Shown here: positions 1 through 64,000 of the stretch, piece after piece
How the letters are laid out: each line of letters starts with the position of its first letter
Position numbering within the stretch: position 1 is the stretch's first letter
NCBI GenBank assembly: GCA_963789615.1
Contig: CAWBLI010000005.1
Span: forward strand, 1,454,309 to 1,518,308
Length of the DNA: 64,000 nt
Source of the DNA: an uncultured Actinomycetota bacterium
GTDB lineage: Bacteria; Actinomycetota; Actinomycetes; JAFAQI01
Direction of reading: 5' to 3'
Notes under the pieces: model-generated
What the model was told of the DNA's origin: nothing
Database searches by the model: none
The model's input: only the letters and a program-made list of their open reading frames with translations
Program-made: the position numbers and the translations under genes

Positions 1-720
1 CGCCGGTCTCGAGACCGATTGCCAGGGGTGCCGCAAGCGGCGTCGAGGCGAGGACCATCGCCTGCGAGTGGGCGCCGCAGCCGTGGTCGACGGACACGAC
101 CCGTCCGTCGTCGGGCGCGTACTCGTTGGCGCAGGCGCCGAAGGCCTGCCGCAGCGCGCCGGCCAGCGGCACGTAGAACCCGCAGGTGGCGCACGGCGCG
201 GGGGCGGACTTGGCGATCGGCGCGGACGGTCCCGGCTCGCCGGCGTACCAGCGCTCGACCGCTTCTTCTCGGCCCTCGAAGGACAGCACCCGCTCGCGAC
301 CGAGGCCGAGCTCGAGGCTGACCTCCTGCTCCTCGACGTCGTCCGTGGAGAAGTACGCCGGCACCAGCCGCGGGTCCTCGGCGGTGGTGACGAGCAAGTC
401 GCCGACACCCAAGTCACCGGGGCGGAGCCGCTCGCTCCACGGCACCCACTCGGGCGCGAGGATGGCGTCCTCGCCCGGCAGCAGGACGACCTCATCGACC
501 GTCACGTTGCGTGCCCGTGCTGCCCGGGCCAGGGTGACGGCCCACCGCCACCCGACGTACGCCGGGTCGAGCGTCGCGAACAGGTGGGTGACGACGCGCT
601 CGCCGTCGACCTCGATACCGAGATGCTCTCCGACCAGCCCGGGGGCGTCGCTCTCCGCCGCGACGCGGGCGACCTCGACAGCGGCAGCGGTCACAGAGTC
701 CGGTGTCGCGGTCGCAGTCG
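1..720 (-). CDS. DUF3027 family protein (GTG start near 720; C-terminus runs off window start)
   Basis: Reverse translation from 720 gives VTSTATATPDSV...FSTDDVEEQEVSLELG...CATCGFYVPLAGALRQAFGACANEYAPDDGRVVSVDHGCG. The Cys-rich C-terminal region is typical of actinobacterial DUF3027. Conserved neighbour of the cold-shock protein and groEL2. Confidence 0.55.
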
Positions 721-731
721 AGGTCACGCGG

Positions 732-1118
732 TCAGACCTCGAGCTCGCTCGCGACCGCGCGCAGCACCTGGGCGATCCGCTGCGAGGTCTGCTTGTCCGG
801 GTAGCGGTTGCGCCGCAACGACGGAAGCACCTTGGAGTCCAGCAGCTTGATCATGTCGTCGACGAGACCGTGCAGCTCCTCGGCCGGGCGCCGGGTGGCC
901 GCGGCGACCGACGGGATCGGGTCGAGAACCCGCACCGACAGCGCCTGCTCACCGCGCCGGCCCTCGGCCACGCCGAACTCCACCCGGGCGCCGGGCTTCA
1001 GCGACGTGCCCTCCGGCAACGAGGACGCGTGCACGTAGACGTCGCTGCCCGCGTCGTCACGGGACAGGAAGCCGAAGCCCTTGTCCACGTCGAACCACTT
1101 GACACTGCCGGTAGGCAC
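732..1118 (-). CDS. cold-shock domain protein (CspA-like CSD plus C-terminal extension)
   Basis: N-terminus [30 protein letters not shown] is the canonical CSD RNP motif. TGA stop at 732. Confidence 0.8.
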
Positions 1119-1210
1119 GCTGACCTCTTCGTCTCGATTGCGGGGTGCACTCAGGCGTGCACAGCTTCAGGCTAGCCGTCATTGCGCCGGGCGCGAGCCC
1201 GATTATGCGC

Positions 1211-2662
1211 TCATCGCCACCGGTCGGGGTCCGGCAGCAGCTCGTTCATCGAGCCGGACCGGAAGCCGCGCGGGTCCAGCTGGACCGTCTCGAACCCCTG
1301 GACCGCGTCGAGGATGCCCGGCCGGGCGGCGACGGCGGGCACCGCCTCGGGATCGACCTCCACCCGGGCCAGGTCGCCGAGATCCCGCACCCGCAGGTCG
1401 CGAATCGCGATGCCGTGCTCGGCCAGTGCCTCCCGCAGCGCGGCTTCGGCCCGTTCTACCCGGGACAGCCGATCGGCGGTGACCTCGACACCGAAGGCGA
1501 TCCGGCTCGACAGGCAGGCGGCGGCCGGCTTGTCCCAGGTCGCGAGCCCCCAGTCGTGGCTTGCCCGTCGCACCGACGCCTTGTCGAGACCGGCGTCGAG
1601 CAGCGGCGTGAGCGCGCCCCGCTCGGCGGCGGCGCGGATCCCGGGCCGGAAACCGGCCGCCACGTCGTCCGCGTTGGTGCCGGTCAGCACGTGCGCCACG
1701 CCCATCGAGGCGGCCAGCTCGGACAACACGTCGAGCAGCTCAGACTTGCAGAACCGGCAGCGGTCACCGGCGTTGGCGCGGTAGCCGTCGCGGGCGAGCT
1801 CGTCGGTGGTGGGCGTCACGTGACGCACCCCGAGTTCCCTGGCGAAGGCGCGGGCCGCGTCGAGCTCGCTGCCCGGCAGGCTCGGTGAGACCGCGGTGGC
1901 GGCGACGACCGACGCCGGGCCGAGGGCGCGCACGGCGGCGGCAAGCAGGAACGCCGAGTCGGCGCCCCCGCTGAACGCGACCATCACCGAGACGAGCCCG
2001 GCCAGCGCAGCGTTGAGCGCGTCGAGACGACCCGGGAGCAGGTATGACGAGAGCCAGCCGGCGAACTCCGTGAGGTCGTCGAGGACCACGTCGGCGCCGG
2101 CCTCGCGCAGCTCGGCGACGGTGTCGGCACCAGTAGCGACGGCGACGGCGGTGGCACCGGCGGTCCGGGCTGCGAGCATGTCGCCAGTGTGGTCACCGAC
2201 GTACACCGCGGCGGCCCGGTCCCGAAGCACCTCGCCCTTGTCCGGTCCCCAGACCCAGCCGACGACCTCGTCGGGGGTGAGCCCGAGCCGCTCGACCGTG
2301 GCCCGCACCGCGGGTTCGTTCTTGGCGCTCACGACGACCGACCGGCCGCCTTCCCGGCGTACCGCGTCCAGCGCCTCGACCGCGCCGGGCAGCAGCGTCG
2401 TCCGCTCGACGCCGAGCGTCATGAAATGGGCGCGGTAGCGGTCGGCGAGCTCACCGACCCGTTCCGGTGCCACCCAGTTGGCCAGCTCGACCTCGAGCAG
2501 CGGCCCGAGCCGGGTCGCCGCGAGCTCGCCGTCGATCTCGATGCCGGTCTCGTCAGAGACGGCGCGGTAGGTCGCCACGACGCCCGGCCGTGGGTCGGCG
2601 AGCGTCATGTCGAGGTCGAAACCGACGACGAGCGGGTGCGGCAGCCCCCGTCTCGTCGTCAT
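1211..2662 (-). CDS. HAD-family hydrolase fused to PP-loop ATPase (LarE-like ATP-dependent sulfur transferase)
   Basis: N-terminal half has HAD motifs (VVGFDLDMTLAD ... VYVGDHTGDMLAA). C-terminal half has the PP-loop SGGADS plus CRFCK, resembling LarE/TIGR00268. Confidence 0.65.
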   Translation of the reverse strand: MTTRRGLPHPLVVGFDLDMTLADPRPGVVATYRAVSDETGIEIDGELAATRLGPLLEVELANWVAPERVGELADRYRAHFMTLGVERTTLLPGAVEALDAVRREGGRSVVVSAKNEPAVRATVERLGLTPDEVVGWVWGPDKGEVLRDRAAAVYVGDHTGDMLAARTAGATAVAVATGADTVAELREAGADVVLDDLTEFAGWLSSYLLPGRLDALNAALAGLVSVMVAFSGGADSAFLLAAAVRALGPASVVAATAVSPSLPGSELDAARAFARELGVRHVTPTTDELARDGYRANAGDRCRFCKSELLDVLSELAASMGVAHVLTGTNADDVAAGFRPGIRAAAERGALTPLLDAGLDKASVRRASHDWGLATWDKPAAACLSSRIAFGVEVTADRLSRVERAEAALREALAEHGIAIRDLRVRDLGDLARVEVDPEAVPAVAARPGILDAVQGFETVQLDPRGFRSGSMNELLPDPDRWR

Positions 2663-2672
2663 TGCTCCGAGA

Positions 2673-3923
2673 CTAGAAGGCTCCGGTGCCCTCCGGCGTA
2701 CCGAGACCGGTCGGGCCGTCGTACCCGGACGTGCCGGTGCACAGGTAGCTGCCGCCGCAGGAACCGTTGCTGCCGCTGGTCACGTCGTTGAGCGAGCCGG
2801 TGTGGGCGTAGGCGAAGGACGCGCCGTTCGTGCTGGCGGCGTTGCCGGCGAGCGCGTAGACGCTCGCGATGATCGGCGAGGCCACGCTGGTGCCGCCGAA
2901 CTCCAGCCAGCCGGACTGGCCCTCGTTGGCGGTGGAGTCGTAGACCGCGACGCCGGTGTTCGGGTCGGCGTCGGCTGAGACGTCAGCGACGGTGCGGTTG
3001 GCGCAGCCGGTGTCGTGCTGCCACGACGGCTTCGGCTCGTACGACGAGCAGCCACTGCCGGTGCCGCCCTCGATGCCCGAGAGCGCGCCGTCGCCCCAGA
3101 CCGTCTCGCTCCAGCCTCGGCTGTTGCTGGCGGTGCTCAGCGAGGTGCCACCGACAGCCGTCACGGACGGAGCCGCCGCCGGGAACTCCACGCCGTACCC
3201 GCTGTCACCGGCGGAGGCCGTGATCGCGATCCCCGGGTGGTTGTAGGCGGAGTTGTCGGCGGTCTCGGAGGAGTCCTCGCTGCCGCCGTAGGAGTTGGAA
3301 ATCTCGGTCGCGCCCAGGGCGGCCGCCTCGTTCTCGGCCTTGACGAGGTCGGAGTCGTTCGCCGTGGACGCCTCGACGAGCAGGATGTGCGCGTTCGGTG
3401 CGATCGCGGAGACCATGTCGAGGTCGAGGGACTCCTCCTGCGCCCAGCCGGTGTCGGTGCTGGGCGGGGTGCTGCCGCCGTTCTCGTTCACCTTGGTGAA
3501 GCAGCCGTTGGCGGTGGTGCAGGCCGACTCGCCGTACTGCGACCGGTACGTCGCCAGGTCCTGGGCCGCGGTCGGGTCGTCGTAAGCGTCGACGATGGCG
3601 ACCGTCTGGCCGCTCCCGGCGCTGGCCGACGGCAGGTCGTAGGCCGACTGCAGGTCGGCCGGCCCGTAGCCCTCGGGGGTGGCGTTCGAGGCCAGCAGGC
3701 CGAACGTGCCGTTGGCGTAGGTCAGCTTCTTGGCCTTCAGCAGCGCCAGACAGGCGACCGACCCGGCCTTCGGAGTCGCGCAGCTCGGGACGAACGTGGT
3801 GGCGGTCGAGACGATCGTCCGGCCGGAGTTCGGCGCCGCGCTGGCGGACGTGGCCGCGGCCAGCGATCCGGTGACGATCAGTGCAGCCGTGGCGACCGCG
3901 AGTCCTGTCGGGTGGCGACGCAT
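2673..3923 (-). CDS. secreted sedolisin/subtilase-like serine peptidase (S53/S8 clan)
   Basis: Signal peptide MRRHPTGLAVATAALIVTGSLAAATSASA. GGTSVASP serine motif. Overall S53 kumamolisin-like pattern. Confidence 0.7.
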   Translation of the reverse strand: MRRHPTGLAVATAALIVTGSLAAATSASAAPNSGRTIVSTATTFVPSCATPKAGSVACLALLKAKKLTYANGTFGLLASNATPEGYGPADLQSAYDLPSASAGSGQTVAIVDAYDDPTAAQDLATYRSQYGESACTTANGCFTKVNENGGSTPPSTDTGWAQEESLDLDMVSAIAPNAHILLVEASTANDSDLVKAENEAAALGATEISNSYGGSEDSSETADNSAYNHPGIAITASAGDSGYGVEFPAAAPSVTAVGGTSLSTASNSRGWSETVWGDGALSGIEGGTGSGCSSYEPKPSWQHDTGCANRTVADVSADADPNTGVAVYDSTANEGQSGWLEFGGTSVASPIIASVYALAGNAASTNGASFAYAHTGSLNDVTSGSNGSCGGSYLCTGTSGYDGPTGLGTPEGTGAF

Positions 3924-4129
3924 GAGTCCTCCGAGCCGTGGATGGGGTGCCGTCGAGGCGAGACCTTATCCGAAAAGTCCGTTTTGTGGGATTTACCCGC
4001 ATTTCGTGCGACGGTAACGGCCGCGGTGGTAGCGGCCTTGTGGACAGCGCTGCGGGCTGTGGACGGCGCCAGCGGCCCCGCGTGCTCGCGCCCTACCGTG
4101 CGCTCCTACCCGTCCACCAGGAGGTCGTC

Positions 4130-4423
4130 ATGGCAGGGATACGCGTCACGCCGGAACAGCTGCAGGGGATGTCGGGCCGGGTGAGCGGCAGCGCGTCGTC
4201 GATCGAGGGTGAGCTCGCCGGACTCGCCGGGGCGCTGGCACCACTCGGCGGCGACTGGGCCGGGCTGGCCAGCCAGCGGTTCGAGCAGTTGTGGGCGGAG
4301 TGGCAGCGCAGCGCGCGCGGCCTGCACGAGGCGCTCACCGGGATCAGCACGCTGCTCAACCAGGCCGGCGCCCACTACGCCGAGGCCGAGCACGCCATCG
4401 CCGGCTCCTTCGGCGCCATGTAG
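4130..4423 (+). CDS. WXG100 family type VII secretion target (ESAT-6-like)
   Basis: 97 aa, MAGIRVTPEQLQGMSGRV...GGDWAGLASQRFEQLW...HYAEAEHAIAGSF. Has the W-x-G motif and helix-turn-helix length typical of EsxA/EsxB. Confidence 0.8.
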   Translation: MAGIRVTPEQLQGMSGRVSGSASSIEGELAGLAGALAPLGGDWAGLASQRFEQLWAEWQRSARGLHEALTGISTLLNQAGAHYAEAEHAIAGSFGAM

Positions 4424-4429
4424 CCCCGC

Positions 4430-4487
4430 CGAGTGCGACGCTTTAGCCCTTTGGGGCCGGTCAGTTAGGGACACAACGTCGCACTCG
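4430..4487. repeat. nested-hairpin repeat element, family A (copy 1)
   Basis: CGAGTGCGACG-N36-CGTCGCACTCG with inner GCCC/GGGAC stem. Begins 6 nt after the WXG100 TAG stop. Near-identical copies at 43537 and 33874. Confidence 0.6.
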
Positions 4488-4508
4488 ACGTGGGTCAGGG
4501 GTACGACG

Positions 4509-4545
4509 AAAAACAGGGGCGGCCCGGTTTCCCGGACCGCCCCTG
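4509..4545 (-). terminator. rho-independent terminator of groEL2
   Basis: On the minus strand: GC-rich 9-bp stem CAGGGGCGG/CCGCCCCTG with a 14-nt loop, followed by a TTTTT tract. Lies 28 nt past the groEL stop. Confidence 0.6.
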
Positions 4546-4572
4546 TCAGGCGTTGCGTGTGGTGCGAGCGGA

Positions 4573-6324
<1,752 letters not shown>

Positions 6325-6383
6325 TCACTCGACGACCCAGAGTGCCAGCTCCATTGTTAGCACTCACCCCTGTCGAGTGCAAG
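6325..6383 (-). promoter_or_regulatory. two tandem CIRCE (HrcA) operators upstream of groEL2
   Basis: TTAGCACTC-N9-GAGTGCAAG at 6357-6383 and a degenerate CACTC-N9-GAGTG copy at 6325-6347. Consensus is TTAGCACTC-N9-GAGTGCTAA. Confidence 0.7.
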
Positions 6384-6429
6384 GCATCCCGCGTGAGCGC
6401 CCTGCCCTGAGTGGGCCAGACGGGCGAAA

Positions 6430-6600
6430 CATGTTTGGGAGCGTTAAGGGCGGGGAATGCAAAGCCGATCTAGTGTGTGCGTGCCACCCAACCGGGTGAC
6501 CGCCGCCTCCGTTCGCCGAACCTGTCCGTCGGAGTGCGCCAATCAACCCATCGGACAGGACCGGGGACCCACGTCACTTGAAGCGCTTCGGCGCTCCTTG
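6430..6600 (+). ncRNA. candidate ydaO-type (cyclic-di-AMP) riboswitch in the 5' leader of the NlpC/P60 hydrolase
   Basis: The roughly 480-nt leader contains GGCGGGGAAUGC ... CCGGGUGACC ... CCGAACCUGUC ... CCGGGGACCCACG blocks reminiscent of ydaO consensus. This riboswitch class is known upstream of actinobacterial cell-wall hydrolases. Confidence 0.35.
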
Positions 6601-6686
6601 GGGTGAAGTCGACGAGATCCTTTCGCCGACCGGGCTAGCACCTGCCCGAACCCGACAGCTAACTCGGCAGGCGTCGGAGAGCACGC

Positions 6687-7265
6687 ATGACTTTTGCGTT
6701 CCTGCGCGCCCGAATGGGTGCTGTTGTCCTCGCCGGTCTGTTCGCCGGCACCGTCCTCGCCGTCTCCCCCACAGCTGCCAGCGCCTCGCCGGCAGCTGGG
6801 ACGGCGACCAACGCCACCGTGTCGCACCACCACCACCTCACGAAGAAGCAGCGGCACCACCGCCACGAGCTGAAGCTTCGTCACCGCTACGAGGTGAAGG
6901 TCCACAAGGTGCTGCACGAGGCCGCCAAGCAGCGCGGCAAGCCCTACGTGTACGGCGCGGCCGGCCCGCACTCCTTCGACTGCTCCGGCCTCGTGATGTA
7001 CGTGTTCCGTCACGCCATCGGCAAGTCCCTTCCCCACAACGCGGCCGCGCAGTACGGCGTCACGCACCACATCTCGCGCAAGCACCTGCGGCGCGGTGAC
7101 CTGGTGTTCGTCGACAACGGCGGCTACATCTCGCACGTGGGGATCTACGCGGGACACAGTTCCAGTCACCGCTACTGGTGGGTCGCGCCGCACACCGGCG
7201 AGCGCGTCCACAAGCAGCCGATCTACCAGGCGCACTTCCTGTACGGCGAGGTCCTTCGCCCCTGA
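6687..7265 (+). CDS. secreted NlpC/P60 family peptidoglycan endopeptidase
   Basis: Signal peptide, His-rich linker, catalytic DCSGLV Cys motif and the HVGIY His motif. Confidence 0.85.
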   Translation: MTFAFLRARMGAVVLAGLFAGTVLAVSPTAASASPAAGTATNATVSHHHHLTKKQRHHRHELKLRHRYEVKVHKVLHEAAKQRGKPYVYGAAGPHSFDCSGLVMYVFRHAIGKSLPHNAAAQYGVTHHISRKHLRRGDLVFVDNGGYISHVGIYAGHSSSHRYWWVAPHTGERVHKQPIYQAHFLYGEVLRP

Positions 7266-7350
7266 CCGGACGATCGACACGCTCTTGTCGCGACAGCGGC
7301 CCGCTACCGACCAGGTGGCGGGCCGTTCGTCGTACCGGGTCGGTTGCGGC

Positions 7351-7628
7351 TCAGCCGCCCGCGACGGCCGGGATGATCGAGACGCTCGCGCCGTCGGGCG
7401 TCGGCGTCTGGAGCCCCTCGGCGAAGCGCACGTCCTCGTCACCGACGTAGACGTTGACGAACCGCCGCAGCTTGCCGTCGTCGTCCAGCACCCGGGCCCG
7501 GATGCCGGGATGGTCGGCATCGAGGCCGTCGAGCACCTCCGCAAGCGTCCGGCGCCGGTCACGTCGACCTCGGCCGAGCCGCCGGTCAGGCCCCGCAGGA
7601 TCGTCGGGATCCGGACGCTGACGCTCAT
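7351..7628 (-). pseudogene. MoaD/ThiS-family sulfur-carrier-like protein ending in GG; frameshifted in this assembly
   Basis: N-terminus MSVSVRIPTILRGLTGGSAEVDVTGAG is in one frame; C-terminus TLAEVLDGLDADHPGIRARVLDDDGKLRRFVNVYVGDEDVRF...IIPAVAGG is in another. One base is missing in the gccgg run at about 7550-7556. Confidence 0.6.
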
Positions 7629-8921
7629 GACGCGAGCCCGGCGTCGCGGAACGCGTCGAGCGACGCCCGGATCGTGGCGGTCGGGCGGGCCACCGGCTCG
7701 ACGGCGTCCAGCGTCTTGAGCCCGTCACCGGTGTTGAGGATGACCGTCTCGGCGTCCGGGTCGAGCTGACCCGAGGCGAGCAGCTTGCGCAGCGTCGCCA
7801 CCGTCACGCCGCCCGCCGTCTCACCGAAGACGCCGGTCGTCTGGGCGAGCAGCCGGATCCCGTCGACGACCTCGTCGTCGGTGACGTCCGCAATCGCCCC
7901 ACCGGTACGACGGACGACGTCGAGCGCGTAGGGCCCGTCGGCCGGGTTGCCGATCCCGAGCGACTTGACGATCCCGCTCGGGCGCACCGGCTGGACGACG
8001 TCCTGCCCGGCCTGGAAGGCCGCCGACACCGGCGAGCAGCCGGCCGACTGCGCCCCGAAGACGGCGTACGGCGTGTCCTCGACCAGACCCAGCTTGGCGA
8101 GCTCGCGCCACGCCTTGTCGACCTTGGTGAGCAGCGATCCCGGACGCGATCGGGACGACGACCTGCTGCGGCAGCCGCCAGCCGAGCTGTTCGGCCACCT
8201 CGTAGCCCACCGTCTTCGAGCCCTCGGCGTAGAAGGGGCGGACGTTGACGTTGACGAAGGCCCACGGCAGCTCGCCGGCGACCTCGGCGCAGAGCCGGTT
8301 GACGTCGTCGTAGGAGCCCTCGACGGCGATCAGGGTCCCGCCGTACACCGCGGTCGTGATCACCTTGCCGGCCTCGAGGTCGTGCGGGATGAACACCACC
8401 GAGCGCATCCCGGACCGGGCACAGGCGGCCGCCACCGCGTTCGCGAGGTTGCCGGTCGACGCCGCCGACAGCACCGCGAAGCCCATCGCCTTGGCCGCCG
8501 AGGCAGCGACCGCCACGACCCGGTCCTTGAACGAGTGCGTGGGGTTCCCGCTGTCGTCCTTCACCCACAACGAACGCATCCCGAGCTCGGCGGCGAGCTT
8601 CTCTGCCGGCACCAGGCGCGTCATGCCGACCTGGAGGTCGACCAGCGGCGCGGCCGGCAGCAGTCCGCCGTACCGCCACATGGTGCGAGGGCCGGCTTCG
8701 ATCGAGGCGCGCGTGACCAGGCGCATCGCGGCCTCGTCGTAGCTGATCTCGAGCGGACCGAAGCACATCTCGCAGACGTGGGACGGGCCGAGGTCGTAGG
8801 TCGCGCCGCACTCGCGGCAGGCCAGGCCGGCCGCGGAGCCGAACCCGGACGTGGAGGGTCGATCGATCAACGAAGTCATGACACCAGAGCCTTCATCATC
8901 TTTCCCGCGGGCTGGGCCCAC
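7625..8921 (-). pseudogene. thrC: threonine synthase with N-terminal zinc ribbon; +1 frameshift at about 8141-8146
   Basis: ORF 7821-8921 carries CRECGATYDLGPSHVCEMC plus PLP lysine region SFKDR and reads to ...PIASG. ORF 7625-8029 carries the ThrC C-terminus QDVVQPVRPSGIVKSLGIGNPADG. The junction tccgggatcgctgctcacc has one extra base. Confidence 0.7.
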
Positions 8922-9060
8922 GGGCCGGACTTGGCACCTGCCCTCACGGGTGGTTGCCGGGGCTTCACCGGGCCGGTCCCTCTGCCCCTCTGGATGACGT
9001 GCGACCCGGAAGCCGCACCGTCTCAGTGTGTCACATGCCTCGCACGCTCAGCGCAGCGCG

Positions 9061-9681
9061 TCAGCCGGTCCAGAACCGCGTGACGACCAGGACCAGATCA
9101 GGGGAATGCAGACCGCCCTCGGACTGCGGCTCGAGGCGCTGGATCTGACCGAAATCGTGCGCGAGGTGCTCGGCCGCGGCGAGCCCGTTCGGCGGGTAGT
9201 AGACGGTCGTCTCGGCGACCCGGCCACGCAGGTTCCCGATCTGCCCCAACGGCCAGCCGCGGCTCTCGACCTCCGCGGCGACGTGATGGGCCAGCCCGTG
9301 GATCCGGGAGTTGTTCAGCACCGACACGGGGGCGAAGGCCGTGTCACTGGCGGCCGGCGACGGGCTGCTGCGCGGTGTGGCGTGATGGTGGGTGGGATGC
9401 GGGGTCGGCGTGTGGTGGGCGTGCGTGGGCACCGGCGACGGTGAGCCGACGACGGACGTCGTGTGCACGGGCGACGCGACCGGCTGGTGTGTGGCCGGCG
9501 CGACGGCCGCGTTGGAGCCGTTGCCGTTGCCATTGCGGCCGTTGATCCAGATCAGCAGGACGATGACGACGACAACGACCACGACAGCGGTCAGCGGGGC
9601 AGCCAGCCGGGTGAGCGTGCGGCGCGCGCCGCTGGGCGCCCGGTGGCTCTGCGGCCGCTCGGGCGGATACCAGTCAGCCAT
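9061..9681 (-). CDS. membrane-anchored LytR_C (cell-envelope-related attenuator C-terminal) domain protein
   Basis: TM helix AVVVVVVVIVLLIW, His/Pro/Thr-rich linker, and a C-terminal LytR_C-like region (VLNNSRIHGLAHHVAAEVESRGW...VYYPP). Confidence 0.6.
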   Translation of the reverse strand: MADWYPPERPQSHRAPSGARRTLTRLAAPLTAVVVVVVVIVLLIWINGRNGNGNGSNAAVAPATHQPVASPVHTTSVVGSPSPVPTHAHHTPTPHPTHHHATPRSSPSPAASDTAFAPVSVLNNSRIHGLAHHVAAEVESRGWPLGQIGNLRGRVAETTVYYPPNGLAAAEHLAHDFGQIQRLEPQSEGGLHSPDLVLVVTRFWTG

Positions 9682-9753
9682 CGGGACACTCGAACCACAC
9701 GACCGCGCGTTGCATCAGCCAGCCCTCCGGGCCCGGTCGGTCGTTGGTGGGGG

Positions 9754-10047
9754 TCAGACCTCGATGCCGAGGCGACGAGCGGAACGCGCGCGCTGCCGCG
9801 CTGCCCGCAGCCGGCGCAGCCGCTTGACCAGCATCGGGTCGGCGGCCAACGCCTCCGGCCGGTCGAGCAGCGCGTTGAGCACCTGGTAGTAGCGGGTGGC
9901 CGACATGTCGAACAGCTCGCGGACCGCCTGCTCCTTGGCGCCGGCGTACTTCCACCACTGGCGCTCGAAGGCCAGGATGTCGCGGTCACGGTCGGACAGC
10001 TCGCCGACCGCCGCTCCCTGGCCGGACAGTGCTCCCGCAGCACTCAT
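9754..10047 (-). CDS. DUF3263 domain protein
   Basis: LSDRDRDILAFERQWWKYAGAKEQAVRELFDMSATRYYQVLNALLD is the hallmark DUF3263 core. Start chosen at MSAAGAL. Confidence 0.55.
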   Translation of the reverse strand: MSAAGALSGQGAAVGELSDRDRDILAFERQWWKYAGAKEQAVRELFDMSATRYYQVLNALLDRPEALAADPMLVKRLRRLRAARQRARSARRLGIEV

Positions 10048-10137
10048 GGCGCACTCCAACGATTGACGTCCTCGAACTACAGCTGTGTCATTCTGGCACA
10101 TGTCGGCCACCTGACGGTGCAGGACCGGGGGCACGGA

Positions 10138-11403
10138 TCAGGGGTAGAGGCCTCGGGTGCGGTGCGCCTCGGCGACCCGGCCGACCCCGATCATCTGTGC
10201 CGCCGTACGCAGCGAGACGTCCTGCTCCTGAGCCAGGGCCGATACTTCGCCGTACGCCGACTCGAGAATCGAGGCGAGCCGGTCGTTCACCTCGGTCTCC
10301 GACCAGGCGTAGGCCTGCAGGTCCTGGACCCACTCGAAGTAGGAGACGGCGACGCCACCGGAGTTGGCGAGGATGTCCGGGACGATGATCGTGCCCTTGT
10401 CCTCGAGGACCTCGTCGGCGTCCGGCGTGGTGGGGCCGTTCGCGCCCTCGACGATGAACCTCGCCTTGATCCGGTCGGCGTTCCCGTCGTGGATGACGCT
10501 CTCCAGCGCGGCAGGCACCAGGACATCGACGTCGAGCTCGAGCAGCTCCTCGTTGGAGATGGCGTCCGTCCCGGGGTACCCGACGACCGACTCCATCCCG
10601 CCACCGCGCAGCGCGCGGAGCATCGCGGCGGGGTTCAGCCCCAGCGCGTTGTAGGCACCACCCTTGACGTCGGAGACCGCGACCACCTTGCAGCCGGCGT
10701 CGTGGAGGTACTGCGCGGCGAGGCCACCGACCTTGCCGAAGCCCTGGATCGCGACGGACGCGTCGCGAGGGTCGATGCCGGCCTCGCGCAGCGCGAGGAA
10801 TGCCGTGATCAGCACGCCGCGGCTGGTGGCGCCGCCACGCCCCTGGGAGCCGCCGATGCTCACCGGCTTGCCGGTGACGACACCGGTCACGGTGTAGCCG
10901 CGGTTCACCGAGTAGGTGTCCATGAACCACGCCATGGTCTGTTCGTCGGTGCCGACGTCAGGGGCCGGGATGTCCTTCTCCGGGCCGACGATCGGGCCGA
11001 TCTCGCTGGCGTAGCGACGGGTCACCCGTTCCAGCTCCGTCATGCTGTAGAGCCGGGGGTCGATCGTCACCCCGCCCTTCGCCCCGCCGTACGGGATCCC
11101 GATCAGTGCGCACTTCCAGGTCATCCACATCGCGAGGGCGCGCACCTCGTCGATGTCGGTCGACGGGTGGTAGCGGATGCCGCCCTTGGCCGGCCCCCGC
11201 GAGAGGTTGTGCTGCACCCGGTAGCCGCGGAGCACCTCGGTGCTGCCATCGTCCCGGCGGAGCGGGATCGAGACCGTCATCTCCCGACGGGGCGTGGCGA
11301 GCAGCTGGTGCATTCCGTCGTCGAGGCCGAGCTGCTTCACCGCCTCCGTCAGCTGGGCCTGTGCAGACTGCCACGCAGACTGGCGTGCCACCACCGTTAC
11401 CAC
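10138..11403 (-). CDS. gdhA: NAD(P)-dependent glutamate dehydrogenase
   Basis: KGGIRYHPSTDIDEVRALAMWMTWKCALIGIPYGGAKGG and the GFGKVG Rossmann motif. Start probably GTG (VVTVVARQ). Confidence 0.9.
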   Translation of the reverse strand: MVTVVARQSAWQSAQAQLTEAVKQLGLDDGMHQLLATPRREMTVSIPLRRDDGSTEVLRGYRVQHNLSRGPAKGGIRYHPSTDIDEVRALAMWMTWKCALIGIPYGGAKGGVTIDPRLYSMTELERVTRRYASEIGPIVGPEKDIPAPDVGTDEQTMAWFMDTYSVNRGYTVTGVVTGKPVSIGGSQGRGGATSRGVLITAFLALREAGIDPRDASVAIQGFGKVGGLAAQYLHDAGCKVVAVSDVKGGAYNALGLNPAAMLRALRGGGMESVVGYPGTDAISNEELLELDVDVLVPAALESVIHDGNADRIKARFIVEGANGPTTPDADEVLEDKGTIIVPDILANSGGVAVSYFEWVQDLQAYAWSETEVNDRLASILESAYGEVSALAQEQDVSLRTAAQMIGVGRVAEAHRTRGLYP

Positions 11404-11585
11404 TCCTCCGCCCCATGGGTCGCCGTTGACCGTAACTGGGGTTCGAGGCCCCATCCTGCCAGGGTTTGTGCAGGCTGCGCCGTCATGGGTGGCGGCGGAC
11501 CCTGCACAAACCGGGATTCAGGACTCCAACCGGATCCGATCCGCATGCGTCACAGTGAGTGCCGGGTATGGATGAGGAGCCGCTC

Positions 11586-12320
11586 ATGCGCATCGCTGCC
11601 GTCGCGGTGGCCTGTCTCGCCCTGGCAGGCACCGCCGTCCCGCAGCCGACAGCCGCCTCCGTCCCGCACGTCGCGAGATCGACGGATTCGCCGCGACATT
11701 GGACCTACCGCGCGGATGTGGACGGTGATGGGCATCCTGACCGCATCCGGATCACTGCGGGGTCCGACCTCAAGCCCGGTTCGTTGGGCTGGACCGGTCA
11801 TTACACAGTGAGCGTGCATCTCAGCTCGACGGGGAAAACCGTCACCCACCGACTGCACCTGGCTTACTACTTCTCGGCGTACCAACGCTTCACGCCCTGG
11901 TACGGCGCGGCACACCTCATCGGATGGCATCGGAAGCAACTCGTCCTCGGTCGTGAAAACGGCGCGCACACCGTCCTGTTCCATGTCCTGAGCCTGCGGC
12001 ACAACCGCCTGGTCAGCCTCCCCGCTCCGGCCGCGTCACGGAGCGGGTGGTTCATCAACGCGTCGTTCGGCACCGGGGAGCAGGGCTGGCGATGCGTGGC
12101 GCACGGCATCGAGTACCGCGACGTGCACCCGGTGAACGAGAAGATCACCCGCTTCCGAGTGACGCGCAGCAGCTTCGTCCGCCATGGGAGCGGTTGGAAG
12201 CGGATCCATCACTTCAGCGCCGTCGCCCCCGCGGGCAGCGGACATCAGCCGCCTCGTCGCACCCAGCGGTACGCGTCGTTCGCGTGCGCTGGCCTCCCGA
12301 GCAACCCGCGCAACTTCTGA
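11586..12320 (+). CDS. hypothetical secreted protein
   Basis: Signal peptide MRIAAVAVACLALAGTAVP. DVDGDGHPDRIRI calcium-binding-like motif. No confident family assignment. Confidence 0.45.
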   Translation: MRIAAVAVACLALAGTAVPQPTAASVPHVARSTDSPRHWTYRADVDGDGHPDRIRITAGSDLKPGSLGWTGHYTVSVHLSSTGKTVTHRLHLAYYFSAYQRFTPWYGAAHLIGWHRKQLVLGRENGAHTVLFHVLSLRHNRLVSLPAPAASRSGWFINASFGTGEQGWRCVAHGIEYRDVHPVNEKITRFRVTRSSFVRHGSGWKRIHHFSAVAPAGSGHQPPRRTQRYASFACAGLPSNPRNF

Positions 12321-12365
12321 CGGCGATCTGTGAACCGCCGCTGCTCGCCGGCGGGCAGTGGCAGT

Positions 12366-14165
12366 TCACAAAGCGGGGGTTACGACGGCCGCGGCGGGTT
12401 TTTGGCGACGAGCACGACGAATCGCCAGCAGCTGCTTCGGGCCGACGATGAAGGCCTCCGCCTCCAGCGCCGCGATCGCGATCCGTGGCAGCTCGCCAGC
12501 GCCGGGGTAGCAGATGAAGCGGGGCTCCCACACCGGCCGGAACTTCGCGTTGAAGCGGTACAGCGACTCGATCTGGAACCACCGCGACGCCCACAGCAGG
12601 ATGGCCCGCCAGGCCCGCAGGACCGGCCCGGCGCCGAGCCGGTCACCGCGCTCGAGCGCCGAGCGGAAAACCGAGAAGTTCAACGACAGCCGGCAGATTC
12701 CGAGCTCTGGCGCGGCCTGGACCGCCGCCACGATCATGAGCTCGTTGAGACCGGGCTCGGCGGCACGGTCACGACGCATCAGATCCAGCGACAGCCCATC
12801 GCGACCCCAGGGCACGAAGTGCAGCAAGGCGGCGAGCCGGCCGTCGGAGTAGGCACAGACGCAGACGCAGTCGCTGTCGGCGGCGTCCCCGAAGCGGCCC
12901 AGCGCCATCGAGAAGCCGCGTTCGACCTCGGCGCCGCGCCAGGTGGCCGCCTGCCGGGTGAGGTCCGCGATCTCCGAGGTCGAGAGGTCGCCGACCCGGC
13001 GTACCGATGTGGTGTAGCCGGCCCGCTCCACCCGCGACACCATCTGCCGGACGTTGCGCATCGCCCGGCCCTCGAGGCTGAACTCATCGATGTCGAGCAC
13101 GGCCTCGTCGCCGAGCTCGAGCGCGCGCAACCCGGCTTCACGCACCCAGACCTCGCCGCCCTGCTCGCTGCAGCCCATCACCGCCGGCACCCATGCGTGG
13201 CGGCGCGCTTCCCGGGCGAACGCCGCGATGGCGCCGGGCCACGCCTCGGGGTCACCGATCGGGTCTCCGGAGGCGAGCATCACGCCGGACACGACGCGGT
13301 AGGACACCGCCGCCTTACCCGTGGCGGAGAAGATCGCCGCCTTGTCGCGCCGCAGCGCGAAGTATCCGAGCGAGTCACGCTCACCCTGCCCGTTCAGCAG
13401 CGCGCGTAGCCGTTCGTCGTCCCGGTCGGACAGTGCCGCCACCGGCTCGGGCGAGCGCAGGATCAGGTACGCCGTGACCAGCACGGTGACGGCGCCAAGC
13501 GCCAGCAGTACGGCGAAAACCAGGTCAGCGGTGCCGTCGTCGCGGAACCGGATCGGGCCACTCACCCCGACCAGTCCCGCACCGACCTCCTTGAGCCGGC
13601 CCCCGACGGACGGCGAGCCGATCACCGAGTCATGGCGGAACAGCAGGAGCAGATAGCCGAGCACGAACGACGCGGCGAGCATCGCCACGAACACCACGGG
13701 CGCGCGCCAGCGGGTGCGCGGGTCGCCCGCCGCGTAGAACTGATCGGACAACAGGATCAGCAGCACGGTCAGGACCAGGGTGACGGAGGCCTCCTCGACA
13801 TCGAGGCCCTTGATCACGTGCGACACCATCGTCAGGACGGTGAGGGCGAGGGCGCCCCGCCAGGCCCGGCGCTTACGGCGGCGCAGCCCCTGCCCGAGCA
13901 GCACCAGCAGGATCCCGGCCACCAGGGTGACGGCGCTTGCGCTCTGCGCCACCCCGAGTGGGACGACCTTGGTGAGGTCCCGAAGTCGGCCGGCGCGCTC
14001 CGGCGCCAGTGCTGTGATGATGTCGACGACGCCGAGCGCCACCGTGGCCACGGCGATGGCAGTCGGGACGCCGCGAAGCAACCGCACCCGCTCGGAGAGC
14101 GGCAGGCGCGCGCTGGCCGAGGTCTCGGGGTCGGTTCCCGGTCGAACGTGTCGGGTGCTTGTCAT
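12366..14165 (-). CDS. MprF-like phosphatidylglycerol lysyltransferase domain protein (DUF2156/LPG synthase C-terminal) with N-terminal polytopic membrane domain
   Basis: Multiple TM helices, then C-terminal ...LNELMIVAAVQAAPELGICRLSLNFSVFRSALE...FRPVWEPRFI, typical of the LPG_synthase_C domain. Start uncertain because the ORF abuts the tRNA. Confidence 0.7.
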   Translation of the reverse strand: MTSTRHVRPGTDPETSASARLPLSERVRLLRGVPTAIAVATVALGVVDIITALAPERAGRLRDLTKVVPLGVAQSASAVTLVAGILLVLLGQGLRRRKRRAWRGALALTVLTMVSHVIKGLDVEEASVTLVLTVLLILLSDQFYAAGDPRTRWRAPVVFVAMLAASFVLGYLLLLFRHDSVIGSPSVGGRLKEVGAGLVGVSGPIRFRDDGTADLVFAVLLALGAVTVLVTAYLILRSPEPVAALSDRDDERLRALLNGQGERDSLGYFALRRDKAAIFSATGKAAVSYRVVSGVMLASGDPIGDPEAWPGAIAAFAREARRHAWVPAVMGCSEQGGEVWVREAGLRALELGDEAVLDIDEFSLEGRAMRNVRQMVSRVERAGYTTSVRRVGDLSTSEIADLTRQAATWRGAEVERGFSMALGRFGDAADSDCVCVCAYSDGRLAALLHFVPWGRDGLSLDLMRRDRAAEPGLNELMIVAAVQAAPELGICRLSLNFSVFRSALERGDRLGAGPVLRAWRAILLWASRWFQIESLYRFNAKFRPVWEPRFICYPGAGELPRIAIAALEAEAFIVGPKQLLAIRRARRQKPAAAVVTPAL

Positions 14166-14167
14166 CT

Positions 14168-14239
14168 GAGCCCCGTGTCCGGATCGAACGGACGACCTGC
14201 CGCTTACAAGGCGGCTGCTCTACCACTGAGCCAACGGGG
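14168..14239 (-). tRNA. tRNA-Thr (anticodon TGT)
   Basis: Reverse complement GCCCCGTTGGCTCAGTGGTAGAGCAGCCGCCTTGTAAGCGGCAGGTCGTCCGTTCGATCCGGACACGGGGCT folds as a cloverleaf. Anticodon loop CTTGTAA. 7-bp acceptor stem, GTTCGATCC T-arm. Confidence 0.85.
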
Positions 14240-14265
14240 CGAGGCTGGTTCAGGGTAGTGCGGAG

Positions 14266-15054
14266 CTACTGCTCAGGGGGGCTGGCTGAGGTTCGCCCGA
14301 TCTCCCGGTCGGCGACCACCTCCGGAGCCTCGTCGGCGTCTTCGACCTCGTCGGGCACCAGGTACCGGTAGAACAGCGCGGCGAGCGCACCGCCGACGAG
14401 CGGCGCGACGATGAACACCCAGACCTGCCTGAGTGCGGTGCCCCCGACGATGAGCGCGGGTCCCAGGCTGCGCGCCGGGTTGACCGACATGCCGGTCAGC
14501 GCGATCCCGAGCAGGTGGACGGCCGTCAGTGCCACGCCGATGGCGAGCCCGGCCAGGCCGGGCGAGCCGAGCCGGCTGGTGGCGGCAAGCACCACGAGCA
14601 CGAAGATGAAGGTGAGCACGACCTCTGCGGCGAGCGCACCGCCGAGGTTGATGTGGACCAGCGACTTGCTGCCGTAGTCGTTGGTGCCGAGGCCGGTGAC
14701 GCTCCGGCTGTAGTGCGGGGTCCCGGAGAAGATGCCCCACAGCACCAGCGCGCCGAGGATCCCGCCGACGAACTGCGCGATCCAGTACCCCGCCGCCTCG
14801 TTGAGCGTCATCCGCCCCGAGGTGAGGAAGCCCAGCGTCACCGCGGGGTTGACGTGCGCCCCGGACACCGGCCCGATCGTGTAGGCCAGCGCCATCACCA
14901 CGAAGCCGAAGGCGGTCGCGGTCGCGAGGATCCCCGCCGACACGCTGCTGCCGGTCGCGCCGAACCCGAAGCTCAGCGTCGCTACGCCGACACCCACGAT
15001 GACGAGCAGCGCGGTGCCCACCATCTCGGTCACGACCTTGCGAGCGTCCATCAG
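14266..15054 (-). CDS. aqpZ: aquaporin Z (MIP family water channel)
   Basis: Two NPA boxes (HVNPAVT, SVNPARS) and six TM helices. Start at MDARKVVTEMVG. Confidence 0.9.
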   Translation of the reverse strand: MMDARKVVTEMVGTALLVIVGVGVATLSFGFGATGSSVSAGILATATAFGFVVMALAYTIGPVSGAHVNPAVTLGFLTSGRMTLNEAAGYWIAQFVGGILGALVLWGIFSGTPHYSRSVTGLGTNDYGSKSLVHINLGGALAAEVVLTFIFVLVVLAATSRLGSPGLAGLAIGVALTAVHLLGIALTGMSVNPARSLGPALIVGGTALRQVWVFIVAPLVGGALAALFYRYLVPDEVEDADEAPEVVADREIGRTSASPPEQ

Positions 15055-15127
15055 CTGCCTCCCACCGCCACGGAACGACCTTCCGGCGGTCACGGTCACA
15101 CCTCGCGGCCACAGCGGCCCTCACACT

Positions 15128-16725
15128 GTGGGGGTGGAATCCCGATCGGTCACGCGCCGCGAGGCACTCGGGATGCTCGTCGGCGCTGCTGCCGCCACCA
15201 CCCTGGCCGGATGCTCGTCGGGATCGTCCGCGACCCGGCTCGGCTCAGTCCACTGGCTCACCCGTCCGGTCCAGCGCACGCCCGGCGTCGCCGTCCGCCG
15301 CCGACTGGCGGAGCCTGGCCGGCCAGCTTCACGGCACGCTGGTCCGCCGAGGCCGGACCGGGTACGACGCAGCCCGGCTGCTGTTCAACCGCCGCTTCGA
15401 CGGCGAGCACCCGGCGGCCGTCGTACGGGTCGCGGACGCCGACGACGTGGCGACCGGGCTCGCCTTCGCCCACCGGTTCGCGCTGCCGCTGCACCTCCGC
15501 TCCGGCGGCCACTCCTACCTCGGCGCCTCGTCCGGACCCGGGCTGGTGCTGGACCTGCGGTCACTCAACGGCCTCCGAGTCGACGCCGCGGCCGGCACCG
15601 CGACGCTGGGCGCCGGGATCGCCCTGGTCGACGCGTACGACGGACTGGCGGCGCACGGTGCGGCGATCCCGGCCGGCTCGTGTCCCGACCGTCGGCCTGT
15701 CCGGCCTGACCCTGGGCGGCGGGATCGGTGTCGTCACCCGGCAGTACGGCCTGACCAGCGACCGGCTGGTCGGAGCCACCGTCGTGACCGCGACCGGCGA
15801 GACCATCACCGCCGACGCCGCGCACCACTCCGACCTGCTCTGGGCGTTGCGCGGCGGCGGGGGCAGCTTCGGCGTCGTCACGTCGTTGCGGCTGCAGACC
15901 CATCCGACGCCGTCGCTGGCCCACGCCTATCTGGTCTGGCCCTGGTCGGCGGCGGCCGAGGTGTTGGCCGCCTGGCAGCAGCAGGCGCCGCGGGCGCCGC
16001 GGGCGATGTGGTCGACCTGTCACCTGTTGGCGCCGGCGACCCGGCCGGCGCCGCCGACCGTCGTAGTCGCCGCGGTGTACGTCGGCAGCACGGCCGGGCT
16101 GAGCGAGCAGGTCGGGCGGCTGACCCAGGCGATCTCGACCCCGCCGACCACGAACTTCGTGGCGTCGGAGAGCTATCTCGACACCATGTTGCTGGAGGCC
16201 GGCTGCTCGAGCATCTCCGAGACGGCCTGCCACGTCGCCGCCGAGACACCGGGCGGGACGTTGCCGCGCGACGCGTTCGTCGCGGGGTCGGACTTCTTCA
16301 CCCGGCAGATCGGCACGGCCGGGATCGCGCGGCTGGTCCGCGCGGTCGAGACGCGGGCGGCAGACCGCCGGCTCGGTGCCGGCGGTGCGTCGTTCGACGC
16401 GCTCGGCGGGGCCGTCGACGACCTGGCTGCGGACGCATCGGCGTACGTGCATCGGGGTGCGTTGTTCGACGCGCAGTACACCGCGTCGTGGGCGGGGACG
16501 CCGGGCAACGGGCCGCTCCCGCGCAACCAGGCTTCACTGGCCTCGATTCGAGCAGCCGCAACGGATTTCGCGTCCGGCCAGTCGTATCAGAACTACCCTG
16601 ACGCCACCCTGCGCGATCCGCAGCAGGCGTACTACGGGGCCAACCTGAGCCGGCTGGTCGAGGTACGACGGACCTACGACCCCACGAGCGTTTTCACCCA
16701 GCCCCAGGGCGTCCCGCTGACCTGA
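15128..16725 (+). pseudogene. Tat-secreted FAD-linked oxidase (BBE/PCMH-type FAD-binding) with two homopolymer frameshifts
   Basis: Tat signal SRSVTRREALGMLVGAAAATTLAGCSS (frame 2). FAD domain ...VRVADADDVATGLAFAHRFALPLHLRSGGHSYLG (frame 0). BBE-like C-terminus ...GLSGLTLGGGIGVVTRQYGL...YQNYPD (frame 1). Junctions lie at about 15250-15300 and 15684, the latter an extra C in tgtcccgacc. Confidence 0.65.
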
Positions 16726-16734
16726 CCCTCCAAC

Positions 16735-16795
16735 TGTCAGGACAGCTGAGCGCCGACAAGGGCCAGGTCCACTGACACGTCGGTCAGCTGGCGCG
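16735..16795. repeat. TGTCAGGAC palindromic repeat, family X (copy 1)
   Basis: CTGTCAGGACAGCTGAGCGCCGACAAGGGCCAGGTCCACTGACACGTCGGTCAGCTGG. About 48/58 identical to the copy at 18042. Lies between convergent gene ends. Confidence 0.6.
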
Positions 16796-17201
16796 CTCGA
16801 AGACGACGACGGGGATGACCCGCGGCGCGGCCTGCTCCTCGTAGTCCGCGAAACCGGGCATCACCGCGACCTGGCGGTCCCAGATCCGCTGGCGTTCGTC
16901 ACCGGTGACTTCCCGTGCGACGACCGGGATCGTGTCGGTGCCGACCTCGACCGTCGTCTCGGGATTCGCCATCAGGTTGAGGTACCAGTCCGGGTGGGTC
17001 GGTGCACCGCCCTTGGAGGCGAATACGGCATACCCGCCGTCGACCGGAAGGTAGACGACGGGGTTGATCCGCTCGGCTCCGCTGGTGCGACCGCGGTGGT
17101 GGATCAGGATCATCGGAGCGCCCTCGAACTGGCCGCCGACGCGACCGTCGTTGGCGCGGAAGTCCTCGATGACCTGTCGGTTCCAGTCGTCTCGATCAGC
17201 C
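16784..17201 (-). CDS. deazaflavin-dependent nitroreductase family protein (DUF385)
   Basis: ...APMILIHHRGRTSGAERINPVVYL...VFASKGGAPTHPDWYLNLMANPETTVEVG is the F420-dependent DDN/PNPOx-like signature. Confidence 0.7.
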
Positions 17202-17240
17202 ACGTCGTCAGCGTATTGCGCGCCGTCTGAGTCTGCTCGC

Positions 17241-17993
17241 TCAGCCGGCCTCGGCGACCTCGCGCTCGCGGAGGTGGACGTCGAGCTTCCTCTTGATGCG
17301 CTGCAGTGCATTGTCGATCGACTTCACGTGCCGCTGCAGCATCTCGGCGATCTCCACGTAGCTCTTGCCGTCGACGTAGAGCCGGAGCACCTCGGCCTCG
17401 AGGTCCGAGAGCGCCTCGTCGACGTGCTCCTGCAGCGCCCGGATCCGCTCGGCCGAGATCACCAGCTCGCAGGGGTCGTCGACCTCGGGCAGCGCCAGGA
17501 CGTCGGCGAGCGTGCGGTCGCCGTCCTCGTCGGTCGCCAGCGGGCGCGAGAACGACACGTAGTTGTTGAGGGGGCCGTGCTTGTGGCGCGTCGCGGTCTT
17601 GATGGCCGTGATCATCTGGCGGGTCACGCACAGCTCGGCGAACGCCCGGAAGCTCGACTGCAGGTCGGGGTTGAAGTCGCGGACCGCCTTGTACAGCCCG
17701 ATCATCCCTTCCTGGATGATGTCCTCGCGGTCGCCGCCGACCAGGAAGTAGGACCTGGCCTTGGCGCGGGCGAAGCCGCGGTATTTCGTGAGCAGATCGG
17801 TCAGGGCCGTCTCGTCGCCGCTGCGCGCCGCGAGGACCAGGACGTCGTCCTCGTCGGTGACACGAAGCTCGGGTTCGGCCGCGACGTCGAGTCGAGCCCG
17901 GATCGACCGCGTCCTGTCTCGTCCTGCGTGTGCTCGCACGCTGCGCTCCGGAGTCTGGGGCAGTGCCCCGACCGGCTGACCAGGGCGTGTCAC
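17241..17993 (-). CDS. sigma-70 family sigma factor closely resembling Bacillus SigH (Spo0H)
   Basis: DREDIIQEGMIGLYKAVRDFNPDLQSSFRAFAELCVTRQMITAIKTATRHKHGPLNNYVSFS is nearly colinear with B. subtilis SigH region 2. Conserved Bacillus-like synteny downstream of cysS-rlmB. Confidence 0.8.
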   Translation of the reverse strand: MTRPGQPVGALPQTPERSVRAHAGRDRTRSIRARLDVAAEPELRVTDEDDVLVLAARSGDETALTDLLTKYRGFARAKARSYFLVGGDREDIIQEGMIGLYKAVRDFNPDLQSSFRAFAELCVTRQMITAIKTATRHKHGPLNNYVSFSRPLATDEDGDRTLADVLALPEVDDPCELVISAERIRALQEHVDEALSDLEAEVLRLYVDGKSYVEIAEMLQRHVKSIDNALQRIKRKLDVHLREREVAEAG

Positions 17994-18041
17994 CTGCTCA
18001 ACGAGCCACCACGCTGCGGGTTACGGCCGGTATCGGAAAAC

Positions 18042-18100
18042 CTGTCAGGACGGTCGAGCTCGCAGAAGGGCCGGAGCCACTGACAAGTCGGTCAGCGGGT
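18042..18100. repeat. family X palindromic repeat (copy 2)
   Basis: CTGTCAGGACGGTCGAGCTCGCAGAAGGGCCGGAGCCACTGACAAGTCGGTCAGCGGG. Lies 3' of rlmB and 5' of the sigma factor gene. Confidence 0.6.
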
Positions 18101-19117
18101 ACGACGGCGAGCGACCTCGGCCAGCACGATGCCGGCTGCCACCGAGGCGTTGAGGGACTCCACGTCCGAGACCAGCGGGATCCGGACGGTCAGGTCGCAG
18201 GTCTGCGATACCAGGCGCGAGAGCCCGCGGCCCTCGGCGCCGACCACGATCACGACCGGGCCGGAGGCGAGCTCCAGCGCGTCGAGATCGATCTCCCCCT
18301 TGCCGTCGAGGCCGGCCACCATCAGGCCAGCTTCGGCGTACGACGTGAGCGTGCGGACCAGGTTGGTGACCCGGGCGACCGGCAACCGCGCCAGCGTGCC
18401 GGCGCTGGCCTTCCAGGCGGCCGGGGTCACCCCGGCGGCGCGGCGCTCCGGCAGGAGCAGGCCGTGCGCCCCGAAGGCGGCGGCGGAGCGCGCCACGGCA
18501 CCGACGTTGTGCGGGTCGGTGACGCCGTCGAGCGCCACGATCAGCGCCGGCGTCGTCGACTCCAGCGCCCGGCGAAGCAGGTCGCCGGCGTCGGTGTAGT
18601 CGAACGGCTTGACGACGAGCGCGACCCCCTGGTGCTGCGGGCCGCCGGCGAGCCGGTCGAGCTCGGGCCGCTCCGCCGCGAGCACCGCGATGCCATGAGC
18701 CACCGCGATCCGACGAGCCTCGTCGATCCGGTCGTCACGCTCGACACCGTGAGCGACGTACAACGTGGTCGCCGGGATCGAGGCGCGCAGCGCCTCCACG
18801 ACCGCATTGCGGCCGGCGACCAGCCCGTCCGCCGGCACGCCCCGGCGCTGCCGCGGCGGCGGACCGCCCGATCGGCCACCACCCTGCGGCGCTGCGCCTC
18901 GTGACGAGGCCGCACCGCGCGACGCCGTGCCACGTGTCGCTGCGCCGCGTGAAGCCGTCGTACCGCGCGTCGCGGGCTTCGCCCGCCGGGCGGCCGGGTG
19001 GCCGGTGCGCTCGGTCGCCTTGGGCGTGGCCTTCCGGCCTTCGAGCTTCTTGCGACCGTGGCCGCCGGTGCCCTTGTGGGGGCCCTTCTTCGGCGCCATC
19101 AGCTGGGCACCCGCCAA
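18092..19117 (-). CDS. rlmB: 23S rRNA (guanosine-2'-O)-methyltransferase RlmB (SpoU/TrmH family) with basic Ala/Arg-rich N-terminal extension
   Basis: SpoU substrate-binding and methylase motifs ...[37 protein letters not shown]...[13 protein letters not shown]...[12 protein letters not shown]. Confidence 0.85.
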
Positions 19118-20476
19118 CGCGGCCCGTCAGGGGTGTCCTCGACGACGACGCCGGCGTCGGCGAGCGCGTCACGGATCCGGTCGCTCTCCGCGAAGTCCTT
19201 GCGCTCGCGGGCGGCCTGCCGGGTCGCGAGCAGCGCCGGGACCAGCGCGTCGACGACCGGCGCGAGGCCGTCGCCGGTCGCGGTCTCGAAGTCGCCCGGC
19301 CACAGCCCGAGGACCTTGGTCATCGCCGCGACGCTCGCCGAAGCGTCGGCCACGGCCGCGGTGTCACCGGAAGCGAGCGCGCTGTTTCCCCGGCGTACCT
19401 CCTCGTGCAGCACCCCGAGGGCGGCCGAGACGGCGAGGTCGTCGTCCATCGCGGCGGCGAAGGCAGCCGGTACGACGGCGTCGGCCGGCGGTTCCCCGGT
19501 CAGTTCGGCGGCGCGCTGCAGGAAGCCGGCGATCCGCTCGTACGCCGCGCCGGCCTCGATCACGCCCTCGGTCGACCACTCGCTCGCGCTCCGATAGTGC
19601 GCCGAGGTCAGCGCGTAGCGCAGCGCGGGGGCACCGTACTCGGCCAGCAGGTCCGGCACGAAGATCGAGTTGCCGGTCGACTTGCTCATCTTGGCGCCGT
19701 TGGTCGTGAGCGTCCCGCCGTGCAGCCAGAATCGCGCGAAGCCGTCACCGGCCGCGTTGGACTGGGCCAGCTCGTTCTCGTGGTGCGGGAAGAGCAGGTC
19801 GAGGCCGCCGCCGTGGATGTCGAACGTCGGGCCCAGGTAGCGGGTCGCCATCGCCGAGCACTCGAGGTGCCAGCCGGGCCGGCCCGGACCCCACGGGGTC
19901 TCCCAGGAGGGTTCGCCGGGCTTCGCTCCCTTCCACAGCGTGAAGTCCAGCGGGTCACGCTTGGCACCGGGATCCTCGGTCGACTGCATCGCGTCGGGAC
20001 GCTGGCCGGACAGCTCGCCGTACGCCGGCCACGACCGGACGTCGAAGTAGACGTCGCCACCCGCCGCGTAGGCGTGACCGCCGTCGATCAGCCGCTGCAT
20101 CAGCGTGATCATCTCGGTGACGTGGCCGGTCGCCCGGGGCTCGCCGGTCGGCGGGATGACGTTCAGCGAGCGGTAGGCCTCGTCGAACTGCCGCGTCACG
20201 CGGGTCGCGAGCGCCCACCACGGCTCACCGGCCGCCTCGGAGTTGCGGAGGATCTTGTCGTCGATGTCCGTGACGTTCTGGACCAGCTCGACGTCGTACC
20301 CCTTGGTCGTCAGCCAGCGGCGCAGCAGGTCGATGCCCACCGAGGTCCGCATGTGCCCGATGTGGGGTGCGGACTGCACGGTCGGCCCGCAGACGTAGAT
20401 CCCCACGACGCCATCGCGCAGCGGCGCGAAGTCACGGACCGCCCGGGTCCGGGTGTCGTAGAGGCGCAAGGACATG
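19099..20476 (-). CDS. cysS: cysteine--tRNA ligase
   Basis: [13 protein letters not shown] (HIGH motif), KMSKS, zinc-binding Cys residues. Start at [10 protein letters not shown]. Confidence 0.95.
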
Positions 20477-20504
20477 CCGGACAGCCTAGTGAGAACGGCC
20501 GGTC

Positions 20505-21704
20505 TCAGACCCGTTCGACGAGCATTGCCAGGCCCTGGCCGACACCGACGCAGAGCGTCGCGAGGCCACGGTCGGAGCCTTCCCGCTGCATCCGGCCGAG
20601 CAGCGTGACGACCAGCCGGGCGCCGGAGCAGCCCAGCGGGTGGCCGAGCGCGATCGCGCCGCCGTCGGCGTTGACGCGGTCGAGGTCGAGCCCGAGCCGC
20701 CGGGCGCACGCCAGCACCTGCACCGCGAACGCCTCGTTGAGCTCGACTGACCCGACGTCGTCGAGCGCCCAGCCGGCGCGGGCCAGCGCCTTCTCCGTGG
20801 CGGGCACCGGACCCAGCCCCATCGTCGACGGCCGGACGCCGGCACTGGCACCGGCGACCACGCGCGCGACGGGGGTGAGGCCGTGACGCGTCACTGCGTC
20901 ACCGCTCGCGAGCACGAGGGCGGCGGCACCGTCCGATAGCGGCGAGGACGATCCCGCGGTCACGACGCCGCCGTCACGGAACACCGTCTTGAGCTTGGCC
21001 AGCCGCTCGAGGCTGGTGTCGGGTCGCGGACCCTCATCGGCACTGACCGTCCCCGCGGCGGTCTCGACCGCGATCAGCTCGGCGTCGAATCGCCCGTCCT
21101 TGGCGGCCGCGACGGCGCGCTCCTGCGACCGCAGCGCGTAGCGGTCGGAGTCCTCCCGGGTGATCCCGTCGAGCGCCGCGACCTCCTCGGCCGTCTCGCC
21201 CATCGGGATCGTCGCCTTGCCCTCGTCGAGCTGCTTCATCCGCGGGTTGGTGAAGCGCCAGCCCAGCGAGGTATCGGAGACCTCACCGGGCCGAGCCCAC
21301 GGCGTACCCGGCTTGGCCATCACCCAGGGCGCTCGGGTCATCGACTCCACGCCCCCCGCGACGACGATGTCGGCCTCACCGGTACGAATCGCCTGGGCGC
21401 CCGCCACGACCGCCTGCAGGCCGCTCGCACACAGCCGGTTGACGGTGTAGCCGGGCACCGAGACCGGCAGGCCGGCGAGCAGCGCCGCCATCCGAGCGAC
21501 GTTGCGGTTGTCCTCACCGGCCTGGTTGGCGGCACCGAGCACCACCTCGTCGACGGCGTCGTCGGGCACACCGGCCCGGTCGATCGCCTCCCGCACGACG
21601 AGCGCGGCCAGGTCGTCGGGACGGACACTGGCGAGGGCTCCGCCGTACCGTCCCATCGGGGTCCGGACAGCGCTGACGAGGTACGCCGATTGATCGCTCA
21701 TCAC
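20505..21704 (-). CDS. acetyl-CoA C-acyltransferase (thiolase)
   Basis: Thiolase N-terminus [10 protein letters not shown], active-site [12 protein letters not shown]-terminal [11 protein letters not shown]. Confidence 0.9.
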
Positions 21705-21723
21705 TTCATTGTGCGGGTTGCGA

Positions 21724-22236
21724 TCAGCGGGGTACGACGAGAGCCGTCGCGATCGCGGCCAGGCCTTCGCCGCGCCCGGTCAGGCCCAGGCCGTCCGTCG
21801 TGGTCGCGGACAGCGAGACCGGGGCGCCGATCGCCGCGGACATCGCGGTCTGTGCGTCGACACGACGGTGCGCGAGCTTCGGGCGTTCGCCGATCAGCTG
21901 GACCGCCACGTTGATGATCGCCCAGCCGTGCGCACCCAGCCGGCGGGCGGTCTCCGCGAGCAGGCTGGCGCCGCTCGCCCCGGCCCAGTGCGGGTCCGCG
22001 GTCCCGAACTCGCTGCCGAGGTCACCGAGACCGGCGGCGGAGAGCAAGGCGTCGCAGACCGAGTGCGCCACGACGTCACCGTCCGAGTGACCGGCGAGCC
22101 CAGGCTCCCCCGGCCAGCCCAGGCAGGCCAGTGCGAGCGGCACCGAGTCGTCGAACGGGTGGACGTCGACACCGATGCCGATCCGCGGCAGGTCAGGCAG
22201 GCCCTCGGTGAGCGGTACGACGTCGTCAGCGCTCAT
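21724..22236 (-). CDS. ispF: 2-C-methyl-D-erythritol 2,4-cyclodiphosphate synthase
   Basis: [11 protein letters not shown]...[25 protein letters not shown] is the IspF signature. Start overlaps the upstream stop (ATGA). Confidence 0.9.
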
Positions 22237-23363
22237 GCACCGGCACCCGACGTCGCGACGGCTCCCGGGGCCCCGGCGATCTGGCCGAAAACGAGCCGGC
22301 CGTTCGCGGTGATGACGACGCTGGTGACGCGCACGGTCACATCTTTGTTGATCAGCCCCCGCGCACGCTCCACAACCACCATGGTGCCGTCATCGAGGTA
22401 CCCGACGCCCTGACCCGCCTCCCGGCCGGGCTTGATCAGCTGGACGACGACGTCCTCACCGACGACGACCGGCGGACGCAGCGCGAGCGAGAGGGAGTGC
22501 AGGTTCAGCACCCGGACGCCGGCGAGCGCCGCGACCTTGGCGAGGTTGGTGTCGAGGGTGAGCAGCGAGTGGTCCTCGTCCAGGCACACCCGGATCAGCT
22601 TGGCGTCCACGTCACGGACCTCGGGGTGCGGGTCGGGGAGGACGTCGAGGTCGATCGGGGGCTCGCGGCGCAGCGCCTCGAGCAGCTCGAGACCACGGCG
22701 GCCGCGGGCCCGCCGGTTCGGCTCGGCGGAGTCAGCCAGGTGCTGCAGCTCCTCGAGGACCGGCTGGATCACCAGCATGGTGCAGTGCAGGAAGCCGGCC
22801 CGTACGACGTCGAGCACCCGAGCGTCGACGGCGACGGACGTGTCGACGATGACGGCGATCGGGGGCGGCCGGCGCGGCGTGACGCCGGAGCCCCGACCGA
22901 ACAGCGCGAGCATCCCGTCACGCTTCGCGGCACCCACCCGGAAGCCGAAGTAGCCCAGCAGCAGGACGAGGATCGCGAAGATGGGCAACGCGATGATCGG
23001 GTTCGGGATGAGGAAGAACGGCCACCCCAGACCGGCTCCGACGACGACGCCGGCGACGGCTCCGAACCCGCCGGCGACCAGGGTGTCGGCGGACACGTCC
23101 CGCAGCGCGACCACGGTCCGGTCGGCGGTGGCGGCTGCGCTGCGGCCGAACATCCCGCCGAGGACGTAGCCGAGCCCGCTGCCGACGATGACGCCGAGGG
23201 CGGTGCCGCCGAGCGCTCCCAGCACCCGCTGATCCCCGTGCTGCGCCGAGGCGTGTCCGAGCTGGAATCCGACCTCAGCGAAGAACAGGACCGTCAGCAG
23301 GCGGAGCAGCTCGATGACGCCACGAGGCGCGCGACCCTTGCCTGTCGAGCGCGAGGGGGTCAT
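22233..23363 (-). CDS. YacL-like membrane protein with PIN and TRAM domains
   Basis: N-terminal TM helices, central PIN-like fold ([17 protein letters not shown]...), C-terminal TRAM-like beta domain. Occupies the yacL position of the Bacillus yacL-ispD-ispF locus. Confidence 0.7.
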
Positions 23364-23395
23364 CCGCGAATAGTCGGCATGACCGGCTGGGAACT

Positions 23396-23878
23396 TCAGG
23401 CGCCGAGAACCTCGTCGAGCAGCACCTCGGCCTTGTCCTCGTTGGTGCCCTCGGCCAGGGCGAGCTCGCTCACGAGAATCTGCCGTGCCTTGGCCAGCAT
23501 CCGCTTCTCGCCGGCGGACAGGCCGCGCTCACGGTCGCGACGCCACAGGTCGCGGACGACCTCGGAGACCTTGTTGACGTCTCCGGACGCGATCTTCTCG
23601 ACGTTGGCCTTGTACCGGCGGGACCAGTTGGTCGGCTCTTCGGTGTGCGGGGCGCGCAGGATGTCGAAAACCCGCTCGAGGCCGTCGGCCCCGACGACGT
23701 CACGAACACCGACGTACTCAGCGTTGTCGGCGGGCACACGCACGGTCAGATCACCCTGGGCGACCTTCAACACCAGGTAGGCCTTTTCGACGCCTTTGAT
23801 AGTGCGGGTCTCGATGGCCTCGATGAGCGCGGCCCCATGGTGCGGGTAGACCACCGTCTCGCCAACCGTGAACGTCAT
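23396..23878 (-). CDS. carD: CarD-family RNA polymerase-binding transcription regulator
   Basis: [29 protein letters not shown]... N-terminal Tudor-like RNAP-interaction domain plus C-terminal helical domain. Confidence 0.9.
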
Positions 23879-24062
23879 GCGCGTTTTTCCCCTTCCGATC
23901 CACCCATCCTACCACGCACCCCCGATCCAACGATCGACGAGCCGGGCGCAAAACCGCAGGTCAGAGCCATTTTAGCCGTCTCGTTGGGCCTTGACAGGAC
24001 GCGTCCGGCGTGCTTGTCAGACAACGGTTTCGATCCGCGCCGGATCGGCGCATACTGACGGT

Positions 24063-24821
24063 ATGCCGGACGACGACGACCGTCCGAGCGACGCTTCGAG
24101 CGCCGCGGACCCTTCCTGGGCCGAAGTGACCGTTCCGGACACCATCGCCGAGCTCGTCGCAGACATCGAGGCCTACCACCGAGAGGTACGCCGAGACCGT
24201 CGCCGGGCCCGCCGGCAGCGGCTGATGTCACGCCCCGGCGTCCTGCCGCTGTCCATCGTCTCGGTCGCCCTGGTGCTCGCCGGCATCGTTGCGACCTTGC
24301 TCACCGTGCTGGCACCGTCACGGAGCAACACCACCGTCACCTCGCTCCCGCTCGCCACCGGGACCACTGCCCCGCCGGGCGACAAGGGCGGCTTGCTGCC
24401 CCGGGTGACGCTCGCGGCCGAAGAGGGGCAGACCGTGCTGTCGACCGCGCTGCGACCATCGGTCGTAGCTCTCGTGCCGGTGGGCTGTAGCCAAGCGATC
24501 GACTGTGACGCGGTGCTCAATCAGCTGGCCGGACAGGCCGACGAGGTCGGCTACCCGCTCGACACCGTCGTCCCCTCGATGCCCGAGGCCGGACCCATCA
24601 AGACGGCACTGACGACCGGCAAGCCGCGGGTCCTGGTCGACACGCATACCCCCGCTCACCCGGCCCAGTCGCTCTACACGCTGTCGAACGCCAAGGGCCT
24701 CACCGTCCTGCTGATCGGGCGCAACGGCGTGATCGCCGACCGGTTCACCGATGTCACCGGCGCGATCCCGTCGATCAACGGCGAGCTCGTCGACATGAGC
24801 CAGCCGCGGGCCAGTCGCTGA
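24063..24821 (+). CDS. hypothetical single-pass membrane protein
   Basis: Acidic N-terminus MPDDDDRPSD, Arg-rich stop-transfer, TM helix VLPLSIVSVALVLAGIVATLLTVLA, extracytoplasmic domain. No family recognised. Confidence 0.4.
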   Translation: MPDDDDRPSDASSAADPSWAEVTVPDTIAELVADIEAYHREVRRDRRRARRQRLMSRPGVLPLSIVSVALVLAGIVATLLTVLAPSRSNTTVTSLPLATGTTAPPGDKGGLLPRVTLAAEEGQTVLSTALRPSVVALVPVGCSQAIDCDAVLNQLAGQADEVGYPLDTVVPSMPEAGPIKTALTTGKPRVLVDTHTPAHPAQSLYTLSNAKGLTVLLIGRNGVIADRFTDVTGAIPSINGELVDMSQPRASR

Positions 24822-24827
24822 GCCTGG

Positions 24828-25664
24828 TTGTCGACCTCGTCGTTGCTCGGCCTGGTCCGGGCCACCCATCCGCTGCCGGCCGTCGCCGTCACCGCGTTCT
24901 TCAGCGCGACGGCACTCGCCGCCGGGCTGGGCGGCGGCCGGACCGTGCTGCTCGCGGCCGCCGTGCTCTGTGGCCAGCTGTCGGTCGGCTGGGCCAACGA
25001 CGCGATCGACGCACCGCTGGACATCCGGGCTGCCCGACCCGACAAGCCGATCGCGACGGGTCAGGTCTCGCGGCGGGCGGTCACGGTGGCAGCCGGGATC
25101 GCGCTGGTCGCTGACGTCCCGCTCTCGCTGGCGCTGGGCTGGCGGGCCGGCGTTGCGCACCTGGTGGCCGTCGCCTCCGCCTGGTCCTACGACCTGGGCC
25201 TGAAACGGACCGTGTTCAGTGTCGTCCCGTACGCCGTGTCCTTCGGACTGGTGCCGGTCATCGTGGCGGCGACGTTGCCCGGTTCGCCCCGCGCCCAGTC
25301 CGCGCTGATCGGGGCCGGCGTCGCGTGTGGGATCGCCGCCCACTTCGCGAACACCGTCGGCGATACCGAGGAAGACGCGCTGACCGGGGTCCGTGGCCTG
25401 CCGCAACGGATCGGGCCGCGGCGCTCGACCCTGGTGGCGGGAGGGATGGTCGTGGTTGCCGGCGTACTCGTCCTGATCGCGGTGGGTGCCCGGCCGCTGC
25501 CGATCGCGGCGCTCGCCGTCGACGTGGTGCTCGCGGCCGCGCTGCCGGCCGCGCTGCGAGTGCCGGGATCCCGCCGGCTGGCGTTCCGGCTGGTCCTCGT
25601 CGCGGTAGCCGTGCTGGTGGTGACGTTCGTCGTGGCGGGTGGCTCCCACCTCACCGCGGCCTAG
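24828..25664 (+). CDS. UbiA-family prenyltransferase
   Basis: Polytopic membrane protein with the Asp-rich NDAID motif (GWANDAIDAPLD) typical of UbiA/DPPR synthase family. Confidence 0.7.
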   Translation: MSTSSLLGLVRATHPLPAVAVTAFFSATALAAGLGGGRTVLLAAAVLCGQLSVGWANDAIDAPLDIRAARPDKPIATGQVSRRAVTVAAGIALVADVPLSLALGWRAGVAHLVAVASAWSYDLGLKRTVFSVVPYAVSFGLVPVIVAATLPGSPRAQSALIGAGVACGIAAHFANTVGDTEEDALTGVRGLPQRIGPRRSTLVAGGMVVVAGVLVLIAVGARPLPIAALAVDVVLAAALPAALRVPGSRRLAFRLVLVAVAVLVVTFVVAGGSHLTAA

Positions 25665-25730
25665 TACCCGCTCGCTACGCTGACCCGACCGATCCCCGCC
25701 GCCGAGCCGGCGACCGCCGAGGAGAGACCC

Positions 25731-26330
25731 GTGATCAAGCGCCGCGCCCTGATCGGCGTCGTTCTCGTCGCCGCGATCCCGGTGCTGTCCGGCTGCGGCC
25801 TCGAAGTAAAGGACGAGACGAGCAAGGAGTCGAGCCCGGTCCAGGCGAGGGACGTGTCCATCGGCGCGATCGACGTGCGCAACGCGTTCATCACCTACGA
25901 CACCTTGCCGGCCCCGAATCCGAACGCTGAGGAGCCGCTGCCGGTCGCCTCCGGCTCCGGTGGGTATCTCGTCGTCACGTTGGTCAACAACGGCGTCAAG
26001 CAGGACGCGCTGACGGGCGTTTCCTCGCCCCTCGGCACGATCACCCCCACCGGCGGATCTCTCGTCCGCCTGTTGCCGGGCATCCCCGTCGCCTTCGGTT
26101 CGCCCGGGACCGGCAGCGCTGGTCCCTACCTGAACATCGCGTCCGCCAACCCGGCCGCGGACGGGACGAACATCCCGGTTCGGTTCACCTTCGCGAACGC
26201 GGGCAGCCTGACCGTGCCGGTGCCGGTGGTCGAGACCGAGAACAACTCGACCCATCTGACCTACCCGCTGCCGACGCCGACGTCGACCGAGACGCTGCCG
26301 TCGGAGGGCCTGCAGCCCGCGCCTGACTGA
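25731..26330 (+). CDS. hypothetical lipoprotein
   Basis: Signal peptide plus lipobox VLSGC. Ser/Thr/Pro-rich mature region. Confidence 0.55.
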   Translation: MIKRRALIGVVLVAAIPVLSGCGLEVKDETSKESSPVQARDVSIGAIDVRNAFITYDTLPAPNPNAEEPLPVASGSGGYLVVTLVNNGVKQDALTGVSSPLGTITPTGGSLVRLLPGIPVAFGSPGTGSAGPYLNIASANPAADGTNIPVRFTFANAGSLTVPVPVVETENNSTHLTYPLPTPTSTETLPSEGLQPAPD

Positions 26331-26339
26331 TCCGGCGCG

Positions 26340-27090
26340 TCAGCGTCCCTGGTTCTTCACCGCGTCGATCGCGTCGGCTGCCGCCGCCGGGTCAAGGTAG
26401 GTCCCACCCTGGCTCACCGGACGTAGGTCGCCGTCGAGGTCGTAGCGCAGCGGGATCCCGGTCGGGATGTTGAGGCCCACGATGGTGTCCTCGTCGATGC
26501 CGTCGAGGTGTTTGACGAGCGCCCGCAGCGAGTTGCCGTGAGCGACGACGAGGACGGTCGCGCCGGAGCGCAGGTCCGGAACGATCGCGTCGTACCAGTA
26601 GGGCAGCAGCCGCTCGACCACGTCGGCGAGGCACTCGGTGCGGGGGACGATCTCGGGGGCTAGGGCCGCGTAACGCGCGTCGCGGGCTTGGGAGTACTGC
26701 GAGTCGTCGGCGATCGGCGGCGGCGGGGTGTCGTAGGAGCGACGCCAGGCCATGAACTGCTCGTCGCCGTACTGCTCGCGGATCGCGGCCTTGTCCTTGC
26801 CCTGCAGGTCGCCGTAGTGCCGCTCGTTGAGGCGCCAGGACCGGCGTACCGGGATCCAGTGCCGGTCCGCGACCGTCGAGCGCCGGTTGCGCCGTGTCGA
26901 TCGCCCGGCGCAGCAGCGAGGTGTGGAGCAGGTCAGGCAGCAGCGCGTGCTCGGCGAGCAGCTCGCCGGCCCGGCGCGCCTCAGCCCGGCCGGTGTCGGT
27001 GAGGCCGACGTCGACCCAGCCGGTGAACTGGTTGGTGGCGTTCCACTCGCTCTGGCCATGGCGCAGCAGCAACAACGTGCCGACGGTCAT
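26340..27090 (-). pseudogene. gpmA: 2,3-bisphosphoglycerate-dependent phosphoglycerate mutase; frameshift at about 26865
   Basis: N-terminus [23 protein letters not shown] (catalytic RHG) is in ORF 26392-27090. Remainder ...[23 protein letters not shown]...[13 protein letters not shown] is in ORF 26340-27059. Junction is the gacggtcg G-run. Confidence 0.8.
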
Positions 27091-27113
27091 GCCTCGACAT
27101 CCTGCCGGTCCGA

Positions 27114-27170
27114 CTTGTCAGGGTCTACGGCCCCCCTGCCCGCGTAGCCGCCCTGACAAGTGGTCAGGGC
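27114..27170. repeat. family X palindromic repeat (copy 3)
   Basis: CTTGTCAGGGTCTACGGCCCCCCTGCCCGCGTAGCCGCCCTGACAAGTGGTCAGGGCC. Shares TGTCAGG...CTGACAAGT(C)GGTCAGSGG with copies 1 and 2. Confidence 0.5.
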
Positions 27171-27680
27171 CGATTCGCGGGGTCGGCGAAGCGGGCGAAC
27201 GCAGCGAGGTTGGCCAGCGACTCACCCCGGCTCACCCGCCAGTCCCACTCCCGCTCGATCGAGGAGCGGAAGCCGATCTCGAGCGCGACGTCGAACCAGT
27301 CGTCGGCGTAGGTCAGCACGCTGCCGAGCAGTCGGTCCAGCTCGTCGGGCTCGACCGAGGACAGCGGAAGCCGGCCGACCAGGTACACGTCACCGAGGTG
27401 GTCGACCGAGAACGAGACGCCGTACATCCGGGCGTTGCGCTGCAGCAGCCAGCGGTAGAACGCCTCTTGGTTCTCATCCGGCCGGCGGCAGAAGAACGCC
27501 TCGATGTGCAGCGAATGGTCGCCGATCACGAACCACGTGACCGTCGCAAGCTTCCGTACTCCGGGAAGCCGGACCACGAACGAGCCGGCGGTGGGCTCCT
27601 CGAACTCCAGCTCGCGCTCGACCAGGGTCTGCCGTAGTACGTCGGCGAGAGCGGGTGTGGAGGCCTCGCTCACAGTGTGT
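27164..27680 (-). CDS. YbjN-domain protein (Rv0487-like)
   Basis: ...FVVRLPGVRKLATVTWFVIGDHSLHIEAFF...YGVSFSVDHLGDVYLVGRLP fits the YbjN putative-sensory-transduction fold. Conserved partner of mshA. Confidence 0.65.
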
Positions 27681-28934
27681 TCACAGGGCCTGGTAGACCT
27701 CGACGAGCCGCGACGCGGTCGCAAACCAGCCGAACTCCCGGGCGTGCTCGACGCCGCCAGCCGCCATCGCGTCCCGACGTTGCGGATCGTCGAGCAGGCT
27801 GCCGAGCGCACGCGCCCACGTCGTCGGGTTGTGGTCGTCGATCAGCAGACCCGAGACCCCGTCGCGCACCGCGGTCCGCAGCCCGCCCACCCCGGCCGCG
27901 ACGACCGGCGTCCCGCAGGCCTGCGACTCCACCGCCACCAACCCGAAGGACTCGGTGTACGACGGCACCAGCGTGAGGTCAGCCGCGCGGTAGTAGTCGG
28001 CCAGCTCGGGTTGCGGCACCGGCCGTTCGAAGCGGACCACATCGGCGATGCCGAGCGACCCGGCGAGCTTGTGCAGGTGCTCGGGCTGCGCCAGCCCGGA
28101 CCCGGACGGCCCGCCGACCACCGCGACCACGAGCCGGTCCCGGATCGAGGGGTCGGCTGCCAGCAGCTCGGCGGTCGCGCTCAGCACCACGTCGGGCGCC
28201 TTGAGCGCCTGGATCCGGCCGACGAACAGCAGCATCACGGCGTCGTCGGCGACCCCGAGGCGGCGCCGGGCGAGCGCGCGCGGGCCGGGGGCGAACACAC
28301 CCAGGTCGACACCGGGCGCAATCGTCGCCACCCGCGCCGGGTCCGCGTCGTACAGGTCAGCGAGCTGCGTGGCCTCGTCGGAGGTCGACGCGACCAGCCG
28401 GTCGGCCGCCTCGACCACCTGCGCCTCACCGATCGCCCGCAGCGCCGGCTCCGGGCAGTCGCCGTCGGCCAGCGCGGCGTTCTTCACCCGGGCCATGGTG
28501 TGCATGGTGTGGACCAGCGGGACGCCCCAGCGCTCCTTGGCCAGCCAGCCGACCTGCCCGGACAGCCAGTAGTGCGAGTGCACCAGGTCGAACCAGCCGG
28601 GCTCGTGGGCGGCCTCCTCGCGGAGCACGCCGCTGGTGAACGCGCACAGCTGGGCCGGCAGGTCGTTCTTGTCCAGCCCCTCGTACGGCCCCGCGGTGAT
28701 GTGGCGGACCGAGACGCCGGGGACCAGCTCCACCCGTGGCGGGAGGTCGCTGCAGGTGGCGCGGGTGAAGATCTCCACCTCGATGCCCATCCCGGCGAGC
28801 TGCTTGGACACCTCGCTGATGTAGACGTTCATCCCGCCCGCGTCGCCGCCGCCGGGCTGGTCGAGAGGGGACGTGTGCACCGACAGCGTCGCGATCCGCC
28901 GCGGCAGCCTCATGACACCATCCTGCCGGATCAC
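27681..28934 (-). CDS. mshA: D-inositol-3-phosphate glycosyltransferase (mycothiol biosynthesis)
   Basis: GT4 fold with the MshA N-terminal signature [29 protein letters not shown] and C-terminal [19 protein letters not shown]. Confidence 0.9.
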
Positions 28935-28972
28935 CCGGCCTCCCTGCCAGCTCGCCTCGTAGTCTCTCCCCG

Positions 28973-29720
28973 GTGAGCAGAGGAACCGCCGTCGTCACGG
29001 GCGCCAGCAGCGGCATCGGAGCCGCCACCGCGCGACGCCTGGTGAGCGAGGGGTACGACGTCATTGCGGCTGCCCGCCGAGCCGACCGGCTCACCGCGCT
29101 GGCCGATGAGATCGGCTGCGGCGCGGTCGTGCTCGACGTCACCGACGAGAGCTCGGTGCGGGAGCTCGCGGGTGCGGTCACTGACTGCCATGTCCTGGTC
29201 AACAACGCCGGCGGCGCGTTCGGTCTCGACCCGGTGTCCGAGGCCAAGGACGACGACTGGCAGCGGATGTGGGACGTCAACGTGATGGGCACGATGCGGG
29301 TGACCCGCGCGCTGCTTCCCCAGCTCGAGGCCAGCGGCGACGGCGTGATCGTCAACCTCACCTCGACCGCGGGGTACGTCGCCTACGAGGGCGGCGGCGG
29401 GTACGTCGCCGTGAAGCACGCGGAGGTCGGCGATGACCCGGACGCTCCGGCTGGAGCTGCTGGGCAAGCCGATCCGGGTCGTCGAGGTCGCGCCCGGCAT
29501 GGTGGAGACCGAGGAGTTCACCCTCAACCGGCTGGGTGGTGACCGGGAGAAGGCGGCGGCGACGTACGCCGGTGTGCCCGGCCCGCTGTCGGCCGACGAC
29601 ATCGCGGACTGCATCGCCTGGGCCGTCACCCGGCCGTGGAACGTCAACATCGACCAGATCGTGGTCCGGCCGCGAGCCCAGGCGGCCCAGCACCGGGTCT
29701 ACCGGGAGGACCCGACATGA
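28973..29720 (+). pseudogene. short-chain dehydrogenase/reductase; frameshift at about 29428
   Basis: TGASSGIG Rossmann motif and NNAG. Catalytic region reads to ...YVAVKHAEV, then continues in another frame as MTRTLRLELLGKPIRVVEVAPGMVETE. Extra G in gaggtcggcgatg. Confidence 0.7.
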
Positions 29721-30447
29721 CGACACCGGCGTACTCCGAGCTCATCGCGGCGGTCCGCGGCGAGGGTGAGGGGATCATCGCCGCCGCCCGGCTCGGCCTC
29801 GATGCACCCGTCACCACCTGCCCCGGCTGGGACGTGGGGCGGCTGGTCCGGCACGTCAGCCGCGTCTACCAGACGGCGGAGCACGTCGTCGCGCATCGCC
29901 TCACGCAGGAGCCGGCGGAGTGGCCGGACCGGCCGAGGGCGACCCGATCGAGGTGCTCGGATCGTTGCTCGACGAGGTGGTCACGGCGCTGCGGGACGCC
30001 GACCCGGACACCGCGGTGTGGAACTGGTCGACGGTCGCCGAGCCGGTCGCCGGGTTCTGGGCGCGCCGGATGGCGCACGAGTCGTCGATCCACCGCTTCG
30101 ACGCGCAGATCGCCCACGCCATGCCGCAGCCGATCGACGCCGAGCTGGCGGCCGACGGCCTCGACGAGCTCATCGACGTACTGTCGCCGCGGATCTACTC
30201 CCGTGCGGGTGGCGGCGGTCCGGAGGGTTCCGTGCAGCTCCAGTCCTCCGACGACGGCGCGTGGTGCCTCGGGCTCGAATCCGACGCGGTGCAGCGGCTG
30301 GATGTCGTCAGGGAGCCGGACGCGAGTGCCAGTGGTACGTCGAGCACCTTGCTGCTGGCCGCCTATGGCCGGGTGCCGTGGACATCGCTGACGGTCGAGG
30401 GTGACATCGGCCTGCTCGAGCGATGGTCCGCCACCATGCAGTTCTGA
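29717..30447 (+). pseudogene. mycothiol-dependent maleylpyruvate isomerase family (MDMPI/DinB-like, TIGR03083) protein; frameshift at about 29925
   Basis: N-terminus AARLGLDAPVTTCPGWDVGRLVRHVSRVYQTAEHV is the metal-binding MDMPI N-domain. C-terminal domain continues in another frame (GPAEGDPIEVLGSLLDEVV...). One G is missing in gagtggccgga. Confidence 0.6.
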
Positions 30448-30466
30448 CGTCAGCGCAGTTCTGACG

Positions 30467-31624
30467 TCAGCGCGTCGCCGCGAGCAACGGCACCAGCAGT
30501 TCCCGGTCGGTGAGCGAGCCGTGATGGCCCGGCAACGACGACAGCCGTGACTCGCGTCGGCGTTGCACGACGCCGAGCTCGCCCCGCGACATCGCGAGGA
30601 CGTCACCGATCCGGCGCCGCGCCGTCGGCGTCACGATCGGTCCGAACAGCCCGGCCGCGATGGCGTCGTCGCGGGCTAGGACCCAGGCCCGCTCGCCGAG
30701 CAGCTCGGTCCAGATCGCCAGAACGTCAGCAGCAGCACCGGGTTCGCAGTGCACGTGGCGCATCCGGGGCTCGCCGGCCAGCGCGACCACGCCATTGCGA
30801 AGCGGGGAATCCGGCTCATCTGCGTCGATGGTCGCGTCGGCCGGCATGTCCGCCATGCCGTGGTCCGACGTGACGAACAACGTCGTCCCGGCCGGCAACC
30901 GAGCGGCGAGCAGCTCGACGTGGCGGTCGACCAGGCTGAGCTGGGCGTCCCAAGCGTCCGTGCTCGCGCCCCGGACATGCCCGACGAAGTCGAGCTCGGA
31001 GATGTAGGCGTACACCAGCGAACGGTGGCCACGGTCGGCGACGGAGGCCGCTATCGCGATCGCGTCGCCGGCGGTCGCGCAGCCGTAGTAGCGACCGCCG
31101 CGGAACGCCGCCCGGGTCAGCCCGGTGCCCTCGAAGGCGCGGGAGTTCGCGATGCTCACGCTGACGCCGGCGTCCGCGGCCTGCTCCCACATCGTGGGCA
31201 GCGGCTGCACCACCTCCGGGACCAGCCGGTCGCGCAGATCGTCCTTGCGCCCGACCGGCTGCCAGGCCAGCCAGTTCACGACGTTGCCCGACTCCTCGTC
31301 GTACGACGTGTAGCCGGTGATGCCGTGCTGCCCGGCGGGCACGCCAGTCGACAACGACGCCATCGAGGTGGCGGTCGTCGTCGGGAAGCCGACGGTCAGC
31401 TCGGTGCACGCCATTGATGACAGGTACGGCGCGGCGGCGGCGTGCTCGCGCATCGACAGCAGGCCGAGACCATCGACGAGCAGGACAACCGCCCGCTGGG
31501 TGGGGGCGAGCCCGAGCCGGTTCTCGCCGCCGGCGTCCATCGCGGCGAGCACCGACGGCACCACGTCGGAGATCGACGCCTCGCCGTAGCGCGGGACCGG
31601 GAACGGGGGCGTCACTGCGGTAGC
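30467..31624 (-). CDS. alkaline phosphatase/nucleotide pyrophosphatase (AlkP-core) family protein
   Basis: ...VVLLVDGLGLLSM...GFPTTTATSMASLSTG...SDHGMADMP is the type-I phosphodiesterase/nucleotide pyrophosphatase metal-site pattern. Confidence 0.65.
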   Translation of the reverse strand, partial: ATAVTPPFPVPRYGEASISDVVPSVLAAMDAGGENRLGLAPTQRAVVLLVDGLGLLSMREHAAAAPYLSSMACTELTVGFPTTTATSMASLSTGVPAGQHGITGYTSYDEESGNVVNWLAWQPVGRKDDLRDRLVPEVVQPLPTMWEQAADAGVSVSIANSRAFEGTGLTRAAFRGGRYYGCATAGDAIAIAASVADRGHRSLVYAYISELDFVGHVRGASTDAWDAQLSLVDRHVELLAARLPAGTTLFVTSDHGMADMPADATIDADEPDSPLRNGVVALAGEPRMRHVHCEPGAAADVLAIWTELLGERAWVLARDDAIAAGLFGPIVTPTARRRIGDVLAMSRGELGVVQRRRESRLSSLPGHHGSLTDRELLVPLLAATR

Positions 31625-32332
31625 CGGACCCGCAGCCGCCGGAAGCCCTTGCCCTTGTTCTCGACCTTGACGACCTCCATGCCGCGGATCTGCTTCGTCG
31701 ACGCGACATGAGTGCCGCCGTCGGCCTGGGTGTCGAGGCCCACGATGTCGACGATCCGGACCTCGGTCAGGCCGGGCGGCAGCAGGTTGGTCGCGGTCCG
31801 GATGATGTCCGGGATCGCGAACGCCTCGTCGTACGGGAGGACTGAGACGTCGATCCGACGGTCGGCGTCGATCTCCACCGCGCAGGCCGCCGCGATCGAG
31901 TCCTTGAACCCCTCCGGGACCTCGGGCAGGTTGAAGTCCATCCGGGCTTCGAGCGGCTCCATGTTGCCGCCGGTCACCAGCGCGCCGTAGTCGCGGAACA
32001 CGACGCCGGCGAGCAGGTGCAGCCCCGAGTGGGTGCGCATCAGGGCGGTACGACGGTCGTCGTCGAGAGCACCCTGCACCGACGTACCGGGCTGGGGGGA
32101 CCGGGTCGTCGTCGGCGGGGATCAGGTAGACGTCGTCGCCGGTGTGACGGGCTCCGACGATGCGGGTCTGGACGCCACCCCAGAGCAGGACCCCGTGGTC
32201 GGGCGGCTGGCCGCCGCCGCCGGGATAGAACGCGGAGCGGTCCAGGACGATGCCATCGGCGTCACTGCTGAGGACGGTTGCCTCCCAGTCGCGGAGGGTC
32301 GCGTCGGTCAGCTCTAACCGGTGGGTCGCCAC
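31612..32332 (-). pseudogene. alanyl-tRNA editing protein AlaX-like (AlaRS editing domain homolog); frameshift in a 6-G run at about 32094-32099
   Basis: N-terminal ...LELTDATLRDWEATVLSSDADGIVLDRSAFYPGGGGQPPDHGVL and C-terminal ...ALMRTHSGLHLLAGVV...GGTHVASTKQIRG lie in different frames. HxxxH and CxxxH editing-site pattern is present. Confidence 0.6.
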
Positions 32333-32645
32333 GTCTGGCAGGCTACGACCAAGCCGCCGGTGCGCGGCGGCCCGATCGCGAACGACGACCCAGGAGATCC
32401 GATGGCGACAGTGGTACTGGTCGGAGGCTCGCGCGACGGCGAGAGCACGGTCGTGGACGACGAGGTGCGGCGGTTGCTGGCTCACTCGGATGCGCCGGGC
32501 CTGCTCGACGTCTACGAGCCCACCGGTGAGCATCACCATCTGGCCGGCAACGAGGATCCGGCGGAGGTGTTCGCGTTCGTCGGCCAGGAACCGCTCGGTG
32601 ACATGGCGCCGGAGTCGCTGCACCTGCCGCCGAAGGCCTGATTTC

Positions 32646-32946
32646 TTACCAGGGGCCGTACGGGCCCTGCGAGCTGCTGCCGCCGCTGATCCCTCGGACG
32701 GCGGGTCGGACATCGAGCAGGTAGATCAGCGCCGCGATCAGCCCGATGACGCTGAGGAATCCGGCCAGGCTGAACAGGAACGCGACCACGAGGATCGTGA
32801 CCCAGGCCGTCTTGTGCAGCTTGCCGGCGGCGCGGTAGGCGGCGTCGGTGTGCAGCAGCGAGTCGACGAACGAGTACACGATGACCACGAGGATCGCCAC
32901 GTGGATGATGAGGAACACGCCGTTCAGCGGCGACAGGAGATTCATG
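32646..32946 (-). CDS. DUF2516 family small membrane protein
   Basis: MNLLSPLNGVFLIIHVAILVVIVYSFVDSLLHTDAAYRAAGKLHKTAWVTILVVAFLFSLAGFLSVIGLIAALIYLLD. Two TM helices flank the conserved TDAAY/AAGKL motif. Confidence 0.5.
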
Positions 32947-33000
32947 GCAATGTCCAGAGTACGGCGCGGAACCGCACGGACTGTGATACGTCGTAACACC

Positions 33001-33877
33001 ATGCGCAGCAGCAGGATCGCCGGTCTCGGAATCGTCGTCGGCCTAGGCCTCGCCTCGGCATGTGGGGCAGGCGACTGGGTTCCACATGGACGGCGCACGC
33101 AACGCCAGCTTCGTTGAGCCCGGGATCACCATCGGGAGCTCGGCACGCCGATGCGGTTGCCGAGGCGAGGCGGCTGGTGCGGCTGAGCCCGACGATGACC
33201 GGCGAGACCCGCATTGCTACCGCCCCCGTGAAGAGCCTGCGGCACCCCCCGTTTGCTCCCGCGGAGAGCCAGCTCGTGATCCGCCACCGGTTCTGGGTCA
33301 GCGACCGGACCCTCACCGCCACGTTCGATGCGCTGAAGAAACTGGCGCCGCACGGCACCCGGACACAAGGCGAGGGAGAGTCCGGCGACCACGGCCGGGT
33401 CACCGAACGGGACATCGAGTTCGCCGTGGTTCACCTGCCGGGCACGCTCGCCGACGCAGACCTAGACATCCAGGTCGTTCGCGACGGCCACGGGCACAGT
33501 GCCGTCGGGGCCTACGCCGAGGTGGTGCCGCAGCCCAAGCGCAGGCCGAACGAGCACGTCCCACTCTCCGTCCGCACCGTGAAACTGTTGCGGCTGAAGG
33601 ATTTTCCGTCGCGAGTCGTCAAGAGCAGGACGATCAATGGCCGTCGCGCCGCAACCCTGGTCCGCGACTTCGATGCCCTCGTGGTCAGGCCCCCCGGCGA
33701 GATGAGCTGCCCGGCCGGCACGCACGAAACCGAGGCGGTCTTCCGTTCCCACGGCCACACCTGGCGGGCGTCGTACCCGTCGTGCGACGCGTGTCCGTCA
33801 CCCGCGGCGGCCACCAGCTGCCCGATCTGGTGCCCGACCGCGCATTCACCCGGGCGTTGCATCGCGACCTCGGTTGA
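33001..33877 (+). pseudogene. hypothetical lipoprotein; signal peptide, body and tail are in three different frames
   Basis: MRSSRIAGLGIVVGLGLASACGAGDW (lipobox LASAC) in frame 1. Body roughly 270 aa in frame 0. TGA at 33875-33877 (frame 2) is embedded in the family A hairpin exactly as for two other genes, suggesting it is the true stop. Confidence 0.35.
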
Positions 33878-33930
33878 GTGTGACGCTCTGTCCCTTCCGA
33901 CCCGGGTAGTAAGGGACGGATCGTCACACT
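33874..33930. repeat. nested-hairpin repeat element, family A (copy 2)
   Basis: TGAGTGTGACG-CTCT-GTCCCTT-N14-AAGGGAC-GGAT-CGTCACACTC. The outer 10-bp stem and inner 7-bp stem match the architecture of copies at 4430 and 43537. Lies between convergent gene ends. Confidence 0.55.
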
Positions 33931-33942
33931 CGACGGGGAGGG

Positions 33943-35262
33943 TTAGCGGTGGAACGGGCCCGAAATGCCCGGCGGCACCGGGACGTGATGCTGCAGCGCC
34001 CAGTCCCGCGCCATCGCGATCCGCGCCGGTGTCGTCGGGTGGTTGAAGAAGAGCACGAAGAGCACCGGCGACGGCTCGAGATCGTCGAGGCCGCTGAGGG
34101 CGAGGTTGCGCTGCGCCTGGACGAAGGCCTGCGGGTCGCGGTCGAGCACCAGCGAGTGATGGTCGGCGCGCGCCTCGATGTGGCGTGACACGACGTTGTA
34201 CAGCGGGCTGATGGCGAAGTTCAGGACGGTGTACGACGCGAGCAGCAGCGGGACGATGAGCGGATCGGCCATGCCGGTGGCGCCGCCGAGTCGCGGCAGC
34301 CGACGGCCGGGGCCGAGGAACGCACCGGCCAGGCACATCGCGGCGGCGACCCCGATCGCGCCTTCCAGGGTGCCGCGCAGTACGTCGTGGTACTTCGAGT
34401 GGCCGAGCTCGTGGGCGGTCAGTGCCCGGATCTCGCGCGGATTGTCGTCGCGCAGCAACGTGTCGTAGAGCACCAGCCGCCGGCTCCCGCCGAAGCCGCT
34501 GACGTAGGCGTTCTCCGAGTTGGTGCGGGCCCCTTCGTGCGCCACCAGGATGTCTTTGAGGGGCTGCCCGTCCCGCCGAGCGAGGGCAAGCAGCGAGGTC
34601 CGCAGCGGGCCGGCTGGCAGCGACGTCGTCGACGTGAACAGCGGCTGCACGGTGTAGGGGTAGACGTACGAACCGACGATGACCAGGGCCGCGCCGACCC
34701 CCGCCGCCCAGATCCACCACCGCCTCGGCGCCCGGCGCGCCAGCGCGATGAGGATCAGCACGACTACCGATGTCGACACGATCGTGACGAGGTAGCCGCG
34801 GCCGACGTCGGCGAACCACCCCGACCACCCTTCGTTGGTCAGGCCGTAGTGCCGCTCGATGGTGTGCTCGTGCGCGGCAATCGGAAGCAGCACCAGCAGG
34901 GTCACCAGGGTGACGAGGACGGCGCCGGCGAAGCCCTGCAGCAGCCACCGCCGGGTCGGGAGCCGCTCGATCAGCCGGGCGCCGAGCGGCGAGAGCCCGA
35001 GCGCCGCCGGGATCAGGATCGACAGGGCCACCGCCAGCAGCCCCCACGGACGGATGACGTCGTGGTACGCCGTCTCCCGGGCGATCTGGGCAGCCGTGAA
35101 GTCCACGGTGGCGTCCGGATGCACCGGTCCGCCCGGCACCTTCCCGGGCAGCGGGTGCCAGGGCGTGGTCAGCGCGATGAGGACGCCGAGACCGACCAGC
35201 AGGATCACGCCGCACAGCAGCGGCGTCCGTCGGCTCACCCCGGCACCGCGGTTGCGAACCAT
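33943..35262 (-). CDS. M48 family (HtpX/Ste24-like) integral membrane zinc metallopeptidase
   Basis: HELGHSKYHD zinc-binding motif, multiple TM helices, downstream E...A...H third ligand region. Confidence 0.75.
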   Translation of the reverse strand: MVRNRGAGVSRRTPLLCGVILLVGLGVLIALTTPWHPLPGKVPGGPVHPDATVDFTAAQIARETAYHDVIRPWGLLAVALSILIPAALGLSPLGARLIERLPTRRWLLQGFAGAVLVTLVTLLVLLPIAAHEHTIERHYGLTNEGWSGWFADVGRGYLVTIVSTSVVVLILIALARRAPRRWWIWAAGVGAALVIVGSYVYPYTVQPLFTSTTSLPAGPLRTSLLALARRDGQPLKDILVAHEGARTNSENAYVSGFGGSRRLVLYDTLLRDDNPREIRALTAHELGHSKYHDVLRGTLEGAIGVAAAMCLAGAFLGPGRRLPRLGGATGMADPLIVPLLLASYTVLNFAISPLYNVVSRHIEARADHHSLVLDRDPQAFVQAQRNLALSGLDDLEPSPVLFVLFFNHPTTPARIAMARDWALQHHVPVPPGISGPFHR

Positions 35263-36014
35263 CGACCGGCGACGTCGAACGAGCGGACCGGCCGGCCGAA
35301 GCATTCGGTCAGTGCCGCCGAGTCACGCAGCAGCGAGACGTCGCCCTGGGCAGTGATCCGGCCGTCGCGCAGCAGGGCGACGTGGCTGGTGGTCGCCGGC
35401 AGCTCTTCCAGGTGGTGGGCCACCGTGACGCTGGCCAGCGCCGGGTCCTCGCCAGCAGCGGTCTCGACCGCGGCGAGCAGGTCGGCCCGGCCGGGAAGAT
35501 CCAGGCCGGCGGCCGGCTCGTCGAGCAGCAACAGCGACGGTCGGGGGACGAGCGCCCGGGCGAGCCGGGCCCGGGCGCGTTCGCCCTGCGAGCACACGCC
35601 GATCCGCCGGTCGGACAGCGGCGAGAGCCCGACCGAGGCGACGAGCCGGCGTACCCGCTCGCGGGTCTCGGCACCGGGTACGCCGAGCGGCTGCACGGTC
35701 TGGGTCGCGCCGGTTTCGACGTACTGCTCGACCGTCAGCTCGCCCGGCAGCCGCAGCCGGACGTCGACGGAGCCGATGGCGCGTCGTAGCTCGCGGACGT
35801 CGACCTGCCCGAGCCGGCGACCGAAGACCTCGACCGTGCCGGACGACGGGAACCGCTGGGCGCCTGCCAGGGCGAGCAGCGTGGACTTGCCGGCGCCGTT
35901 CGCGCCGAGCAGCGCCCAGTGCTCACCGGGAGCGACGACCAGGTCGATCTGGTGGAGGACGTGCGGGCCGCCGGGGAACCACACCTCGGCCCCTCGGATA
36001 GCCAGCACGCTCAC
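35235..36014 (-). CDS. ABC transporter ATP-binding protein
   Basis: Walker A GANGAGKST, ABC signature CSQGERARARLARAL, Walker B LLLLDEP. Confidence 0.7.
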   Translation of the reverse strand: MSVLAIRGAEVWFPGGPHVLHQIDLVVAPGEHWALLGANGAGKSTLLALAGAQRFPSSGTVEVFGRRLGQVDVRELRRAIGSVDVRLRLPGELTVEQYVETGATQTVQPLGVPGAETRERVRRLVASVGLSPLSDRRIGVCSQGERARARLARALVPRPSLLLLDEPAAGLDLPGRADLLAAVETAAGEDPALASVTVAHHLEELPATTSHVALLRDGRITAQGDVSLLRDSAALTECFGRPVRSFDVAGRWFATAVPG

Positions 36015-36033
36015 GTGGTGGCACGCTATCCGT

Positions 36034-36555
36034 ATGCCGAAGCCCGATGCCGACGAGCAGGTCCGTCTCGAGGAACGACGGCAGGAGCTGCGGAGTGAGC
36101 ACCTGGTGCCGGTCGCCGACCGGGCGCCCAGCCCGGGACGCGGAATCCACCATGCGGCGCTGATCTGCAGCGATGTCGAGCAGACCATCGGCTTCTACCA
36201 GGGGCTGCTCGGCTTCCCGCTGGTCGAGCTGGTCGAGAACCGCGACTACCCGGGCTCGTCGCACTTCTTCTTCGACCTCGGCAACCGCACGTTGCTCGGC
36301 TTCTTCGACTTTCCCGGGCTCGGTCTCGAGGCGGCCCCGGAGGGGTTCGGCGGCGTCCAGCACATCGCGATCTCCGTCACGCCCGAGACGCACGCCGCGA
36401 TCCGGCAGCGGCTGGACTCGGCGGGTATCCCGTACGACGGGCCGCAGCGCGGCATCCCGGAGTCGATGTACCTGCGCGACCCCGACGGGATCGGCATCGA
36501 GCTGCTCTCGGACGACCTGATGTTCTTCGGCGGCGAGTGGCTCGACGGCCGCTAG
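36034..36555 (+). CDS. VOC (glyoxalase/bleomycin-resistance/dioxygenase) family protein
   Basis: IHHAALICSDVEQTIGFYQGLLGFPLV ... GVQHIAISV ... GIELL is the paired beta-alpha-beta-beta-beta VOC module. Confidence 0.7.
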   Translation: MPKPDADEQVRLEERRQELRSEHLVPVADRAPSPGRGIHHAALICSDVEQTIGFYQGLLGFPLVELVENRDYPGSSHFFFDLGNRTLLGFFDFPGLGLEAAPEGFGGVQHIAISVTPETHAAIRQRLDSAGIPYDGPQRGIPESMYLRDPDGIGIELLSDDLMFFGGEWLDGR

Positions 36556-36589
36556 CCCACCCCCACGCATGGGCCATTGGTGGGGTTAG
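36556..36589. repeat. CCACCAATGGGCCAT-type palindromic repeat, family P (single copy)
   Basis: CCCACCCCCACGCATGGGCCATTGGTGGGGTTAG. Approximately the reverse complement of the third unit of the tandem array at 60306-60396. Lies between convergent gene ends. Confidence 0.55.
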
Positions 36590-37482
36590 TTGAGGGTGCG
36601 CGGGATGTACGTCGCATGGGCGGCCACGACCAGCACCACGATGAGTCCGACGTACCCGGCCGCAACCCGAAGCCGCTGTTGCCGGGTCAGGCTGAGGTAG
36701 ATCTTGGAAGGCCCCGAGTTGCGGCCCCGGAATCGTTGCCACAGCTCGAATCCGCCGAGCACGATGATGATCAGCAGCACCGGGCTGGGCCGGTAGATCT
36801 CGAGGCCCACGACGGCAGCCAGACCGACCACCCAGATCGCCGGGTGCAACGCCCCCGCGACCCGACCGCCGTCGAGCGGCAGCGCAGGCAGCAGGTTGAA
36901 CAGGTTGAGCAGCATGCCGGTGAAGGCAAGGCTGCGCAGCAGATCGGACCCGTCGGCATGTGCCACCCAGGCGACCGCCAGCGACGCCAGGGTGCCGGCG
37001 ACCGGGCCGGCCAGCGCCGACTCGGCCTCCTCGTAGACCGACCGCGGCATCGACTTCATCGACACGAACGCGCCGAGGAACGGCAGGAAGACGGGCCAGC
37101 CTGATTTGATGCCGCGCGCCCGCAGCACCACGACATGACCCATCTCGTGGACCAGGATGAGCAGGACGAAGCCGAGCGCGAACTTCCAGCCCCACAGGGT
37201 CGCGTACGCCGCCACGGACACGGCCATCGAACCGACGACCACCAGCGCCTTGAGCTTGAACAGCACGGCGCCGAACTTCGCCAGCAGCGCGCCGGCGCCG
37301 GCAACGGGGCCAGTGGCCCGCTTGACCCGCGTGCCGGTCGAAGGTGGCGGCGTACCGGAGTCGTGGTGGTCCGGCGAGGAGTCATCCGGACGGTACGGCG
37401 GCGGGACCTGCACCTGATAGCTCGACACCGCGAACGGATCTCCGGGCGGGAGCGGCTGGTCGGTCACTCCTCCATGGTGCAC
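36586..37482 (-). CDS. site-2 protease family (M50) membrane metalloprotease
   Basis: HEMGH zinc motif inside a TM helix. Pro/Asp-rich cytoplasmic N-terminus. LNLLPALPLDGG (LDG motif). Confidence 0.7.
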   Translation of the reverse strand: MHHGGVTDQPLPPGDPFAVSSYQVQVPPPYRPDDSSPDHHDSGTPPPSTGTRVKRATGPVAGAGALLAKFGAVLFKLKALVVVGSMAVSVAAYATLWGWKFALGFVLLILVHEMGHVVVLRARGIKSGWPVFLPFLGAFVSMKSMPRSVYEEAESALAGPVAGTLASLAVAWVAHADGSDLLRSLAFTGMLLNLFNLLPALPLDGGRVAGALHPAIWVVGLAAVVGLEIYRPSPVLLIIIVLGGFELWQRFRGRNSGPSKIYLSLTRQQRLRVAAGYVGLIVVLVVAAHATYIPRTLN

Positions 37483-37506
37483 CCCGCCGATGCGGGATAC
37501 CTGAAC

Positions 37507-37555
37507 GTGTCAGGACGCTCGAGCCCTGATTTGGGCCGAGCGTCCTGACACGTCC
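37507..37555. repeat. family X palindromic repeat (copy 4)
   Basis: GTGTCAGGACGCTCGAGCCCTGATTTGGGCCGAGCGTCCTGACAC is a 15-bp perfect inverted repeat sharing the TGTCAGGAC...GTCCTGACAC core. Lies 3' of the hbhA-like gene. Confidence 0.6.
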
Positions 37556-37566
37556 TAGGGATTAGG

Positions 37567-38118
37567 TCAGCTGGATGCGCTGGTGGTGCGGACCGACGCG
37601 GTGACCTTCTTGGCCGGGGTACGACGAGCGGTGGCCTTCTTCGCCGTGGGGCGCTTGGCCGTGGTCTTCTTGGCGCTCGTGCGCTTCGCCGTGGTCTTCT
37701 TCGCCGGCGTCGCGGGCTTGCGGTCGTGCGTGCCGAAGGACTTGCCCGGCTTCTCGCCGCGCAGGCCGGCGACAACCTTGGCGCCGCGGGTCGCGAAGTC
37801 GTCGTACGTGCTGGACGCCTGCTTGCGGAAGTCCTCGGCCTGCTTGCGCAGCTCAACCGGCAGCGACTGGGCGCGCGACGGGAAGTCCTCGGCCTGCTTG
37901 CGCAGCACCTTGACCTGCTTGCGAAGCTCGACCGGCAGCGTCTGGGCGCGCGACGGAAGCTCCTCGGCCTGCTTGCGCAGCTCCTTCACCTGCTCCGGGA
38001 ACGACGCGACGACCTCGCGGTAGCGCTCCACGGCCAGGTCACCGGCGCCGGCAAGGGCGTACAGGGGCTTGGGGTCGAAGACGGTGATGGCGGGGATGGT
38101 GGTGCGGACGGTAGGCAT
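37567..38118 (-). CDS. heparin-binding hemagglutinin-like (HbhA family) protein with Lys/Ala-rich C-terminal repeats
   Basis: N-terminal TM-like helix, coiled-coil ELRKQAE.../ELRKQAEDFRKQA, and C-terminal KKTTAKRTSAKKTTAKRPTAKKATARRTPAKK repeats as in mycobacterial HBHA. Confidence 0.6.
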   Translation of the reverse strand: MPTVRTTIPAITVFDPKPLYALAGAGDLAVERYREVVASFPEQVKELRKQAEELPSRAQTLPVELRKQVKVLRKQAEDFPSRAQSLPVELRKQAEDFRKQASSTYDDFATRGAKVVAGLRGEKPGKSFGTHDRKPATPAKKTTAKRTSAKKTTAKRPTAKKATARRTPAKKVTASVRTTSASS

Positions 38119-38219
38119 GTAACGGACCTCCTGGGACCGGGGATGTGTCGCCGATCGCGACACAACGACTGTGCGGGTGGAGCAGCGAACGGACGGCGCC
38201 CGTTCACACGTCCCCACCG

Positions 38220-38750
38220 TTAAGGAACGACGGGACTGTCGGGACTGGACAAGACGTCGGACGCGACCGACGGGTTGCGCGGCGCGCGCCGAGCGGTTCG
38301 GGTCCGCGAGGGCTTGGTGACCTCGGTCGTGACGACCGGGGCTGCCACGGGTGACTCCACCACCGGGACCTCGCCGAGGGTGTCGGCGGCGGCCAGCGCG
38401 GCGTCGTTCTCGCGGCGATACGCCTCGTACAGCTCGAGCAGCACCTGCTTCTGCCGTTCCTGCAGGTGAGCATCCGACAACACCGCCGCTGGGACGTCGC
38501 TGTCGCCGTACCGCTCCTCCAGGATTCCCGCCTGGACGTACAACGCCTCGGCGGAGATCCGCAGCGCCTTCGCGATCTGCTGGAGGATCTCGGCACTGGG
38601 TTTGCGCAGCCCACGCTCGATCTGGCTGAGGTAGGGGTTGGACACCCCCGCGAGCTTGGCCAGCTGCCGCAGCGAGATCTGCGACGACGACCGCTGCTCG
38701 CGGATGTAGTCGCCGAGATTACGAACGTCCAGCTTGGCCACGTGATCCAC
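38220..38750 (-). CDS. XRE-family helix-turn-helix transcriptional regulator (Rv0474-like)
   Basis: QISLRQLAKLAGVSNPYLSQIERGLRKPSAEILQQIAKAL is the canonical Cro/C1 HTH. GTG start. Confidence 0.85.
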   Translation of the reverse strand: MDHVAKLDVRNLGDYIREQRSSSQISLRQLAKLAGVSNPYLSQIERGLRKPSAEILQQIAKALRISAEALYVQAGILEERYGDSDVPAAVLSDAHLQERQKQVLLELYEAYRRENDAALAAADTLGEVPVVESPVAAPVVTTEVTKPSRTRTARRAPRNPSVASDVLSSPDSPVVP

Positions 38751-38797
38751 TTTAGGGGACTGTGCTAGCTATTGCAAGCACACAGCAAGCACATCTG

Positions 38798-38812
38798 GAC
38801 GTGATCCACGTC
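38798..38812. promoter_or_regulatory. palindromic candidate operator upstream of the XRE regulator
   Basis: GACGTGATCCACGTC is a near-perfect palindrome. A related CACGTGATCCAC overlaps the GTG start at 38738-38750. The intervening region has unusually low GC. Confidence 0.35.
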
Positions 38813-38835
38813 ACTCCAGCAAGCACATAACGCGC

Positions 38836-39762
38836 TCAGGCCAGTACGGCGCGGACCTCGCCGACCGGATCGCCGTGACCCAGCACCGGCGTGGTCGCAA
38901 GCTCGTCGAAGATGGCTGCCTCGACGCCGATCCGGCGCAACGCCGCGACGAGGACCGGGACGCGCGCCCGGGCGGCGCCGTCGTCGATCTTCACCGCCAC
39001 GGCCGGGCCGTCGTCGAAGCCGACGGCATAGACGCCCTCGGCGCCGTCCTTGGCCACCAGGCCCGGTACGCCGGACATCAGCGCCGTGACGTCATGCCCA
39101 ATGCCGCCGACCAGCTCCGGATGAGCGCGCATCGCGTCGCCGCAGCGGCCGAGCCGACGGAACGACCGGGCCAGGCCGCTCAGTGTGATCGCGAACAGCG
39201 GAGCGCCGCAGCCGTCGACGGCGGTCGCAGCGACCCGGTCACCGGTCAGGTCCTCGATCGTGGCGCGCAGCGCCTGCTGCAAGGGGTGCGAGGGATCGCG
39301 GTATCCCTGGGTCGGCCAGCCGGCCGCCACGCAGGTCGCGAGCATTCCGGCGTGCTTGCCGGAGCAGTTCTGGGCGATCCGGCTCGGACCTTCACCGGCT
39401 CGCGTCATGGCGCGGCTGCTCTCGCCGTCGAGCGGCATGCCGGGGGTGTTGTCGAGGTCGCTCTCGTCGAGCCCGGCGCCGGCCAGGATCCGTCGTACCA
39501 CCGCAAGGTGCTCCGGCTGGCCGGAGTGGCTGGCGCAGACCAGGGCCAGCTGCTGGTCGTCGACGTCGAGGCCGGCGCGCAACATTCCCAACGCCTGCAA
39601 CGGCTTCACCGCGCTGCGTGGCAGCATCGGCTCGTCGGGGCGGCCGGCGGCGAAGCCGGTCGAGCCGTCGGCGAGCAGGGCGATCACGCTGCCGTGGTGA
39701 TGGCCCTCGACGAAGCCGTTGCGAACTACCTCGGCGACGACAGGCAACGATTCGGCCCCCAC
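38836..39762 (-). CDS. asparaginase (PF06089 L-asparaginase II family)
   Basis: ...RSAVKPLQALGMLRAGL...ALVCASHSGQPEHLAVV...NCSGKHAGMLATC...DGCGAP matches the Rhizobium-type asparaginase II family. Confidence 0.8.
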   Translation of the reverse strand: MGAESLPVVAEVVRNGFVEGHHHGSVIALLADGSTGFAAGRPDEPMLPRSAVKPLQALGMLRAGLDVDDQQLALVCASHSGQPEHLAVVRRILAGAGLDESDLDNTPGMPLDGESSRAMTRAGEGPSRIAQNCSGKHAGMLATCVAAGWPTQGYRDPSHPLQQALRATIEDLTGDRVAATAVDGCGAPLFAITLSGLARSFRRLGRCGDAMRAHPELVGGIGHDVTALMSGVPGLVAKDGAEGVYAVGFDDGPAVAVKIDDGAARARVPVLVAALRRIGVEAAIFDELATTPVLGHGDPVGEVRAVLA

Positions 39763-39782
39763 GCCGGCTGCGGTGGTGCTGA

Positions 39783-40359
39783 TCAGCTGCTCTCGGTGGG
39801 CAACAGGTCAGCGACGTCGGCGGTGCCGTCCTTGTAGCGGCGTCCGATCTCGGCCGTGCACGCGTCCATCACGTGCTGGACCAGGCGGCGCTTGGCCGAC
39901 AGGTCGACCTCCTCGTGCTGGAGCAGGTCGAGCACTCGGTTGAGGTCGGCATCGTCGTGTTGCGAGGGATCCGAGAGGTCGACGTCGGCGAGCATCGACT
40001 CGAGGTAGCGACGGTGCTCCTCGGACTCGGTCGGCTCGACGGTGACGTGGCGGCCCGAGGCCGTGGGGGCCGACCGGCGGCCCATCGGCGAGGATCGTAG
40101 TGAGCGAGTCGACGAGGGAGTTCGAGCCATCGCCCACGCGGCGGGCGAGCTCGGCGCGCAGGATGTCCATCCGGCCTTGCAGCAGCCGCCGCAGGTAGGA
40201 CAGGTTGGTCTCCTCCTGCTCGGCTTCGGAGCGCATCCGGCGGACGTCCTCGAGCGGGCGCTCGGTGAGGTCGTCCAGGTATCCCTCGGCCAGGATGTGG
40301 TCGATTCGGCGGTTCCCCGGGTTCGTCATGCGAGCGGCCTCCGGCTCTGTCGTCGTCAC
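39783..40359 (-). pseudogene. RsiG-like c-di-GMP-binding anti-sigma factor homolog; frameshift at about 40080-40100
   Basis: Two exact copies of the RsiG motif E-x3-S-x2-R-x3-Q-x3-D: ETNLSYLRRLLQGRMD in the N-terminal helix and EVDLSAKRRLVQHVMD in the C-terminal helix. The halves are in different frames. Confidence 0.5.
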
Positions 40360-40491
40360 CGCGCCATGGTGTCACGACACGCCGCGAACATGTCCGTGCA
40401 GATTGGCCCGAATGGCTCAACGTCCGCAAGAAATGTGCCGAAGAGATGGAAGCAGCCAGCACCAGCCCGCGCCGTCAGGAGGTCGTCGTTC

Positions 40492-43400
40492 ATGCTCAAA
40501 GGCGACCTGGCCACCACACCGCTCGCTCCGCTGCTCCTAGATCTCGCCGATGACAGTGCCACCGGGTGTCTGGTCATCGTCGAGGACAGCGGCGACGGTG
40601 ACGAGGCGCAGCTCTACCTCAAGCAGGGTCTGGTCTACGCCGTACAGGTCCCAGGACGGCGCCCCCAGCTCGGCTCGAAGCTCGTCTCCTCCGGCGCCCT
40701 AGCGCCCGAGGCGCTCGCCGATGCGCTCGAAGCGCAGCGGACCGAGCTGCAGGGCTGGCGCCTCGGCGAGCTGCTGGTCCACCTCGGGTACGTCGAACAG
40801 TCCGTCGTCGAGGCGTTCGTCCGCGAACAGGTCGACGACGCGATGTGGGACCTGATGCGCTGGCACAACGGCCGGTGGAGGTTCCGCAAGAACACGAAGA
40901 CCCGCGAGGACGTCGCCTCTCCGATGGAGGTCGTCGCCCTGCTGTCGAAGCTGCGGGAACGCGGCTACGAGTGGGAGACCATCTCCGCGGTCGTCCACGG
41001 GCCGGCCGCGGTGCCGGTGCTCTCGACGCGCGGCAACGCTGACGCCGAGATGACCCTCGACCCCGACGCCTGGTCGATGCTGTGCAAGATCGACGGCGAG
41101 CGCTCGGTCGCCGACCTGGCCCGCGATTGCGGTTACACGCTTGTTCGAGGCCGGTCACGTCATCGTGAGCCTGGTCCACGCCGGCTTGGTCGACATCGAG
41201 GAAGACGTCGACGTCGCCGGAGGGTGCGGCGTACGGCGCCAGCACGCTGTCGGCTGCCTGGCGCGACAACGCCGAGTCGGCGGAGACCGGTCGAGGTTGG
41301 TACGACGAGCCACAACGGCAACGGTCACGGCGAGCTCGGCGCAAGCGACGACGCCGAAGGCGACGCGCTCTCCCGGCTGGCCCGGCTCGTCACGGAGGTG
41401 GCGGGCGGGCCCGCAGTCTACCGAAGCGGCAGAGGCCGAACCGCTGGCAACCCAGCGAGGTTCTGGACGGTCCGGACTGGCACTCGATGAGCGAGACGGA
41501 CGACTCCTTCGCCGTTGCGCTGGCTCGGGTTTCATCAGCTCTGACCGAGGTACTGGGCCCCGCCAACGGCGAGAGCGATCCCTTCGACGTACCTGGCAAC
41601 ACTTCGCCTCCGCCGGCGTGAGTCCGAGCCCGACCCCGAGTGGGACCGACGCGCGAAGCTTCGCTCGGCGGCAGCCGCCGAGCTGGCGGCCGCACATGCG
41701 CTGGCCGAAGCGCTTCGGCCGCAGGACGAGGGCGAGCAGGAGCAGGCCGAGGCCGAAGGCGACGTCATCCACCTGGCTCCGAGCGAGGCCGAGCTCGCCG
41801 AGCGGAGGCGGCCGCTGAAGAGCAGGCTCGTCTTGAGGCCGAAGCGGAGGCTCGGCTGGAGGCCGAAGCGGAAGCTGCACGCCTCGAAGCGGAAGCAGAA
41901 GCTGCCCGGCTCGAAGCCGAAGCGGAAGCTGCACGTCTCGCCGCCGACGAAGAAGCCGCCCGGCTCGAAGCCGAAGCGGAAGCTGCACGGCTCGAAGCCG
42001 AAGGAGAGGCCGCCAGGCTCGCAGCCGAGGCAGAAGCTGCGCGGCTGGAGGCCGAAGCGGAGGCTGCACGCCTCGCCGCCGAAGACGAAGCCGCCCGGCT
42101 CGAAGCCGAAGCGGAAGCTGCACGCGTCGCCGCCGAAGCCGAGGAGAAGGCCCGGCTCGAGGCCGAAGCCGAGGCCGCACGCGTCGCCGCCGAAGCCGAA
42201 GAGAGGCCGCTCAGGCGGAAGCCGAAGCGGAGGCTGCACGCTCGCCGCCGAAGAAGAGGCCGCACGGCTCGCCGCCGAAGAGGAAGCGCACGGCTCGAAG
42301 CCGAAGAAGAGGCCGCCCGGCTCGCCGCTGAGGAAGAAGCCGCCCGGCTCGAAGCCGAAGCCGAAGCCGCAGGCTGGCTGCCGAGGAAGAAGCCGCCCGG
42401 CTCGCCGCGGACGAAGAAGCCGCCCGGCTCGCCGCTGAGGAAGAGGCAGCACGGCTGGCCGCTGAGGAGCAGGCACAGCTCGAGGCCGAGGCCGAAGCCG
42501 CCCGTGTCGCGGCAGAGGAGCAGGCCCAACTCGAAGCCGAAGCCGAAGCCGCACGCCTGGCCGCCGAGGAAGCGGCTCGCCTCGAAGCAGAGGCCGCTCA
42601 GTTGGCCGCAGACGAGCAAGCACGGCTCGACGCCGAAGCTGAGGCCGCGCGCCTCGAGGCCGAGGCCGAGGCTGAAGCCGAAGCCGCACGCCTGGCCGCG
42701 GAAGAGCAGGCACACCTCGAGGCCGAGGCCGAGGCCGCACGCCTGGCCGAAGCGAGGAGCAGGCACGCCTCGAGGCCGAGGCCGAAGCCGCACGGGCGGC
42801 TGCCGACGAGGCAAGCTCGGGTCGAGGCCGAAGCGGAAGCCGCACGCCTTGCCACCGAAGCTCAAGAGGAGGCCGCTCGCCTTGCCTCCGAGGAGGAGGC
42901 TGCTCGCCTTGCCGTCGAGGAGGCCGAGGCTCGCCTCGCCGCCGAGGAGCAGGCCCGACTTGTCGCGGAGGCCGAGGCGGCGCAACTCGCCGCTGAGGCG
43001 GACACGGCTCGGACGCCGTCGAGGAAGCCGAAGCTCGTCAGCTCGCCGAGCGGGAGTTCGCCCAGCTCGCAGCGGACGACACTCCCTATGTGCAGGCGCC
43101 GGCTGCCGGGTTCAGCGGGGCCGATGAAGAGGCCGCTCGCCTCGCAGACGAGGCGCAGATCGCCCAGCTCGCCGAGATCGCGCTCGACAGAGTGAGTCGG
43201 ACTTCAGCGCCGCGCAAGCAGCCGCCCTGCTGGTCGAGCTGTCCGCGGAACCAGTGACGGGCTACATGCCTCAGTCATCGTCGAATGACGATTACATGAC
43301 GCCTCGCGATGACGACGACGAGGACGACGACATCTATCCCAGACAGCAGGGCGGCGAGAACAAAGCGGATACCGCGGCCCTGTTGCGCGAGCTTTCGTCG

Positions 43401-43526
43401 CTAGGCACCGAGGAGAACAACGGGGACGCACCAGGTCCGCCGACTCCGCCGCGGCCCCAGCAGCAACGCCCCAACGCCGCGAACGACAAGAAGCAGCGCA
43501 AGAAGATCGGCCTCTTCGGCCTGTAG
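40492..43526 (+). pseudogene. DUF4388 (PatA-like N-domain) protein with giant Ala/Glu-rich coiled-coil repeat region and acidic/basic C-terminal tail; multiply frameshifted
   Basis: MLKGDLATTPLAPLLLDLADDSATGCLVIV...WDLMRWHNGRWRF is the DUF4388 domain. More than 40 copies of ARLEAEAEA follow. C-terminus DDDDEDDDIYPRQQ...KKQRKKIGLFGL. The reading frame changes at least 4 times (41148, about 42200, about 42780, about 43200). Confidence 0.5.
41820..43050 (+). repeat. 27-bp tandem repeat (about 45 units) encoding (A-R-L-E-A-E-A-E-A)n
   Basis: Unit consensus gaagccgaagcggaagctgcacgcctc with synonymous and conservative variation. Internal to the DUF4388 protein. Confidence 0.8.
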
Positions 43527-43536
43527 CGGATCACGC

Positions 43537-43594
43537 CGAGTGCAACGTTATTGCCCTTAAAGGGCGCCCGGTTAGGGACATAGCGTCGCACTCG
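43537..43594. repeat. nested-hairpin repeat element, family A (copy 3)
   Basis: CGAGTGCAACG-TTATT-GCCCTTAAAGGGC-GCCCGGTTAGGGACATAG-CGTCGCACTCG-ACGTG. About 85% identical to the copy at 4430 over roughly 60 nt, including the flanking ACGTG. Confidence 0.6.
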
Positions 43595-43613
43595 ACGTGA
43601 TGATGTGGGCTAG

Positions 43614-44525
43614 CTAGGCGTCGACGACTCGTTCGGCTTTGAGGGCCATGCCGGCGACGTTCAGCAACGCGTCGTCCGGGGTCTGACGCTTCACCACAGC
43701 CAGCGCGACCGGGCCGAGCTCGGTGTGCTGCACCGCCGTACCGAGGAAGCCCACCTGCTTGCCATCGAGCTCGATCGGTGTCTGCGGCGGCGGCAGCTCG
43801 TCAGACGTCCCGTCGAGATGACCGAGGATCAACCGACGCGGCGGCCGGCCCAGATTGTGAACGCGCGCAACGGTTTCCTGGCCCCGATAACACCCCTTGT
43901 TCAGATGTACGGCGTGGCCGATCCAGCCGACCTCGTGCGGAATCGTCCGATGGTCGGTCTCGAACCCGAGCCGCGGCCGATGCCCCGCCACCCGCACCGC
44001 CTCGAACGCGTCGTGACCGACGAGCGGCAGGTCGATCCCGTCGACCCGGTCGCCCAGCTCGGCGCGCGGGACGTAGCAGTCCTGGACCGAGCCTTCGGTC
44101 ACCACGGAGAGGATGGCGACGGACTCGGTCTCGTCGCTCACCTCGACCCGCAGCATGAACCGCATCGAGTCGAGGTACGACGTGAGCGCCGGCGCCGTCC
44201 CTGGCTCGACCCCGATCCATGTCGCCTCGCCGTCGTCGACGATCGCGAGGTGGTGCTCGACGTGTCCGTGCGGCGACAGGATCAGCGCCTCGATCGGCGC
44301 CTCCGGCGCCAGCGACTCGAGATGCTGCGACGTGAGCGAATGCAGCCAGGACAACCGGTCCGGCCCGCTGACCCGTACGACGCCACGATGTGACCGGTCG
44401 ACGACGCCTCCCGTCGTCAGCACCGCACGCTGCTCGCCGAACGGATCGCCGTAGTGCCCGGCGACGCCCGCATCGACACCACGGCCAGGCGCAGCGCCGT
44501 GCCGTTGCGATGGGAGCGTGCTCAC
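43614..44525 (-). CDS. ygfZ: folate-binding YgfZ-family protein (GcvT-like, Fe-S cluster repair/tRNA modification)
   Basis: GcvT-like fold and the conserved C-terminal region ...LNKGCYRGQETVARVHNLGRPPRRL (KGCYxGQE motif). Confidence 0.8.
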   Translation of the reverse strand: MSTLPSQRHGAAPGRGVDAGVAGHYGDPFGEQRAVLTTGGVVDRSHRGVVRVSGPDRLSWLHSLTSQHLESLAPEAPIEALILSPHGHVEHHLAIVDDGEATWIGVEPGTAPALTSYLDSMRFMLRVEVSDETESVAILSVVTEGSVQDCYVPRAELGDRVDGIDLPLVGHDAFEAVRVAGHRPRLGFETDHRTIPHEVGWIGHAVHLNKGCYRGQETVARVHNLGRPPRRLILGHLDGTSDELPPPQTPIELDGKQVGFLGTAVQHTELGPVALAVVKRQTPDDALLNVAGMALKAERVVDA

Positions 44526-46897
44526 CGGTCCATGCTAGGCGCCTCGTCGCTCCAGGCCACGCTCGCCGACACGGCGTCGTACCGCTCCAAACCCGCCCGG
44601 GGCGGCGGGACCGGATCTGAAGCCGTGGCCCGCGTCGCCGCCGGCAGTCGGAACGCGAACGTCGAGCCGGACCCGGGCGTCGATGTAACGGTGACATCGC
44701 CGCCCATCCCGCGGGCCAGCCGGCGACTGATGTAGAGCCCGAGCCCGGTGCCGGTCTGGGTCTGCGTCGCCGCCAGCCGCTCGAACCGCGCGAAGATCCG
44801 CTCCTGGTCCTCGACCGGGATGCCGGGGCCGTGGTCAGTGACGGCTACCACCACGTGATCGCCGTCGATATCCACCGCGATGTCGACCGGCTCGCAGTCC
44901 GGCGAGTACTTCACAGCGTTCGCGACCAGGTTCGACAGCACCCGCTCGATCCAGACCGCCGAGCCCTCGACGTCGCAGCACCCCGGCGGCGCGAACAACC
45001 GCACCCGCTGGGTCGCCTGCACCGACCGTACGACGTCGACCACCCGGCCCGCGATTGCGAAAACATCGACGACCGCCGGGGTCTCGCCGCCCCGGCTCTC
45101 GACCCGCGAGGACTCCAGGATGTTCAGCACCAGCGACTCGAGCCGTTGCGACTCGCGCAGGATGCTCTGCGCAGCGGTACGACGCTGGTCCTCGCTGAGC
45201 CGGTCGCCGCGGGTGAGCAGCGTCATCGCCCAGCCCTTGATCGGCACCAGCGGCGTCCGCAGCTCGTGCGAGACGACGGCGACGAAGTCGTCCTTGAGCA
45301 GCTCGAGCTCGCGGGCCTGCGTCACGTTACGGGCGATCACGACGAGCGAGGCGCCGCGTCCGTCACGGGCCGGCACCTGGCTGTAGGAGCACGACAGCCA
45401 GACCAGGCTGCCGTCGGCGGCCGTGACCTGCACCTCGACCGGCAGCACCCGGTCCTCGGGCTGCTCGTCCCACCCGGCGATCCGGACGACCGCTCCCGAG
45501 GAATCCCGCGGGTCCAGCGGCTCGAGGCCGACGTTGCCGACCAGGTCGGTCCCGGCGTACCCCGTCATCGCGGCCATTGCCGGGTTCCAGGACTGCACCG
45601 TGCCGTCGGCGTCGATCGTGAAGATCCCGTCGCCGGTGTGGTCGACGATGTCGGCCAGCGTGCGGCGCTGCGCCTCGATCGCGCGCACCAGGTCGACTCG
45701 CTGCAGGAAGCCGGCCAGCTCGCGGGCGAGCGCGCCGGCCACCGCCACGCCGGACTCGAACCCCTCGATGCCGCTGTGGTCGTGGAGCAGCAGGACGCCG
45801 AGGACGCGGTCGGCGGACACCAGCGGCGCCGCGAGCACCCGCACCCGCAGGCTCCGGGCACGCGTCGTCGGCAGCTCGGGCGGGTCGTCGAGCAGGACCG
45901 GGGCTATCAGCGTGGTGGCGAGCCGCTCGGCGAGCGGGTGCGGCCCGTCGCTGCGGCTGTAGACGCCGGCCGAGGTGCACCGGTGCACCTGCGGCAGCTC
46001 GTCGGGATCGAGCAGGACCAGCTCCGCGATCTCGGCCCCGAAGCCGGTGCAGGCGGCCGCCAGGGTCTCCGGCAGCACCTCACGGACGTCGTGCGACACG
46101 ACGAGATGGTGGGTGGCCTTGTGCAGACCGTCGAGCCGGCGGCGGTCAGCCCGCAGCGACGCCTCGGCGCGACCGGCGGCCCACAGCACGACGAGCAGCG
46201 CCATCGCCAGGGTGACGGTCCACGGCACCCACAGGTACGCCGCCGTGAGCAGCACGCCGACGACCGAGCTGGCGGCCAGGCTTCCGAGCCGGCCGAGCAG
46301 CACCGACCACAGAACGCGCTCGCTGTCGCGGGCGGAGTCGTCCACCCCGGTGACCCAGAGGATCCCGATCACGAGCAGCTGGTCGACGAGCCACACCGAC
46401 AGCAACGCGACGAGCAGGAGCAGCACCGAGGAGGTGCTGGCGATCGGCTGGCCGGAGCCACCGCTGATGATGAGGACGCCGACGCTCACCGATGCGACCC
46501 GCTGCGCGACGGTCAGCGCCCCGCGGACCACGCCGTCGCGCCGAATGATCCCGGCGACACCGACCCCGACGGCGACAACGACGACGGTGTCGGTACCCGT
46601 CGTACACAGAAGCAGTGGGGCGAAGAGCGACTCGACCAGGGTCAGGCCGCCGATCGCCTCGTGGCGGACGTACCGGATCTGCAGCGTCTCGGCCAACGCG
46701 ATCATCGCCGCGAAGATGATGAGGTACGCCGGGCCCAGCCGGTCGGGGCCGTCGACGGACGCCGCGAACGTGGCAAGGGTCGCCGCCGCCGCACCGACAC
46801 CGACGACGTACGCCAGCATCCGCGGTACCGCAGCAGCCGCTTGCCGGCTGTTCCTCTGTCGGGTGGCCGACCACGACAACGCCATGTCACCCCTCAC
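44522..46897 (-). CDS. multidomain sensor histidine kinase (membrane domain, GAF, PAS, HisKA, HATPase)
   Basis: About 9 TM helices. PAS region GDGIFTIDADGTVQSWNPAMAAMTGY. H-box VVSHELRTPL. N, G1 and G2 boxes (NLVANAVKYS, DHGPGI, GTGLGLYI). Confidence 0.85.
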   Translation of the reverse strand: MRGDMALSWSATRQRNSRQAAAAVPRMLAYVVGVGAAAATLATFAASVDGPDRLGPAYLIIFAAMIALAETLQIRYVRHEAIGGLTLVESLFAPLLLCTTGTDTVVVVAVGVGVAGIIRRDGVVRGALTVAQRVASVSVGVLIISGGSGQPIASTSSVLLLLVALLSVWLVDQLLVIGILWVTGVDDSARDSERVLWSVLLGRLGSLAASSVVGVLLTAAYLWVPWTVTLAMALLVVLWAAGRAEASLRADRRRLDGLHKATHHLVVSHDVREVLPETLAAACTGFGAEIAELVLLDPDELPQVHRCTSAGVYSRSDGPHPLAERLATTLIAPVLLDDPPELPTTRARSLRVRVLAAPLVSADRVLGVLLLHDHSGIEGFESGVAVAGALARELAGFLQRVDLVRAIEAQRRTLADIVDHTGDGIFTIDADGTVQSWNPAMAAMTGYAGTDLVGNVGLEPLDPRDSSGAVVRIAGWDEQPEDRVLPVEVQVTAADGSLVWLSCSYSQVPARDGRGASLVVIARNVTQARELELLKDDFVAVVSHELRTPLVPIKGWAMTLLTRGDRLSEDQRRTAAQSILRESQRLESLVLNILESSRVESRGGETPAVVDVFAIAGRVVDVVRSVQATQRVRLFAPPGCCDVEGSAVWIERVLSNLVANAVKYSPDCEPVDIAVDIDGDHVVVAVTDHGPGIPVEDQERIFARFERLAATQTQTGTGLGLYISRRLARGMGGDVTVTSTPGSGSTFAFRLPAATRATASDPVPPPRAGLERYDAVSASVAWSDEAPSMDR

Positions 46898-47238
46898 AGT
46901 GGCTTCACTGTGGGATCGGCAGATGGACGCGCCAGCCCCATGACGCGGCCGGGTGGGTGACGGCTGATCAGGAAGGACTAAGCCGTCCGTGTCCCCCCAG
47001 GTCAGGCCCCTGCCGACGGTGCGCCCAGCGACCGTTCGTGGGCGATGATGCCGCGACTGTCGGGACCGAGTGGCGACACGAGATCGATGAGCAGAGACAG
47101 CGGAATACCCGCCGCTAGCAGGCGCATGGCCGGGCTGATCGGGCTCGTGGAGTTGGTGATGTCCTGCACAACAAGTGGATCGGGACCGGGTGCGCGGTCG
47201 GACAGGGCCGTACGGACCAGCGGCGGTTCGGCGACCGG

Positions 47239-48003
47239 GTGGAATCGCGGGCCCGTAGCCTCAACCGGGTGACGGACCACCCATTGCCGAGTCTTTCGGT
47301 CGTGCTTCCGGCGTACAACGAAGAAGCCAACATCGAGACCGCGGTACGCCGAGCCGGCGAGGTGGCGGACCGGCTCGGGCTCGAGCATGAGGTGATCGTC
47401 GTCGACGACGGCTCGGTCGACCGGACTGCCCAAACCGTCCGGCGGATGCAGGCGTCCGACGACCGCGTGGTCCTGGTGCAGCACCGGCGCAACCTCGGGT
47501 ACGGCGAGGCACTGAAGAGCGGGTTCAGCTCAGCGACGATGGACCTGGTGTTCCTCACCGACGCCGACAACCAGTTCGACCTCGACGAGCTCGGGGACTT
47601 CCTCGAGCTGATCGAGCACGCCGACGTGGTGGCCGGCCACCGGGTGCATCGCAGCGACCCGTGGTTCCGCCGGGTCAACGGCCACGCGTGGAACTACCTG
47701 GTGCGCACGCTGTACTACGTGCCGGTCCGCGACGTCGACTGCGCCTTCAAGCTGTTCCGCCGCGAGGTGTTCGACGGTGTGACGCTGGACAGCGGCGGCG
47801 CGATGGTGAGCACCGAGCTGATGGTCACGCTGAGCCGGCGCGGCTACCGGATCGTCGAGCGCGGCGTCACCCATCTGCCGCGGACGGCCGGCAGCCCGGG
47901 TGGTGCCGACCCGCGGGTGATCGTGCGGGCGTTCCGGGAGCTGTTCCGGCTGCACGGGAAGCTCTCCGCGATGGAGCAGTCCTGGCTCAAGCCCCACGAG
48001 TGA
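47239..48003 (+). CDS. GT2 family glycosyltransferase (polyprenyl-phosphate sugar synthase-like, DPM1/GtrB type)
   Basis: LSVVLPAYNEEANI ... VIVVDDGSVDRT ... FLTDADNQFD (DxD) ... DCAFKLFRR. Confidence 0.8.
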   Translation: MESRARSLNRVTDHPLPSLSVVLPAYNEEANIETAVRRAGEVADRLGLEHEVIVVDDGSVDRTAQTVRRMQASDDRVVLVQHRRNLGYGEALKSGFSSATMDLVFLTDADNQFDLDELGDFLELIEHADVVAGHRVHRSDPWFRRVNGHAWNYLVRTLYYVPVRDVDCAFKLFRREVFDGVTLDSGGAMVSTELMVTLSRRGYRIVERGVTHLPRTAGSPGGADPRVIVRAFRELFRLHGKLSAMEQSWLKPHE

Positions 48004-48061
48004 GCGACAGGCTCGCTGGGCTGGCGGGCCCATCCGTGGGCCTAGCGTGGGGGTGAGTCGC

Positions 48062-49018
48062 TCAGCTCCAGTGACGGCCGCCGTCGGTCGTCGCGTAGGC
48101 GCGACCGGCACTGATCAGGAGCCCGTCGTTGCCGGACGCGAGCGCGACTGAGGCCGGCGCGATCGCCTCGGTCAGGCAGCTGCCCTGGTGCCAGGTCCGC
48201 CCAGAGTTGCTGCTGGTGGCGACGCGCAGCCCGGCGCAGTGGAGTGCTCCCGACAGGACGAGTACGGCGTCGCCGGACTCCCCGGCCGCCACGGCCGCGA
48301 CGGTGCCGGCCGGGACCTGGCCGACGGCCTTCCAGCTCGATCCGGCGTTGGTGGTGCGCTCGACGCCGGTGGGGCAGACGACCAGAGCGGTGTTGTTACC
48401 GGTGGCCGACACGGCGACGGGCTTGGCGTTGCCGCTGCACGGCGTCGTCGTGGCCCCGGTCGAGGTGCGCACCCCGCCCTTGAGCGGGAACCACACCGAT
48501 CCCAGCGTGGTGGCGGCGGTCCAGGTGGTGCCGCCGTCGCCGGTCCCGTAGTAGGTCGGTGAGGTGCACGAAGCGGTCGTCCCGACCGCCCAGCCGGCGG
48601 TAGCGCTGGTGAACTCGATCCGCAGCACGTGCGGCGCCGGCGCCGTGAGCGCCGACCACGACCGGCCGCCGTCCGTCGTCTTCGCCAGGTTGGGCTTTCC
48701 GCTGCACCCGCCGTGCGCGCGCCACGCCGTCGTACTGTCGCTGGCCGTGAACAACCGGTTGCGCTCGCCCGGCGTGACCGTGGCGTCCGAGCCCGGCTGT
48801 TGGGAAGTGCTCGCGTTCGGGCTGGCGCTCGCCGAGGGGCTGGGAGTCAGGTTCACGGTGCCGCTGAATGTCACGACCGATCTCGTCGCCGCGCTCTGCG
48901 CCGCACTGGACGGGTCGGAGCGGTGCGAACGGTCGAGCGCAGCATGAACCAGCGCCGCGTCCCCGACCGTCAGCAGGACGACGAGAAGGACGACAGCGAC
49001 CCGCCGGAGCCCTAACAC
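48062..49018 (-). CDS. secreted BNR/Ycf48-like beta-propeller protein
   Basis: Signal peptide. Repeated S-x-D-x-G-x-T-W motifs (TTDGGRSW, TGDGGTTW, TTNAGSSW, SSNSGRTW, TTDGGRHW). Confidence 0.55.
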   Translation of the reverse strand: MLGLRRVAVVLLVVLLTVGDAALVHAALDRSHRSDPSSAAQSAATRSVVTFSGTVNLTPSPSASASPNASTSQQPGSDATVTPGERNRLFTASDSTTAWRAHGGCSGKPNLAKTTDGGRSWSALTAPAPHVLRIEFTSATAGWAVGTTASCTSPTYYGTGDGGTTWTAATTLGSVWFPLKGGVRTSTGATTTPCSGNAKPVAVSATGNNTALVVCPTGVERTTNAGSSWKAVGQVPAGTVAAVAAGESGDAVLVLSGALHCAGLRVATSSNSGRTWHQGSCLTEAIAPASVALASGNDGLLISAGRAYATTDGGRHWS

Positions 49019-49037
49019 GCTGACCAGGACATCACGG

Positions 49038-49655
49038 TCACGACGGCCTGTCGGCTCGACTCGCCGCTTCGTACTGGCTCACGCAGTCGTCGTACGACGG
49101 AAGGATTCCCTCGCTCACCGCCTGGGACAGGCTCACCGCCTCGGCGTCGCGCGGCGAGCGGATCAGGTCGCCGATGTCGTCCGGCCACGGCAGTCCGAGC
49201 GCTGCATCCAGCGCGTCGAGGGTGTGCTCAGCGGCCGGGTTGTACGTCGAGGAGACCAGGTAGTTCACGACCGTGTCGTCACGCAGCGCGCAGAATCCGT
49301 GCGCCAGGCCCTCGGCGACCACCAGCACTCGTCGGTCGACATCGTCGAGGACGGCGCTCGCGAACGCCCCGAAGGTCGGCGACCCGACGCGCACGTCGAG
49401 GACGACGTCGAGGACCGAGCCAGCCGGGCAGGCAACGACCTTCGCCTGACCGGGCGGTACGTCGGCGACATGCATGCCACGCAGCACGCCGCGATGCGAG
49501 AGCGAGAGATTCGCCTGCGCGGTAGGAAATCGTCGGCCGGTCGCCTCGGCCAGCTCGTCGTCGCGAAACCACTCGAGGAACGCGCCGCGGTCATCGGCGT
49601 ACTGCGTGGGGGTGCACAGCCAGGCGCCGGGAACGTCGAGCGGGCGAATGTCCAC
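49038..49655 (-). CDS. rmlC: dTDP-4-dehydrorhamnose 3,5-epimerase
   Basis: VDIRPLDVPGAWLCTPTQYADDRGAFLEWF...RGMHV is the RmlC cupin. GTG start. The long upstream in-frame extension is an artefact. Confidence 0.85.
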   Translation of the reverse strand: MDIRPLDVPGAWLCTPTQYADDRGAFLEWFRDDELAEATGRRFPTAQANLSLSHRGVLRGMHVADVPPGQAKVVACPAGSVLDVVLDVRVGSPTFGAFASAVLDDVDRRVLVVAEGLAHGFCALRDDTVVNYLVSSTYNPAAEHTLDALDAALGLPWPDDIGDLIRSPRDAEAVSLSQAVSEGILPSYDDCVSQYEAASRADRPS

Positions 49656-49674
49656 GCCCGGGACGCTATCGGGG

Positions 49675-50211
49675 TTAGCTGCCTGGAGGTGACGGCGATG
49701 GTGTCGGGGTGGCGTCGCCGGCAGCCGGGCTCGGCGGGAGAGCGGAGGCGTTGCCCGGGGTTGCCGTCGGAGTCGCGGTCGACGTCCCGTGCGAAGTGGC
49801 CGTCGACCTGGCAGTCGACGCGGCCGTTGGCGTTGCGGTTGGTTCGCCGCTGGGTACGGCGCTCGGTACGGCGGTGACGCGGCACGGCGTCGCGTACGCC
49901 GTCGCGGGGGCGTGAGAGCTCGGCGAGCTGGCAGACGGCATCGGCGTGGCACATGCGGCGGTCCGATGGTGCGAGCTGCTCGCCGGGGTGACGACCTGGA
50001 CGTGGCCACCGGATCCGCCGGACGACGTGACGGCATGCACGGTTATCGGCGTACCGGCCAGCACCGCCGCTACCCCGGTCGCGGCGTAGGCCTGGTGCCG
50101 TCGATGGATCCGATGGCCGGCCCGCCGTACGACGGTCAGGGTGCCGGGATCCGCGACCGCCCGGTCGGCCAGTCCGCGCATGGCGGCGCGGATCGCATCG
50201 TCGTTCATCAT
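49675..50211 (-). CDS. hypothetical protein, possible anti-sigma factor partner of the ECF sigma (S/T/P/A-rich C-terminus)
   Basis: Start overlaps the sigma-gene stop (ATGA). N-terminal 60 aa globular, one hydrophobic segment GVAAVLAGTPITVHAV, then low-complexity tail. Confidence 0.35.
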   Translation of the reverse strand: MMNDDAIRAAMRGLADRAVADPGTLTVVRRAGHRIHRRHQAYAATGVAAVLAGTPITVHAVTSSGGSGGHVQVVTPASSSHHRTAACATPMPSASSPSSHAPATAYATPCRVTAVPSAVPSGEPTATPTAASTARSTATSHGTSTATPTATPGNASALPPSPAAGDATPTPSPSPPGS

Positions 50212-50753
50212 GTGCCGATCCTCACGGTGGGTTCATCCTCCAGGACATCTGCGTCAGACAGCAGCACGCGCAGCTTGCTCAACCCGCGTGAGGTCTGACT
50301 CTTCACGGTGCCGACCGAGCACTGCAGCACCTCGGCGGCTTGCGCCTCGCTCATGTCATCCAGGTAGCGCAGGACCACTGCGGCGCGCTGGCGGACCGGC
50401 AGGCAGGCGAGCGCTCGCTGCAGGGCATCGAGCTGGTCGACGTGGGCGAAGGCGTCTCTGCCGACGACCTCGGGAAGCTCGGCGGTAGGCCGCTCGCCCC
50501 GCCACCGCCGGCGCCAGGACATCCGCTGCTCGTTGACGATGGCAGTCCGGACGTAAGCCTCGGCCCGCCCGTGGTCGATCTTCGACCAGCGCAGCATGGT
50601 GCGCGTCAACGCCGCCTGGACCAGATCCTGGGCGGCGTTGCGGTCGCCGCAGATCAGATAGGCAAAGCGGGTGAGCGGGAGCAGCCGCGCCTGCACGAAC
50701 TGCGCGAAGCCGTCCTCGTCGCGGATCACACCTGTCACGATGCGCAGCCCCAC
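50208..50753 (-). CDS. ECF (sigma-70 group 4, SigE-like) RNA polymerase sigma factor
   Basis: Region 2 FAYLICGDRNAAQDLVQAALTRT and region 4 LRYLDDMSEAQAAEVLQCSVGTVKSQTSRGLSKLR. Confidence 0.85.
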   Translation of the reverse strand: MGLRIVTGVIRDEDGFAQFVQARLLPLTRFAYLICGDRNAAQDLVQAALTRTMLRWSKIDHGRAEAYVRTAIVNEQRMSWRRRWRGERPTAELPEVVGRDAFAHVDQLDALQRALACLPVRQRAAVVLRYLDDMSEAQAAEVLQCSVGTVKSQTSRGLSKLRVLLSDADVLEDEPTVRIGT

Positions 50754-50790
50754 CGAATGGTTGCCCCGTCGTACCGATTCCCTCGAAGGG

Positions 50791-51651
50791 TTAGTCGAGG
50801 AGGGTCAGCAGGTAGCCGCCGTAGCCGCTGGTCGCCAGCGCGGCCGCGTGCTCGCGGAGCTGGTCGTCGGTGATCCAGCCCTGCCGCCAGGCGATCTCCT
50901 CGGGACAGCCGATCTTCAGCCCCTGCCGGTCCTCGACCACGCGCACGAACTCCGAGGCGTGGACCAGGCTGGCGAAGGTTCCGGTGTCGAGCCACGCCGT
51001 GCCGCGGGGCAGCACGCTCACCCGGAGCCGGCCGCGGTCGATGTAGGCCTGGTTCACCCCGGTGATCTCGAGCTCGCCCCGCGGGCTGGGGGTGAGGCTG
51101 CGGGCGATCTCGACGACCTCGTTGTCATAGAAGTACAAGCCCGGTACGGCGTACGAGCTCCGCGGATGCTCGGGCTTCTCCTCGATGGACACCGCCCGGC
51201 CTTCGCCGTCGAGCTCGACGACGCCGTACGCCGAGGGCTCCGCCACGTGGTAGGCGAAGATGTGACCGCCGGTGATGTCGGTCAGGCCGGCCAGCTGGGC
51301 ACCGAGCCCGGTGCCGTGGAAGATGTTGTCGCCGAGCACCAGCGCGACCGAGTCGCCACCGATGAAGTCCGCACCGATCGTGAACGCCTGGGCCAGGCCC
51401 TTCGGCTCCGGCTGGACCGCGTAGGTGACCTCGATGCCGAGCTCGTGGCCGTCGCCGAGCAGCCGTTGGAACTGCGCGGAGTCCTCCGGCGTCGTGATGA
51501 TGAGCACCTCACGGATGCCCGCCATCATCAACGTTGACAACGGATAGAACAGCATCGGCTTGTCGTAGACCGGCATCAGCTGCTTGGAGATCGCGCGCGT
51601 GATCGGCCACAGCCGCGACCCGGTTCCACCTGCCAGCACGATGCCTTTCAC
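50791..51651 (-). CDS. rmlA: glucose-1-phosphate thymidylyltransferase
   Basis: [39 protein letters not shown]-terminal [17 protein letters not shown]. Confidence 0.9.
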
Positions 51652-51686
51652 GCCCGTACGGTAGCGGGGCACGGCATGATGGTCGC

Positions 51687-52664
51687 GTGAAGCTGCTTGT
51701 CACAGGCGGTGCCGGTTTCATCGGCTCCCACCTGGTCCGGACCCTGTTGACCGACGGCTACCCGGCGTACCAGGGCGTGGAGGTGACCGTCTACGACAAG
51801 CTGACGTACGCCGGAAACGTCGCGAACCTCTCGCCGGTCATCTTCAGCGACCGCTACCACTTCGTGCACGGCGACATCCTCGACAGCAAGCTGCTGGACG
51901 AGGTGCTGCCGGGTCACGACGCCGTGCTCAACCTCGCCGCCGAGTCCCACGTCGACCGGTCGATCACGGGCGGGGCGGAGTTCGTCATGACGAACGCGGT
52001 CGGGGTCCAGACCCTGCTCGACGCCTGCCTGCGTGCCGGGATCCCTCGCGTCGTACAGGTGTCGACCGACGAGGTGTACGGGTCGATCCCCGAGGGGTCG
52101 TTCACCGAGACCACCCTGCTCGAGCCCAACTCGCCGTACGCCGCTGCGAAGGCCGCCGGTGACCTGATCGCGCGCTCCTACGTCGTGACGCACGGGCTCG
52201 ACGTGGTCGTGACGCGATGCACCAACAACTACGGGCCCTACCAGTACCCCGAGAAGCTGATCCCGCTGTTCGTGACGAACCTGTTCGATGCGTTGAAGGT
52301 GCCCTTGTACGGCGACGGGCTCAACGTGCGCGACTGGCTCCACGTCGACGACCACTGCCGCGCCCTGATGCTCGTCCTCGACAAGGGCCGGGCCGGCGAG
52401 ATCTACAACATCGGCGGCGGCACCGAGCTGGCCAACCGCGACCTCACCGAGCGGCTGCTCGCCGCGTGCGGCGCCGACTGGTCGTCGGTGACACCGGTCG
52501 AGGACCGCAAGGGCCACGACCGGCGGTACTCCCTCGACGACTCCAAGCTGCGTGCGGAGCTCGGCTACGCGCCGCAGATGGACTTCGACGCCGGCCTGGC
52601 CGCGACGGTGCAGTGGTACCGCGACAACGAGTCCTGGTGGCGACCCCTGAAGTCCCCCGCGTAG
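51687..52664 (+). CDS. rmlB: dTDP-glucose 4,6-dehydratase
   Basis: [17 protein letters not shown] ... VSTDEVYG ... YAAAKAAGD (TDE and YxxxK motifs). Confidence 0.95.
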
Positions 52665-52690
52665 CCATTGGTGCTCTTAGGCTGACCGCC

Positions 52691-53560
52691 ATGACGCGCT
52701 GGCTGGTGACCGGCGCCGGGGGGCAGCTCGGGACCGACGTCGTCGACGTGCTCCGCGTCTACCGCGCCGACGTCGTCGCCGCTGACCACGCGATGCTCGA
52801 CATCACCGACCCCGACGCCGTCGACGGCGTGCTGCTCGGCGCCGCTCCAGACGTCGTCGTGAACTGCGCCGCCTACACCGACGTCGACGCCGCCGAGACG
52901 AACGAAGGCGCCGCCAGACGCCTCAACACGGTCGGCCCCGGCCTGCTCGCACAGTGGTGCGCACGCCACCGCGCCCGGCTGATCCACGTCTCGACCGACT
53001 ACGTGTTCTCGGGCGACGCCGAGGCACCGTACGACGAAAACGCACCCACCCAGCCGCGATCGGCGTACGGAAGAACCAAGGCCGGTGGCGAGCGCGCGGT
53101 AGCGGCCGCCGGCGGCGACTGCCACGTCGTCCGCACCGCCTGGGTGTACGGCGCCTCCGGCCGCAACTTCGTCAAGACCATCGCCCGGCTGGCCGGCGAG
53201 CGCGAGACGCTCGACGTGGTCGATGACCAGCTCGGCTCGCCGACCTGGTCGCTGCACCTCGCCCGCGCGCTGGTCGCACTGAGCGTCGAGGACGTCCCGC
53301 CGGGCATCTGGCACTGCACCGGCGCCGGCGAGGCGACCTGGTGCGGGCTGGCCCGCGCCGTCCTCGCCGAGATGGGCATGGACCCCGCCCGCGTCAGGGC
53401 GACGACGTCCGAGGCGTTCCGCCGCCCGGCGCCGCGACCGTCGTACTCCGTGCTGTCCGACCGGCGGTGGATCGAGGCCGGGCTACCGACGATGGCGCAC
53501 TGGCGGGACGCCCTGCACGAGGCGTTCCTTGCCGTCGGCGAGGAACTGGTCGGTCGATGA
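52691..53560 (+). CDS. rmlD: dTDP-4-dehydrorhamnose reductase
   Basis: MTRWLVTGAGGQLG ... VSTDYVFSG ... YGRTKAGGE. Confidence 0.9.
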   Translation: MTRWLVTGAGGQLGTDVVDVLRVYRADVVAADHAMLDITDPDAVDGVLLGAAPDVVVNCAAYTDVDAAETNEGAARRLNTVGPGLLAQWCARHRARLIHVSTDYVFSGDAEAPYDENAPTQPRSAYGRTKAGGERAVAAAGGDCHVVRTAWVYGASGRNFVKTIARLAGERETLDVVDDQLGSPTWSLHLARALVALSVEDVPPGIWHCTGAGEATWCGLARAVLAEMGMDPARVRATTSEAFRRPAPRPSYSVLSDRRWIEAGLPTMAHWRDALHEAFLAVGEELVGR

Positions 53561-54327
53561 GCCGATACGCGACCATCGTCCTGCGCGCCTACGGCCGGAC
53601 CGTCGGCATCACCGGGCCCGACACCGCCCTCGGCATCGTCCGCGACCGGCTTCCCCCGTCGTACCGGCCGTCAGCTGACGAGCCGGAGCGGCAGTGGCGG
53701 ATCGGAGTCCGCGGCGGGTTGTTCCGCGCCGACAACGACAGCGACCAGCTCGCGCTCGTCGACAACGTCGTGACCGCGAGCGAGATCGTGCTGAGCGACC
53801 TCGAGCTGTGGGTCGCCGAGCACGCCCGGCGCCACATCTTCGTCCACGCCGGCTGCGTCGTCATCGACGACCGCGCGATTCTCATCCCCGGCCGCAGCAT
53901 GAGCGGCAAGACCAGCCTCACCGCGGCGCTGATCCGCGCCGGGGCGACGTACTGGTCGGACGAGTACGCCGTTCTCGACTCCAGCGGGCAGGTGCGGCCC
54001 TACTCCCGGCGGCTGGCGATCCGACCGTACGACGGCGGACCCCCGCATCGCATGACCGCGACGGATGTCGGCGGCGCCGTGGGTCGCGGGGCGCGACCGG
54101 TCGGGCTGGTCGTCGTGCTGCGCTACGACGCCGGCGCCGGGTGGAACGTCCGGCCGCTGACCCGCGGCCAGGCGGTGCTTCAGCTGCTCGACAACACGAT
54201 CCCGGCCCGGAGCCGGCCCCGCGCGGTGCTGTCGGCGCTGGACCGGGCCACCCAGCACGCGCAGTGCCTGGCCGGCACCCGCGGCGACGCCGACGCCACC
54301 GCCGAACTGATCCTCGCCAAACTCTGA
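53558..54327 (+). CDS. HprK-related serine kinase (HPr kinase C-terminal-domain homolog; HprK-related kinase A/B type)
   Basis: P-loop LIPGRSMSGKTSLTAALIRAG followed by the Asp-rich catalytic region WSDEYAVLD. ATG overlaps the rmlD stop (ATGA). Confidence 0.6.
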
Positions 54328-54424
54328 AACCCGGGGGCGAACCTGCCGATAGCGCCTAGGTGTCCCGTCTTCCTGCCGTGCGTGCCGTTCCCGGCCGACG
54401 GCTTCCCGCCGCATCGGCGACGAC

Positions 54425-55381
54425 GTGGTGCTCTACGACCGTGACGACCACGACGTCCACCTGCTGACCGGCCCGGTCGCAGCGGTCTGGCGCCGCCTGG
54501 AAGGCGACTCGGACGCCCCCGACATCTCCCCGACCGAGCACGACGCCGCGGTGCAGCACCTGCTCGACCTCGGCGTCGTCGTCCCGGTCGGAGGCGACGA
54601 CGGCATCAGCCGCCGCCGGCTGCTGCAGCGCGGCGCCCTCGTCGCCGCCGGCGGTGTCGTGGCGCTGCCGCTGATCGAGTCGATCAGCGCCCCGGCCGCG
54701 TTCGCCGGCTGCTCGTCCGCCGGCTCGATGACCTATGACCTGGTGTCGTCGTTCGGATCCGGCGTGACGTCGAAGAACGCCGCCGTCCCGAACGCGCCGA
54801 CCTTCGTCTGCGGCGGCACCAACGTCACCGGCACCCGGACCGGCAACAACGCGATCGGTCCGTTCAGCTTCACCTTCACCCCGCGGGCAAGCGACGGCTG
54901 CACCGTGGGCGGCAAGGGGATCGGCGACCCGCCAACCTGGGGCCTGGTCTACAACGGCACCGGCGGCGCTGGGAAGCAGTTCATCGACCCGGTCACCGGC
55001 TACAACGACTACGTCGGGTACGCCGCCGGCACCACCGGGCCGCTGCAGCTGACACCGGACACGGCGCACGACGTCGGCATCCGCTTCGACCGGCAGTGCT
55101 CGACGGTCGCGAGCTCGTCGGCGTTGCTTACCTTCAGCCTGACCAACACCTCCGCCAGCAACGTCACCATCGGCTTCGACAAGCTGACCTCCGTGACGGC
55201 GACCAACAACGGCGTCGCCACGACCGGCCTCGGACCGTTCACGCTGGCAGCCGGGAAGAAGCTGGTCGGAACCGCCACCGCGACGCTGACCGCCGCCACG
55301 CCGTACTTCCAGGTCTACGCGGACTGGACCGCCGGCACCAACCAGCCGATCACCGTCACGACGTTCACCGTCACCGTCTGA
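54425..55381 (+). CDS. PqqD/RRE-like domain fused to Tat/lipobox-like segment and secreted Thr/Gly-rich beta-rich domain (paralog 1)
   Basis: VVLYDRDDHDVHLLTGPVAAVWRRLEGDSD...AAVQHLLDLGVV is a PqqD-like wHTH. SRRRLLQRGALVAAGGVVALPLIESISAPAAFAGCSS follows, then about 210 aa T/G/S-rich ending TVTTFTVTV. GTG start; no in-frame start nearer the RRR. Confidence 0.55.
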   Translation: MVLYDRDDHDVHLLTGPVAAVWRRLEGDSDAPDISPTEHDAAVQHLLDLGVVVPVGGDDGISRRRLLQRGALVAAGGVVALPLIESISAPAAFAGCSSAGSMTYDLVSSFGSGVTSKNAAVPNAPTFVCGGTNVTGTRTGNNAIGPFSFTFTPRASDGCTVGGKGIGDPPTWGLVYNGTGGAGKQFIDPVTGYNDYVGYAAGTTGPLQLTPDTAHDVGIRFDRQCSTVASSSALLTFSLTNTSASNVTIGFDKLTSVTATNNGVATTGLGPFTLAAGKKLVGTATATLTAATPYFQVYADWTAGTNQPITVTTFTVTV

Positions 55382-55486
55382 GCCCATGGCCGCGGTCGCC
55401 ACGACCTTCACAGCGCTGCGGCGCTCGACTCAGCTCTGGCTGGCCTGTGGTCTCTCGCGCTGCTGCTGCTCGGCCTGACCGCCGAG

Positions 55487-56020
55487 GTGCTCCACAGCGG
55501 CTGGGTGGTCAGCATCGACCGCCACATCCAGCTGCAGGTGTTCCTGCACCAGCATCGCGGGCTCCGCGACGCCGCGAACGTCCTGACCTGGTTGGGCGAC
55601 CCGGCCACGGTCGTCGTCGTGGTCGTGTTGTCGACGGTGGTTCTCGCCGTACGCCGGGACTGGGTCCGCGCCGTCGCGCTGCCGGTCGCCGTCGTCGCCG
55701 CGCTTTTGGTGGGCCAGGTGGTGCGGCACGCGATCGGCCGCAGCTCGCCGACCTTCGGCTCGCACCTGCACGTGCCGGGCGGCGACTCGTACCCGTCGGG
55801 GCACGCACTCGGCGCGGCGCTGTGCCTGGCGGCCGTGGCGATCGCGGTACGACGGCGATGGGTGAGCTGGGCGGCGGCCGTCATCGCCGTACTGGTCGCC
55901 GTCGCCCGGGTGTATCTGTTCGCGCACTTCACCAGCGACGTCATCGCCAGCCTGCTCGCGGCGGCCGTCGTCGTCACCGCCGTCGAGGCGGTCGCCGAGA
56001 TGACAGCCGAGCGAACCTAG
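55487..56020 (+). CDS. PAP2-family (phosphatidic acid/undecaprenyl-pyrophosphate phosphatase-like) membrane protein; N-terminus possibly extended to 55386 through a frameshift
   Basis: Conserved PSGH and SR...H phosphatase motifs (PSGHALGAA ... ARVYLFAHFTSDV). Upstream in-frame TM helix lacks a start codon, while ATG 55386 is in the -1 frame. Confidence 0.55.
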   Translation: MLHSGWVVSIDRHIQLQVFLHQHRGLRDAANVLTWLGDPATVVVVVVLSTVVLAVRRDWVRAVALPVAVVAALLVGQVVRHAIGRSSPTFGSHLHVPGGDSYPSGHALGAALCLAAVAIAVRRRWVSWAAAVIAVLVAVARVYLFAHFTSDVIASLLAAAVVVTAVEAVAEMTAERT

Positions 56021-57489
56021 TAGGCCCCGTCGCGCAGGATCACGGCGAAGAACGTCTTCCACAGGATCATCAGGTCCATCGCGAACGACCAGTTCTCGAC
56101 GTAGTACAGGTCGAGGCGGACGCTGTCCTCCCAGCTCAGGTCGGAGCGGCCGGACACCTGCCACAGGCCGGTGATGCCGGGGCGGACCAGCAGCCGGCGC
56201 GCGACGTCGGAGCCGTACTCCGCGACCTCGCTGGGCAGCGGCGGGCGCGGGCCGACGATCGCCATGTCGCCCTTGACGACGTTCCACAGCTGCGGCAGCT
56301 CGTCGAGCGACCACTTGCGCAGCAGGGCACCGAACCGCGTCACCCGCGGGTCGGCACGCATCTTGAACAACAGCCCGTCGGCGGCTTCGTTCTGCTCGCG
56401 CAGCGTCTCCAGCAACGCCTCGGCGTCGGAGCGCATGGTCCGCAGCTTGTAGACCGTGAACTCGCGGCCGTGCTTGCCAACCCGGGTCTGCCTGAACAGC
56501 GGTGCGCCCGGACTGTCGATCCGGATCATCAGCGCGAGCGCGCCGAGCACCGGCAGCATCAGCACGAACGCGATCGTCGCGGTCACCCACTCGAACGTCG
56601 CCTTCACCCGCGGCCGCAGCCCGACCAGGTCCGGCTCGTCGACGTGCAGCAGCGGCAGGCCCGCGACCGGGCGGATGTTGATGCGCGGCCCGGCGACGTC
56701 GGTGAGTGCCGGCGCGACGACCAGGTCGACCCCGGTGCCCTCGAGCTCCCACGACAGGTGCCGCAGCACGAGCGGCGACATGCCGGGCCCGGAGGCGACA
56801 GCAACGGTGTCGGCCTGCGACGCCTTCACGGCCTCGAGCACCTGGGTGAGCGATCCCAGGACAGGCAGGCCGTTCTCGAGCGCGCGACCCGGTCCGGGAG
56901 CGGGCACGCAGACACCGACGACGCGGAAGCCGGCATGAGGCACCCGGCCGAGCTCGTGGGCGAGCTGCGAGACGTTCTGCGCACCACCGACCGCGAGCAC
57001 CCGGTGCTGGTAGCGCCCGAAGGCACGCTGGTGATGCAGCCAGCGACGGGCGGCGTACCGGCCGAGCAGCAGCAGCAGGGTGCCGAGCGGCAGCGCGATC
57101 GCGACGTAGCCGCGGGCCAGCTGGATCTGGAAGATGTAGCAGATGACGGCGGCGCTGGCGCCCAGTCGGAACGACGCTGCACCGACCCGCTTGAACTCCT
57201 CAGCGCCGGTCCCGAGGTAGCGCATCTCATAGGCGCGGCCGACGACGAGCATCAGCAACCAGACCGGGACGACGAGCAGGCTGACCGCCAGGTAGGACAG
57301 GCCGTGGATGGCGGAGCCGTCGTTGGCGCCGAACCGGGCGCGGAACGCGATGAGCGTGCTGACGAGGACGATGAAGGTGTCGATCGAGACCAGGATCCGG
57401 CGGTACTGCAGCTGCCAGTCCGCGGTCCCGACCAGCGGAAGCAGGGTTTCCGCGGGCGGGGTGCTGGTGACGTCGTGACCGCGCTGCAT
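56017..57489 (-). CDS. WbaP-like undecaprenyl-phosphate hexose-1-phosphate transferase (polyprenyl glycosylphosphotransferase, priming enzyme)
   Basis: N-terminal TM bundle. C-terminal bacterial sugar transferase domain ...LFRQTRVGKHGREFTVYKLRTM...LDELPQLWNVVKGDMAIVGPRP. Confidence 0.85.
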   Translation of the reverse strand: MQRGHDVTSTPPAETLLPLVGTADWQLQYRRILVSIDTFIVLVSTLIAFRARFGANDGSAIHGLSYLAVSLLVVPVWLLMLVVGRAYEMRYLGTGAEEFKRVGAASFRLGASAAVICYIFQIQLARGYVAIALPLGTLLLLLGRYAARRWLHHQRAFGRYQHRVLAVGGAQNVSQLAHELGRVPHAGFRVVGVCVPAPGPGRALENGLPVLGSLTQVLEAVKASQADTVAVASGPGMSPLVLRHLSWELEGTGVDLVVAPALTDVAGPRINIRPVAGLPLLHVDEPDLVGLRPRVKATFEWVTATIAFVLMLPVLGALALMIRIDSPGAPLFRQTRVGKHGREFTVYKLRTMRSDAEALLETLREQNEAADGLLFKMRADPRVTRFGALLRKWSLDELPQLWNVVKGDMAIVGPRPPLPSEVAEYGSDVARRLLVRPGITGLWQVSGRSDLSWEDSVRLDLYYVENWSFAMDLMILWKTFFAVILRDGAY

Positions 57490-57654
57490 GGCGCTGGTAC
57501 GGGCGTCGTCGGCCAGGGTCACGGTCTCCCTTCCGATCCGTCCGCGTCGAGAGTTCAGGTTAGGACCGGCGGTCCGGCCTGTCAGACACTTTGGCAACGT
57601 TGTAGGCGTAAGTTCAGTAACCCATTCGGCCTAACAGGCAGCCATCTTGAGGAG

Positions 57655-58842
57655 ACTTCGCTGAGCCGGCTCAAGATCCTTCTGGTGGATCATGTCGCAC
57701 GGCTCTCCGGCGGCGAGATCGCGCTCGCCCGCGTGCTTCCCACGCTCGCGCACGATGTCGACATCCACGTCGTTCTGGGCGAGGAGGGCCCGCTCGTCGC
57801 TCGACTCCGCGAGGCCGGCATCCAGGTCGAGGTCATGCCGCTCGCGGCGGCCGCCCGCGACACCCGCAAGGACACCGTGACGGCGACCGGCGTACCGCTC
57901 GGCGCCGCCTGGGCCACCTCGTCGTACGTGTGGGCGCTGCGACGACGGATCCGCGCGCTCCGACCGGACATCGTGCATACCAACTCCCTCAAGTCCGCCG
58001 TGTACGGCGGGCTGGCCGGCCGGGCTGCCGGCGTACCGGTGCTCTGGCACATCCGCGACCGCATCGCGACCGACTACCTGCCGGCCAGCGCGGTTCGGAT
58101 GATCCGCGGCGCGGCCGGGGTGCTCCCGACCGCGATGGTGACTCCCTCGCGCACCACCATGGACACGATGCCGGGACGGCGGCCGGTGATACGTGCTGTC
58201 GTCCCCGATTCTGTTGAACTGCCTAGTGTCGACGTCTCGGACGCTTCATCGGAGGCGTCGGGGGTTCCCGACGACGTCGCCGACGGGCCTCACCCGTTCC
58301 GGATCGGGATGGTCGGGCGGCTGGCGGAGTGGAAGGGCCAGCACATCGCGATCGAGGCGTTCGCGCGGGCGTTTCCGGATGGCGACGCGCAGCTGTGGTT
58401 GGTCGGCGAGGCGATGTTCGGGGAGTCGGTGTACGTCGACCGGCTGCGCCGGCAGATCGACGCGCTCGGGCTCGGCGACCGGGTCGAGCTCCGCGGCTTC
58501 CGTGACGACGTCTGGTCGGAGCTCGCCCGGCTGGACGTCCTCGTGCACGCCTCGACCAGCCCGGAGCCGTTCGGCCAGGTCGTTCTCGAGGGGATGGTGT
58601 ACGGGCTCCCGGTCATCGCGGCAGCGCCCGGTGGGCCGGCCGAGATCATGGTCGACGAGGTCGACGGGCTGCTGGTGCCGGCGGGATCGGTGGCCGCGTT
58701 GGCGGCGGCTCTCGAACGGCTCGCGTCGGACTCCGGGCTGCGCGACCGGCTGGGGCAAAGCGCCCGAATCACCGCAGCGCGGTACACACCGGCCAGAACC
58801 GCCTCCGGTCTGCTGAGCGTGTATCGGCGGATGGTCGATTAA
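57655..58842 (+). CDS. GT4 family glycosyltransferase
   Basis: ...HIRDRIATDY... and C-terminal EPFGQVVLEGMVYGLPVIAAAPGGPAEIMVDEVDGLLV (E-x7-E motif region). Start codon uncertain (CTG/TTG about 57652-57661). Confidence 0.75.
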   Translation, partial: TSLSRLKILLVDHVARLSGGEIALARVLPTLAHDVDIHVVLGEEGPLVARLREAGIQVEVMPLAAAARDTRKDTVTATGVPLGAAWATSSYVWALRRRIRALRPDIVHTNSLKSAVYGGLAGRAAGVPVLWHIRDRIATDYLPASAVRMIRGAAGVLPTAMVTPSRTTMDTMPGRRPVIRAVVPDSVELPSVDVSDASSEASGVPDDVADGPHPFRIGMVGRLAEWKGQHIAIEAFARAFPDGDAQLWLVGEAMFGESVYVDRLRRQIDALGLGDRVELRGFRDDVWSELARLDVLVHASTSPEPFGQVVLEGMVYGLPVIAAAPGGPAEIMVDEVDGLLVPAGSVAALAAALERLASDSGLRDRLGQSARITAARYTPARTASGLLSVYRRMVD

Positions 58843-58932
58843 GACACCCCTCGCCCGCACCGATGCCTCTCTGGAGTCAGAAAGGACCGCTGCCCCTCTG
58901 GGCTTAGAGGAAGCTGCGCGAAAGGGGACCCG

Positions 58933-60288
58933 ATGTCGTCGACGGCACCGCGGCGCGTCCCCGGCGTGGTCGAGCGACCGATCGGCGACGAGATCGTCGC
59001 CTACGAGCCGGCGCAGGGCGCAGCGCATGTCCTGCGTGGCATCACGGCCACGGTCTGGCGCTGCTGCGACGGTGACCGCGACCTCCCGGCGATCGCCGTC
59101 GCCAACGGCCTGAGCCTCGACGACGTCGTCGCCGCGGTCGACGAGCTGGAGTCGGCGGGTCTGCTGTTCGGCGTACCCGGGGGGATCGACCGGCGACGGC
59201 TGCTGCAACGCGGCATGCTGCTCGGCGGTGCGGTCGCGGGCGTCATGAGCATCGAGTCGATCCTGGCGCCGCTGCCGTTCGCGGCTGCCAGCACGCCGGT
59301 GACGATCATCAACCGGGCGATCGCGGGGACCGTCACGGGCACCATCCCGAAGGGCTTCCTGACGCTGCACTTCACGATCATCGGTGGGGGCGGCGGCGGC
59401 AGCTACTCGCAGGGCACGTTCGTCAGCGGCGCCGGCGGCGACGCGTCGTCGATCACCGGGTCGATCACCCTCGCGTCCAACCCGAGCGGCACCGTGGTCA
59501 CCGCGGTCGTGGGGGCCGGCGGCGCGGGAGGCGTCTCGACGCCGGGAGTGGTGGCGGGCGGGTCTGGCTTCGGCAACGGCGGCAGCGCCAACACGGCTGG
59601 CCCCGGCGGAGGCGGAACCGCGATAACCATCGGCGGCCAGGCGATCGTCGTCTCCGGTGGCGGTGGCGGTGGCGGCCGGTCTTTCGTCAACGACGACAGC
59701 ACCGGTGGCATCGGTGGTGACGCCGGCGACGCCGCGCTGACCAATGTCGCGGACCCGGGGTCGGGTGGCGGTGCGTCGAACGACGGCAACTTCGCCGGTG
59801 GCGGCGGTGGCGGTGGCCAGACCAGCGGCGGTGGCGTGGCTTCGGGTGGTGCGGGTGGCGCCGGCGGCCCGGCTCCGACCGGGCGCGGGATCACGGGTGG
59901 CAAGAAGGGCGTGGCTGGCTCGGTCGGCACCGCGGGCACGGCGGCGGCGGGTGGCAATGGCGGGGCCGGCGGCACCGGCGGCTTTGGCGGGACCGCGGTC
60001 GAGAACGCCTACGCAAGCGGTGGCGGCGGTGGCGGCGGCTGGGGTGGCGGCGGTGGCGGCGGCGAGGGCGGCAACAACGGCCAGTCCGCAGGCTCCGGCG
60101 GTGGCGGCGGTGGCGGCGGCTCCAACTACACGAATGGCCGGACCGGATTCACCGTGGCGATCGCGTCGATCGGGGATGTCGTCGGGTCCGGCAACGGCGC
60201 CGGTGGTGCAGGCGGCGTGTCGACCGCGTCCGGCGGAGCCGGCAACCCGGGCCAGCCCGGCTACGCGATCGTCAGCTACAGCCCCTGA
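58933..60288 (+). CDS. PqqD/RRE-like domain fused to Tat-like segment and secreted Gly-rich repeat domain (paralog 2)
   Basis: VERPIGDEIVAYEPAQGAAHVLRGITATVWRCCDGDRDLPAIAVANGLSLDDVVAAVDELESAGLLF is a full PqqD-like fold. DRRRLLQRGMLLGGAVAGVMSIESILAPLPFAAAS follows, then about 330 aa of GGxGG-type Gly-rich repeats ending YAIVSYSP. Confidence 0.55.
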   Translation: MSSTAPRRVPGVVERPIGDEIVAYEPAQGAAHVLRGITATVWRCCDGDRDLPAIAVANGLSLDDVVAAVDELESAGLLFGVPGGIDRRRLLQRGMLLGGAVAGVMSIESILAPLPFAAASTPVTIINRAIAGTVTGTIPKGFLTLHFTIIGGGGGGSYSQGTFVSGAGGDASSITGSITLASNPSGTVVTAVVGAGGAGGVSTPGVVAGGSGFGNGGSANTAGPGGGGTAITIGGQAIVVSGGGGGGGRSFVNDDSTGGIGGDAGDAALTNVADPGSGGGASNDGNFAGGGGGGGQTSGGGVASGGAGGAGGPAPTGRGITGGKKGVAGSVGTAGTAAAGGNGGAGGTGGFGGTAVENAYASGGGGGGGWGGGGGGGEGGNNGQSAGSGGGGGGGGSNYTNGRTGFTVAIASIGDVVGSGNGAGGAGGVSTASGGAGNPGQPGYAIVSYSP

Positions 60289-60305
60289 TCTTGCCCGCCG
60301 CCCGC

Positions 60306-60396
60306 CCCCACCAATGGCCCATTGGTGTTGCTATAGCCCCACCAATGGGCCATGCGTGTTGCTATAGCCCCACCAGTGGGCCATGCGTGTGGGGGG
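60306..60396. repeat. family P palindromic element, three tandem units of about 31 bp
   Basis: ccccaccaatggcccattggtgttgctatag / ccccaccaatgggccatgcgtgttgctatag / ccccaccagtgggccatgcgtgtggggggttag. Each unit contains the palindrome CACCAATGG-CCATTGGTG. Fills the convergent gap 60289-60396. Confidence 0.7.
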
Positions 60397-61686
60397 TTAG
60401 CGGCGGGTGAGGTCGGCGAGCGCCCCGAAGGCGCGGCCGACCCGCGGCTGGTCTCGCAACACGGGTACGGCGAATGGCCGCTGCTGGCCGTCTCCGGTCA
60501 CGGCCGGTGCACCGAACTCCGAACGTGCCGCGGCCCGCGACCCCGACCCGGCACGAGCGGCATGCGGCACCGAGCCGGCGGCGACGGCGCGGGCGTAGAG
60601 ATCCGCCTGCCGGGCAGCCACGACATCCCACTGCTTGTCCCGGGCGGCGGCGATGCCGCGCTGCCGCAACGCCTCCCACTCGACCGGGTCCTGGCCGAGC
60701 CGAGCGACGGCGCGCGCCAGCCCCACCCGGTCGCCCTCCGCCGAGAGCCAGGCGCCACCGGCCGCCACCTCGGGGATGGTCCCGCTGGCATATCCGGCGA
60801 CGGCCGCGCCGCACGCCTGCGCCTCGACGACGCCGCGCCCGAACTGCTCCACCCAGCGGCTGGTCGCCTGGCTCGGTACGACGACGACGTGGCTGCCGCG
60901 GTAGATCTCGGCCAGCGAGCTCTCGTCGGCCCACGGCAGCAGGTCGACGTGGCCGGTCACCCCCCACTTCGACGCGAGCTCGGGGATCCGCGCCGCCTCC
61001 GGGCCGGACCCGACCACCACCAGCCGGGCGTCGCGGTGCCGGCGTACCTCGGCCAGGACCTCGACCGCGTCGGCGACGCCCTTCTCCGGCACCAGCCGCC
61101 CGGCGAGCGCCAGCCGGAACAACTCGTCGGCGTGCTGCTGGTGACCCGGCGAGAACACGCCCGGGTCGTGACCGAGCGGCAACACCTCGATCAGCCCGGC
61201 GTAGCCACGACCGCGGACCACCGACGCGGCCTGCCGCGAGCAGGGCGCGATCGCGCTCAACCGTCCGAACGCCTGCCGCTCCCACGAGGTGTACGGCGGC
61301 GGGTAGCGCTTGTCGAGGTTCTGCGCCGTGTAACCGACCGCCGGCGTCCCGACTGGCAGCGCCGCGAGGACCTGATGCGTGACCGCGCTGAACGGTTCCT
61401 CGTGCAGGTCCACCAGATCCGGAGCCACCCGGCGGATCACAGCGACCAGCGCGGCTGGATCGGCGTACCGATGGCGGTTGACGTCACCAGCGCGGCTCAC
61501 CGGCAGTGAGACGACCTCGAACGGCTCATCGGAGAGCGTCGACTCGGAGCCGGACTCCGGCCACGACGACGGGACCACGAGCACGACGTCGACGCCGGCA
61601 GCGACCAGCGCGCGTTCCCGCGCGCGGTGCGACCGGTCGCGTCCGGCGTGGTAGATCCGCAGGACGCGCAGCCGCTGCTCACCCAC
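60397..61686 (-). CDS. GT4 family glycosyltransferase
   Basis: ...VVVGSGPEAARI... GT4 fold with C-terminal ...VVPSQATSRWVEQFGRGVVEAQACGAAVAGYASGTIPEV. Confidence 0.75.
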   Translation of the reverse strand: MGEQRLRVLRIYHAGRDRSHRARERALVAAGVDVVLVVPSSWPESGSESTLSDEPFEVVSLPVSRAGDVNRHRYADPAALVAVIRRVAPDLVDLHEEPFSAVTHQVLAALPVGTPAVGYTAQNLDKRYPPPYTSWERQAFGRLSAIAPCSRQAASVVRGRGYAGLIEVLPLGHDPGVFSPGHQQHADELFRLALAGRLVPEKGVADAVEVLAEVRRHRDARLVVVGSGPEAARIPELASKWGVTGHVDLLPWADESSLAEIYRGSHVVVVPSQATSRWVEQFGRGVVEAQACGAAVAGYASGTIPEVAAGGAWLSAEGDRVGLARAVARLGQDPVEWEALRQRGIAAARDKQWDVVAARQADLYARAVAAGSVPHAARAGSGSRAAARSEFGAPAVTGDGQQRPFAVPVLRDQPRVGRAFGALADLTRR

Positions 61687-62368
61687 CCGAGCACGCTACC
61701 GATCGGTCGGGGTCAGGATCCGGTCCGCACCGCGGCGAGGAGGACGAGGACGAGGACGACGCATCGTCGAGCCGCAGCGCCGGGATCGTGACGTGCGTGA
61801 TCGGGCCGATGGCGACCGCGTAGAGCACCGTGCCCACGCCGACGGTCCCGCCCAGCAACCAGCCGGTGACCAGCACGCAGGCCTCGATCACGGTGCGGAC
61901 CACCCGCACCGAATGTCCGCGCGCCGCGATGCCCGTGGTGAGGCCGTCGCGCGGGCCAGGGCCGAGCCCGGCTCCGATATAGGCGCCGGTCGCGATCCCG
62001 TTGAGTCCGACAGCTCCCACCAGTACGACGATCCGCCACCACAGCGCGTGCGGCGTCGGCACGTAGTCAAGCGTGGCGTTGATGACCACGCCGACGACCG
62101 CCACATTGCAGACGGTGCCCAGGCCGGGCCGCTGCCGCAGCGGGATCCAGCCGAGCAGGACGACAGCGCCCACGAGGATCGCCCAGGTTCCGACCTGCAG
62201 CCCGAAAGTGCGCGACAACCCCTGCTGCAGCACGTCCCACGGGTCGACCCCGAGCCCAGCCAGCAGCAGCAAGCCGTCGCTGAACCCGTACAGCGCAAGG
62301 CCCGCGAACAGCAGCGCGACCCGGGCGGGTCGGCGCGAGGCGGGGACCGGCGCGAGCAGCAACACCAC
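61679..62368 (-). CDS. YczE/YitT-like integral membrane protein
   Basis: LLFAGLALYGFSDGLLLLAGLGVDPWDVLQQGLSRTFGLQVGTW is the YczE family N-terminus. About 6 TM helices. Poly-Ser C-terminal tail. Confidence 0.55.
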   Translation of the reverse strand: MVLLLAPVPASRRPARVALLFAGLALYGFSDGLLLLAGLGVDPWDVLQQGLSRTFGLQVGTWAILVGAVVLLGWIPLRQRPGLGTVCNVAVVGVVINATLDYVPTPHALWWRIVVLVGAVGLNGIATGAYIGAGLGPGPRDGLTTGIAARGHSVRVVRTVIEACVLVTGWLLGGTVGVGTVLYAVAIGPITHVTIPALRLDDASSSSSSSSPRCGPDPDPDRSVACSGG

Positions 62369-62421
62369 GCCACGGTGTCACGTCGGCGCGATCCGCCGGT
62401 CTCGCCGCCCGGCGTGATGTA

Positions 62422-63390
62422 TTGGCAGGCGCCATGCTCACCGACGTCCTCGCCGACTCGACCGCCGCGCCCGACGACCTGGCGCGCGACGGTGTCGCGC
62501 TGCTTGCCGCGCATTTGCTGGTCGGGCGGCTGGACGAGCGGCAGCGTCGGACCCTGATCGAAGCGGCGATGCCGTGGACCCTCGCGACGATGACCTCGGA
62601 GATCGCCGCCCGCGACGCCAGCGCCACCCTCAGCGAAGCCGGCATCGACCACGCGGTCATCAAGGGGCCGATCCTCGCGGCGGCCTGGCGCGAGACGTTC
62701 GGCAGCGACGTCCGGACCTACACCGACGTCGACATCCTGGTACGCCGGTCCGACGTACCCGCGGTCACCCAGCGACTGGTTTCTGAGCTCGGCGCGACCG
62801 AGTCGGTGAGGTCGGTCGGCGAGATCGGCTTCGGGCTGCCCAGCGGCGCCGCCATCGACCTGCACTGGCTCCTCATCAACGACGAGGGCGTGGTCGCACG
62901 GCACCGGCTCGACACCGACGACCTGCTGCGCCGGGTCCGCACCGACGGTCCGCTACGCCAGCTCGACCCGGTCGACTCGGTGATCCACGTCAGCCTGCAC
63001 GCCGTCATCAGCGACGGCAGCCGGCTGGCGGCGGCCATCGACCTCGCCGCGCTGCTGCGCACCGGCGACATCGATCTGGACCTGCTGGTACGACGGGCCC
63101 ACCACCACCGCGCGGTACTGCCGCTGGCCGTCATGACCGACCGCGCCGCCGCCGTGACCGGCTTCGCCGAGGCGGTCGAGCTGGCCCGCCGGCTGCCCAG
63201 CTCGCCGTGGCGCACCGCCTGCCGGCGCTTTGCCGGGTCGGTGCGGCCGGCGAGCGGCCGACGCTGGACCGGCGGGGAGATGATCCGCGCGACCCGGTAC
63301 AGCACGCTGAGCTCGGTCGCCGCGGTGGTTGCCGCGCTGCCCACCAACGTGCGGACCCAGCGCGAGCTGCGTCGCGGGGCACTTCGGTGA
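62422..63390 (+). CDS. uncharacterised nucleotidyltransferase family protein (PF14907-like)
   Basis: ...HAVIKGPILAAAWRETFGSDVRTYTDVDILVRRSD ... DLHWLL matches the lasso-cluster-associated 'nucleotidyltransferase' family. hG[GS]-x9-13-Dh[DE]h pattern is present as KGP...DVDIL. Confidence 0.55.
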   Translation: MAGAMLTDVLADSTAAPDDLARDGVALLAAHLLVGRLDERQRRTLIEAAMPWTLATMTSEIAARDASATLSEAGIDHAVIKGPILAAAWRETFGSDVRTYTDVDILVRRSDVPAVTQRLVSELGATESVRSVGEIGFGLPSGAAIDLHWLLINDEGVVARHRLDTDDLLRRVRTDGPLRQLDPVDSVIHVSLHAVISDGSRLAAAIDLAALLRTGDIDLDLLVRRAHHHRAVLPLAVMTDRAAAVTGFAEAVELARRLPSSPWRTACRRFAGSVRPASGRRWTGGEMIRATRYSTLSSVAAVVAALPTNVRTQRELRRGALR

Positions 63391-64000
63391 CTCCGCCTCG
63401 GGTCGCGCTGGTGTCGCTGGAGCCCTGGGACCTGGTGTGGCGGCGCAACCAGCATCTGGTCGCCGAGCTGCTCGCGCAGCGGCTGGTCGCCTCGGTGGTG
63501 TTCATCGAGCCGCCGGCGGCGGGCCGACCGGCACCGGCGCGGTCCCCGCTGCCCGGGGTCACCGTGATCCGGCCGGTGCTGCCGGTCCCCCGTCGTACCG
63601 GTGGGCTCTCGGTGGTCGCTACCTGGCTGCGACGGCGGTGGCTGCGTGACGTCGACGTGCTGTGGGTCAACGACCCGGTGCTCGGCGCGCGGTGCTCCGA
63701 GGGCAGCCGAGCCCGGGTCGTGTACGACGTGACCGACGACTGGCGGTTCTCCGAGCAGCCGGCCCGACTCACCCGACGGCTCGTCGCCGCCGAGGACCGG
63801 CTCGCCGCGACCGCGGTGACCGTGGTCTGCAGCGACGTCCTCGCCGAGCGCTGGTCGCAGCGCTACGGCGTCGCCGCGGCCGTGGTCCACAACGCGGCCA
63901 CGCAACCGTCGTACGCCGCGGTCGCGCCGAGGCAGCTGCCGGGGAACGGCCTGCATGTCGGGTACGTCGGCACGCTGCACGAGGACCGGCTCGACATCGA
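63387..64000 (+). CDS. glycosyltransferase (GT4-like), 5' partial, continues beyond window end
   Basis: VTPPRVALVSLEPWDLVWRRNQHLVAELL...VVCSDVLAERW...HVGYVGTLHEDRLDI. Start overlaps the upstream stop (GTGA). Confidence 0.55.
   Translation, partial: MTPPRVALVSLEPWDLVWRRNQHLVAELLAQRLVASVVFIEPPAAGRPAPARSPLPGVTVIRPVLPVPRRTGGLSVVATWLRRRWLRDVDVLWVNDPVLGARCSEGSRARVVYDVTDDWRFSEQPARLTRRLVAAEDRLAATAVTVVCSDVLAERWSQRYGVAAAVVHNAATQPSYAAVAPRQLPGNGLHVGYVGTLHEDRLDI

What the first reader, a model, noticed from the sequence alone, without database searches (positions are those of the whole stretch)
53558..63390. HprK-related kinase, PqqD-like and PF14907 nucleotidyltransferase trio embedded in a surface-glycan cluster, with no lasso-peptide core
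A P-loop HPr-kinase-like protein is translationally coupled to rmlD. Two PqqD/RRE-like-domain proteins and an 'uncharacterised nucleotidyltransferase' (PF14907) sit within about 10 kb. They are interleaved with a WbaP-like priming transferase, two GT4 enzymes, a PAP2 phosphatase and YczE. HprK-like kinase, PqqD and this nucleotidyltransferase are an established co-occurring set in phosphorylated lasso-peptide clusters (paeninodin type). No precursor/B2 protease/C cyclase genes are present here, and the PqqD-like domains are fused to secreted low-complexity proteins. This suggests an uncharacterised pathway that recognises, phosphorylates or nucleotidylylates, and possibly glycosylates Tat-exported surface proteins. 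Alternatively it is a RiPP-like system whose leader is an RRE fusion.
Basis: partly seen in the sequence, partly recalled or inferred. Interest (0 to 1): 0.85.

Follow-up and report, generated by a model that had tools for sequence, protein, structure and literature searches.

The report
Secreted proteins carrying their own RRE
Two secreted proteins in this actinobacterial sugar-polymer locus begin with a built-in peptide-recognition (PqqD/RRE) domain followed by a twin-arginine export signal, and they sit with a serine-kinase-like enzyme and a nucleotidyltransferase; this cassette is widespread in uncultured soil bacteria and looks like an undescribed relative of the recently reported phosphorylated-peptide (LPP/lasso) pathways.

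Summary
Positions 53557-63390 encode an HprK-like P-loop kinase overlapping rmlD (ATGA), two paralogous proteins with an N-terminal PqqD/RRE fold, and a PF14907 nucleotidyltransferase. They are interleaved with PAP2, a WbaP-like transferase, GT4s and YczE. No lasso B2 or C genes are present.

Comparative work changes the picture. Both RRE proteins belong to a very large unnamed family (about 4,000-9,000 clusters at 50% identity). Members share an RRE domain, an invariant [S/T]-R-R Tat-like signal, an A-x-A cleavage motif and a conserved Ser/Thr at +2, followed by a hypervariable cargo. The cargo is usually a 26-109 aa peptide with an even number of cysteines. Here it is a Gly-rich domain and a putative lipoprotein domain.

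Of 80 genomes from several phyla that carry the kinase, 52 have both a leader protein and the NTase within 3 kb. A minimal three-gene operon exists without any glycan genes.

The closest known system is the Bacillota LPP/paeninodin module (discrete RRE, HprK-like kinase, NTase), published in 2026. Here the RRE is fused to the substrate, and no dedicated peptidase or exporter is present.

The chemistry (phosphorylation, then sugar or nucleotide addition at the +2 Ser) is inferred, not shown. The glycan embedding is lineage-specific.

The parts
52691..53560 (+). rmlD (dTDP-4-dehydrorhamnose reductase). Its stop overlaps the kinase start (ATGA).
   Evidence: PF04321, 316 bits; overlap read directly from the sequence. 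The same rmlD-kinase overlap occurs in syntenic locus L002.
53557..54327 (+). HprK-like P-loop kinase, 256 aa. Invariant family motifs: FVHAG, PGRSxSGK(S/T) (Walker A) and SDE.
   Evidence: TIGR04352 E=8e-14, 51 bits, below the 200 cut-off. Invariant columns in A1/A3. AF2 pLDDT 94. Foldseek matches PEPCK at E=3e-6 and HprK/P 3tqf/1kkl at E about 6e-4. The profile aligns H..GxxxxGKS..D(D/E) to the Coxiella HprK.
54425..55381 (+). RRE-Tat-leader protein 1, 318 aa as called. RRE-like domain, S62-R63-R64, h-region, A-F-A-G|C96-S97 (a lipobox-like junction), then a 220-aa beta-rich cargo with 4 Cys. The true start may be GTG 54360, with a 1-nt indel near 54390.
   Evidence: 42% identity to the leader of protein 2. 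Leader HMM 69.8 bits. TIGR01409 Tat signal 14.0 bits against a 16.7 cut-off at aa 61-83. Orthologues are 337-353 aa. DNA read.
54713..54715 (+). Codon of Ser97 of protein 1, the conserved +2 Ser/Thr after the predicted cleavage site and the candidate modification site.
   Evidence: Alignment A2 and column counts S68/T6 of 76.
55487..56020 (+). PAP2-family (undecaprenyl-diphosphatase-like) phosphatase. Glycan-locus context, not part of the conserved cassette.
   Evidence: PF01569, 47 bits. Absent from all 80 survey loci. Present in syntenic L002.
56017..57597 (-). WbaP-like polyprenyl glycosylphosphotransferase. Glycan-locus context.
   Evidence: TIGR03025, 418 bits against a 295.55 cut-off; PF02397, 218 bits.
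57685..58842 (+). GT4 glycosyltransferase. Context.
   Evidence: PF00534, 117 bits.
58933..60288 (+). RRE-Tat-leader protein 2, 451 aa. RRE fold at about aa 4-85, D86-R87-R88-R89-L-L, h-region, F-A-A|A-S120, then a 330-aa cargo that is 38% Gly.
   Evidence: AF2 and Foldseek match to lasso and other RREs. PF05402 E=0.0023 for the N-terminus. Cargo composition. hhalign probability 89.6%, E=1.9e-6 to PF12810-scoring Gly-rich domains.
59191..59196 (+). Twin-arginine codons (R87, R88) of protein 2.
   Evidence: RR is invariant in 76 of 76 non-redundant leaders. The residue before it is S/T in 71 of 76, and hydrophobic residues follow at +2/+3.
59290..59292 (+). Codon of Ser120 of protein 2, the conserved +2 Ser after A-x-A.
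60397..61686 (-). GT4 glycosyltransferase. Context.
   Evidence: PF00534, 86 bits.
61679..62368 (-). YczE membrane protein. Context; absent from syntenic L002.
   Evidence: NF052291, 235 bits against a 205 cut-off; L002 gene map.
62422..63390 (+). PF14907 (NTP_transf_5) nucleotidyltransferase, 322 aa, with a D-V-D catalytic motif in 'YTDVDILV'.
   Evidence: PF14907, 63.3 bits against a 31.2 cut-off. DxD is 69/69, and conserved KG, R, DLH, H and D columns are present.
63387..64000 (+). GT4-like glycosyltransferase, 5' part (runs off the window). Its start overlaps the NTase stop (GTGA).
   Evidence: PF13439 E=7e-6. Sequence read. The same NTase-GT overlap occurs in L002.
47119..52664 (.). Upstream context, syntenic with L002: GT2, BNR-repeat protein, rmlC, ECF sigma factor, rmlA, rmlB.

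Best explanation
The kinase, the PF14907 nucleotidyltransferase and the two RRE-leader proteins form one functional module. It is a cis-RRE, Tat-leader relative of the LPP/paeninodin peptide-tailoring system, and the two RRE-leader proteins are its substrates, not its chaperones.

Each substrate carries a cytoplasm-facing RRE domain, a twin-arginine signal peptide and an A-x-A signal-peptidase site. A conserved Ser follows two residues into the mature protein.

Proposed order of events:
1. In the cytoplasm, the built-in RRE recruits or positions the modifying enzymes.
2. The HprK-like kinase phosphorylates the junction Ser, by analogy with LppK on Ser3 of the LPP core.
3. The NTase extends the phosphate with a sugar or nucleotide, by analogy with PsmN. 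Here the donor is possibly dTDP-rhamnose or another product of the surrounding locus.
4. The Tat pathway exports the modified protein.
5. Signal peptidase I cleaves protein 2, and Lsp cleaves protein 1 at its lipobox-like junction. This releases an N-terminally decorated cargo.

Shown: the domain architecture, the conserved motifs and the gene linkage.
Inferred: the substrate role, the site of modification, its chemistry, the Tat route and the cleavage.
For: Architecture and fold.

Conserved leader with hypervariable cargo:
- RR in 76/76 leaders;
- A at -3 in 57/76 and at -1 in 65/76;
- S/T at +2 in 74/76;
- 68 of 81 cargos are 26-109 aa with at least 4 Cys, and 65 of those 68 have an even number of Cys.

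Linkage from the kinase side. Of 80 genomes in Actinomycetota, Acidobacteriota, Gemmatimonadota, Planctomycetota, Armatimonadota and others:
- 59 have a leader protein within 3 kb;
- 63 have the NTase within 3 kb;
- 52 have both;
- 46 of the 62 with full flanks have both.

Linkage from the leader side: the NTase is adjacent in 14 of 15 loci with full flanks.

Other support:
- A minimal operon, leader-GRD -> kinase (36% identical to the window's, E=2e-42) -> PF14907, carries no glycan genes.
- No other conserved neighbour and no conserved small ORF that could be a separate precursor.
- Up to four leader paralogues with different cargos occur per locus.
- Ser rather than Thr at +2 is enriched when a kinase is nearby: 81 S and 17 T with a kinase, 1 S and 6 T without (Fisher p=4e-4). 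This is not corrected for phylogeny.

Precedents:
- LppK polyphosphorylates Ser3 of a core beginning 'AQS'. LPP clusters hold an RRE, an HprK-like kinase and an NTase, and sit in capsule loci (PMC13381572).
- PsmN adds hexose to the phospho-Ser of pseudomycoidin through a DxD motif (PMC6993621).
- 'AQS' is also the commonest junction in this family.
Against: - No biochemical data exist for any member.
- The window proteins individually miss the curated cut-offs: TIGR04352 51 bits against 200, and PF05402 18.7 bits against 23.4.
- The AF2 model does not dock the signal segment onto the RRE; residues 95-140 have pLDDT below 50 with a 5-sequence alignment. What the cis RRE binds is therefore unknown.
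- The kinase is missing within 8 kb of 9 of 15 leader+NTase loci. Phosphorylation cannot be obligatory for the whole family.
- Thr is common at +2, yet LppK rejected Thr.
- Disulfide-rich peptides are unusual Tat cargos. Tat-signal models score only near threshold: TIGR01409 hits 4 of 35 members and PF10518 hits 1 of 35.
- In the window the three genes are spread over 10 kb rather than forming an operon.
- LppN was inactive in heterologous tests, so the chemistry of PF14907 enzymes remains uncertain.
Confidence: 0.6

Rival explanations
1. NTase-centred variant. The PF14907 enzyme is the primary, RRE-recruited modifier and acts directly on the +2 Ser/Thr hydroxyl, for example by O-nucleotidylylation or sugar-phosphate transfer. 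The HprK-like kinase is an optional accessory, either priming or regulatory, present only in some lineages including this one.
For: The NTase sits directly downstream of the leader gene in 14 of 15 leader-anchored loci, while the kinase is present in only 6 of 15. S/T at +2 is conserved with or without a kinase. The DxD catalytic motif is invariant. PsmN was modelled on aminoglycoside 2''-nucleotidyltransferases, which modify hydroxyl groups.
Against: In the only tested cases, PsmN-dependent products were seen only on phosphorylated peptide, and LppN was inactive. Kinase genes could lie elsewhere in those genomes. NTases from kinase-less loci do not form a clean separate clade.
Confidence: 0.2
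2. Glycan-pathway reading. The kinase and NTase are accessory enzymes of the surrounding rhamnose-containing polysaccharide locus, phosphorylating or nucleotide-activating a sugar or lipid-linked intermediate. The RRE-bearing proteins are unrelated surface proteins or membrane adaptors.
For: In the window, the kinase is translationally coupled to rmlD and the NTase to a GT, and both couplings are conserved in L002. L001 also sits among GT4s, a Bac_transf gene and a Wzz-type gene. LPP clusters likewise sit in capsule loci.
Against: Most kinase loci lack nearby glycan genes: GT4 in 9 of 80, WbaP in 3 of 80, and RmlA, RmlD and PAP2 in 0 of 80. The compact L003 operon has none. The only genes that travel with the kinase and NTase are the leader proteins.
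Confidence: 0.1
3. Trans-adaptor reading. The RRE-leader proteins are membrane-anchored adaptors whose cytoplasmic RRE binds a separate, unrecognised short precursor peptide, as LppB binds LppA. Their C-terminal domains are extracytoplasmic accessories, not the substrate.
For: All characterised RREs bind a leader in trans. The model did not dock the downstream segment onto the RRE.
Against: No small ORF of 20-75 aa is conserved across phyla beside the cassette. The hypervariable, even-Cys tails behind a conserved junction behave like cores or cargos, not accessories. Several paralogues with different tails occur per locus.
Confidence: 0.07
4. The trio is a remnant of a lasso-peptide cluster or a chance juxtaposition inside a polysaccharide locus.
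For: HprK-like kinase, PqqD and NTase are known from paeninodin-type lasso clusters.
Against: No B2 or C genes lie in 47-64 kb. The only weak Asn_synthase hit, 31 bits on a HAD fusion, is 50 kb away. The cassette is conserved across phyla without lasso genes.
Confidence: 0.02

Closest known systems
Linear polyphosphorylated peptide (LPP) clusters of Bacillota (Popov et al., Nat Commun 2026, PMC13381572)
   Same: - RRE/PqqD-fold recognition element, HprK-like kinase and uncharacterised NTP-transferase.
- Precursors with a conserved N-terminal part and highly variable C-termini of 35-200 aa.
- The modified Ser lies 2-3 residues after a signal-peptidase-type cleavage site ('AQS').
- Frequent embedding in polysaccharide loci.
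   Different: - In LPP the RRE is a discrete protein that binds a YxxP leader in trans. Here it is fused to the N-terminus of the substrate, and no YxxP motif is present.
- LPP has a dedicated SipW-like peptidase (LppS) and an MsbA-like exporter (LppD). Neither is found here; a twin-arginine signal takes their place.
- LPPs were described as restricted to Bacillota. This family is in Actinomycetota, Acidobacteriota, Gemmatimonadota, Planctomycetota and other phyla.
- Cargos here include whole domains of 220-330 aa.
- The kinase is often absent.
Paeninodin/pseudomycoidin-type lasso peptide tailoring (PadeK/PsmK kinase, PsmN nucleotidyltransferase; PMC8498205, PMC6993621)
   Same: An HprK-like Ser kinase paired with a DxD nucleotidyltransferase of the 'uncharacterised NTase' family, alongside a PqqD-family RRE. 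PsmN-dependent hexose is added on phospho-Ser.
   Different: There is no macrolactam synthetase (C), no B2 protease and no short lasso precursor. The lasso systems modify the C-terminal Ser, whereas the candidate site here is N-terminal in the mature cargo.
HPr-rel-A system models TIGR04352 (HprK-related kinase A) and TIGR04353 (PqqD_rel_X)
   Same: TIGR04352 is the best NCBIfam match for the kinase. TIGR04353 matches 23 of 35 leaders at E<=0.1, best 5e-7. That this system also pairs with a nucleotidyltransferase is my recollection and was not tested here.
   Different: Scores are far below the curated cut-offs: 51 bits against 200, and 19 bits or less against 35 for the sequences checked individually. 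TIGR04353 describes a discrete 74-residue chaperone, not a fusion to a signal peptide and cargo.
Long-leader RiPP precursors (nitrile-hydratase-like and Nif11-like leader peptides). Comparison from general knowledge, not tested here.
   Same: A protein-domain-sized conserved leader is joined to short hypervariable, often Cys-rich cores, with several paralogous precursors per locus.
   Different: Those leaders are not RRE folds and carry no Tat signal. Their maturation uses different enzymes and a dedicated peptidase-exporter.
Tat signal peptides and their proofreading chaperones (TorD/DmsD/NapD type). Functional analogy from general knowledge.
   Same: A cytoplasmic binding module is associated with a twin-arginine signal and could delay export until a cytoplasmic maturation step is finished. 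The leader profile weakly matches the Tat signals of AioB and MelC1.
   Different: Here the binding module is covalently fused upstream of the signal and has an RRE fold. The maturation step would be a covalent modification, not cofactor insertion.
ALK/LTK glycine-rich domain family (PF12810)
   Same: Relatives of protein 2 (P0122, P0123, L005) score PF05402 plus PF12810. Profile-profile comparison links the window-type Gly-rich cargo to them over 109 columns, probability 89.6%.
   Different: The window cargo does not itself score PF12810 even at E<=1, and BLASTP finds nothing.

Membership tests
LPP-type RiPP cluster (PMC13381572) | RRE (PqqD-fold) recognition element | tested here: met
   PF05402 in 32 of 35 family members. 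The profile hits TbiB1 and PqqD. The AF2 model matches TbiB1 with TM 0.73, and FusB1, PbtF, LynD and CteB RREs.
LPP-type RiPP cluster (PMC13381572) | RRE is a discrete protein that binds a [Y/W]xxP leader motif of a separate precursor | tested here: not met
   The RRE is fused in cis to the cargo. No YxxP motif is conserved in the leader. No conserved separate small ORF was found.
LPP-type RiPP cluster (PMC13381572) | HprK-like kinase | tested here: met
   TIGR04352 E=8e-14. Walker A, His and D(D/E) motifs are invariant. Foldseek matches HprK/P and PEPCK.
LPP-type RiPP cluster (PMC13381572) | Uncharacterised NTP-transferase (LppN/PsmN type) | tested here: inconclusive
   PF14907 is met (63 bits) and DxD is invariant. 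Neither the paper nor its supplements give a Pfam accession for LppN or PsmN, so identity of the family rests on the shared label 'uncharacterised NTP transferase'.
LPP-type RiPP cluster (PMC13381572) | Dedicated SipW-like signal peptidase (LppS) and MsbA-like exporter (LppD) | tested here: not met
   Every gene in 47-64 kb was scanned and none is a peptidase or ABC exporter. No further conserved neighbour appears in 80 loci.
LPP-type RiPP cluster (PMC13381572) | Kinase-dependent (poly)phosphorylation of a Ser just after the leader cleavage site | not testable with these tools
   Sequence only: S/T at +2 after A-x-A in 74 of 76 leaders, and 'AQS' junctions are common.
Lasso peptide biosynthetic cluster | Macrolactam synthetase C (Asn-synthase-like) and B2 cysteine protease | tested here: not met
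   Neither is found in the cluster. The only Asn_synthase hit is a weak 31 bits on a HAD fusion at 1214-2779.
TIGR04352 HprK-related kinase A (equivalog) | Whole-protein score at or above 200 bits | tested here: not met
   51.3 bits, local match to aa 83-155 only. The L003 homologue scores 46.9 bits.
TIGR04353 PqqD_rel_X (equivalog) | Score at or above 35 bits | tested here: not met
   No hit for either window protein. The L003 leader scores 19.4 bits. 23 of 35 family members hit at E<=0.1.
PF14907 NTP_transf_5 | Score at or above the gathering threshold of 31.2 bits | tested here: met
   63.3 bits, covering profile positions 61-246 of 249.
Twin-arginine (Tat) signal peptide | [S/T]-R-R-x-hydrophobic-hydrophobic motif, a moderately hydrophobic h-region and an A-x-A cleavage site | tested here: inconclusive
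   The motif is present: RR 76/76, S/T before it 71/76, hydrophobic residues at +2/+3, A-x-A. Curated models are only near threshold: TIGR01409 14.0 bits against 16.7 for protein 1, TIGR01409 in 4 of 35, TIGR02811 in 7 of 35, PF10518 in 1 of 35. The signal lies about 60-90 residues from the N-terminus, which is atypical. Export itself is not testable here.
PF12810 ALK_LTK_GRD (for the cargo of protein 2) | Score at or above 24.5 bits | tested here: not met
   No hit at E<=1. Only a profile-profile link to PF12810-scoring relatives, probability 89.6%.
Polyprenyl-phosphate-primed surface glycan locus | Priming phosphoglycosyltransferase, GTs and nucleotide-sugar genes | tested here: met
   TIGR03025, 418 bits against 295.55. 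Two GT4s plus a partial GT4-like gene, one GT2, and rmlA, B, C and D. No flippase or polymerase was seen within the window.

The most novel reading that the evidence does not exclude
The RRE + twin-arginine leader is a general 'modify-then-export' address tag. In this reading it defines a very large, unrecognised class of secreted peptides and proteins in soil phyla.

The precursor carries its own RiPP recognition element. That element recruits a PF14907 transferase, with or without an HprK-like kinase, to install a phospho-, nucleotidyl- or glycosyl group on the +2 Ser/Thr at the signal-peptidase junction before Tat export.

This would be the first RiPP-like system with the recognition element built into the substrate, and one able to decorate whole folded domains. 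In the window's lineage the decoration may be a phosphodiester link between the cargo and the rhamnose-containing glycan made by the surrounding genes.
Probability: 0.4. Interest if true: 0.85.

Novelty: new variant of a known kind. Interest (0 to 1): 0.72.

Why it matters
- It would give a candidate substrate and site to a widespread kinase family. That family has more than 1,190 clusters at 90% identity, almost all labelled only 'hypothetical protein' (about three in four have no source name at all), and more than 525 genome loci. The same applies to the 'uncharacterised nucleotidyltransferase' PF14907, whose chemistry is still unresolved even in the lasso and LPP systems.
- It would extend the 2026 LPP discovery from Bacillota to at least six other phyla, in a form that needs neither a separate RRE, nor a dedicated peptidase, nor an exporter.
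- It would show that an RRE can be part of the precursor itself. This bears on how genome-mining tools define RiPP precursors.
- It points to thousands of small disulfide-rich secreted peptides, some with knottin-like cysteine spacing, from uncultured Acidobacteriota and Solirubrobacterales as likely modified natural products.
- The short cargos make the hypothesis directly testable by co-expression and mass spectrometry.

Tried and rejected
- Short or low-complexity protein queries failed. A homologue search with the 125-aa leader found 1 hit, and the full Gly-rich protein found 2 hits, because word-based candidate selection was swamped. The two hits did reveal the PF05402+PF12810 architecture.
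- phmmer of the single leader against PDB sequences gave nothing significant. Only the family profile worked.
- PF12810 membership of the window's Gly-rich cargo was not supported directly.
It was repeated with 14 closer, mostly acidobacterial leaders, so the leader-anchored sample is taxonomically narrow.
- The all-against-all search for additional conserved neighbours returned only shadow ORFs of the NTase and clade-restricted clusters.
- The search for conserved small ORFs returned only Solirubrobacterales-specific overlapping frames.
- The NTase tree did not separate kinase-associated from kinase-less loci.
- hmmalign column extraction for S versus T failed because of end-of-model effects. 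It was redone by position.
- AF2 with a 5-sequence alignment gave no confident placement of the signal segment relative to the RRE.
- Literature searches for 'PF14907', 'HprK-related kinase', PqqD + twin-arginine, and PqqD + cysteine-rich + signal peptide found no description of the fused family.
- A lasso-cluster reading and a chance reading were rejected. See the rival explanations.

Full report
**Gene map and check of the observation**

The window is about 71% G+C, so many long ORFs are artefacts. Third-position GC and profile scans give this order:

| Coordinates | Strand | Gene |
|---|---|---|
| 47119-48003 | + | GT2 |
| 48062-49078 | - | BNR-repeat protein |
| 49038-50036 | - | rmlC |
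| 50208-50804 | - | ECF sigma factor |
| 50791-51672 | - | rmlA |
| 51687-52664 | + | rmlB |
| 52691-53560 | + | rmlD |
| 53557-54327 | + | HprK-like kinase (ATGA overlap with rmlD) |
| 54425-55381 | + | RRE-leader protein 1 |
| 55487-56020 | + | PAP2 |
| 56017-57597 | - | WbaP-like transferase |
| 57685-58842 | + | GT4 |
| 58933-60288 | + | RRE-leader protein 2 |
| 60397-61686 | - | GT4 |
| 61679-62368 | - | YczE |
| 62422-63390 | + | PF14907 NTase |
| 63387 onward | + | GT4-like gene (GTGA overlap with the NTase) |

The rest of the window is housekeeping: GroEL, glutamate dehydrogenase, an MprF-like gene, thiolase and others. Exact-sequence look-up places the window on a 1.89-Mb NCBI/ENA contig. 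The nearest named relatives are 'Mycobacteriales bacterium' MAGs. A metagenomic contig, L002, is syntenic gene for gene.

**The three protein families**

*Kinase.* Its best curated match is TIGR04352 (E=8e-14), but at 51 bits against a cut-off of 200 and only around the P-loop. Homologues are numerous: 1,190 clusters at E<=1e-5, none with a Pfam domain, and every name given by a source is 'hypothetical protein'. They share invariant FVHAG, PGRSxSGK(S/T) and SDE motifs. An AF2 model (pLDDT 94) matches ATP-dependent PEP carboxykinase over its whole length and HprK/P over the P-loop domain. This is the known PEPCK/HprK superfamily relationship.

*NTase.* It passes the PF14907 threshold. D-x-D is invariant in 69 of 69 relatives, along with KG, R, DLH, H and D columns.

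*The two 'PqqD-like' proteins.* They are paralogues over their first 100 or so residues (42% identity). Individually they score at or below threshold for PF05402. The family evidence is stronger:
- 32 of 35 non-redundant relatives hit PF05402.
- The family profile finds the lasso RRE TbiB1 (E=0.0018), PqqD, and weakly LppB (9x8z) in the PDB.
- The AF2 model of protein 2 residues 1-85 (pLDDT 84-91) has the strand-rich winged-helix topology. Its top Foldseek hits are all RiPP recognition elements: TbiB1 (TM 0.73), PbtF, FusB1, LynD/TruD, TigE, TbtB and CteB.

**Anatomy of the leader**

Aligning 76 non-redundant relatives shows, after the RRE:
- an invariant twin arginine (76/76), preceded by S/T (71/76) and followed by x-hydrophobic-hydrophobic-x-[R/K];
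- a Gly/Ala-rich hydrophobic stretch containing a conserved S-I-x-A-P;
- A at -3 (57/76) and A at -1 (65/76);
- Ser or Thr two residues after that (74/76);
- no conservation beyond this point.

The segment weakly matches the Tat signals of AioB and MelC1 and near-threshold Tat models.

In the window the relevant residues are:
- Protein 1: S62-R63-R64 and A-F-A-G|C96-S97. This junction also fits a lipobox.
- Protein 2: R87-R88 and F-A-A|A-S120.

**Comparative genomics**

*Kinase-anchored survey.* A pattern scan of one genome per species found more than 525 loci encoding kinase relatives. The best 80 come from Acidimicrobiia, Mycobacteriales, Solirubrobacterales, Acidobacteriota, Gemmatimonadota, Planctomycetota, Armatimonadota, Methylomirabilis and others, and all are MAGs. 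I built HMMs for the kinase, leader and NTase and scanned six-frame ORFs within 10 kb either side.

| Measure | Result |
|---|---|
| Loci with a leader protein within 3 kb of the kinase | 59 of 80 |
| Loci with an NTase within 3 kb | 63 of 80 |
| Loci with both | 52 of 80 |
| Both, among the 62 loci with at least 3 kb flanks | 46 |
| Neither, among those 62 | 7 |
| Leader hits more than 4 kb from the kinase | 4 of 78 |
| NTase hits more than 4 kb from the kinase | 1 of 69 |

No other gene family is conserved next to them. No small ORF is conserved across phyla.

*Minimal operon.* A distant contig (L003) carries a bare operon: PF05402+PF12810 leader protein, then a kinase 36% identical to the window's (E=2e-42), then PF14907. 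It has no glycan genes.

*Leader-anchored survey.* In a metagenome sample of mostly acidobacterial leaders, 14 of 15 loci with full flanks have the NTase directly downstream, but only 6 of 15 have the kinase within 8 kb. The tightest pair is therefore leader + NTase, and the kinase is frequent but not universal.

*Family size.* An exhaustive HMMER search with the leader profile found 8,949 representatives (clusters at 50% identity) at E<=1e-3 and 4,038 at E<=1e-10. Among the top 150, 141 have [S/T]RR and 144 have S/T at the junction, very often as 'AQS'.

**Cargo**

Of 81 non-redundant cargos in the first survey:
- 68 are 26-109 aa (median 56) with at least 4 Cys, and 65 of those have an even number of Cys;
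- 7 are Gly-rich domains of more than 150 aa, including window protein 2;
- 3 are other long domains, including window protein 1.

All 83 leaders in the metagenome sample carry even-Cys cargos. Several show the spacing C-x6-C-x5-CC-x3-C-x4-C. Solirubrobacterales loci have 2-4 leader paralogues with different tails.

The window's Gly-rich cargo does not score PF12810 itself. It is linked to PF12810-scoring relatives by profile-profile comparison (probability 89.6%, E=1.9e-6).

**What is known**

- HprK-like kinases phosphorylate the C-terminal Ser of paeninodin-type lasso precursors (PMC8498205).
- PsmN, an 'uncharacterised nucleotidyltransferase' with a catalytic DxD, is needed to add one or two hexoses to phospho-Ser of pseudomycoidin (PMC6993621).
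- In May 2026 Popov et al. (PMC13381572) described LPPs in Bacillota. [quoted passage not shown]
- LPP precursors are 35-200 aa with a conserved YxxP leader and variable C-termini.
- LppK polyphosphorylates Ser3 of a core that begins AQS. It does not accept Thr. Leader cleavage prefers the phosphorylated form.
- LppN was inactive heterologously.
- LPP clusters are embedded in capsule loci, and the family was described as restricted to Bacillota.
- I found no paper describing an RRE fused to a precursor with a Tat signal.

**Most likely mechanism**

*Shown:* the architecture, the conserved junction and the gene linkage.

*Inferred, in order:*
1. The leader proteins are the substrates.
2. Their own RRE positions the NTase, and the kinase where present, in the cytoplasm.
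3. The kinase phosphorylates the +2 Ser.
4. The NTase extends it with a sugar or nucleotide.
5. Tat exports the decorated protein.
6. Signal peptidase I, or Lsp for protein 1, removes the RRE-signal leader.

One hint supports the kinase-Ser link. With a kinase nearby the +2 residue is S 81 / T 17; in kinase-less loci it is S 1 / T 6 (Fisher p=4e-4). The result is confounded by phylogeny, and the difference is weaker within the metagenome set alone (S 12 / T 9 against S 1 / T 6).

*Unknowns:*
- What the cis RRE binds. The model left residues 95-140 unplaced.
- The chemistry of PF14907 enzymes.
- Whether RR truly means Tat, given disulfide-rich cargos.

**The glycan context**

In the window and L002 the kinase overlaps rmlD and the NTase overlaps a GT. 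L001 (Acidimicrobiaceae) is also surrounded by GT4s, a Bac_transf gene and a Wzz-type gene.

Across the 80 genomes the association is rare: a GT4 within 10 kb in 9, a WbaP-like gene in 3, and RmlA, RmlD, PAP2 and YczE in none. The embedding is therefore a feature of this actinobacterial lineage, echoing the capsule-locus embedding of LPPs. It is not part of the core system. It may supply donor sugars or reflect co-regulation. A covalent cargo-glycan link is possible but purely speculative.

**Rival explanations**

- An NTase-centred variant with an optional kinase is the main alternative (0.2).
- Glycan-pathway accessory enzymes (0.1).
- A trans-adaptor RRE that binds an unseen precursor (0.07).
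- A lasso remnant or chance juxtaposition (0.02).

The evidence for and against each is given in the Rival explanations section.

**Verdict**

The finding is best filed as a new variant of the RRE / HprK-like kinase / NTase tailoring systems: cis-RRE, Tat-type leader, no dedicated peptidase or exporter, protein-sized cargos, and many phyla. It fails the curated thresholds of TIGR04352 and TIGR04353 and lacks three defining LPP features (discrete RRE with YxxP, LppS, LppD). It works like an LPP system but is not a member of that family.

Interest is fairly high because the family is very large, unnamed and directly testable. It is tempered by the complete absence of biochemical evidence and by the recent publication of the trans-acting analogue.

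Noticed in passing
window 54353-54430: The 5' end of RRE-leader gene 1 looks frameshifted. The frame starting at GTG 54360 encodes '..LPAVRAVP..', matching the N-terminus of orthologues ('MPAVRPAS..'; 337-353 aa, against 318 aa here). The body of the gene is in the frame of GTG 54425. One extra C in the CCC run near 54390-54392 would join the two frames. This is either an assembly indel or a real truncation of the first RRE strand.
   Followed up: partly
L092, L105, L113, L141, L145, L153, L154, L157, L159 (leader at about 8000 in most): These are leader + PF14907 pairs with no HprK-like kinase within 8 kb. The NTase starts 0-4 nt after the leader gene. Neighbours vary: TPR+CBM_4_9 proteins, very large Peptidase_C25 proteins, and a DUF4214 protein. 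Most of these leaders have Thr rather than Ser at the +2 junction position.
   Followed up: partly
L049 10875-11366, L072 10663-11157, L080 9145-9666, L062 10696-11319, L035 9225-9827: Cargos of about 25-30 aa have the cysteine spacing C-x6-C-x5-CC-x3-C-x4-C, which resembles inhibitor-cystine-knot peptides. I did not test whether they fold as knottins.
   Followed up: no
L039, L043, L069, L077 (Solirubrobacterales), within about 6 kb of the kinase: Three or four leader paralogues per locus carry different 50-70 aa Cys-rich, Glu/Lys-rich cargos. They mostly lie on the strand opposite the kinase. A block upstream of the kinase is conserved in several overlapping frames in this clade only.
   Followed up: partly
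window 63387-63390 and L002 19165-19168: The NTase stop overlaps the start of a GT4-like gene (GTGA). This coupling is conserved in the syntenic locus and hints that, in this lineage, the NTase and a glycosyltransferase are made together.
   Followed up: partly
window 55096-58842 (+): This 1,248-aa ORF is a high-GC artefact. Its first two thirds run antisense to the WbaP-like gene, and only the last 385 codons (57685-58842) are a real GT4 gene. That gene has no canonical start codon right at the conserved 'LKILLV' N-terminus.
   Followed up: partly
window 1214-2779 (-): A 522-aa protein combines HAD-hydrolase domains with a weak Asn_synthase match (31.5 bits). It lies 50 kb from the cluster and is not a lasso cyclase candidate.
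   Followed up: no
window 50208-50804 (-); L002 5198-5734; L003 2597-3151: An ECF-type sigma factor lies next to or near the cassette in the window, in syntenic L002 and, about 7 kb away, in the minimal operon L003. It may be a regulator; I did not examine this.
   Followed up: no
L005 1683-4061: Three leader genes sit in tandem on a short contig. Two carry PF12810 Gly-rich cargos. The third is cut short after the RRE.
   Followed up: no
window 44522-47260 (-) and 40009-41490 (+): A GAF-PAS histidine kinase of 912 aa lies immediately upstream of the glycan locus, and a DUF4388 protein lies further upstream. No link to the cassette was tested.
   Followed up: no

What the first reader, a model, noticed from the sequence alone, without database searches (positions are those of the whole stretch)
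54425..55381. PqqD/RRE-like domain placed N-terminal to a twin-arginine/lipobox-like segment (paralog 1)
An apparent export signal is internal: about 60 aa of cytoplasmic PqqD-like wHTH precede SRRRLLQRGALVAAGGVVALPLIESISAPAAFAGCSS and a Thr/Gly-rich beta-rich domain. No alternative start codon exists between the PqqD-like region and the RRR. This implies either a type-II membrane topology with a cytoplasmic peptide-binding domain on a surface protein, or a cleavable N-terminal pro-region that carries its own recognition element. Neither arrangement is described for RRE domains.
Basis: seen in the sequence. Interest (0 to 1): 0.8.

Follow-up and report, generated by a model that had tools for sequence, protein, structure and literature searches.

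The report
Peptide-binding domain fused before export signal
The gene encodes a surface lipoprotein precursor with a peptide-recognition (RRE/PqqD) domain fused in front of a twin-arginine export signal; thousands of precursors in many phyla share this undescribed layout, next to a kinase and a nucleotidyltransferase.

Summary
All close orthologs carry about 21 more N-terminal residues. The window lacks one G at 54403/54404, so the true start is probably GTG 54360 and the 318-aa ORF loses strand beta1. An in-frame GTG also exists at codon 43.

The N-terminal domain has an RRE/PqqD fold: high-confidence AlphaFold models, with top PDB matches all RREs (TbiB1, TMt 0.71-0.74). The following segment looks like a Tat signal. 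RR is invariant in 346 unique relatives and S/T precedes it in 94%. A conserved Pro and an AxA site, or a lipobox (FAG|C here), follow.

This RRE + Tat-like signal module heads a hypervariable cargo in at least 3,520 protein clusters, mostly 20-70 aa Cys-rich peptides. It is genomically linked to an HprK-related kinase (65/80 kinase loci) and an NTP_transf_5 nucleotidyltransferase (68/80). All three are in the window, inside a polysaccharide locus.

The closest known system is the Bacillota LPP / phosphorylated lasso peptide machinery, which has a discrete RRE, its own peptidase and its own exporter.

Best reading: a self-contained leader. The cis RRE recruits the modifying enzymes in the cytoplasm, then Tat exports the cargo and a signal peptidase cleaves it. 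Export, cleavage and modification are inferred, not shown.

The parts
54360..54403 (+). Probable true 5' end of the gene (GTG 54360; VSRLPAVRAVPGRRL). It is out of frame with the rest because one G is missing between 54403 and 54404.
   Evidence: DNA alignment with four ortholog contigs. Six-frame reading and in-silico correction give a 340-aa product matching P0001.
54425..54607 (+). RRE/PqqD-like winged-helix domain, as present in the mechanical ORF. It lacks strand beta1 and starts within beta2.
   Evidence: All 8 family N-termini hit TIGR04353, best E 2.7e-5. Pfam PqqD hits 3 of 8. The AF2 model of ortholog P0001 has pLDDT 85-97 for residues 1-80 and Foldseek matches TbiB1 at TMt 0.56-0.61, prob 1.00. 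The paralog-2 model matches better: TMt 0.71-0.74, rmsd 2.2-2.5 A.
54608..54709 (+). Twin-arginine-type signal segment SRRRLLQRGALVAAGGVVALPLIESISAPAAFAG: n-region motif, h-region with a conserved P-L-I-x-S-I, and a c-region.
   Evidence: RR is 100% conserved and S/T at -1 is 94% in 346 members. TIGR01409 TAT_signal_seq hits 9 of 57 members, best E 1.9e-5. Profile positions 87-122 match the Tat signals of NosZ, NapA and AioB in the PDB.
54710..54712 (+). Lipobox cysteine (Cys96 of the ORF), the predicted +1 residue of the mature lipoprotein.
   Evidence: Invariant AGCS in all orthologs. A PROSITE-style lipobox pattern is satisfied. Its profile column 122 aligns just after the AxA site of non-lipobox members.
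54710..55381 (+). Cargo: 223 aa, Thr/Gly-rich and beta-rich, orphan outside the close orthologs. The C-terminal ~90 aa are predicted as a beta-sandwich.
   Evidence: phmmer finds only the orthologs. AF2 pLDDT is below 50 for residues 97-227 and 78-84 for ~250-320. The weak CBM35/36/6 and BclA-like Foldseek matches have large rmsd and are not reliable.
53557..54327 (+). HprK-related P-loop kinase-like protein (256 aa), immediately upstream on the same strand.
   Evidence: TIGR04352 HprK_rel_A E 8e-14 for the window protein, and 7 of 7 aligned homologs hit it (best 1.4e-19), all below the 200-bit cutoff. Homologs occur in 5 of 6 distant loci and in at least 587 genome loci.
58933..60288 (+). Paralog 2: complete RRE domain + Tat-like signal (DRRRLLQRG...APLPFAAA|S) + 330-aa Gly-rich cargo.
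   Evidence: AF2 pLDDT 91-98 for residues 11-80 with bbb-aaa topology. A4 profile E 7e-38.
62422..63390 (+). NTP_transf_5 (PF14907) uncharacterised nucleotidyltransferase, the third conserved partner.
   Evidence: Pfam 63.3 bits against a 31.2-bit cutoff. Homologs occur in 68 of 80 kinase-anchored loci.
55487..58842 (.). Polysaccharide-synthesis genes between the two paralogs: PAP2 phosphatase (55487..56020 +), polyprenyl glycosylphosphotransferase (56017..57597 -) and a GT4 glycosyltransferase (57724..58842 +).
   Evidence: Pfam and NCBIfam. The same order is seen on ortholog contig L001.

Best explanation
The gene encodes a precursor with three parts. (i) An N-terminal RRE/PqqD peptide-binding domain of about 85 aa that stays in the cytoplasm. 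(ii) A twin-arginine (Tat) type signal peptide whose c-region ends in a signal-peptidase site, here a lipobox FAG|C. (iii) a hypervariable cargo, here a 223-aa Thr/Gly-rich lipoprotein.

Together with the adjacent HprK-related kinase and the NTP_transf_5 nucleotidyltransferase it forms a conserved three-gene system found in many phyla.

Proposed mechanism. The cis RRE acts as a built-in leader handle. It holds the newly made precursor in the cytoplasm and recruits the kinase and nucleotidyltransferase. These decorate the precursor; the best candidate site is the conserved Ser/Thr at +2 of the mature end. This is by analogy with LppK, which polyphosphorylates Ser3 of the LPP core, and with PsmK/PsmN, which phosphorylate and then hexosylate. 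The post-translational Tat pathway then exports the finished cargo. Signal peptidase II (here) or I (most relatives) cuts it off, leaving the RRE plus signal behind.

Shown: the architecture, the fold, the motif conservation and the gene linkage. Inferred: Tat dependence, cleavage, lipidation, the modification and its site, and what the RRE binds.

In this window the copy carries a 1-nt 5' deletion, so it is either a sequencing error or a damaged allele.
For: Fold: AF2 models are confident for the N-terminal domain. The top Foldseek PDB matches are all RRE domains: TbiB1, LynD/TruD, PbtF, TfuB1, CteB. The profile hits TbiB1 at E 3.8e-5. TIGR04353 'HPr-rel-A system PqqD family peptide chaperone' is the commonest NCBIfam hit, 29 of 57 members. 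Most relatives carry PF05402 in precomputed annotation.

Signal: RR 100%, S/T(-1) 94%, K/R at position 96 84%, P116 85%, A121 83% in 346 unique members. TAT_signal_seq and formate_TAT models hit some members.

Cleavage: conservation stops right after the AxA/lipobox, and the cargo is unrelated between members. The lipobox Cys is invariant in orthologs.

Extracytoplasmic destination: typical cargos are 20-70 aa with 5-12 Cys. Loci with a MauE/DoxX-thioredoxin fusion have Cys-richer cargos (median 8.5 vs 6, Mann-Whitney p = 3e-6).

Linkage: of 80 genome loci found through the kinase alone, 65 encode the module within 10 kb, usually as the next gene on the same strand, and 68 encode NTP_transf_5. 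No dedicated protease or exporter is conserved, which fits use of the general Tat and signal-peptidase machinery.

Precedents: in LPP, an HprK-like kinase + NTP transferase + RRE act on precursors with a conserved leader and variable C-termini inside capsule loci, Ser3 of the core is phosphorylated, and a signal-peptidase-I-like enzyme removes the leader (PMC13381572). PsmK/PsmN are in PMC6993621. Internal Tat motifs work in actinobacterial Rieske proteins (PMC3471235, PMC5449189).
Against: There are no experimental data for any member.

The window proteins themselves fall below the curated cutoffs of PF05402, TIGR04353, TIGR01409 and TIGR04352.

The kinase assignment rests on a partial match of about 73 residues around the P-loop. 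Pfam Hpr_kinase_C reaches only E 0.01-0.07, and PDB HprK only E 0.64.

A folded soluble domain N-terminal to a Tat signal is unprecedented; the known internal Tat signals follow membrane helices.

The hydrophobic core (Kyte-Doolittle mean 1.82 over 19 residues) could be a stable anchor. Its unusually conserved P-x-[IV]-x-[ST]-[IV] motif (85-99%) is not typical of signal peptides and may have another role.

AF2 did not dock the signal or cargo onto the RRE: pLDDT is 48-62 there.

Fifteen of the 80 kinase loci, and locus L007, lack a visible partner within reach.

The +2 Ser/Thr (88%) could reflect something other than phosphorylation.
Confidence: 0.6

Rival explanations
1. Uncleaved type-II (N-in) membrane protein. 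The RR plus hydrophobic stretch is a signal-anchor, so the RRE domain sits permanently on the cytoplasmic face and the cargo on the outside. The protein would then act as a transmembrane adaptor or sensor linking the kinase and NTP-transferase to the surface or to polysaccharide assembly.
For: The hydrophobic core reaches a Kyte-Doolittle mean of 1.82 over 19 residues. The positively charged RR..R flank lies on the N side. The motif inside the hydrophobic segment is unusually conserved (P108 85%, I/V110 97%, S/T112 99%), which suggests a specific membrane or protein contact. The genes sit in Wzz/Wzy/GT loci.
Against: The c-region is conserved as P-x-x-A-x-A, or as a lipobox with invariant Cys, and is followed at once by hypervariable sequence. 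Most cargos are tiny Cys-rich peptides that look like released products. RR invariance is stricter than the positive-inside rule needs.
Confidence: 0.17
2. The cis RRE is a built-in Tat proofreading chaperone, working like NapD, TorD or DmsD. It would bind its own signal peptide, for example the conserved P-x-I-x-S-I-x-A-P strand, to delay export until folding, disulfide-partner loading or modification is complete. The kinase and NTP-transferase would act on something else, such as the polysaccharide.
For: RREs bind short peptides as an added beta-strand (TbiB1 and LppB complexes). The signal's h-region is far more conserved than usual. The Tat signal of NapA, a known chaperone-bound signal (PDB 2pq4_B), is among the profile matches.
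Against: AF2 gives no confident intramolecular docking. The tight kinase-to-precursor gene adjacency argues that the enzymes act on the precursor. This is partly a variant of the main model rather than an exclusive rival.
Confidence: 0.15
3. Annotation or assembly artefact in this copy. The real product starts at the internal GTG 54551 as an ordinary Tat lipoprotein with a ~20-residue n-region, and the upstream 'PqqD' part is untranslated remains of a frameshifted gene.
For: There is a 1-nt deletion at 54403/54404 relative to all orthologs. An in-frame GTG lies at codon 43. The 318-aa ORF lacks beta1 of the domain.
Against: The upstream out-of-frame piece still encodes the ortholog's peptide AVRAVPGRRL, so the lesion is very recent or an error. 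There is no Shine-Dalgarno sequence before 54551. The fused architecture is intact in 7 orthologs, in paralog 2 and in thousands of relatives.
Confidence: 0.05
4. The N-terminal domain is a DNA-binding winged helix (ArsR/MarR-like), which would make this a membrane-tethered transcription factor.
For: There are weak profile matches to MarR/ArsR/Lrp helices at E 0.003-0.03. Pfam HTH_47 hits at E 0.0013. One metagenome source calls a relative 'ArsR family regulator'.
Against: The secondary-structure order is bbb-aaa, the RRE signature, and every top structural match is an RRE. PqqD-family models dominate the hits. The gene linkage is to RiPP-type tailoring enzymes.
Confidence: 0.03

Closest known systems
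LPP (linear polyphosphorylated peptide) RiPP system of Bacillota: LppA/K/B/S/D/N (Popov et al., Nat Commun 2026, PMC13381572)
   Same: It has an HprK-like kinase, an uncharacterised NTP transferase and an RRE. There are one to three precursors per locus with a conserved N-terminal part and highly variable C-termini (35-200 aa). A signal-peptidase-type enzyme removes the leader. The modified Ser lies close to the cleavage site (Ser3 of the core, against a conserved S/T at +2 here). The genes are embedded in capsule or exopolysaccharide loci.
   Different: There the RRE is a separate protein (LppB) that binds a YxxP leader motif. Here the RRE is the N-terminus of the precursor itself and no YxxP motif is present. 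LPP uses a dedicated SipW-like peptidase and an MsbA-like exporter. Here neither is conserved and a Tat-type signal with an AxA/lipobox site takes their place. LPP is reported as restricted to Bacillota. This family is found in Actinomycetota, Acidobacteriota, Gemmatimonadota, Armatimonadota, Planctomycetota and others. Cargos here can be 200-330-aa domains.
Phosphorylated/glycosylated lasso peptides (paeninodin; pseudomycoidin PsmK/PsmN, PMC6993621)
   Same: An HprK-family kinase plus an 'uncharacterised nucleotidyltransferase' act as a tailoring pair on an RRE-recognised precursor: Ser phosphorylation followed by hexosylation.
   Different: No lasso cyclase or B2 protease is conserved in the loci. 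The modification there is on the C-terminal Ser. The RRE there is discrete (B1).
NCBIfam 'HPr-rel-A system' (TIGR04352 HprK-related kinase A + TIGR04353 PqqD family peptide chaperone)
   Same: These are the best-scoring curated families for both the kinase and the RRE domain, and the two genes are adjacent.
   Different: Scores are far below the curated cutoffs (51 against 200 bits for the kinase). TIGR04353 models a stand-alone domain of 74 positions, without a signal or cargo.
Internal twin-arginine signals of dual Sec-Tat membrane proteins (actinobacterial Rieske Sco2149; PMC3471235, PMC5449189)
   Same: A Tat motif that is not at the N-terminus and still directs translocation of the downstream domain.
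   Different: There the upstream part is made of Sec-inserted membrane helices and the Tat segment stays as an anchor. Here the upstream part is a soluble folded domain and the segment ends in a cleavage site.
Structured RiPP leaders (NHLP/Nif11 leader domains; PMC12455567)
   Same: A long, folded N-terminal leader on a precursor engages the modifying enzymes by protein-protein contacts.
   Different: The fold is different (nitrile-hydratase-like, not RRE). There is no export signal inside the leader.

Membership tests
PqqD / RiPP recognition element (PF05402 superfamily) | [quoted passage not shown] | tested here: met
   Paralog 2 residues 13-74 model as E,E,E,H,H,H with pLDDT 91-98. Ortholog P0001 models as E,E,E(+E),H,H with a shortened middle helix, pLDDT 85-97. 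The top PDB matches are RREs. In the window ORF itself beta1 is lost to the frameshift.
PqqD / RiPP recognition element (PF05402 superfamily) | Sequence match above Pfam's gathering score | tested here: not met
   Target: no Pfam hit. Paralog 2: 14-19 bits against a 23.4-bit cutoff. Many relatives do carry PF05402 in precomputed annotation.
PqqD / RiPP recognition element (PF05402 superfamily) | Binds a leader peptide and presents it to a modifying enzyme | not testable with these tools
   No complex prediction or assay was available. Single-chain AF2 showed no confident docking.
Twin-arginine (Tat) signal peptide | [ST]-R-R-x-[FLMV]-[LIMV]-[KR] motif followed by a moderately hydrophobic h-region | tested here: met
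   The target reads SRRRLLQRG + ALVAAGGVVALPLIESISA. Family-wide, RR is 100%, S/T 94% and K/R 84%. TIGR01409 hits reach a best E of 1.9e-5, below cutoff for the target (14 against 16.7 bits).
Twin-arginine (Tat) signal peptide | c-region with a signal-peptidase site | tested here: met
   P116, A119-x-A121 in the family; F-A-G|C in the target.
Twin-arginine (Tat) signal peptide | Located at the N-terminus of the precursor | tested here: not met
   It is preceded by 61 residues in the ORF, ~83 in orthologs and 85 in paralog 2, forming a folded domain.
Twin-arginine (Tat) signal peptide | Export depends on TatABC | not testable with these tools
   This needs genetics (a tatC mutant, RR->KK).
Bacterial lipoprotein | Lipobox [LVI..][AST..][GAS]C at the end of a signal peptide, with the Cys conserved | tested here: met
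   AFAG-C96 satisfies a PROSITE PS51257-style pattern. The Cys is invariant in 8 orthologs. Only 16 of 346 family members have Cys at this column, so lipidation is a subfamily trait.
NCBIfam HPr-rel-A system (TIGR04352 + TIGR04353) | Kinase and PqqD proteins score above the equivalog cutoffs | tested here: not met
   Kinase: 51 bits against a 200-bit cutoff. The PqqD domain scores below the 35-bit cutoff (13.6 bits for paralog 2); best E-value among relatives 6e-8.
NCBIfam HPr-rel-A system (TIGR04352 + TIGR04353) | Kinase and PqqD genes are adjacent | tested here: met
   Kinase 53557..54327 is followed by the target at 54360/54425. The same holds in most of the 80 genome loci.
LPP RiPP system (PMC13381572) | HprK-like kinase + uncharacterised NTP transferase in the locus | tested here: met
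   Direct sequence comparison with LppK and LppN was not possible because those sequences were not held.
LPP RiPP system (PMC13381572) | Discrete RRE protein recognising a YxxPxVLxHQxIxFET leader | tested here: not met
   The RRE is fused to the precursor. The family consensus has no such motif.
LPP RiPP system (PMC13381572) | Dedicated archaeal-type signal peptidase I (SipW-like) and MsbA-like exporter | tested here: not met
   All-against-all clustering of ORFs in 80 loci found no further conserved family. An ABC ATPase occurs in only 16 loci.
LPP RiPP system (PMC13381572) | Polyphosphorylation of a Ser near the start of the core | not testable with these tools
   There is only the suggestive 88% S/T at +2.

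The most novel reading that the evidence does not exclude
A large, multi-phylum and so far undescribed class of ribosomal precursors, mostly small disulfide-rich secreted peptides and sometimes whole surface proteins, has a leader made of an RRE domain in cis followed by a Tat signal. The substrate carries its own recognition element, which recruits an HprK-type kinase and an NTP-transferase for cytoplasmic phospho- or glyco-modification. Modification is coupled to post-translational Tat export and to leader removal by the housekeeping signal peptidases. This would be the first RiPP-like pathway with a substrate-borne RRE and the first Tat signal operating behind a folded cytoplasmic domain.
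Probability: 0.45. Interest if true: 0.85.

Novelty: new variant of a known kind. Interest (0 to 1): 0.8.

Why it matters
RREs are the one class-independent handle used for RiPP genome mining, and they are taken to belong to the enzymes, not the substrate. A precursor that carries its own RRE reverses that logic and would be missed or misread by current miners. A 2025 survey notes that 21% of PF05402 proteins are 'too long' and carry no other annotation.

For Tat biology, a folded domain upstream of the signal tests the hairpin-insertion model. It also suggests a built-in way to hold a substrate back until it has been modified.

In practical terms, the family offers thousands of small Cys-rich secreted peptides from soil Acidobacteriota, Actinomycetota and Gemmatimonadota. 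They have a clearly predictable cleavage site and a three-gene minimal system, so the idea can be tested directly by heterologous expression.

The link to polysaccharide loci, shared with LPP, hints at a role in the cell envelope or biofilm.

Tried and rejected
- Direct Pfam and NCBIfam scans of the target gave nothing or sub-threshold hits. Family-level scans were needed.
- A word-indexed homology search with the paralog-2 N-terminus found one protein. Only the exhaustive profile search exposed the family.
- The search for related loci with the diverse module alignment failed because no conserved 7-10-mer exists. I anchored on the kinase instead.
- The cargo has no homologs beyond its orthologs. 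Its AF2 model is poor for residues 97-227, and the CBM-like and BclA-like matches have rmsd of 8-15 A, so I do not assign a cargo function.
- Low hydrophobicity as an argument against a membrane anchor: rejected after computing a Kyte-Doolittle mean of 1.82 over 19 residues.
- A profile of the kinase against PDB sequences gave spurious RecA P-loop hits and HprK at only E 0.64. Pfam Hpr_kinase_C is marginal.
- There is no MauE-redoxin gene in the window, which fits its Cys-poor cargos.
- The AFDB fold library was unavailable.
- Literature searches for PqqD or RRE together with twin-arginine or Tat signal returned nothing relevant.
- The DNA-binding wHTH reading was rejected on topology and fold matches.
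Full report
**1. What is in the sequence**

The mechanical ORF 54425..55381 (+) encodes 318 aa. It reads as follows:
- About 61 residues that look like a winged-helix domain.
- S62-RRRLLQRG, then a hydrophobic stretch ALVAAGGVVALPLIESISAPAAFAG.
- Cys96 (nt 54710).
- A 223-aa cargo rich in Thr (17.9%) and Gly (13.5%).

A second gene, 58933..60288 (+), shares 42% identity over the first ~104 residues. This includes DRRRLLQRG and IESI-AP. After that it carries an unrelated Gly-rich cargo.

**2. Corrections to the observation**

Seven full-length orthologs from metagenomes (79-90% identity) are 334-343 aa. They begin about 21 residues earlier, with xVRPxxGRLLSRRVGDD.

Aligning the DNA shows that the window reads CGGCT-TCCCG where four ortholog contigs read CGGCTGTCCCG. 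One G is missing between 54403 and 54404.

The frame entered from GTG 54360 still spells ...AVRAVPGRRL, as in ortholog P0001. Restoring the base gives a 340-aa product. So the window copy is frameshifted or mis-assembled at its 5' end. The ORF as listed lacks the first beta-strand of the domain.

It has no obvious ribosome-binding site. Paralog 2 has ATG with a GAAAGGGG Shine-Dalgarno sequence and no canonical internal start before its RRR.

**3. The N-terminal domain is an RRE/PqqD fold**

The single window proteins score below the curated cutoffs. At family level the signal is consistent:
- All 8 close members hit TIGR04353, 'HPr-rel-A system PqqD family peptide chaperone' (best E 2.7e-5).
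- In a 57-member diverse set, 29 hit TIGR04353. Others hit ScmD, PqqD, ApyI and lasso PqqD models.
- Most relatives carry PF05402 in precomputed annotation.
- A profile of the module hits the lasso-peptide RRE TbiB1 in the PDB at E 3.8e-5.

AlphaFold2 on paralog 2 residues 1-125, with that alignment, gives pLDDT 91-98 for residues 11-80 and the order bbb-aaa. Foldseek against the PDB returns only RRE domains at the top. These are TbiB1 (TMt 0.71-0.74, rmsd 2.2-2.5 A), LynD/TruD, PbtF, TfuB1 and CteB.

The ortholog of the target (P0001) gives pLDDT 85-97 for residues 1-80 and again matches TbiB1 (TMt 0.56-0.61). Its middle helix is shortened.

**4. The next segment looks like a Tat signal with a cleavage site**

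In 346 unique family members aligned to the profile:

| Profile position | Residue | Conservation |
|---|---|---|
| 90-91 | R-R | 100% |
| 89 (preceding residue) | S/T | 94% |
| 96 | K/R | 84% |
| 108 | Pro | 85% |
| 110 | I/V | 97% |
| 112 | S/T | 99% |
| 116 | Pro | 85% |
| 119 / 121 | Ala | 67% / 83% |
| 123 | S/T | 88% |

Positions 108-112 lie in a Gly/Ala-rich hydrophobic stretch. After position 123, conservation ends.

In the target the same columns read P-A-A-F-A-G-C-S. The lipobox Cys therefore falls exactly at the +1 position after the AxA site of the others. It passes a lipobox pattern and is invariant in the orthologs.

TAT_signal_seq and formate_TAT models hit a minority of members (best E 1.9e-5). 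The profile's positions 87-122 align to the Tat signals of NosZ, NapA and AioB.

One caveat applies. The hydrophobic core reaches a Kyte-Doolittle mean of 1.82 over 19 residues. Hydropathy alone therefore does not exclude a stable anchor.

**5. The module heads a very large family with hypervariable cargo**

The exhaustive profile search found 3,520 cluster representatives (clustered at 50% identity) at E<=1e-3, and 399 at E<=1e-10. Nearly all of the 150 listed matches span both halves of the module. Lengths of the listed 150 are 111-425 aa.

The parts after the cleavage site are unrelated to each other:
- Most are 20-70 aa peptides with 5-12 Cys; the median cargo length is 51 aa.
- Some are Gly-rich, like paralog 2 and the Acidimicrobiaceae locus L012.
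- Some are Ser/Thr-rich beta domains.

The target's own cargo has no homologs beyond its orthologs. Its structure was not predicted with confidence, except for a C-terminal beta-sandwich.

**6. Conserved partners**

The gene just upstream (53557..54327) is a 256-aa P-loop protein. Its best curated match is TIGR04352, HprK-related kinase A (E 8e-14). All 7 aligned homologs hit it, best 1.4e-19, and all are far below the cutoff. Some also hit HprK_rel_B and true HprK models.

At 62422..63390 lies an NTP_transf_5 (PF14907) nucleotidyltransferase that scores above the Pfam cutoff.

In six distant contigs reached through the precursor, five also encode the kinase. Several encode NTP_transf_5 and a MauE/DoxX-thioredoxin fusion, often among Wzz/Wzy/GT genes.

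Searching one genome per species with the kinase alone gave at least 587 loci. The best 80 come from Acidobacteriota, Solirubrobacterales, Acidimicrobiaceae (56% identity, the nearest), Mycobacteriales, Gemmatimonadota, Armatimonadota, Gemmataceae, Methylomirabilis and Clostridia MAGs.

Among those 80 loci:
- 65 encode the RRE-Tat module within 10 kb, and 60 encode the complete module. It is usually the next gene on the same strand, and some loci have 2-4 copies.
- 68 encode NTP_transf_5.
- 26 encode the MauE-redoxin protein.

The MauE-redoxin loci have Cys-richer cargos (median 8.5 vs 6 Cys, p = 3e-6). This is indirect support that the cargo ends up outside the cytoplasm. All-against-all clustering found no other conserved partner, and in particular no protease or exporter.

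**7. How it most likely works**

Shown:
- the tripartite architecture;
- the RRE fold;
- the Tat-like motif and cleavage-type c-region;
- the three-gene linkage.

Inferred: the RRE stays cytoplasmic and serves as a leader handle in cis. It would recruit the kinase and nucleotidyltransferase, or bind the conserved P-x-I-x-S-I-x-A-P strand of its own signal. The precursor is modified before export. Tat is chosen because it is post-translational. A signal peptidase then cleaves: SPase II with lipidation for the target, SPase I for most relatives.

The conserved S/T at +2 is a candidate acceptor, by analogy with Ser3 of the LPP core.

I put the overall model at about 0.6. I put the specific modification site at about 0.3.

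**8. Comparison with what is known**

The nearest described system is LPP in Bacillota (PMC13381572). It has:
- an HprK-like kinase, LppK;
- an NTP transferase, LppN;
- a discrete RRE, LppB;
- a SipW-like leader peptidase;
- an MsbA-like exporter;
- precursors with a conserved leader and variable C-termini;
- a position inside capsule loci.

Ser3 of the LPP core is polyphosphorylated, and the family is reported as restricted to Bacillota. PsmK/PsmN in pseudomycoidin phosphorylate and then hexosylate (PMC6993621).

The present system shares the enzyme pair, the variable-cargo logic and the polysaccharide context. It differs in the fused RRE, the Tat-type signal that replaces the dedicated peptidase and exporter, the phyla, and the cargo size.

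Internal Tat motifs are known only behind membrane helices (PMC3471235, PMC5449189). Folded leaders are known with other folds (NHLP).

A 2025 RRE survey notes many over-length PF05402 proteins without other annotation, but does not describe this layout. My searches found no paper that combines PqqD/RRE with Tat. The search covers open-access papers and bioRxiv only.

**9. Verdict**

The finding is real and is the tip of a large family. The window's copy has a 5' frameshift that needs checking. I rate it a new variant of a known kind (RRE / HprK-kinase / NTP-transferase peptide maturation), with interest 0.8.

Noticed in passing
window 54403/54404: A single-base (G) deletion relative to four ortholog contigs shifts the frame of the first ~15 codons of the target gene. 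A 9-nt in-frame gap relative to L004 lies just upstream.
   Followed up: yes
window 58933..60288; L012 8046..9359 (-): Paralog 2 carries a 330-aa Gly-rich cargo (runs of GGGGG, 'TVTGTIPKGFLTLHFTIIGGGGGG'). Similar Gly-rich cargos follow the same module in P0040, P0070, P0110, P0122 and in an Acidimicrobiaceae MAG. This is a recurrent cargo class of unknown function.
   Followed up: partly
family-wide (profile positions 108-116); window 54665..54691: Inside the hydrophobic segment the motif P-x-[IV]-x-[ST]-[IV]-x-A-P is 85-99% conserved. That is far more than expected for a signal-peptide h-region, and it may be a recognition strand for the RRE or the kinase.
   Followed up: partly
L005, L008-L011 and 26 of 80 kinase loci: Fused MauE/DoxX + AhpC-TSA/thioredoxin membrane proteins accompany the system where the cargos are Cys-rich. 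They are absent from the window.
   Followed up: partly
window 61679..62368 (-): A 229-aa ORF with good GC3 lies between a GT4 gene and the NTP_transf_5 gene. It has no Pfam match.
   Followed up: no
window 50208..50753 (-) and 49675..50211 (-): An ECF-type sigma-70 gene is followed by a Pro/Thr/Ser-rich ORF, possibly an anti-sigma factor. They lie beside the rmlA/B/C/D genes and are syntenic with ortholog contig L001.
   Followed up: no
window 44522..46897 (-), 40042..41490 (+), 48062..49018 (-): A GAF-PAS histidine kinase, a DUF4388 protein and a BNR/Sortilin-like repeat protein lie upstream of the polysaccharide locus.
   Followed up: no
L005 / L052 (Solirubrobacterales MAG CAWFTK010000005.1): Four copies of the RRE-Tat precursor lie around one kinase gene, interspersed with several transposase genes.
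   Followed up: no

Follow-up and report, generated by a model that had tools for sequence, protein, structure and literature searches.

A large family of RRE–signal–cargo fusion proteins with a possible LPP-like mode of modification

Described systems and how the locus compares with them

RiPP recognition elements (RREs) are peptide-binding domains known as enzyme-side adaptors of peptide natural-product pathways. Among curated models, those of the HPr-rel-A system come closest to the kinase and RRE described below; this system comprises HprK-related kinase A (TIGR04352) and a PqqD family peptide chaperone (TIGR04353) within a triad that includes a nucleotidyltransferase and lies near exopolysaccharide loci. 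There, and in contrast to the proteins analysed here, PqqD stands alone, as a protein of about 74 aa that has neither signal nor cargo. In the clusters for linear polyphosphorylated peptides (LPP) of Bacillota, an RRE is found with an HprK-like kinase and an NTP transferase in capsule loci (Popov et al., Nat Commun 2026; PMC13381572). The LPP precursors have a conserved N-terminus with the leader motif YxxPxVLxHQxIxFET|xxS and variable C-termini; the Ser at +3 after the cleavage site is polyphosphorylated, LppK does not accept Thr in its place, and LPP clusters are reported to be confined to Bacillota (PMC13381572). The same kinase and nucleotidyltransferase families, again with a PqqD-type RRE, act in the tailoring of the lasso peptides paeninodin and pseudomycoidin (PadeK/PsmK and PsmN), PsmK and PsmN adding first a phosphate and then a hexose (PMC6993621). 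Lasso tailoring differs from the present case in that the modified Ser is C-terminal and the products are peptides of about 20 aa, not exported proteins; moreover, neither a lasso cyclase (C) nor a B2 protease is present here.

The locus that we describe lies in a window of 64 kb, which is the whole stretch of DNA analysed, and resembles the LPP clusters in that an RRE, an HprK-like Ser kinase and an uncharacterised PF14907-type NTP transferase occur together in polysaccharide loci, with putative substrates in which the N-terminal part, serving recognition, is conserved, while the C-termini, Gly-rich or Cys-containing, vary widely. In spite of these likenesses, the two differ in several respects: (i) the RRE is a discrete protein in LPP, whereas here it is fused in cis to the putative substrate. 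(ii) The present locus lacks the SipW-like leader peptidase and the MsbA-like exporter. (iii) In the family, a twin-arginine segment lies between the RRE and the motif. (iv) The Tyr/Trp of the YxxP motif is missing. (v) The cargo can be as large as a folded domain of over 600 aa, and the family occurs in phyla other than Bacillota. (vi) Phosphorylation of the Ser, established for LPP, is putative in the present family. Our preferred reading, to which we assign a probability of roughly one half, is that this is an LPP-like system whose RRE has been fused in cis to Tat-exported substrates, these being the proteins that would be modified.

The gene and its domains

Table 1. Features at the RRE-fusion locus (coordinates are those of the window)
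Feature	Coordinates	Strand	Basis
HprK-like P-loop kinase, immediately 5' of paralog 1	53554..54327	+	TIGR04352 partial match, E 8e-14
Paralog 1, same RRE and signal module, unrelated Thr-rich tail, lipobox-like AFAGC	54360..55381	+	
Shine-Dalgarno-like AAAGGGG, ending 5 nt 5' of the ATG	58921..58927	+	read from sequence
Paralog 2, CDS of 451 aa, RRE / Tat-like signal / Gly-rich-domain fusion	58933..60288	+	ORF, GC3, ortholog
PqqD/RRE winged-helix domain (predicted), residues about 8-80	58954..59172	+	AF2 fold, Foldseek
Twin-arginine-type signal / leader-like segment, residues 85-121, IDRRRLLQRGMLLGGAVAGVMSIESILAPLPFAAAST	59185..59295	+	family consensus
RR of the signal segment, residues 87-88	59191-59196	+	
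Conserved Ser120	59290-59292		
ALK/LTK-type glycine-rich domain, divergent, residues 122-451	59296..60285	+	
Palindromic tandem repeat, 31-bp unit, 2.7 copies, separating the convergent stops of paralog 2 and a GT4 gene	60306..60390	.	
PF14907 (NTP_transf_5) nucleotidyltransferase, PsmN/LppN type	62422..63390	+	Pfam E 3.3e-17

The ORF of paralog 2 is a genuine gene. It is preceded by a Shine-Dalgarno-like site, its GC3 (0.87) is the highest among the frames, and an ortholog of 453 aa with 87% identity exists in the Mycobacteriales MAG DATAVK01, from which the Gly-rich part differs by 84 synonymous and 23 non-synonymous codon changes; from this site, the GC3 and the synonymous excess we conclude that both frame and gene are real. 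Long overlapping ORFs do occur elsewhere in the region, as at 59403-59975 (-) and 59744-60367 (+), and could favour the view that this frame is open by chance, the DNA being rich in GC, and that the true gene lies in another frame or strand. GC3 and the substitution pattern nevertheless point to the paralog 2 frame, the Gly-rich ORF runs on unbroken from the RRE module, and homologs of the same architecture are found in other phyla, so that we consider a chance frame refuted and its probability negligible.

The N-terminal domain is predicted to have the RRE fold. Its AF2 model, with pLDDT 91-97 over residues 10-80, shows a beta-beta-beta-alpha-alpha-alpha topology, for which the best PDB matches found by Foldseek are the lasso RRE TbiB1, the RREs of TruD/LynD and PbtF, TfuB1 and PqqD; the family profile likewise matches TbiB1 in the PDB (E 1.7e-4). 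With Pfam PqqD (PF05402), paralog 2 scores 14.1 bits (E 0.06), below the gathering cut-off of 23.4, and 96 of 109 relatives are matched at E<=1e-3. TIGR04353 gives no match for paralog 2 and 18-31 bits for relatives, against a cut-off of 35. A special kinship with the LPP RREs was considered and rejected, as the RRE scores no better against these than against lasso RREs; PDB entries 9x8z and 9x90 (LppB and PbaB1 complexes) were not recovered when the family profile was run against the PDB.

Glycine makes up 38% of the last 330 aa of paralog 2, including six runs of 6, 7, 7, 7, 7 and 8 residues. This part obtained no match in Pfam or NCBIfam, and none to PF12810 even at E<=10. PF12810 does match 9 of 12 aligned relatives (best 3.9e-20), and an HMM built from these relatives scored the paralog 2 domain above 1000 of 1000 shuffles with composition correction and above 990 of 1000 without it. 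The fold, a beta-sandwich core with long Gly-only segments, agrees with that of the ALK/LTK glycine-rich domains (GRDs). The domain is a divergent ALK/LTK-type GRD, differing from its described counterparts in three ways: (i) it is too divergent to be recognised by the Pfam threshold alone. (ii) Extra Gly-rich insertions make it about 80 aa longer. (iii) Its partner is an RRE and signal module, where the others have a receptor kinase or a phage tail. Bacterial ALK/LTK-type GRDs are one cargo of the module, with the same fold as the fibre domains of a mycobacteriophage (Bxb1 gp33) and a cyanophage (Pam3).

The sequence-only reading had described this domain as PE-PGRS-like and its ggcggtggc-type repeat as prone to contraction and expansion. 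A hypervariable Gly-repeat surface antigen of the PE-PGRS kind, changing in length through its repeat DNA, would be in keeping with the composition (the Gly content and short GGC/GGT arrays) and with the nearest genome being a Mycobacteriales MAG. Neither part of the description withstood analysis: the arrays detected by TRF are all short and imperfect, none exceeding about 56 bp, and all six Gly runs are unchanged in length in the ortholog with 87% identity, even though synonymous differences affect 47 of the 137 Gly codons. In addition, there is no PE domain (no PE Pfam match, the N-terminus being the RRE), the predominance of synonymous changes given above speaks against hypervariability, and the fold and the PF12810 matches in relatives are of the ALK/LTK type. 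The length-invariant runs and the fold refute this antigen reading, which we hold to be very improbable.

A conserved module and linker in a large family

Paralog 1 (ORF 54425-55381) aligns with paralog 2 by BLASTP with 44/104 identities (42%, E 2e-14), over the PqqD-like part together with the RRRLLQRG...IESI.AP..FA linker, with no likeness beyond it. The claim that both proteins share a linker and have unrelated C-termini is thus borne out, these being the only two copies of the module in the window. Pfam and NCBIfam scans of the paralog 1 tail found no match. A lipoprotein reading was rejected; it fits at most paralog 1, with its AFAGC, and a few relatives, not paralog 2. The 5' end of paralog 1 appears to be frameshifted: the GTG at 54360 and the body of the gene are in different frames because of an apparent 1-nt deletion near 54412. 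This frameshift had gone unseen in the sequence-only reading, as had the association with genes for an HprK-like kinase and a PF14907 nucleotidyltransferase and the terminal Ser/Thr motif of the linker.

An exhaustive profile search with the module recovered 8,778 cluster representatives at E<=1e-3, 3,748 of them at E<=1e-10. Members occur on Actinobacteria-, Acidobacteria-, Armatimonadota- and Chloroflexi-like contigs. The best 150 matches all possess PqqD and linker, with highly diverse tails, and the tails seen among relatives include 6-Cys knottin-like peptides, IPT/TIG, PKD, cadherin-like, lectin, SH3 and Gly-rich (GRD) domains. Many members carry only a cystine-rich tail of 25-35 aa, which resembles a released peptide. 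Other searches were far less productive: a word-index search gave 2 matches with the full-length protein, swamped by Gly words, and 1 with the N-terminal query alone, and a search for related loci in GTDB representatives with a narrower alignment gave only two loci, both in one Mycobacteriales MAG. Further members, which the earlier proposal of a conserved RRE and export-type module attached to varied surface or secreted cargo had called for, therefore exist in abundance, and the proposal holds across the best 150 matches and across phyla. The fusion of module and cargo is clearly functional and not accidental. The family is very large, cross-phylum and uncharacterised, and we found no description of a fused RRE–signal–cargo family in the literature.

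The linker of the family follows the motif [ST]RRxhh[RK][RK]...PxVx[ST]IxAP...Ax[ST], its start being resolved as [ST]RRx[LMV][LVM][RK][RK]. Among 268 members, the conservation is 99% for RR, 98% for P, 99% for V/I, 100% for the internal S/T, 82/97% for AP, 93% for A and 99% for the terminal S/T (S 83%, T 16%). Like Tat signal peptides, it has S/T-R-R-x-h-h-K/R, an h-region that is rich in Ala/Gly and mildly hydrophobic, and a c-region of the small-x-small type, and the linker part of the family profile matches the Tat signals of NosZ and AioB. PF10518 (TAT_signal) matches 2 of 109 relatives; at the TIGR01409 and PF10518 thresholds paralog 2 has no match, and paralog 1 reaches 14.0 against 16.7 bits. 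In contrast to Tat signals, the motif is internal (RR at residues 87-88 in paralog 2), behind a folded domain of 85 aa and not at the precursor N-terminus, and the sequence of its h- and c-regions is kept across phyla. The demand for a hydroxyl at the terminal position is unusual for a signal-peptidase -1 site. The conservation among the 268 members puts the linker similarity above what Tat signals generally share, as had been supposed, and the linker carries a motif with an almost invariant terminal Ser/Thr, which makes it more than a plain signal peptide.

In paralog 2, D-R-R-R-L-L-Q-R is followed by 13 hydrophobic residues and then by A-A-S. Met replaces the 98%-conserved Pro, no aromatic residue occupies the Y/W position of the RRE-binding motif, and the h-region of its subfamily includes a Glu (IESI). 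The family P-x-V lies 15 residues ahead of the invariant Ser/Thr, which is the spacing of P(-13)...S(+3) in LPP, and the junction consensus A-Q-S equals the AQS with which the LppA core starts. When the linker PSSM was run against LPP precursors, the best-scoring window fell in the expected register in 4 of 10, with scores that were not significant (p 0.04-0.6); homology between linker and LPP leader by PSSM was rejected on this basis, the register alone agreeing.

The segment could also be an uncleaved signal anchor. The product would then be a type-II (N-in) membrane protein whose cytoplasmic RRE brings the kinase and nucleotidyltransferase or other partners to the membrane, as a scaffold of the polysaccharide machinery, with the Gly-rich domain permanently tethered outside. 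An internal hydrophobic segment with positive charges on its N-side, an architecture like that of single-pass regulators and a gene lying amid membrane-associated sugar transferases are all compatible with such a topology. However, the small-x-small site conserved after the segment is typical of cleavage, the many members with nothing but a short cystine-rich tail look like released peptides, and the segment would make a poor stable TM helix because it is Ala/Gly-rich, has a conserved Pro and, in the paralog 2 subfamily, a Glu. We regard an uncleaved anchor as unlikely.

Neighbouring enzymes and the proposed modification

The kinase has the P-loop GRSMSGKTS, a weak match to Hpr_kinase_C and 51.3 bits against TIGR04352 (cut-off 200); it is 36% identical over its full length to the kinase adjoining family member P0001. 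Kinase, both paralogs and nucleotidyltransferase lie within 10 kb in the window, and elsewhere too a PF14907 gene directly follows the family gene in some loci. One or both enzymes adjoin family genes in 7 of 8 other contigs inspected (next to members P0001, P0158, P0187, P0229, P0074, P0096 and P0034), which are of Acidobacteria and Actinobacteria type. Among 80 metagenome loci, the nucleotidyltransferase is directly downstream in 20/43 and the kinase adjacent in 14/47; where both flanks are present, neither enzyme is nearby in 15/31. The enzymes follow family genes in loci that are otherwise not conserved, and there are several paralogs per enzyme pair, a pattern that resembles that of substrates. 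Family genes are often inside polysaccharide loci, the present one being rich in rhamnose and glycosyltransferase genes. These neighbours suggest that whole secreted proteins are decorated in the way that small peptides are.

The machinery of LPP export was searched for as well. An HMM of 10 published LppS-type sequences, representing the SipW-like peptidase, had no match in the window, in 88 related loci or in 3 further loci; no S24/S26 peptidase was found by Pfam among the genes at 33-64 kb, and no MsbA-like exporter at 40-64 kb. The sole ABC ATPase found (35235-36188) does not have the fused architecture of MsbA and lies at a distance of 17 kb. An ECF sigma factor is encoded at 50208-50753, and an anti-sigma-factor reading was rejected, as sigma factors do not recur beside family genes elsewhere.

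From these elements we infer a route of modification, cleavage and export. The RRE would be a cytoplasmic N-terminal peptide-binding domain acting in cis instead of as a separate adaptor, and would present the adjoining conserved segment to the kinase, which would phosphorylate a Ser; the best candidate is the invariant junction Ser/Thr, Ser120 in paralog 2. The nucleotidyltransferase might then elaborate the phosphate, by analogy with the PsmN-dependent addition of hexose. Once folded and modified, the protein would be exported by Tat, the general signal peptidase would cut near the A-x-S site, and the Gly-rich domain would end outside the cell. Tat and the general signal peptidase would hence replace the SipW-like peptidase and the ABC exporter of the Bacillota clusters.

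Several observations go against this LPP-like route: (i) in an AF2 model of residues 1-140, the conserved segment (pLDDT ~50) is not docked on the RRE sheet and shows no strand pairing. (ii) The PSSM scores are not significant, and the RRE is as near to lasso RREs as to those of LPP. (iii) Paralog 2 has Met for Pro and no aromatic residue at the Y/W position. (iv) About half of the two-flank loci (15/31) are without the enzymes, and kinase and nucleotidyltransferase might act on polysaccharide, not on protein. (v) A folded domain of 85 aa ahead of a Tat signal is atypical, and the h-region of the paralog 2 subfamily holds a Glu. (vi) Thr takes the place of Ser in 16% of members, whereas LppK is Ser-only.

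A simpler view, near that of the sequence-only reading, is a plain Tat-exported surface protein in which PqqD is a built-in chaperone or proofreader that holds the signal until the cargo has folded, the enzymes serving the polysaccharide. It shares with the REMP chaperones (TorD/DmsD) the idea of a dedicated signal-binding protein, although here the "chaperone" would have an RRE fold and be fused in cis. Such a protein would account for the Tat consensus and the extracytoplasmic cargo; RREs do bind peptides, genes for rhamnose synthesis and glycosyltransferases abound in the locus, and about half of the metagenome loci with both flanks have neither enzyme nearby. Yet kinase and nucleotidyltransferase follow family genes through otherwise unconserved loci, the only experimentally characterised members of the enzyme pair modify RRE-bound peptides, a c-region motif with an invariant Ser/Thr would be superfluous, and the AF2 model leaves the signal undocked. 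We consider a built-in chaperone unlikely.

Thousands of predicted secreted proteins of several phyla, then, carry the RRE on the substrate side, before a Tat-type signal, and their genes accompany the kinase and transferase pair of LPP and lasso pathways. If the LPP-like reading is correct, this chemistry reaches past Bacillota and past small peptides, RiPP-style recognition has been joined to general export machinery, the recurrent siting of family genes in cell-envelope polysaccharide loci is explained, and both the "PqqD family protein" annotation bin and the PF14907 enzymes acquire a testable function. A more far-reaching version, which we advance as a long shot, is a protein-scale RiPP chemistry in which the cis RRE directs a phospho-glycosyl or phospho-nucleotidyl group onto the junction Ser/Thr of Tat substrates, with a covalent phosphodiester tether, formed after export, to the wall or capsular polysaccharide that the surrounding locus makes as the outcome. 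This would amount to sortase-independent surface anchoring in Actinobacteria, Acidobacteria and other phyla, for cargo from knottin-like peptides to adhesin-like domains of 600 aa.

Beyond the stop codon of paralog 2, in a region (52-64 kb) where an Rfam scan gave no match, the palindromic tandem repeat is probably a terminator or a REP-like element.

The fusion gene and its head module

A single real protein combines the fold of a PqqD-type RiPP recognition element (RRE), a Tat-type segment whose motif spans phyla and a glycine-rich domain (GRD) fold, and this fusion protein does belong to a large, as yet uncharacterised family. In a window of ~71% GC, its ATG follows an AAAGGGG ribosome-binding-like site by 5 nt, and its reading frame is the coding one, since GC3 in that frame is 0.87, an ortholog of 453 aa is 87% identical and the Gly-rich parts of the two genes differ by 84 synonymous and 23 non-synonymous codons; the rival explanation, an artefactual ORF, is refuted. 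The ortholog comes from the sole close genome found, the soil MAG 'Mycobacteriales bacterium SMAG_U5597'. A metagenome relative with 81% identity, on a 1,758-bp JGI contig (P0003; compare window 59260-59400), parallels the fusion protein up to SIESILA, beyond which the Gly-rich region is read in its alternative frame (AVAATRRERSSAEP...); this implies a ~115-nt deletion or an assembly error that would have removed the start of the Gly-rich domain.

Features of the window, in order of position
Feature	Coordinates	Strand	Remark
c-di-AMP (ydaO) riboswitch	6527-6688	+	Rfam
SAM-I riboswitch	8893-9000	-	Rfam
tRNA	14169-14240	-	Rfam
DUF4388 protein	40042-41490
ORF	41640-43127		495 aa, no Pfam match
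rmlC	49038-50036
ECF sigma	50208-50753
rmlA	50791-51672
rmlB	51687-52664
rmlD	ends 53560
HprK-like kinase	53554-54327
Paralog 1	54360/54425-55381		second fusion gene
PAP2 phosphatase	55487-56020
Priming sugar transferase	56017-57597	-
GT4	57769-58842		directly before fusion gene
Fusion protein ORF	58933..60288	+	451 aa
31-bp repeat	60306-60390		2.7 copies
Second GT4	60397-61686	-	next after fusion gene
Membrane protein			between second GT4 and NTase
PF14907 nucleotidyltransferase (NTase)	62422-63390		then another GT4

The window holds just two family members, one kinase and one NTase. BLASTP of the fusion protein against paralog 1 (long ORF) gave a single significant segment (44/104 identities, E 2e-14), which comprises the PqqD-like region and the RRRLLQRG...IESI.AP..FA linker, and the C-terminal parts did not align; the sequence-only reading, in which both paralogs have a common module and unrelated tails, is thus borne out, as is its description of a 330-aa Gly-rich C-terminal part (the last 330 residues are 38% Gly). 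Nor are further members lacking, or the similarity that of Tat signals in general. A profile of this head module (alignment A2: the window paralogs and three first hits) was used to search 1.84 billion cluster representatives exhaustively; 8,778 proteins matched at E<=1e-3, of which 3,748 reached E<=1e-10. The top 150, 137-745 aa long, all span from the PqqD start to the linker end. Ordinary Tat signals are conserved in the RR motif only. Across 268 members aligned with hmmalign, the linker begins [ST] (94%), R (99%), R (99%), x, [LMV], [LVM], [RK] (73%), [RK] (77%), passes through 8-12 Ala/Gly-rich residues and ends P (98%), [LV], [VI] (99%), x, [ST] (100%), [IV] (91%), x, A (82%), P (97%), x, [PA] (95%), x, x, A (93%), [AQ], [ST] (99%), the terminal residue being S in 83% and T in 16%. 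The few members annotated at NCBI are named 'PqqD family protein' (Blastocatellia, Armatimonadota); the database label for family members is either that name or hypothetical.

AlphaFold2, with a 120-sequence alignment, models residues ~8-80 as three strands and three helices (pLDDT 91-97), and their best PDB matches are the lasso-peptide RREs TbiB1 (with leader) and TfuB1, together with the RREs of TruD/LynD, PbtF, TigE and CteB, and PqqD itself. Pfam PqqD is sub-threshold in the fusion protein (E 0.06) and is found in 96/109 relatives. Residues 85-121, whose motif agrees with the Tat consensus S/T-R-R-x-F-L-K, are read as Tat type because the linker part of the family profile matches the Tat signals of nitrous-oxide reductase and arsenite oxidase AioB, which are present in their PDB sequences, two relatives match PF10518 (TAT_signal) and TIGR01409 falls slightly below threshold in paralog 1.

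Paralog 1 itself appears frameshifted at its 5' end (window 54330-54430 against 4230-5261 of the MAG locus L002). Its MAG ortholog begins MSRLMSARAVRAVPGRRLSRRIGDDVVLYD, to which the GTG at 54360 corresponds, and because of a 1-nt deletion near 54412 (GGCT-TCCC vs GGCTGTCCC) and a 9-nt in-frame deletion the long ORF begins only at 54425 and misses strand one of the RRE. Either the sequence is in error here, or the copy is truncated or pseudogenised. The signal segment of paralog 1 and its orthologs ends A-F-A-G-C (window 54700-54720; residues ~92-98, PAAFAGCSS) and that of the relative P0096 ends L-A-A-C; as both endings are lipobox-like, this sub-branch may consist of Tat-type lipoproteins. 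Between the convergent stops of the fusion gene and the second GT4, the repeat unit (CCCCACCAATGGGCCATGCGTGTTGCTATAG) contains a palindrome (CACCAATGG/CCATTGGTG) in each copy, and since its translation signature (PMGHAC...) also occurs between genes in the MAG loci L001 and L002, the unit may be an REP-like element dispersed in this lineage.

The glycine-rich domain and the variable cargo

The Gly-rich tail had been called PE-PGRS-like, an identity that is refuted by the evidence for a divergent ALK/LTK-type GRD at residues 122-451: (i) PF12810, which a Pfam scan did not find in the fusion protein, occurs in 9/12 aligned relatives (best 3.9e-20), and the first homologs found, P0001 and P0002, join PqqD to PF12810 through the same linker; (ii) the sole natural PDB matches of the aligned-domain profile are LTK (E 0.018) and ALK (E ~0.15), over ~200 positions; (iii) with HMMER bias correction on, an HMM built from those nine relatives gives the window domain a higher score than 1000/1000 composition-preserving shuffles, and without it a higher score than 990/1000; and (iv) the top 17 Foldseek matches of the AlphaFold2 model, of moderate quality (pLDDT 61, pTM 0.66), are all ALK/LTK GRDs or Bxb1 or Pam3 phage fibre proteins. 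The same reading held the Gly-repeat DNA to be unstable. TRF finds only short imperfect arrays (2-6 copies, <= ~56 bp), the six Gly runs (6, 7, 7, 7, 7, 8) are equally long in the MAG ortholog and the sole indel, of 2 aa, lies outside them; since run lengths stay constant despite synonymous changes in 47/137 Gly codons, the comparison indicates structural constraint, not slippage. What stands of the sequence-only reading is therefore its core, the conserved module, and not the PE-PGRS-like, unstable repeat. The GRD (window 59296-60285) matches the mycobacteriophage tail 'wing brush' protein (Bxb1 gp33, PDB 9d93) and the cyanophage Pam3 fibre (PDB 7ypx) as well as ALK; phages of related hosts thus employ this fold too, possibly to bind envelope glycans.

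The family is huge and its extracytoplasmic cargo variable. In 135/266 sampled members the tail is <=90 aa with >=4 Cys, typically 25-35 residues (C-x6-C-x5-CC-x3-C-xn-C) that follow the A-x-[ST] site immediately. A Pfam scan of 109 longer members shows ALK_LTK_GRD in 12, IPT/TIG in 7, DUF1554 in 4, Lcl_C in 2 and Big_9, cadherin-like, PKD, legume-lectin, SH3_3, Peptidase_S74 and omega-atracotoxin in one case each. Because these domains are all of extracytoplasmic kinds, they support export of the cargo and the proposal that one conserved module is attached to many surface cargos.

In the Acidobacteria-type loci (L006-L088) the commonest form is of ~160 aa, its tail a six-cysteine, knottin-like peptide of 25-35 aa. 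At 50/84 such loci these genes directly adjoin, on the same strand, secreted multidomain proteins of 1,000-2,200 aa with Peptidase_C25, PATR, LTD and DUF4214, neighbours more frequent than kinase or NTase; other recurrent genes there are TPR (at 14 loci) and Lon (at 11).

Linked enzymes and a possible modification system

Family genes recur beside those for an HprK-like kinase and a PF14907 enzyme, a linkage that is absent from the sequence-only reading and gives the family a testable function. The gene after P0001, on a metagenome contig, is a full-length homolog of the window kinase (36% identity, E 2e-42), and a PF14907 gene comes next. Other loci read kinase, fusion, NTase (P0158, L006); fusion, NTase (P0187, L007; P0229, L008; P0096, L090); kinase, GT4, ..., fusion with GRD, NTase, more GTs (P0074, L089); or have the kinase divergent upstream (P0034, L091). 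A metagenome scan with an Acidobacteria-type sub-alignment confirmed at least 567 relatives; in the best 80 loci, the NTase is next downstream in 20/43 with >=1.2 kb downstream, the kinase adjacent in 14/47 with >=1 kb upstream and at least one partner present in 16/31 with both flanks. Loci without a partner look like extra paralogs distant from the enzyme pair, as the window fusion gene partly is. Recurrent neighbours of family genes also include Wzy_C, glycosyltransferase and TPR genes. The 4-kb contig of P0002 (L005) carries three tandem paralogs (1683-4061: two full PqqD+GRD copies and the start of a third), a local expansion expected of substrate-like genes.

Comparable enzymes are known. 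In pseudomycoidin, a lasso peptide, PsmK (HprK family) phosphorylates the C-terminal Ser, to which hexose addition needs PsmN, an uncharacterised NTP transferase (PMC6993621). Clusters for linear polyphosphorylated peptides (LPP), described in 2026 within capsular polysaccharide loci and restricted to Bacillota according to their authors, encode the RRE as a discrete protein, LppB, together with the HprK-like kinase LppK, the NTP transferase LppN, the signal peptidase I LppS, which is SipW-like, and an exporter of MsbA-like type; their precursors, of 35-200 aa, share the conserved N-terminal motif YxxPxVLxHQxIxFET|xxS, vary greatly at the C-terminus and are polyphosphorylated at Ser+3 (AQS in LppA) (PMC13381572). 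The fusion family has in common with them the RRE, kinase, NTase, polysaccharide-locus setting and conserved-head/variable-tail logic; its conserved P-x-V precedes the invariant Ser/Thr by exactly 15 residues, the distance that also separates P(-13) from S(+3) in LPP precursors, and its linker ends A-[AQ]-S. However, a family-linker PSSM scores LPP precursors without significance (p 0.04-0.6), although its best window is in the expected register in 4/10 (chance ~3e-4, a post hoc estimate); the family RRE resembles LPP RREs no more than it does paeninodin-type lasso RREs; an HMM built from ten published LppS sequences detects no such peptidase in the window, in 88 related loci or in three further loci; and 33-64 kb of the window has no S24/S26 peptidase or MsbA-type exporter. 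Because of these limits we do not class the locus as an LPP cluster; we see in it a variant on systems of this kind. The nearest curated models, TIGR04352 (HprK-related kinase A) and TIGR04353 (HPr-rel-A system PqqD chaperone), are both far under cut-offs, and our literature searches found no RRE-signal-cargo fusions described. The family is best described as a variant RRE/HprK-kinase/NTP-transferase modification system, set apart by its cis-fused RRE, Tat-type signal and protein-sized cargo.

We propose that the cis-fused RRE stands in for the discrete adaptor and would present to the kinase and NTase the conserved segment beside it, so that a Ser would, still in the cytoplasm, be phosphorylated and then decorated further; the folded, modified protein would then leave by Tat, and the general signal peptidase would cut at the small-x-small site, making a dedicated peptidase and exporter unnecessary. 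The architecture and family as described are close to certain and export is probable, and we put the probability that the enzyme pair has the fusion proteins as its substrates at roughly 0.5. The best candidate site, the 99% Ser/Thr position (Ser120 in the fusion protein), is tentative; LppK refuses Thr (PMC13381572), whereas the family has T there in part. Against the mechanism we also count that neither enzyme is near in half of the both-flank loci among the best 80, and that the pair could serve the polysaccharide instead of the protein. AlphaFold2 leaves residues 85-121 at pLDDT ~50 and undocked on the RRE, a further count against the mechanism, as is that the fusion protein has Met at the 98% Pro position and Glu in the h-region. 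The rival readings are a pure chaperone-plus-Tat role and an uncleaved signal-anchor scaffold.

Far from the fusion gene, the window has three matches at Rfam gathering score (see the table). In the stretch of the DUF4388 gene and the ORF that follows it (40042-43127), the AT skew is unusually high, 0.30 at 42-44 kb.
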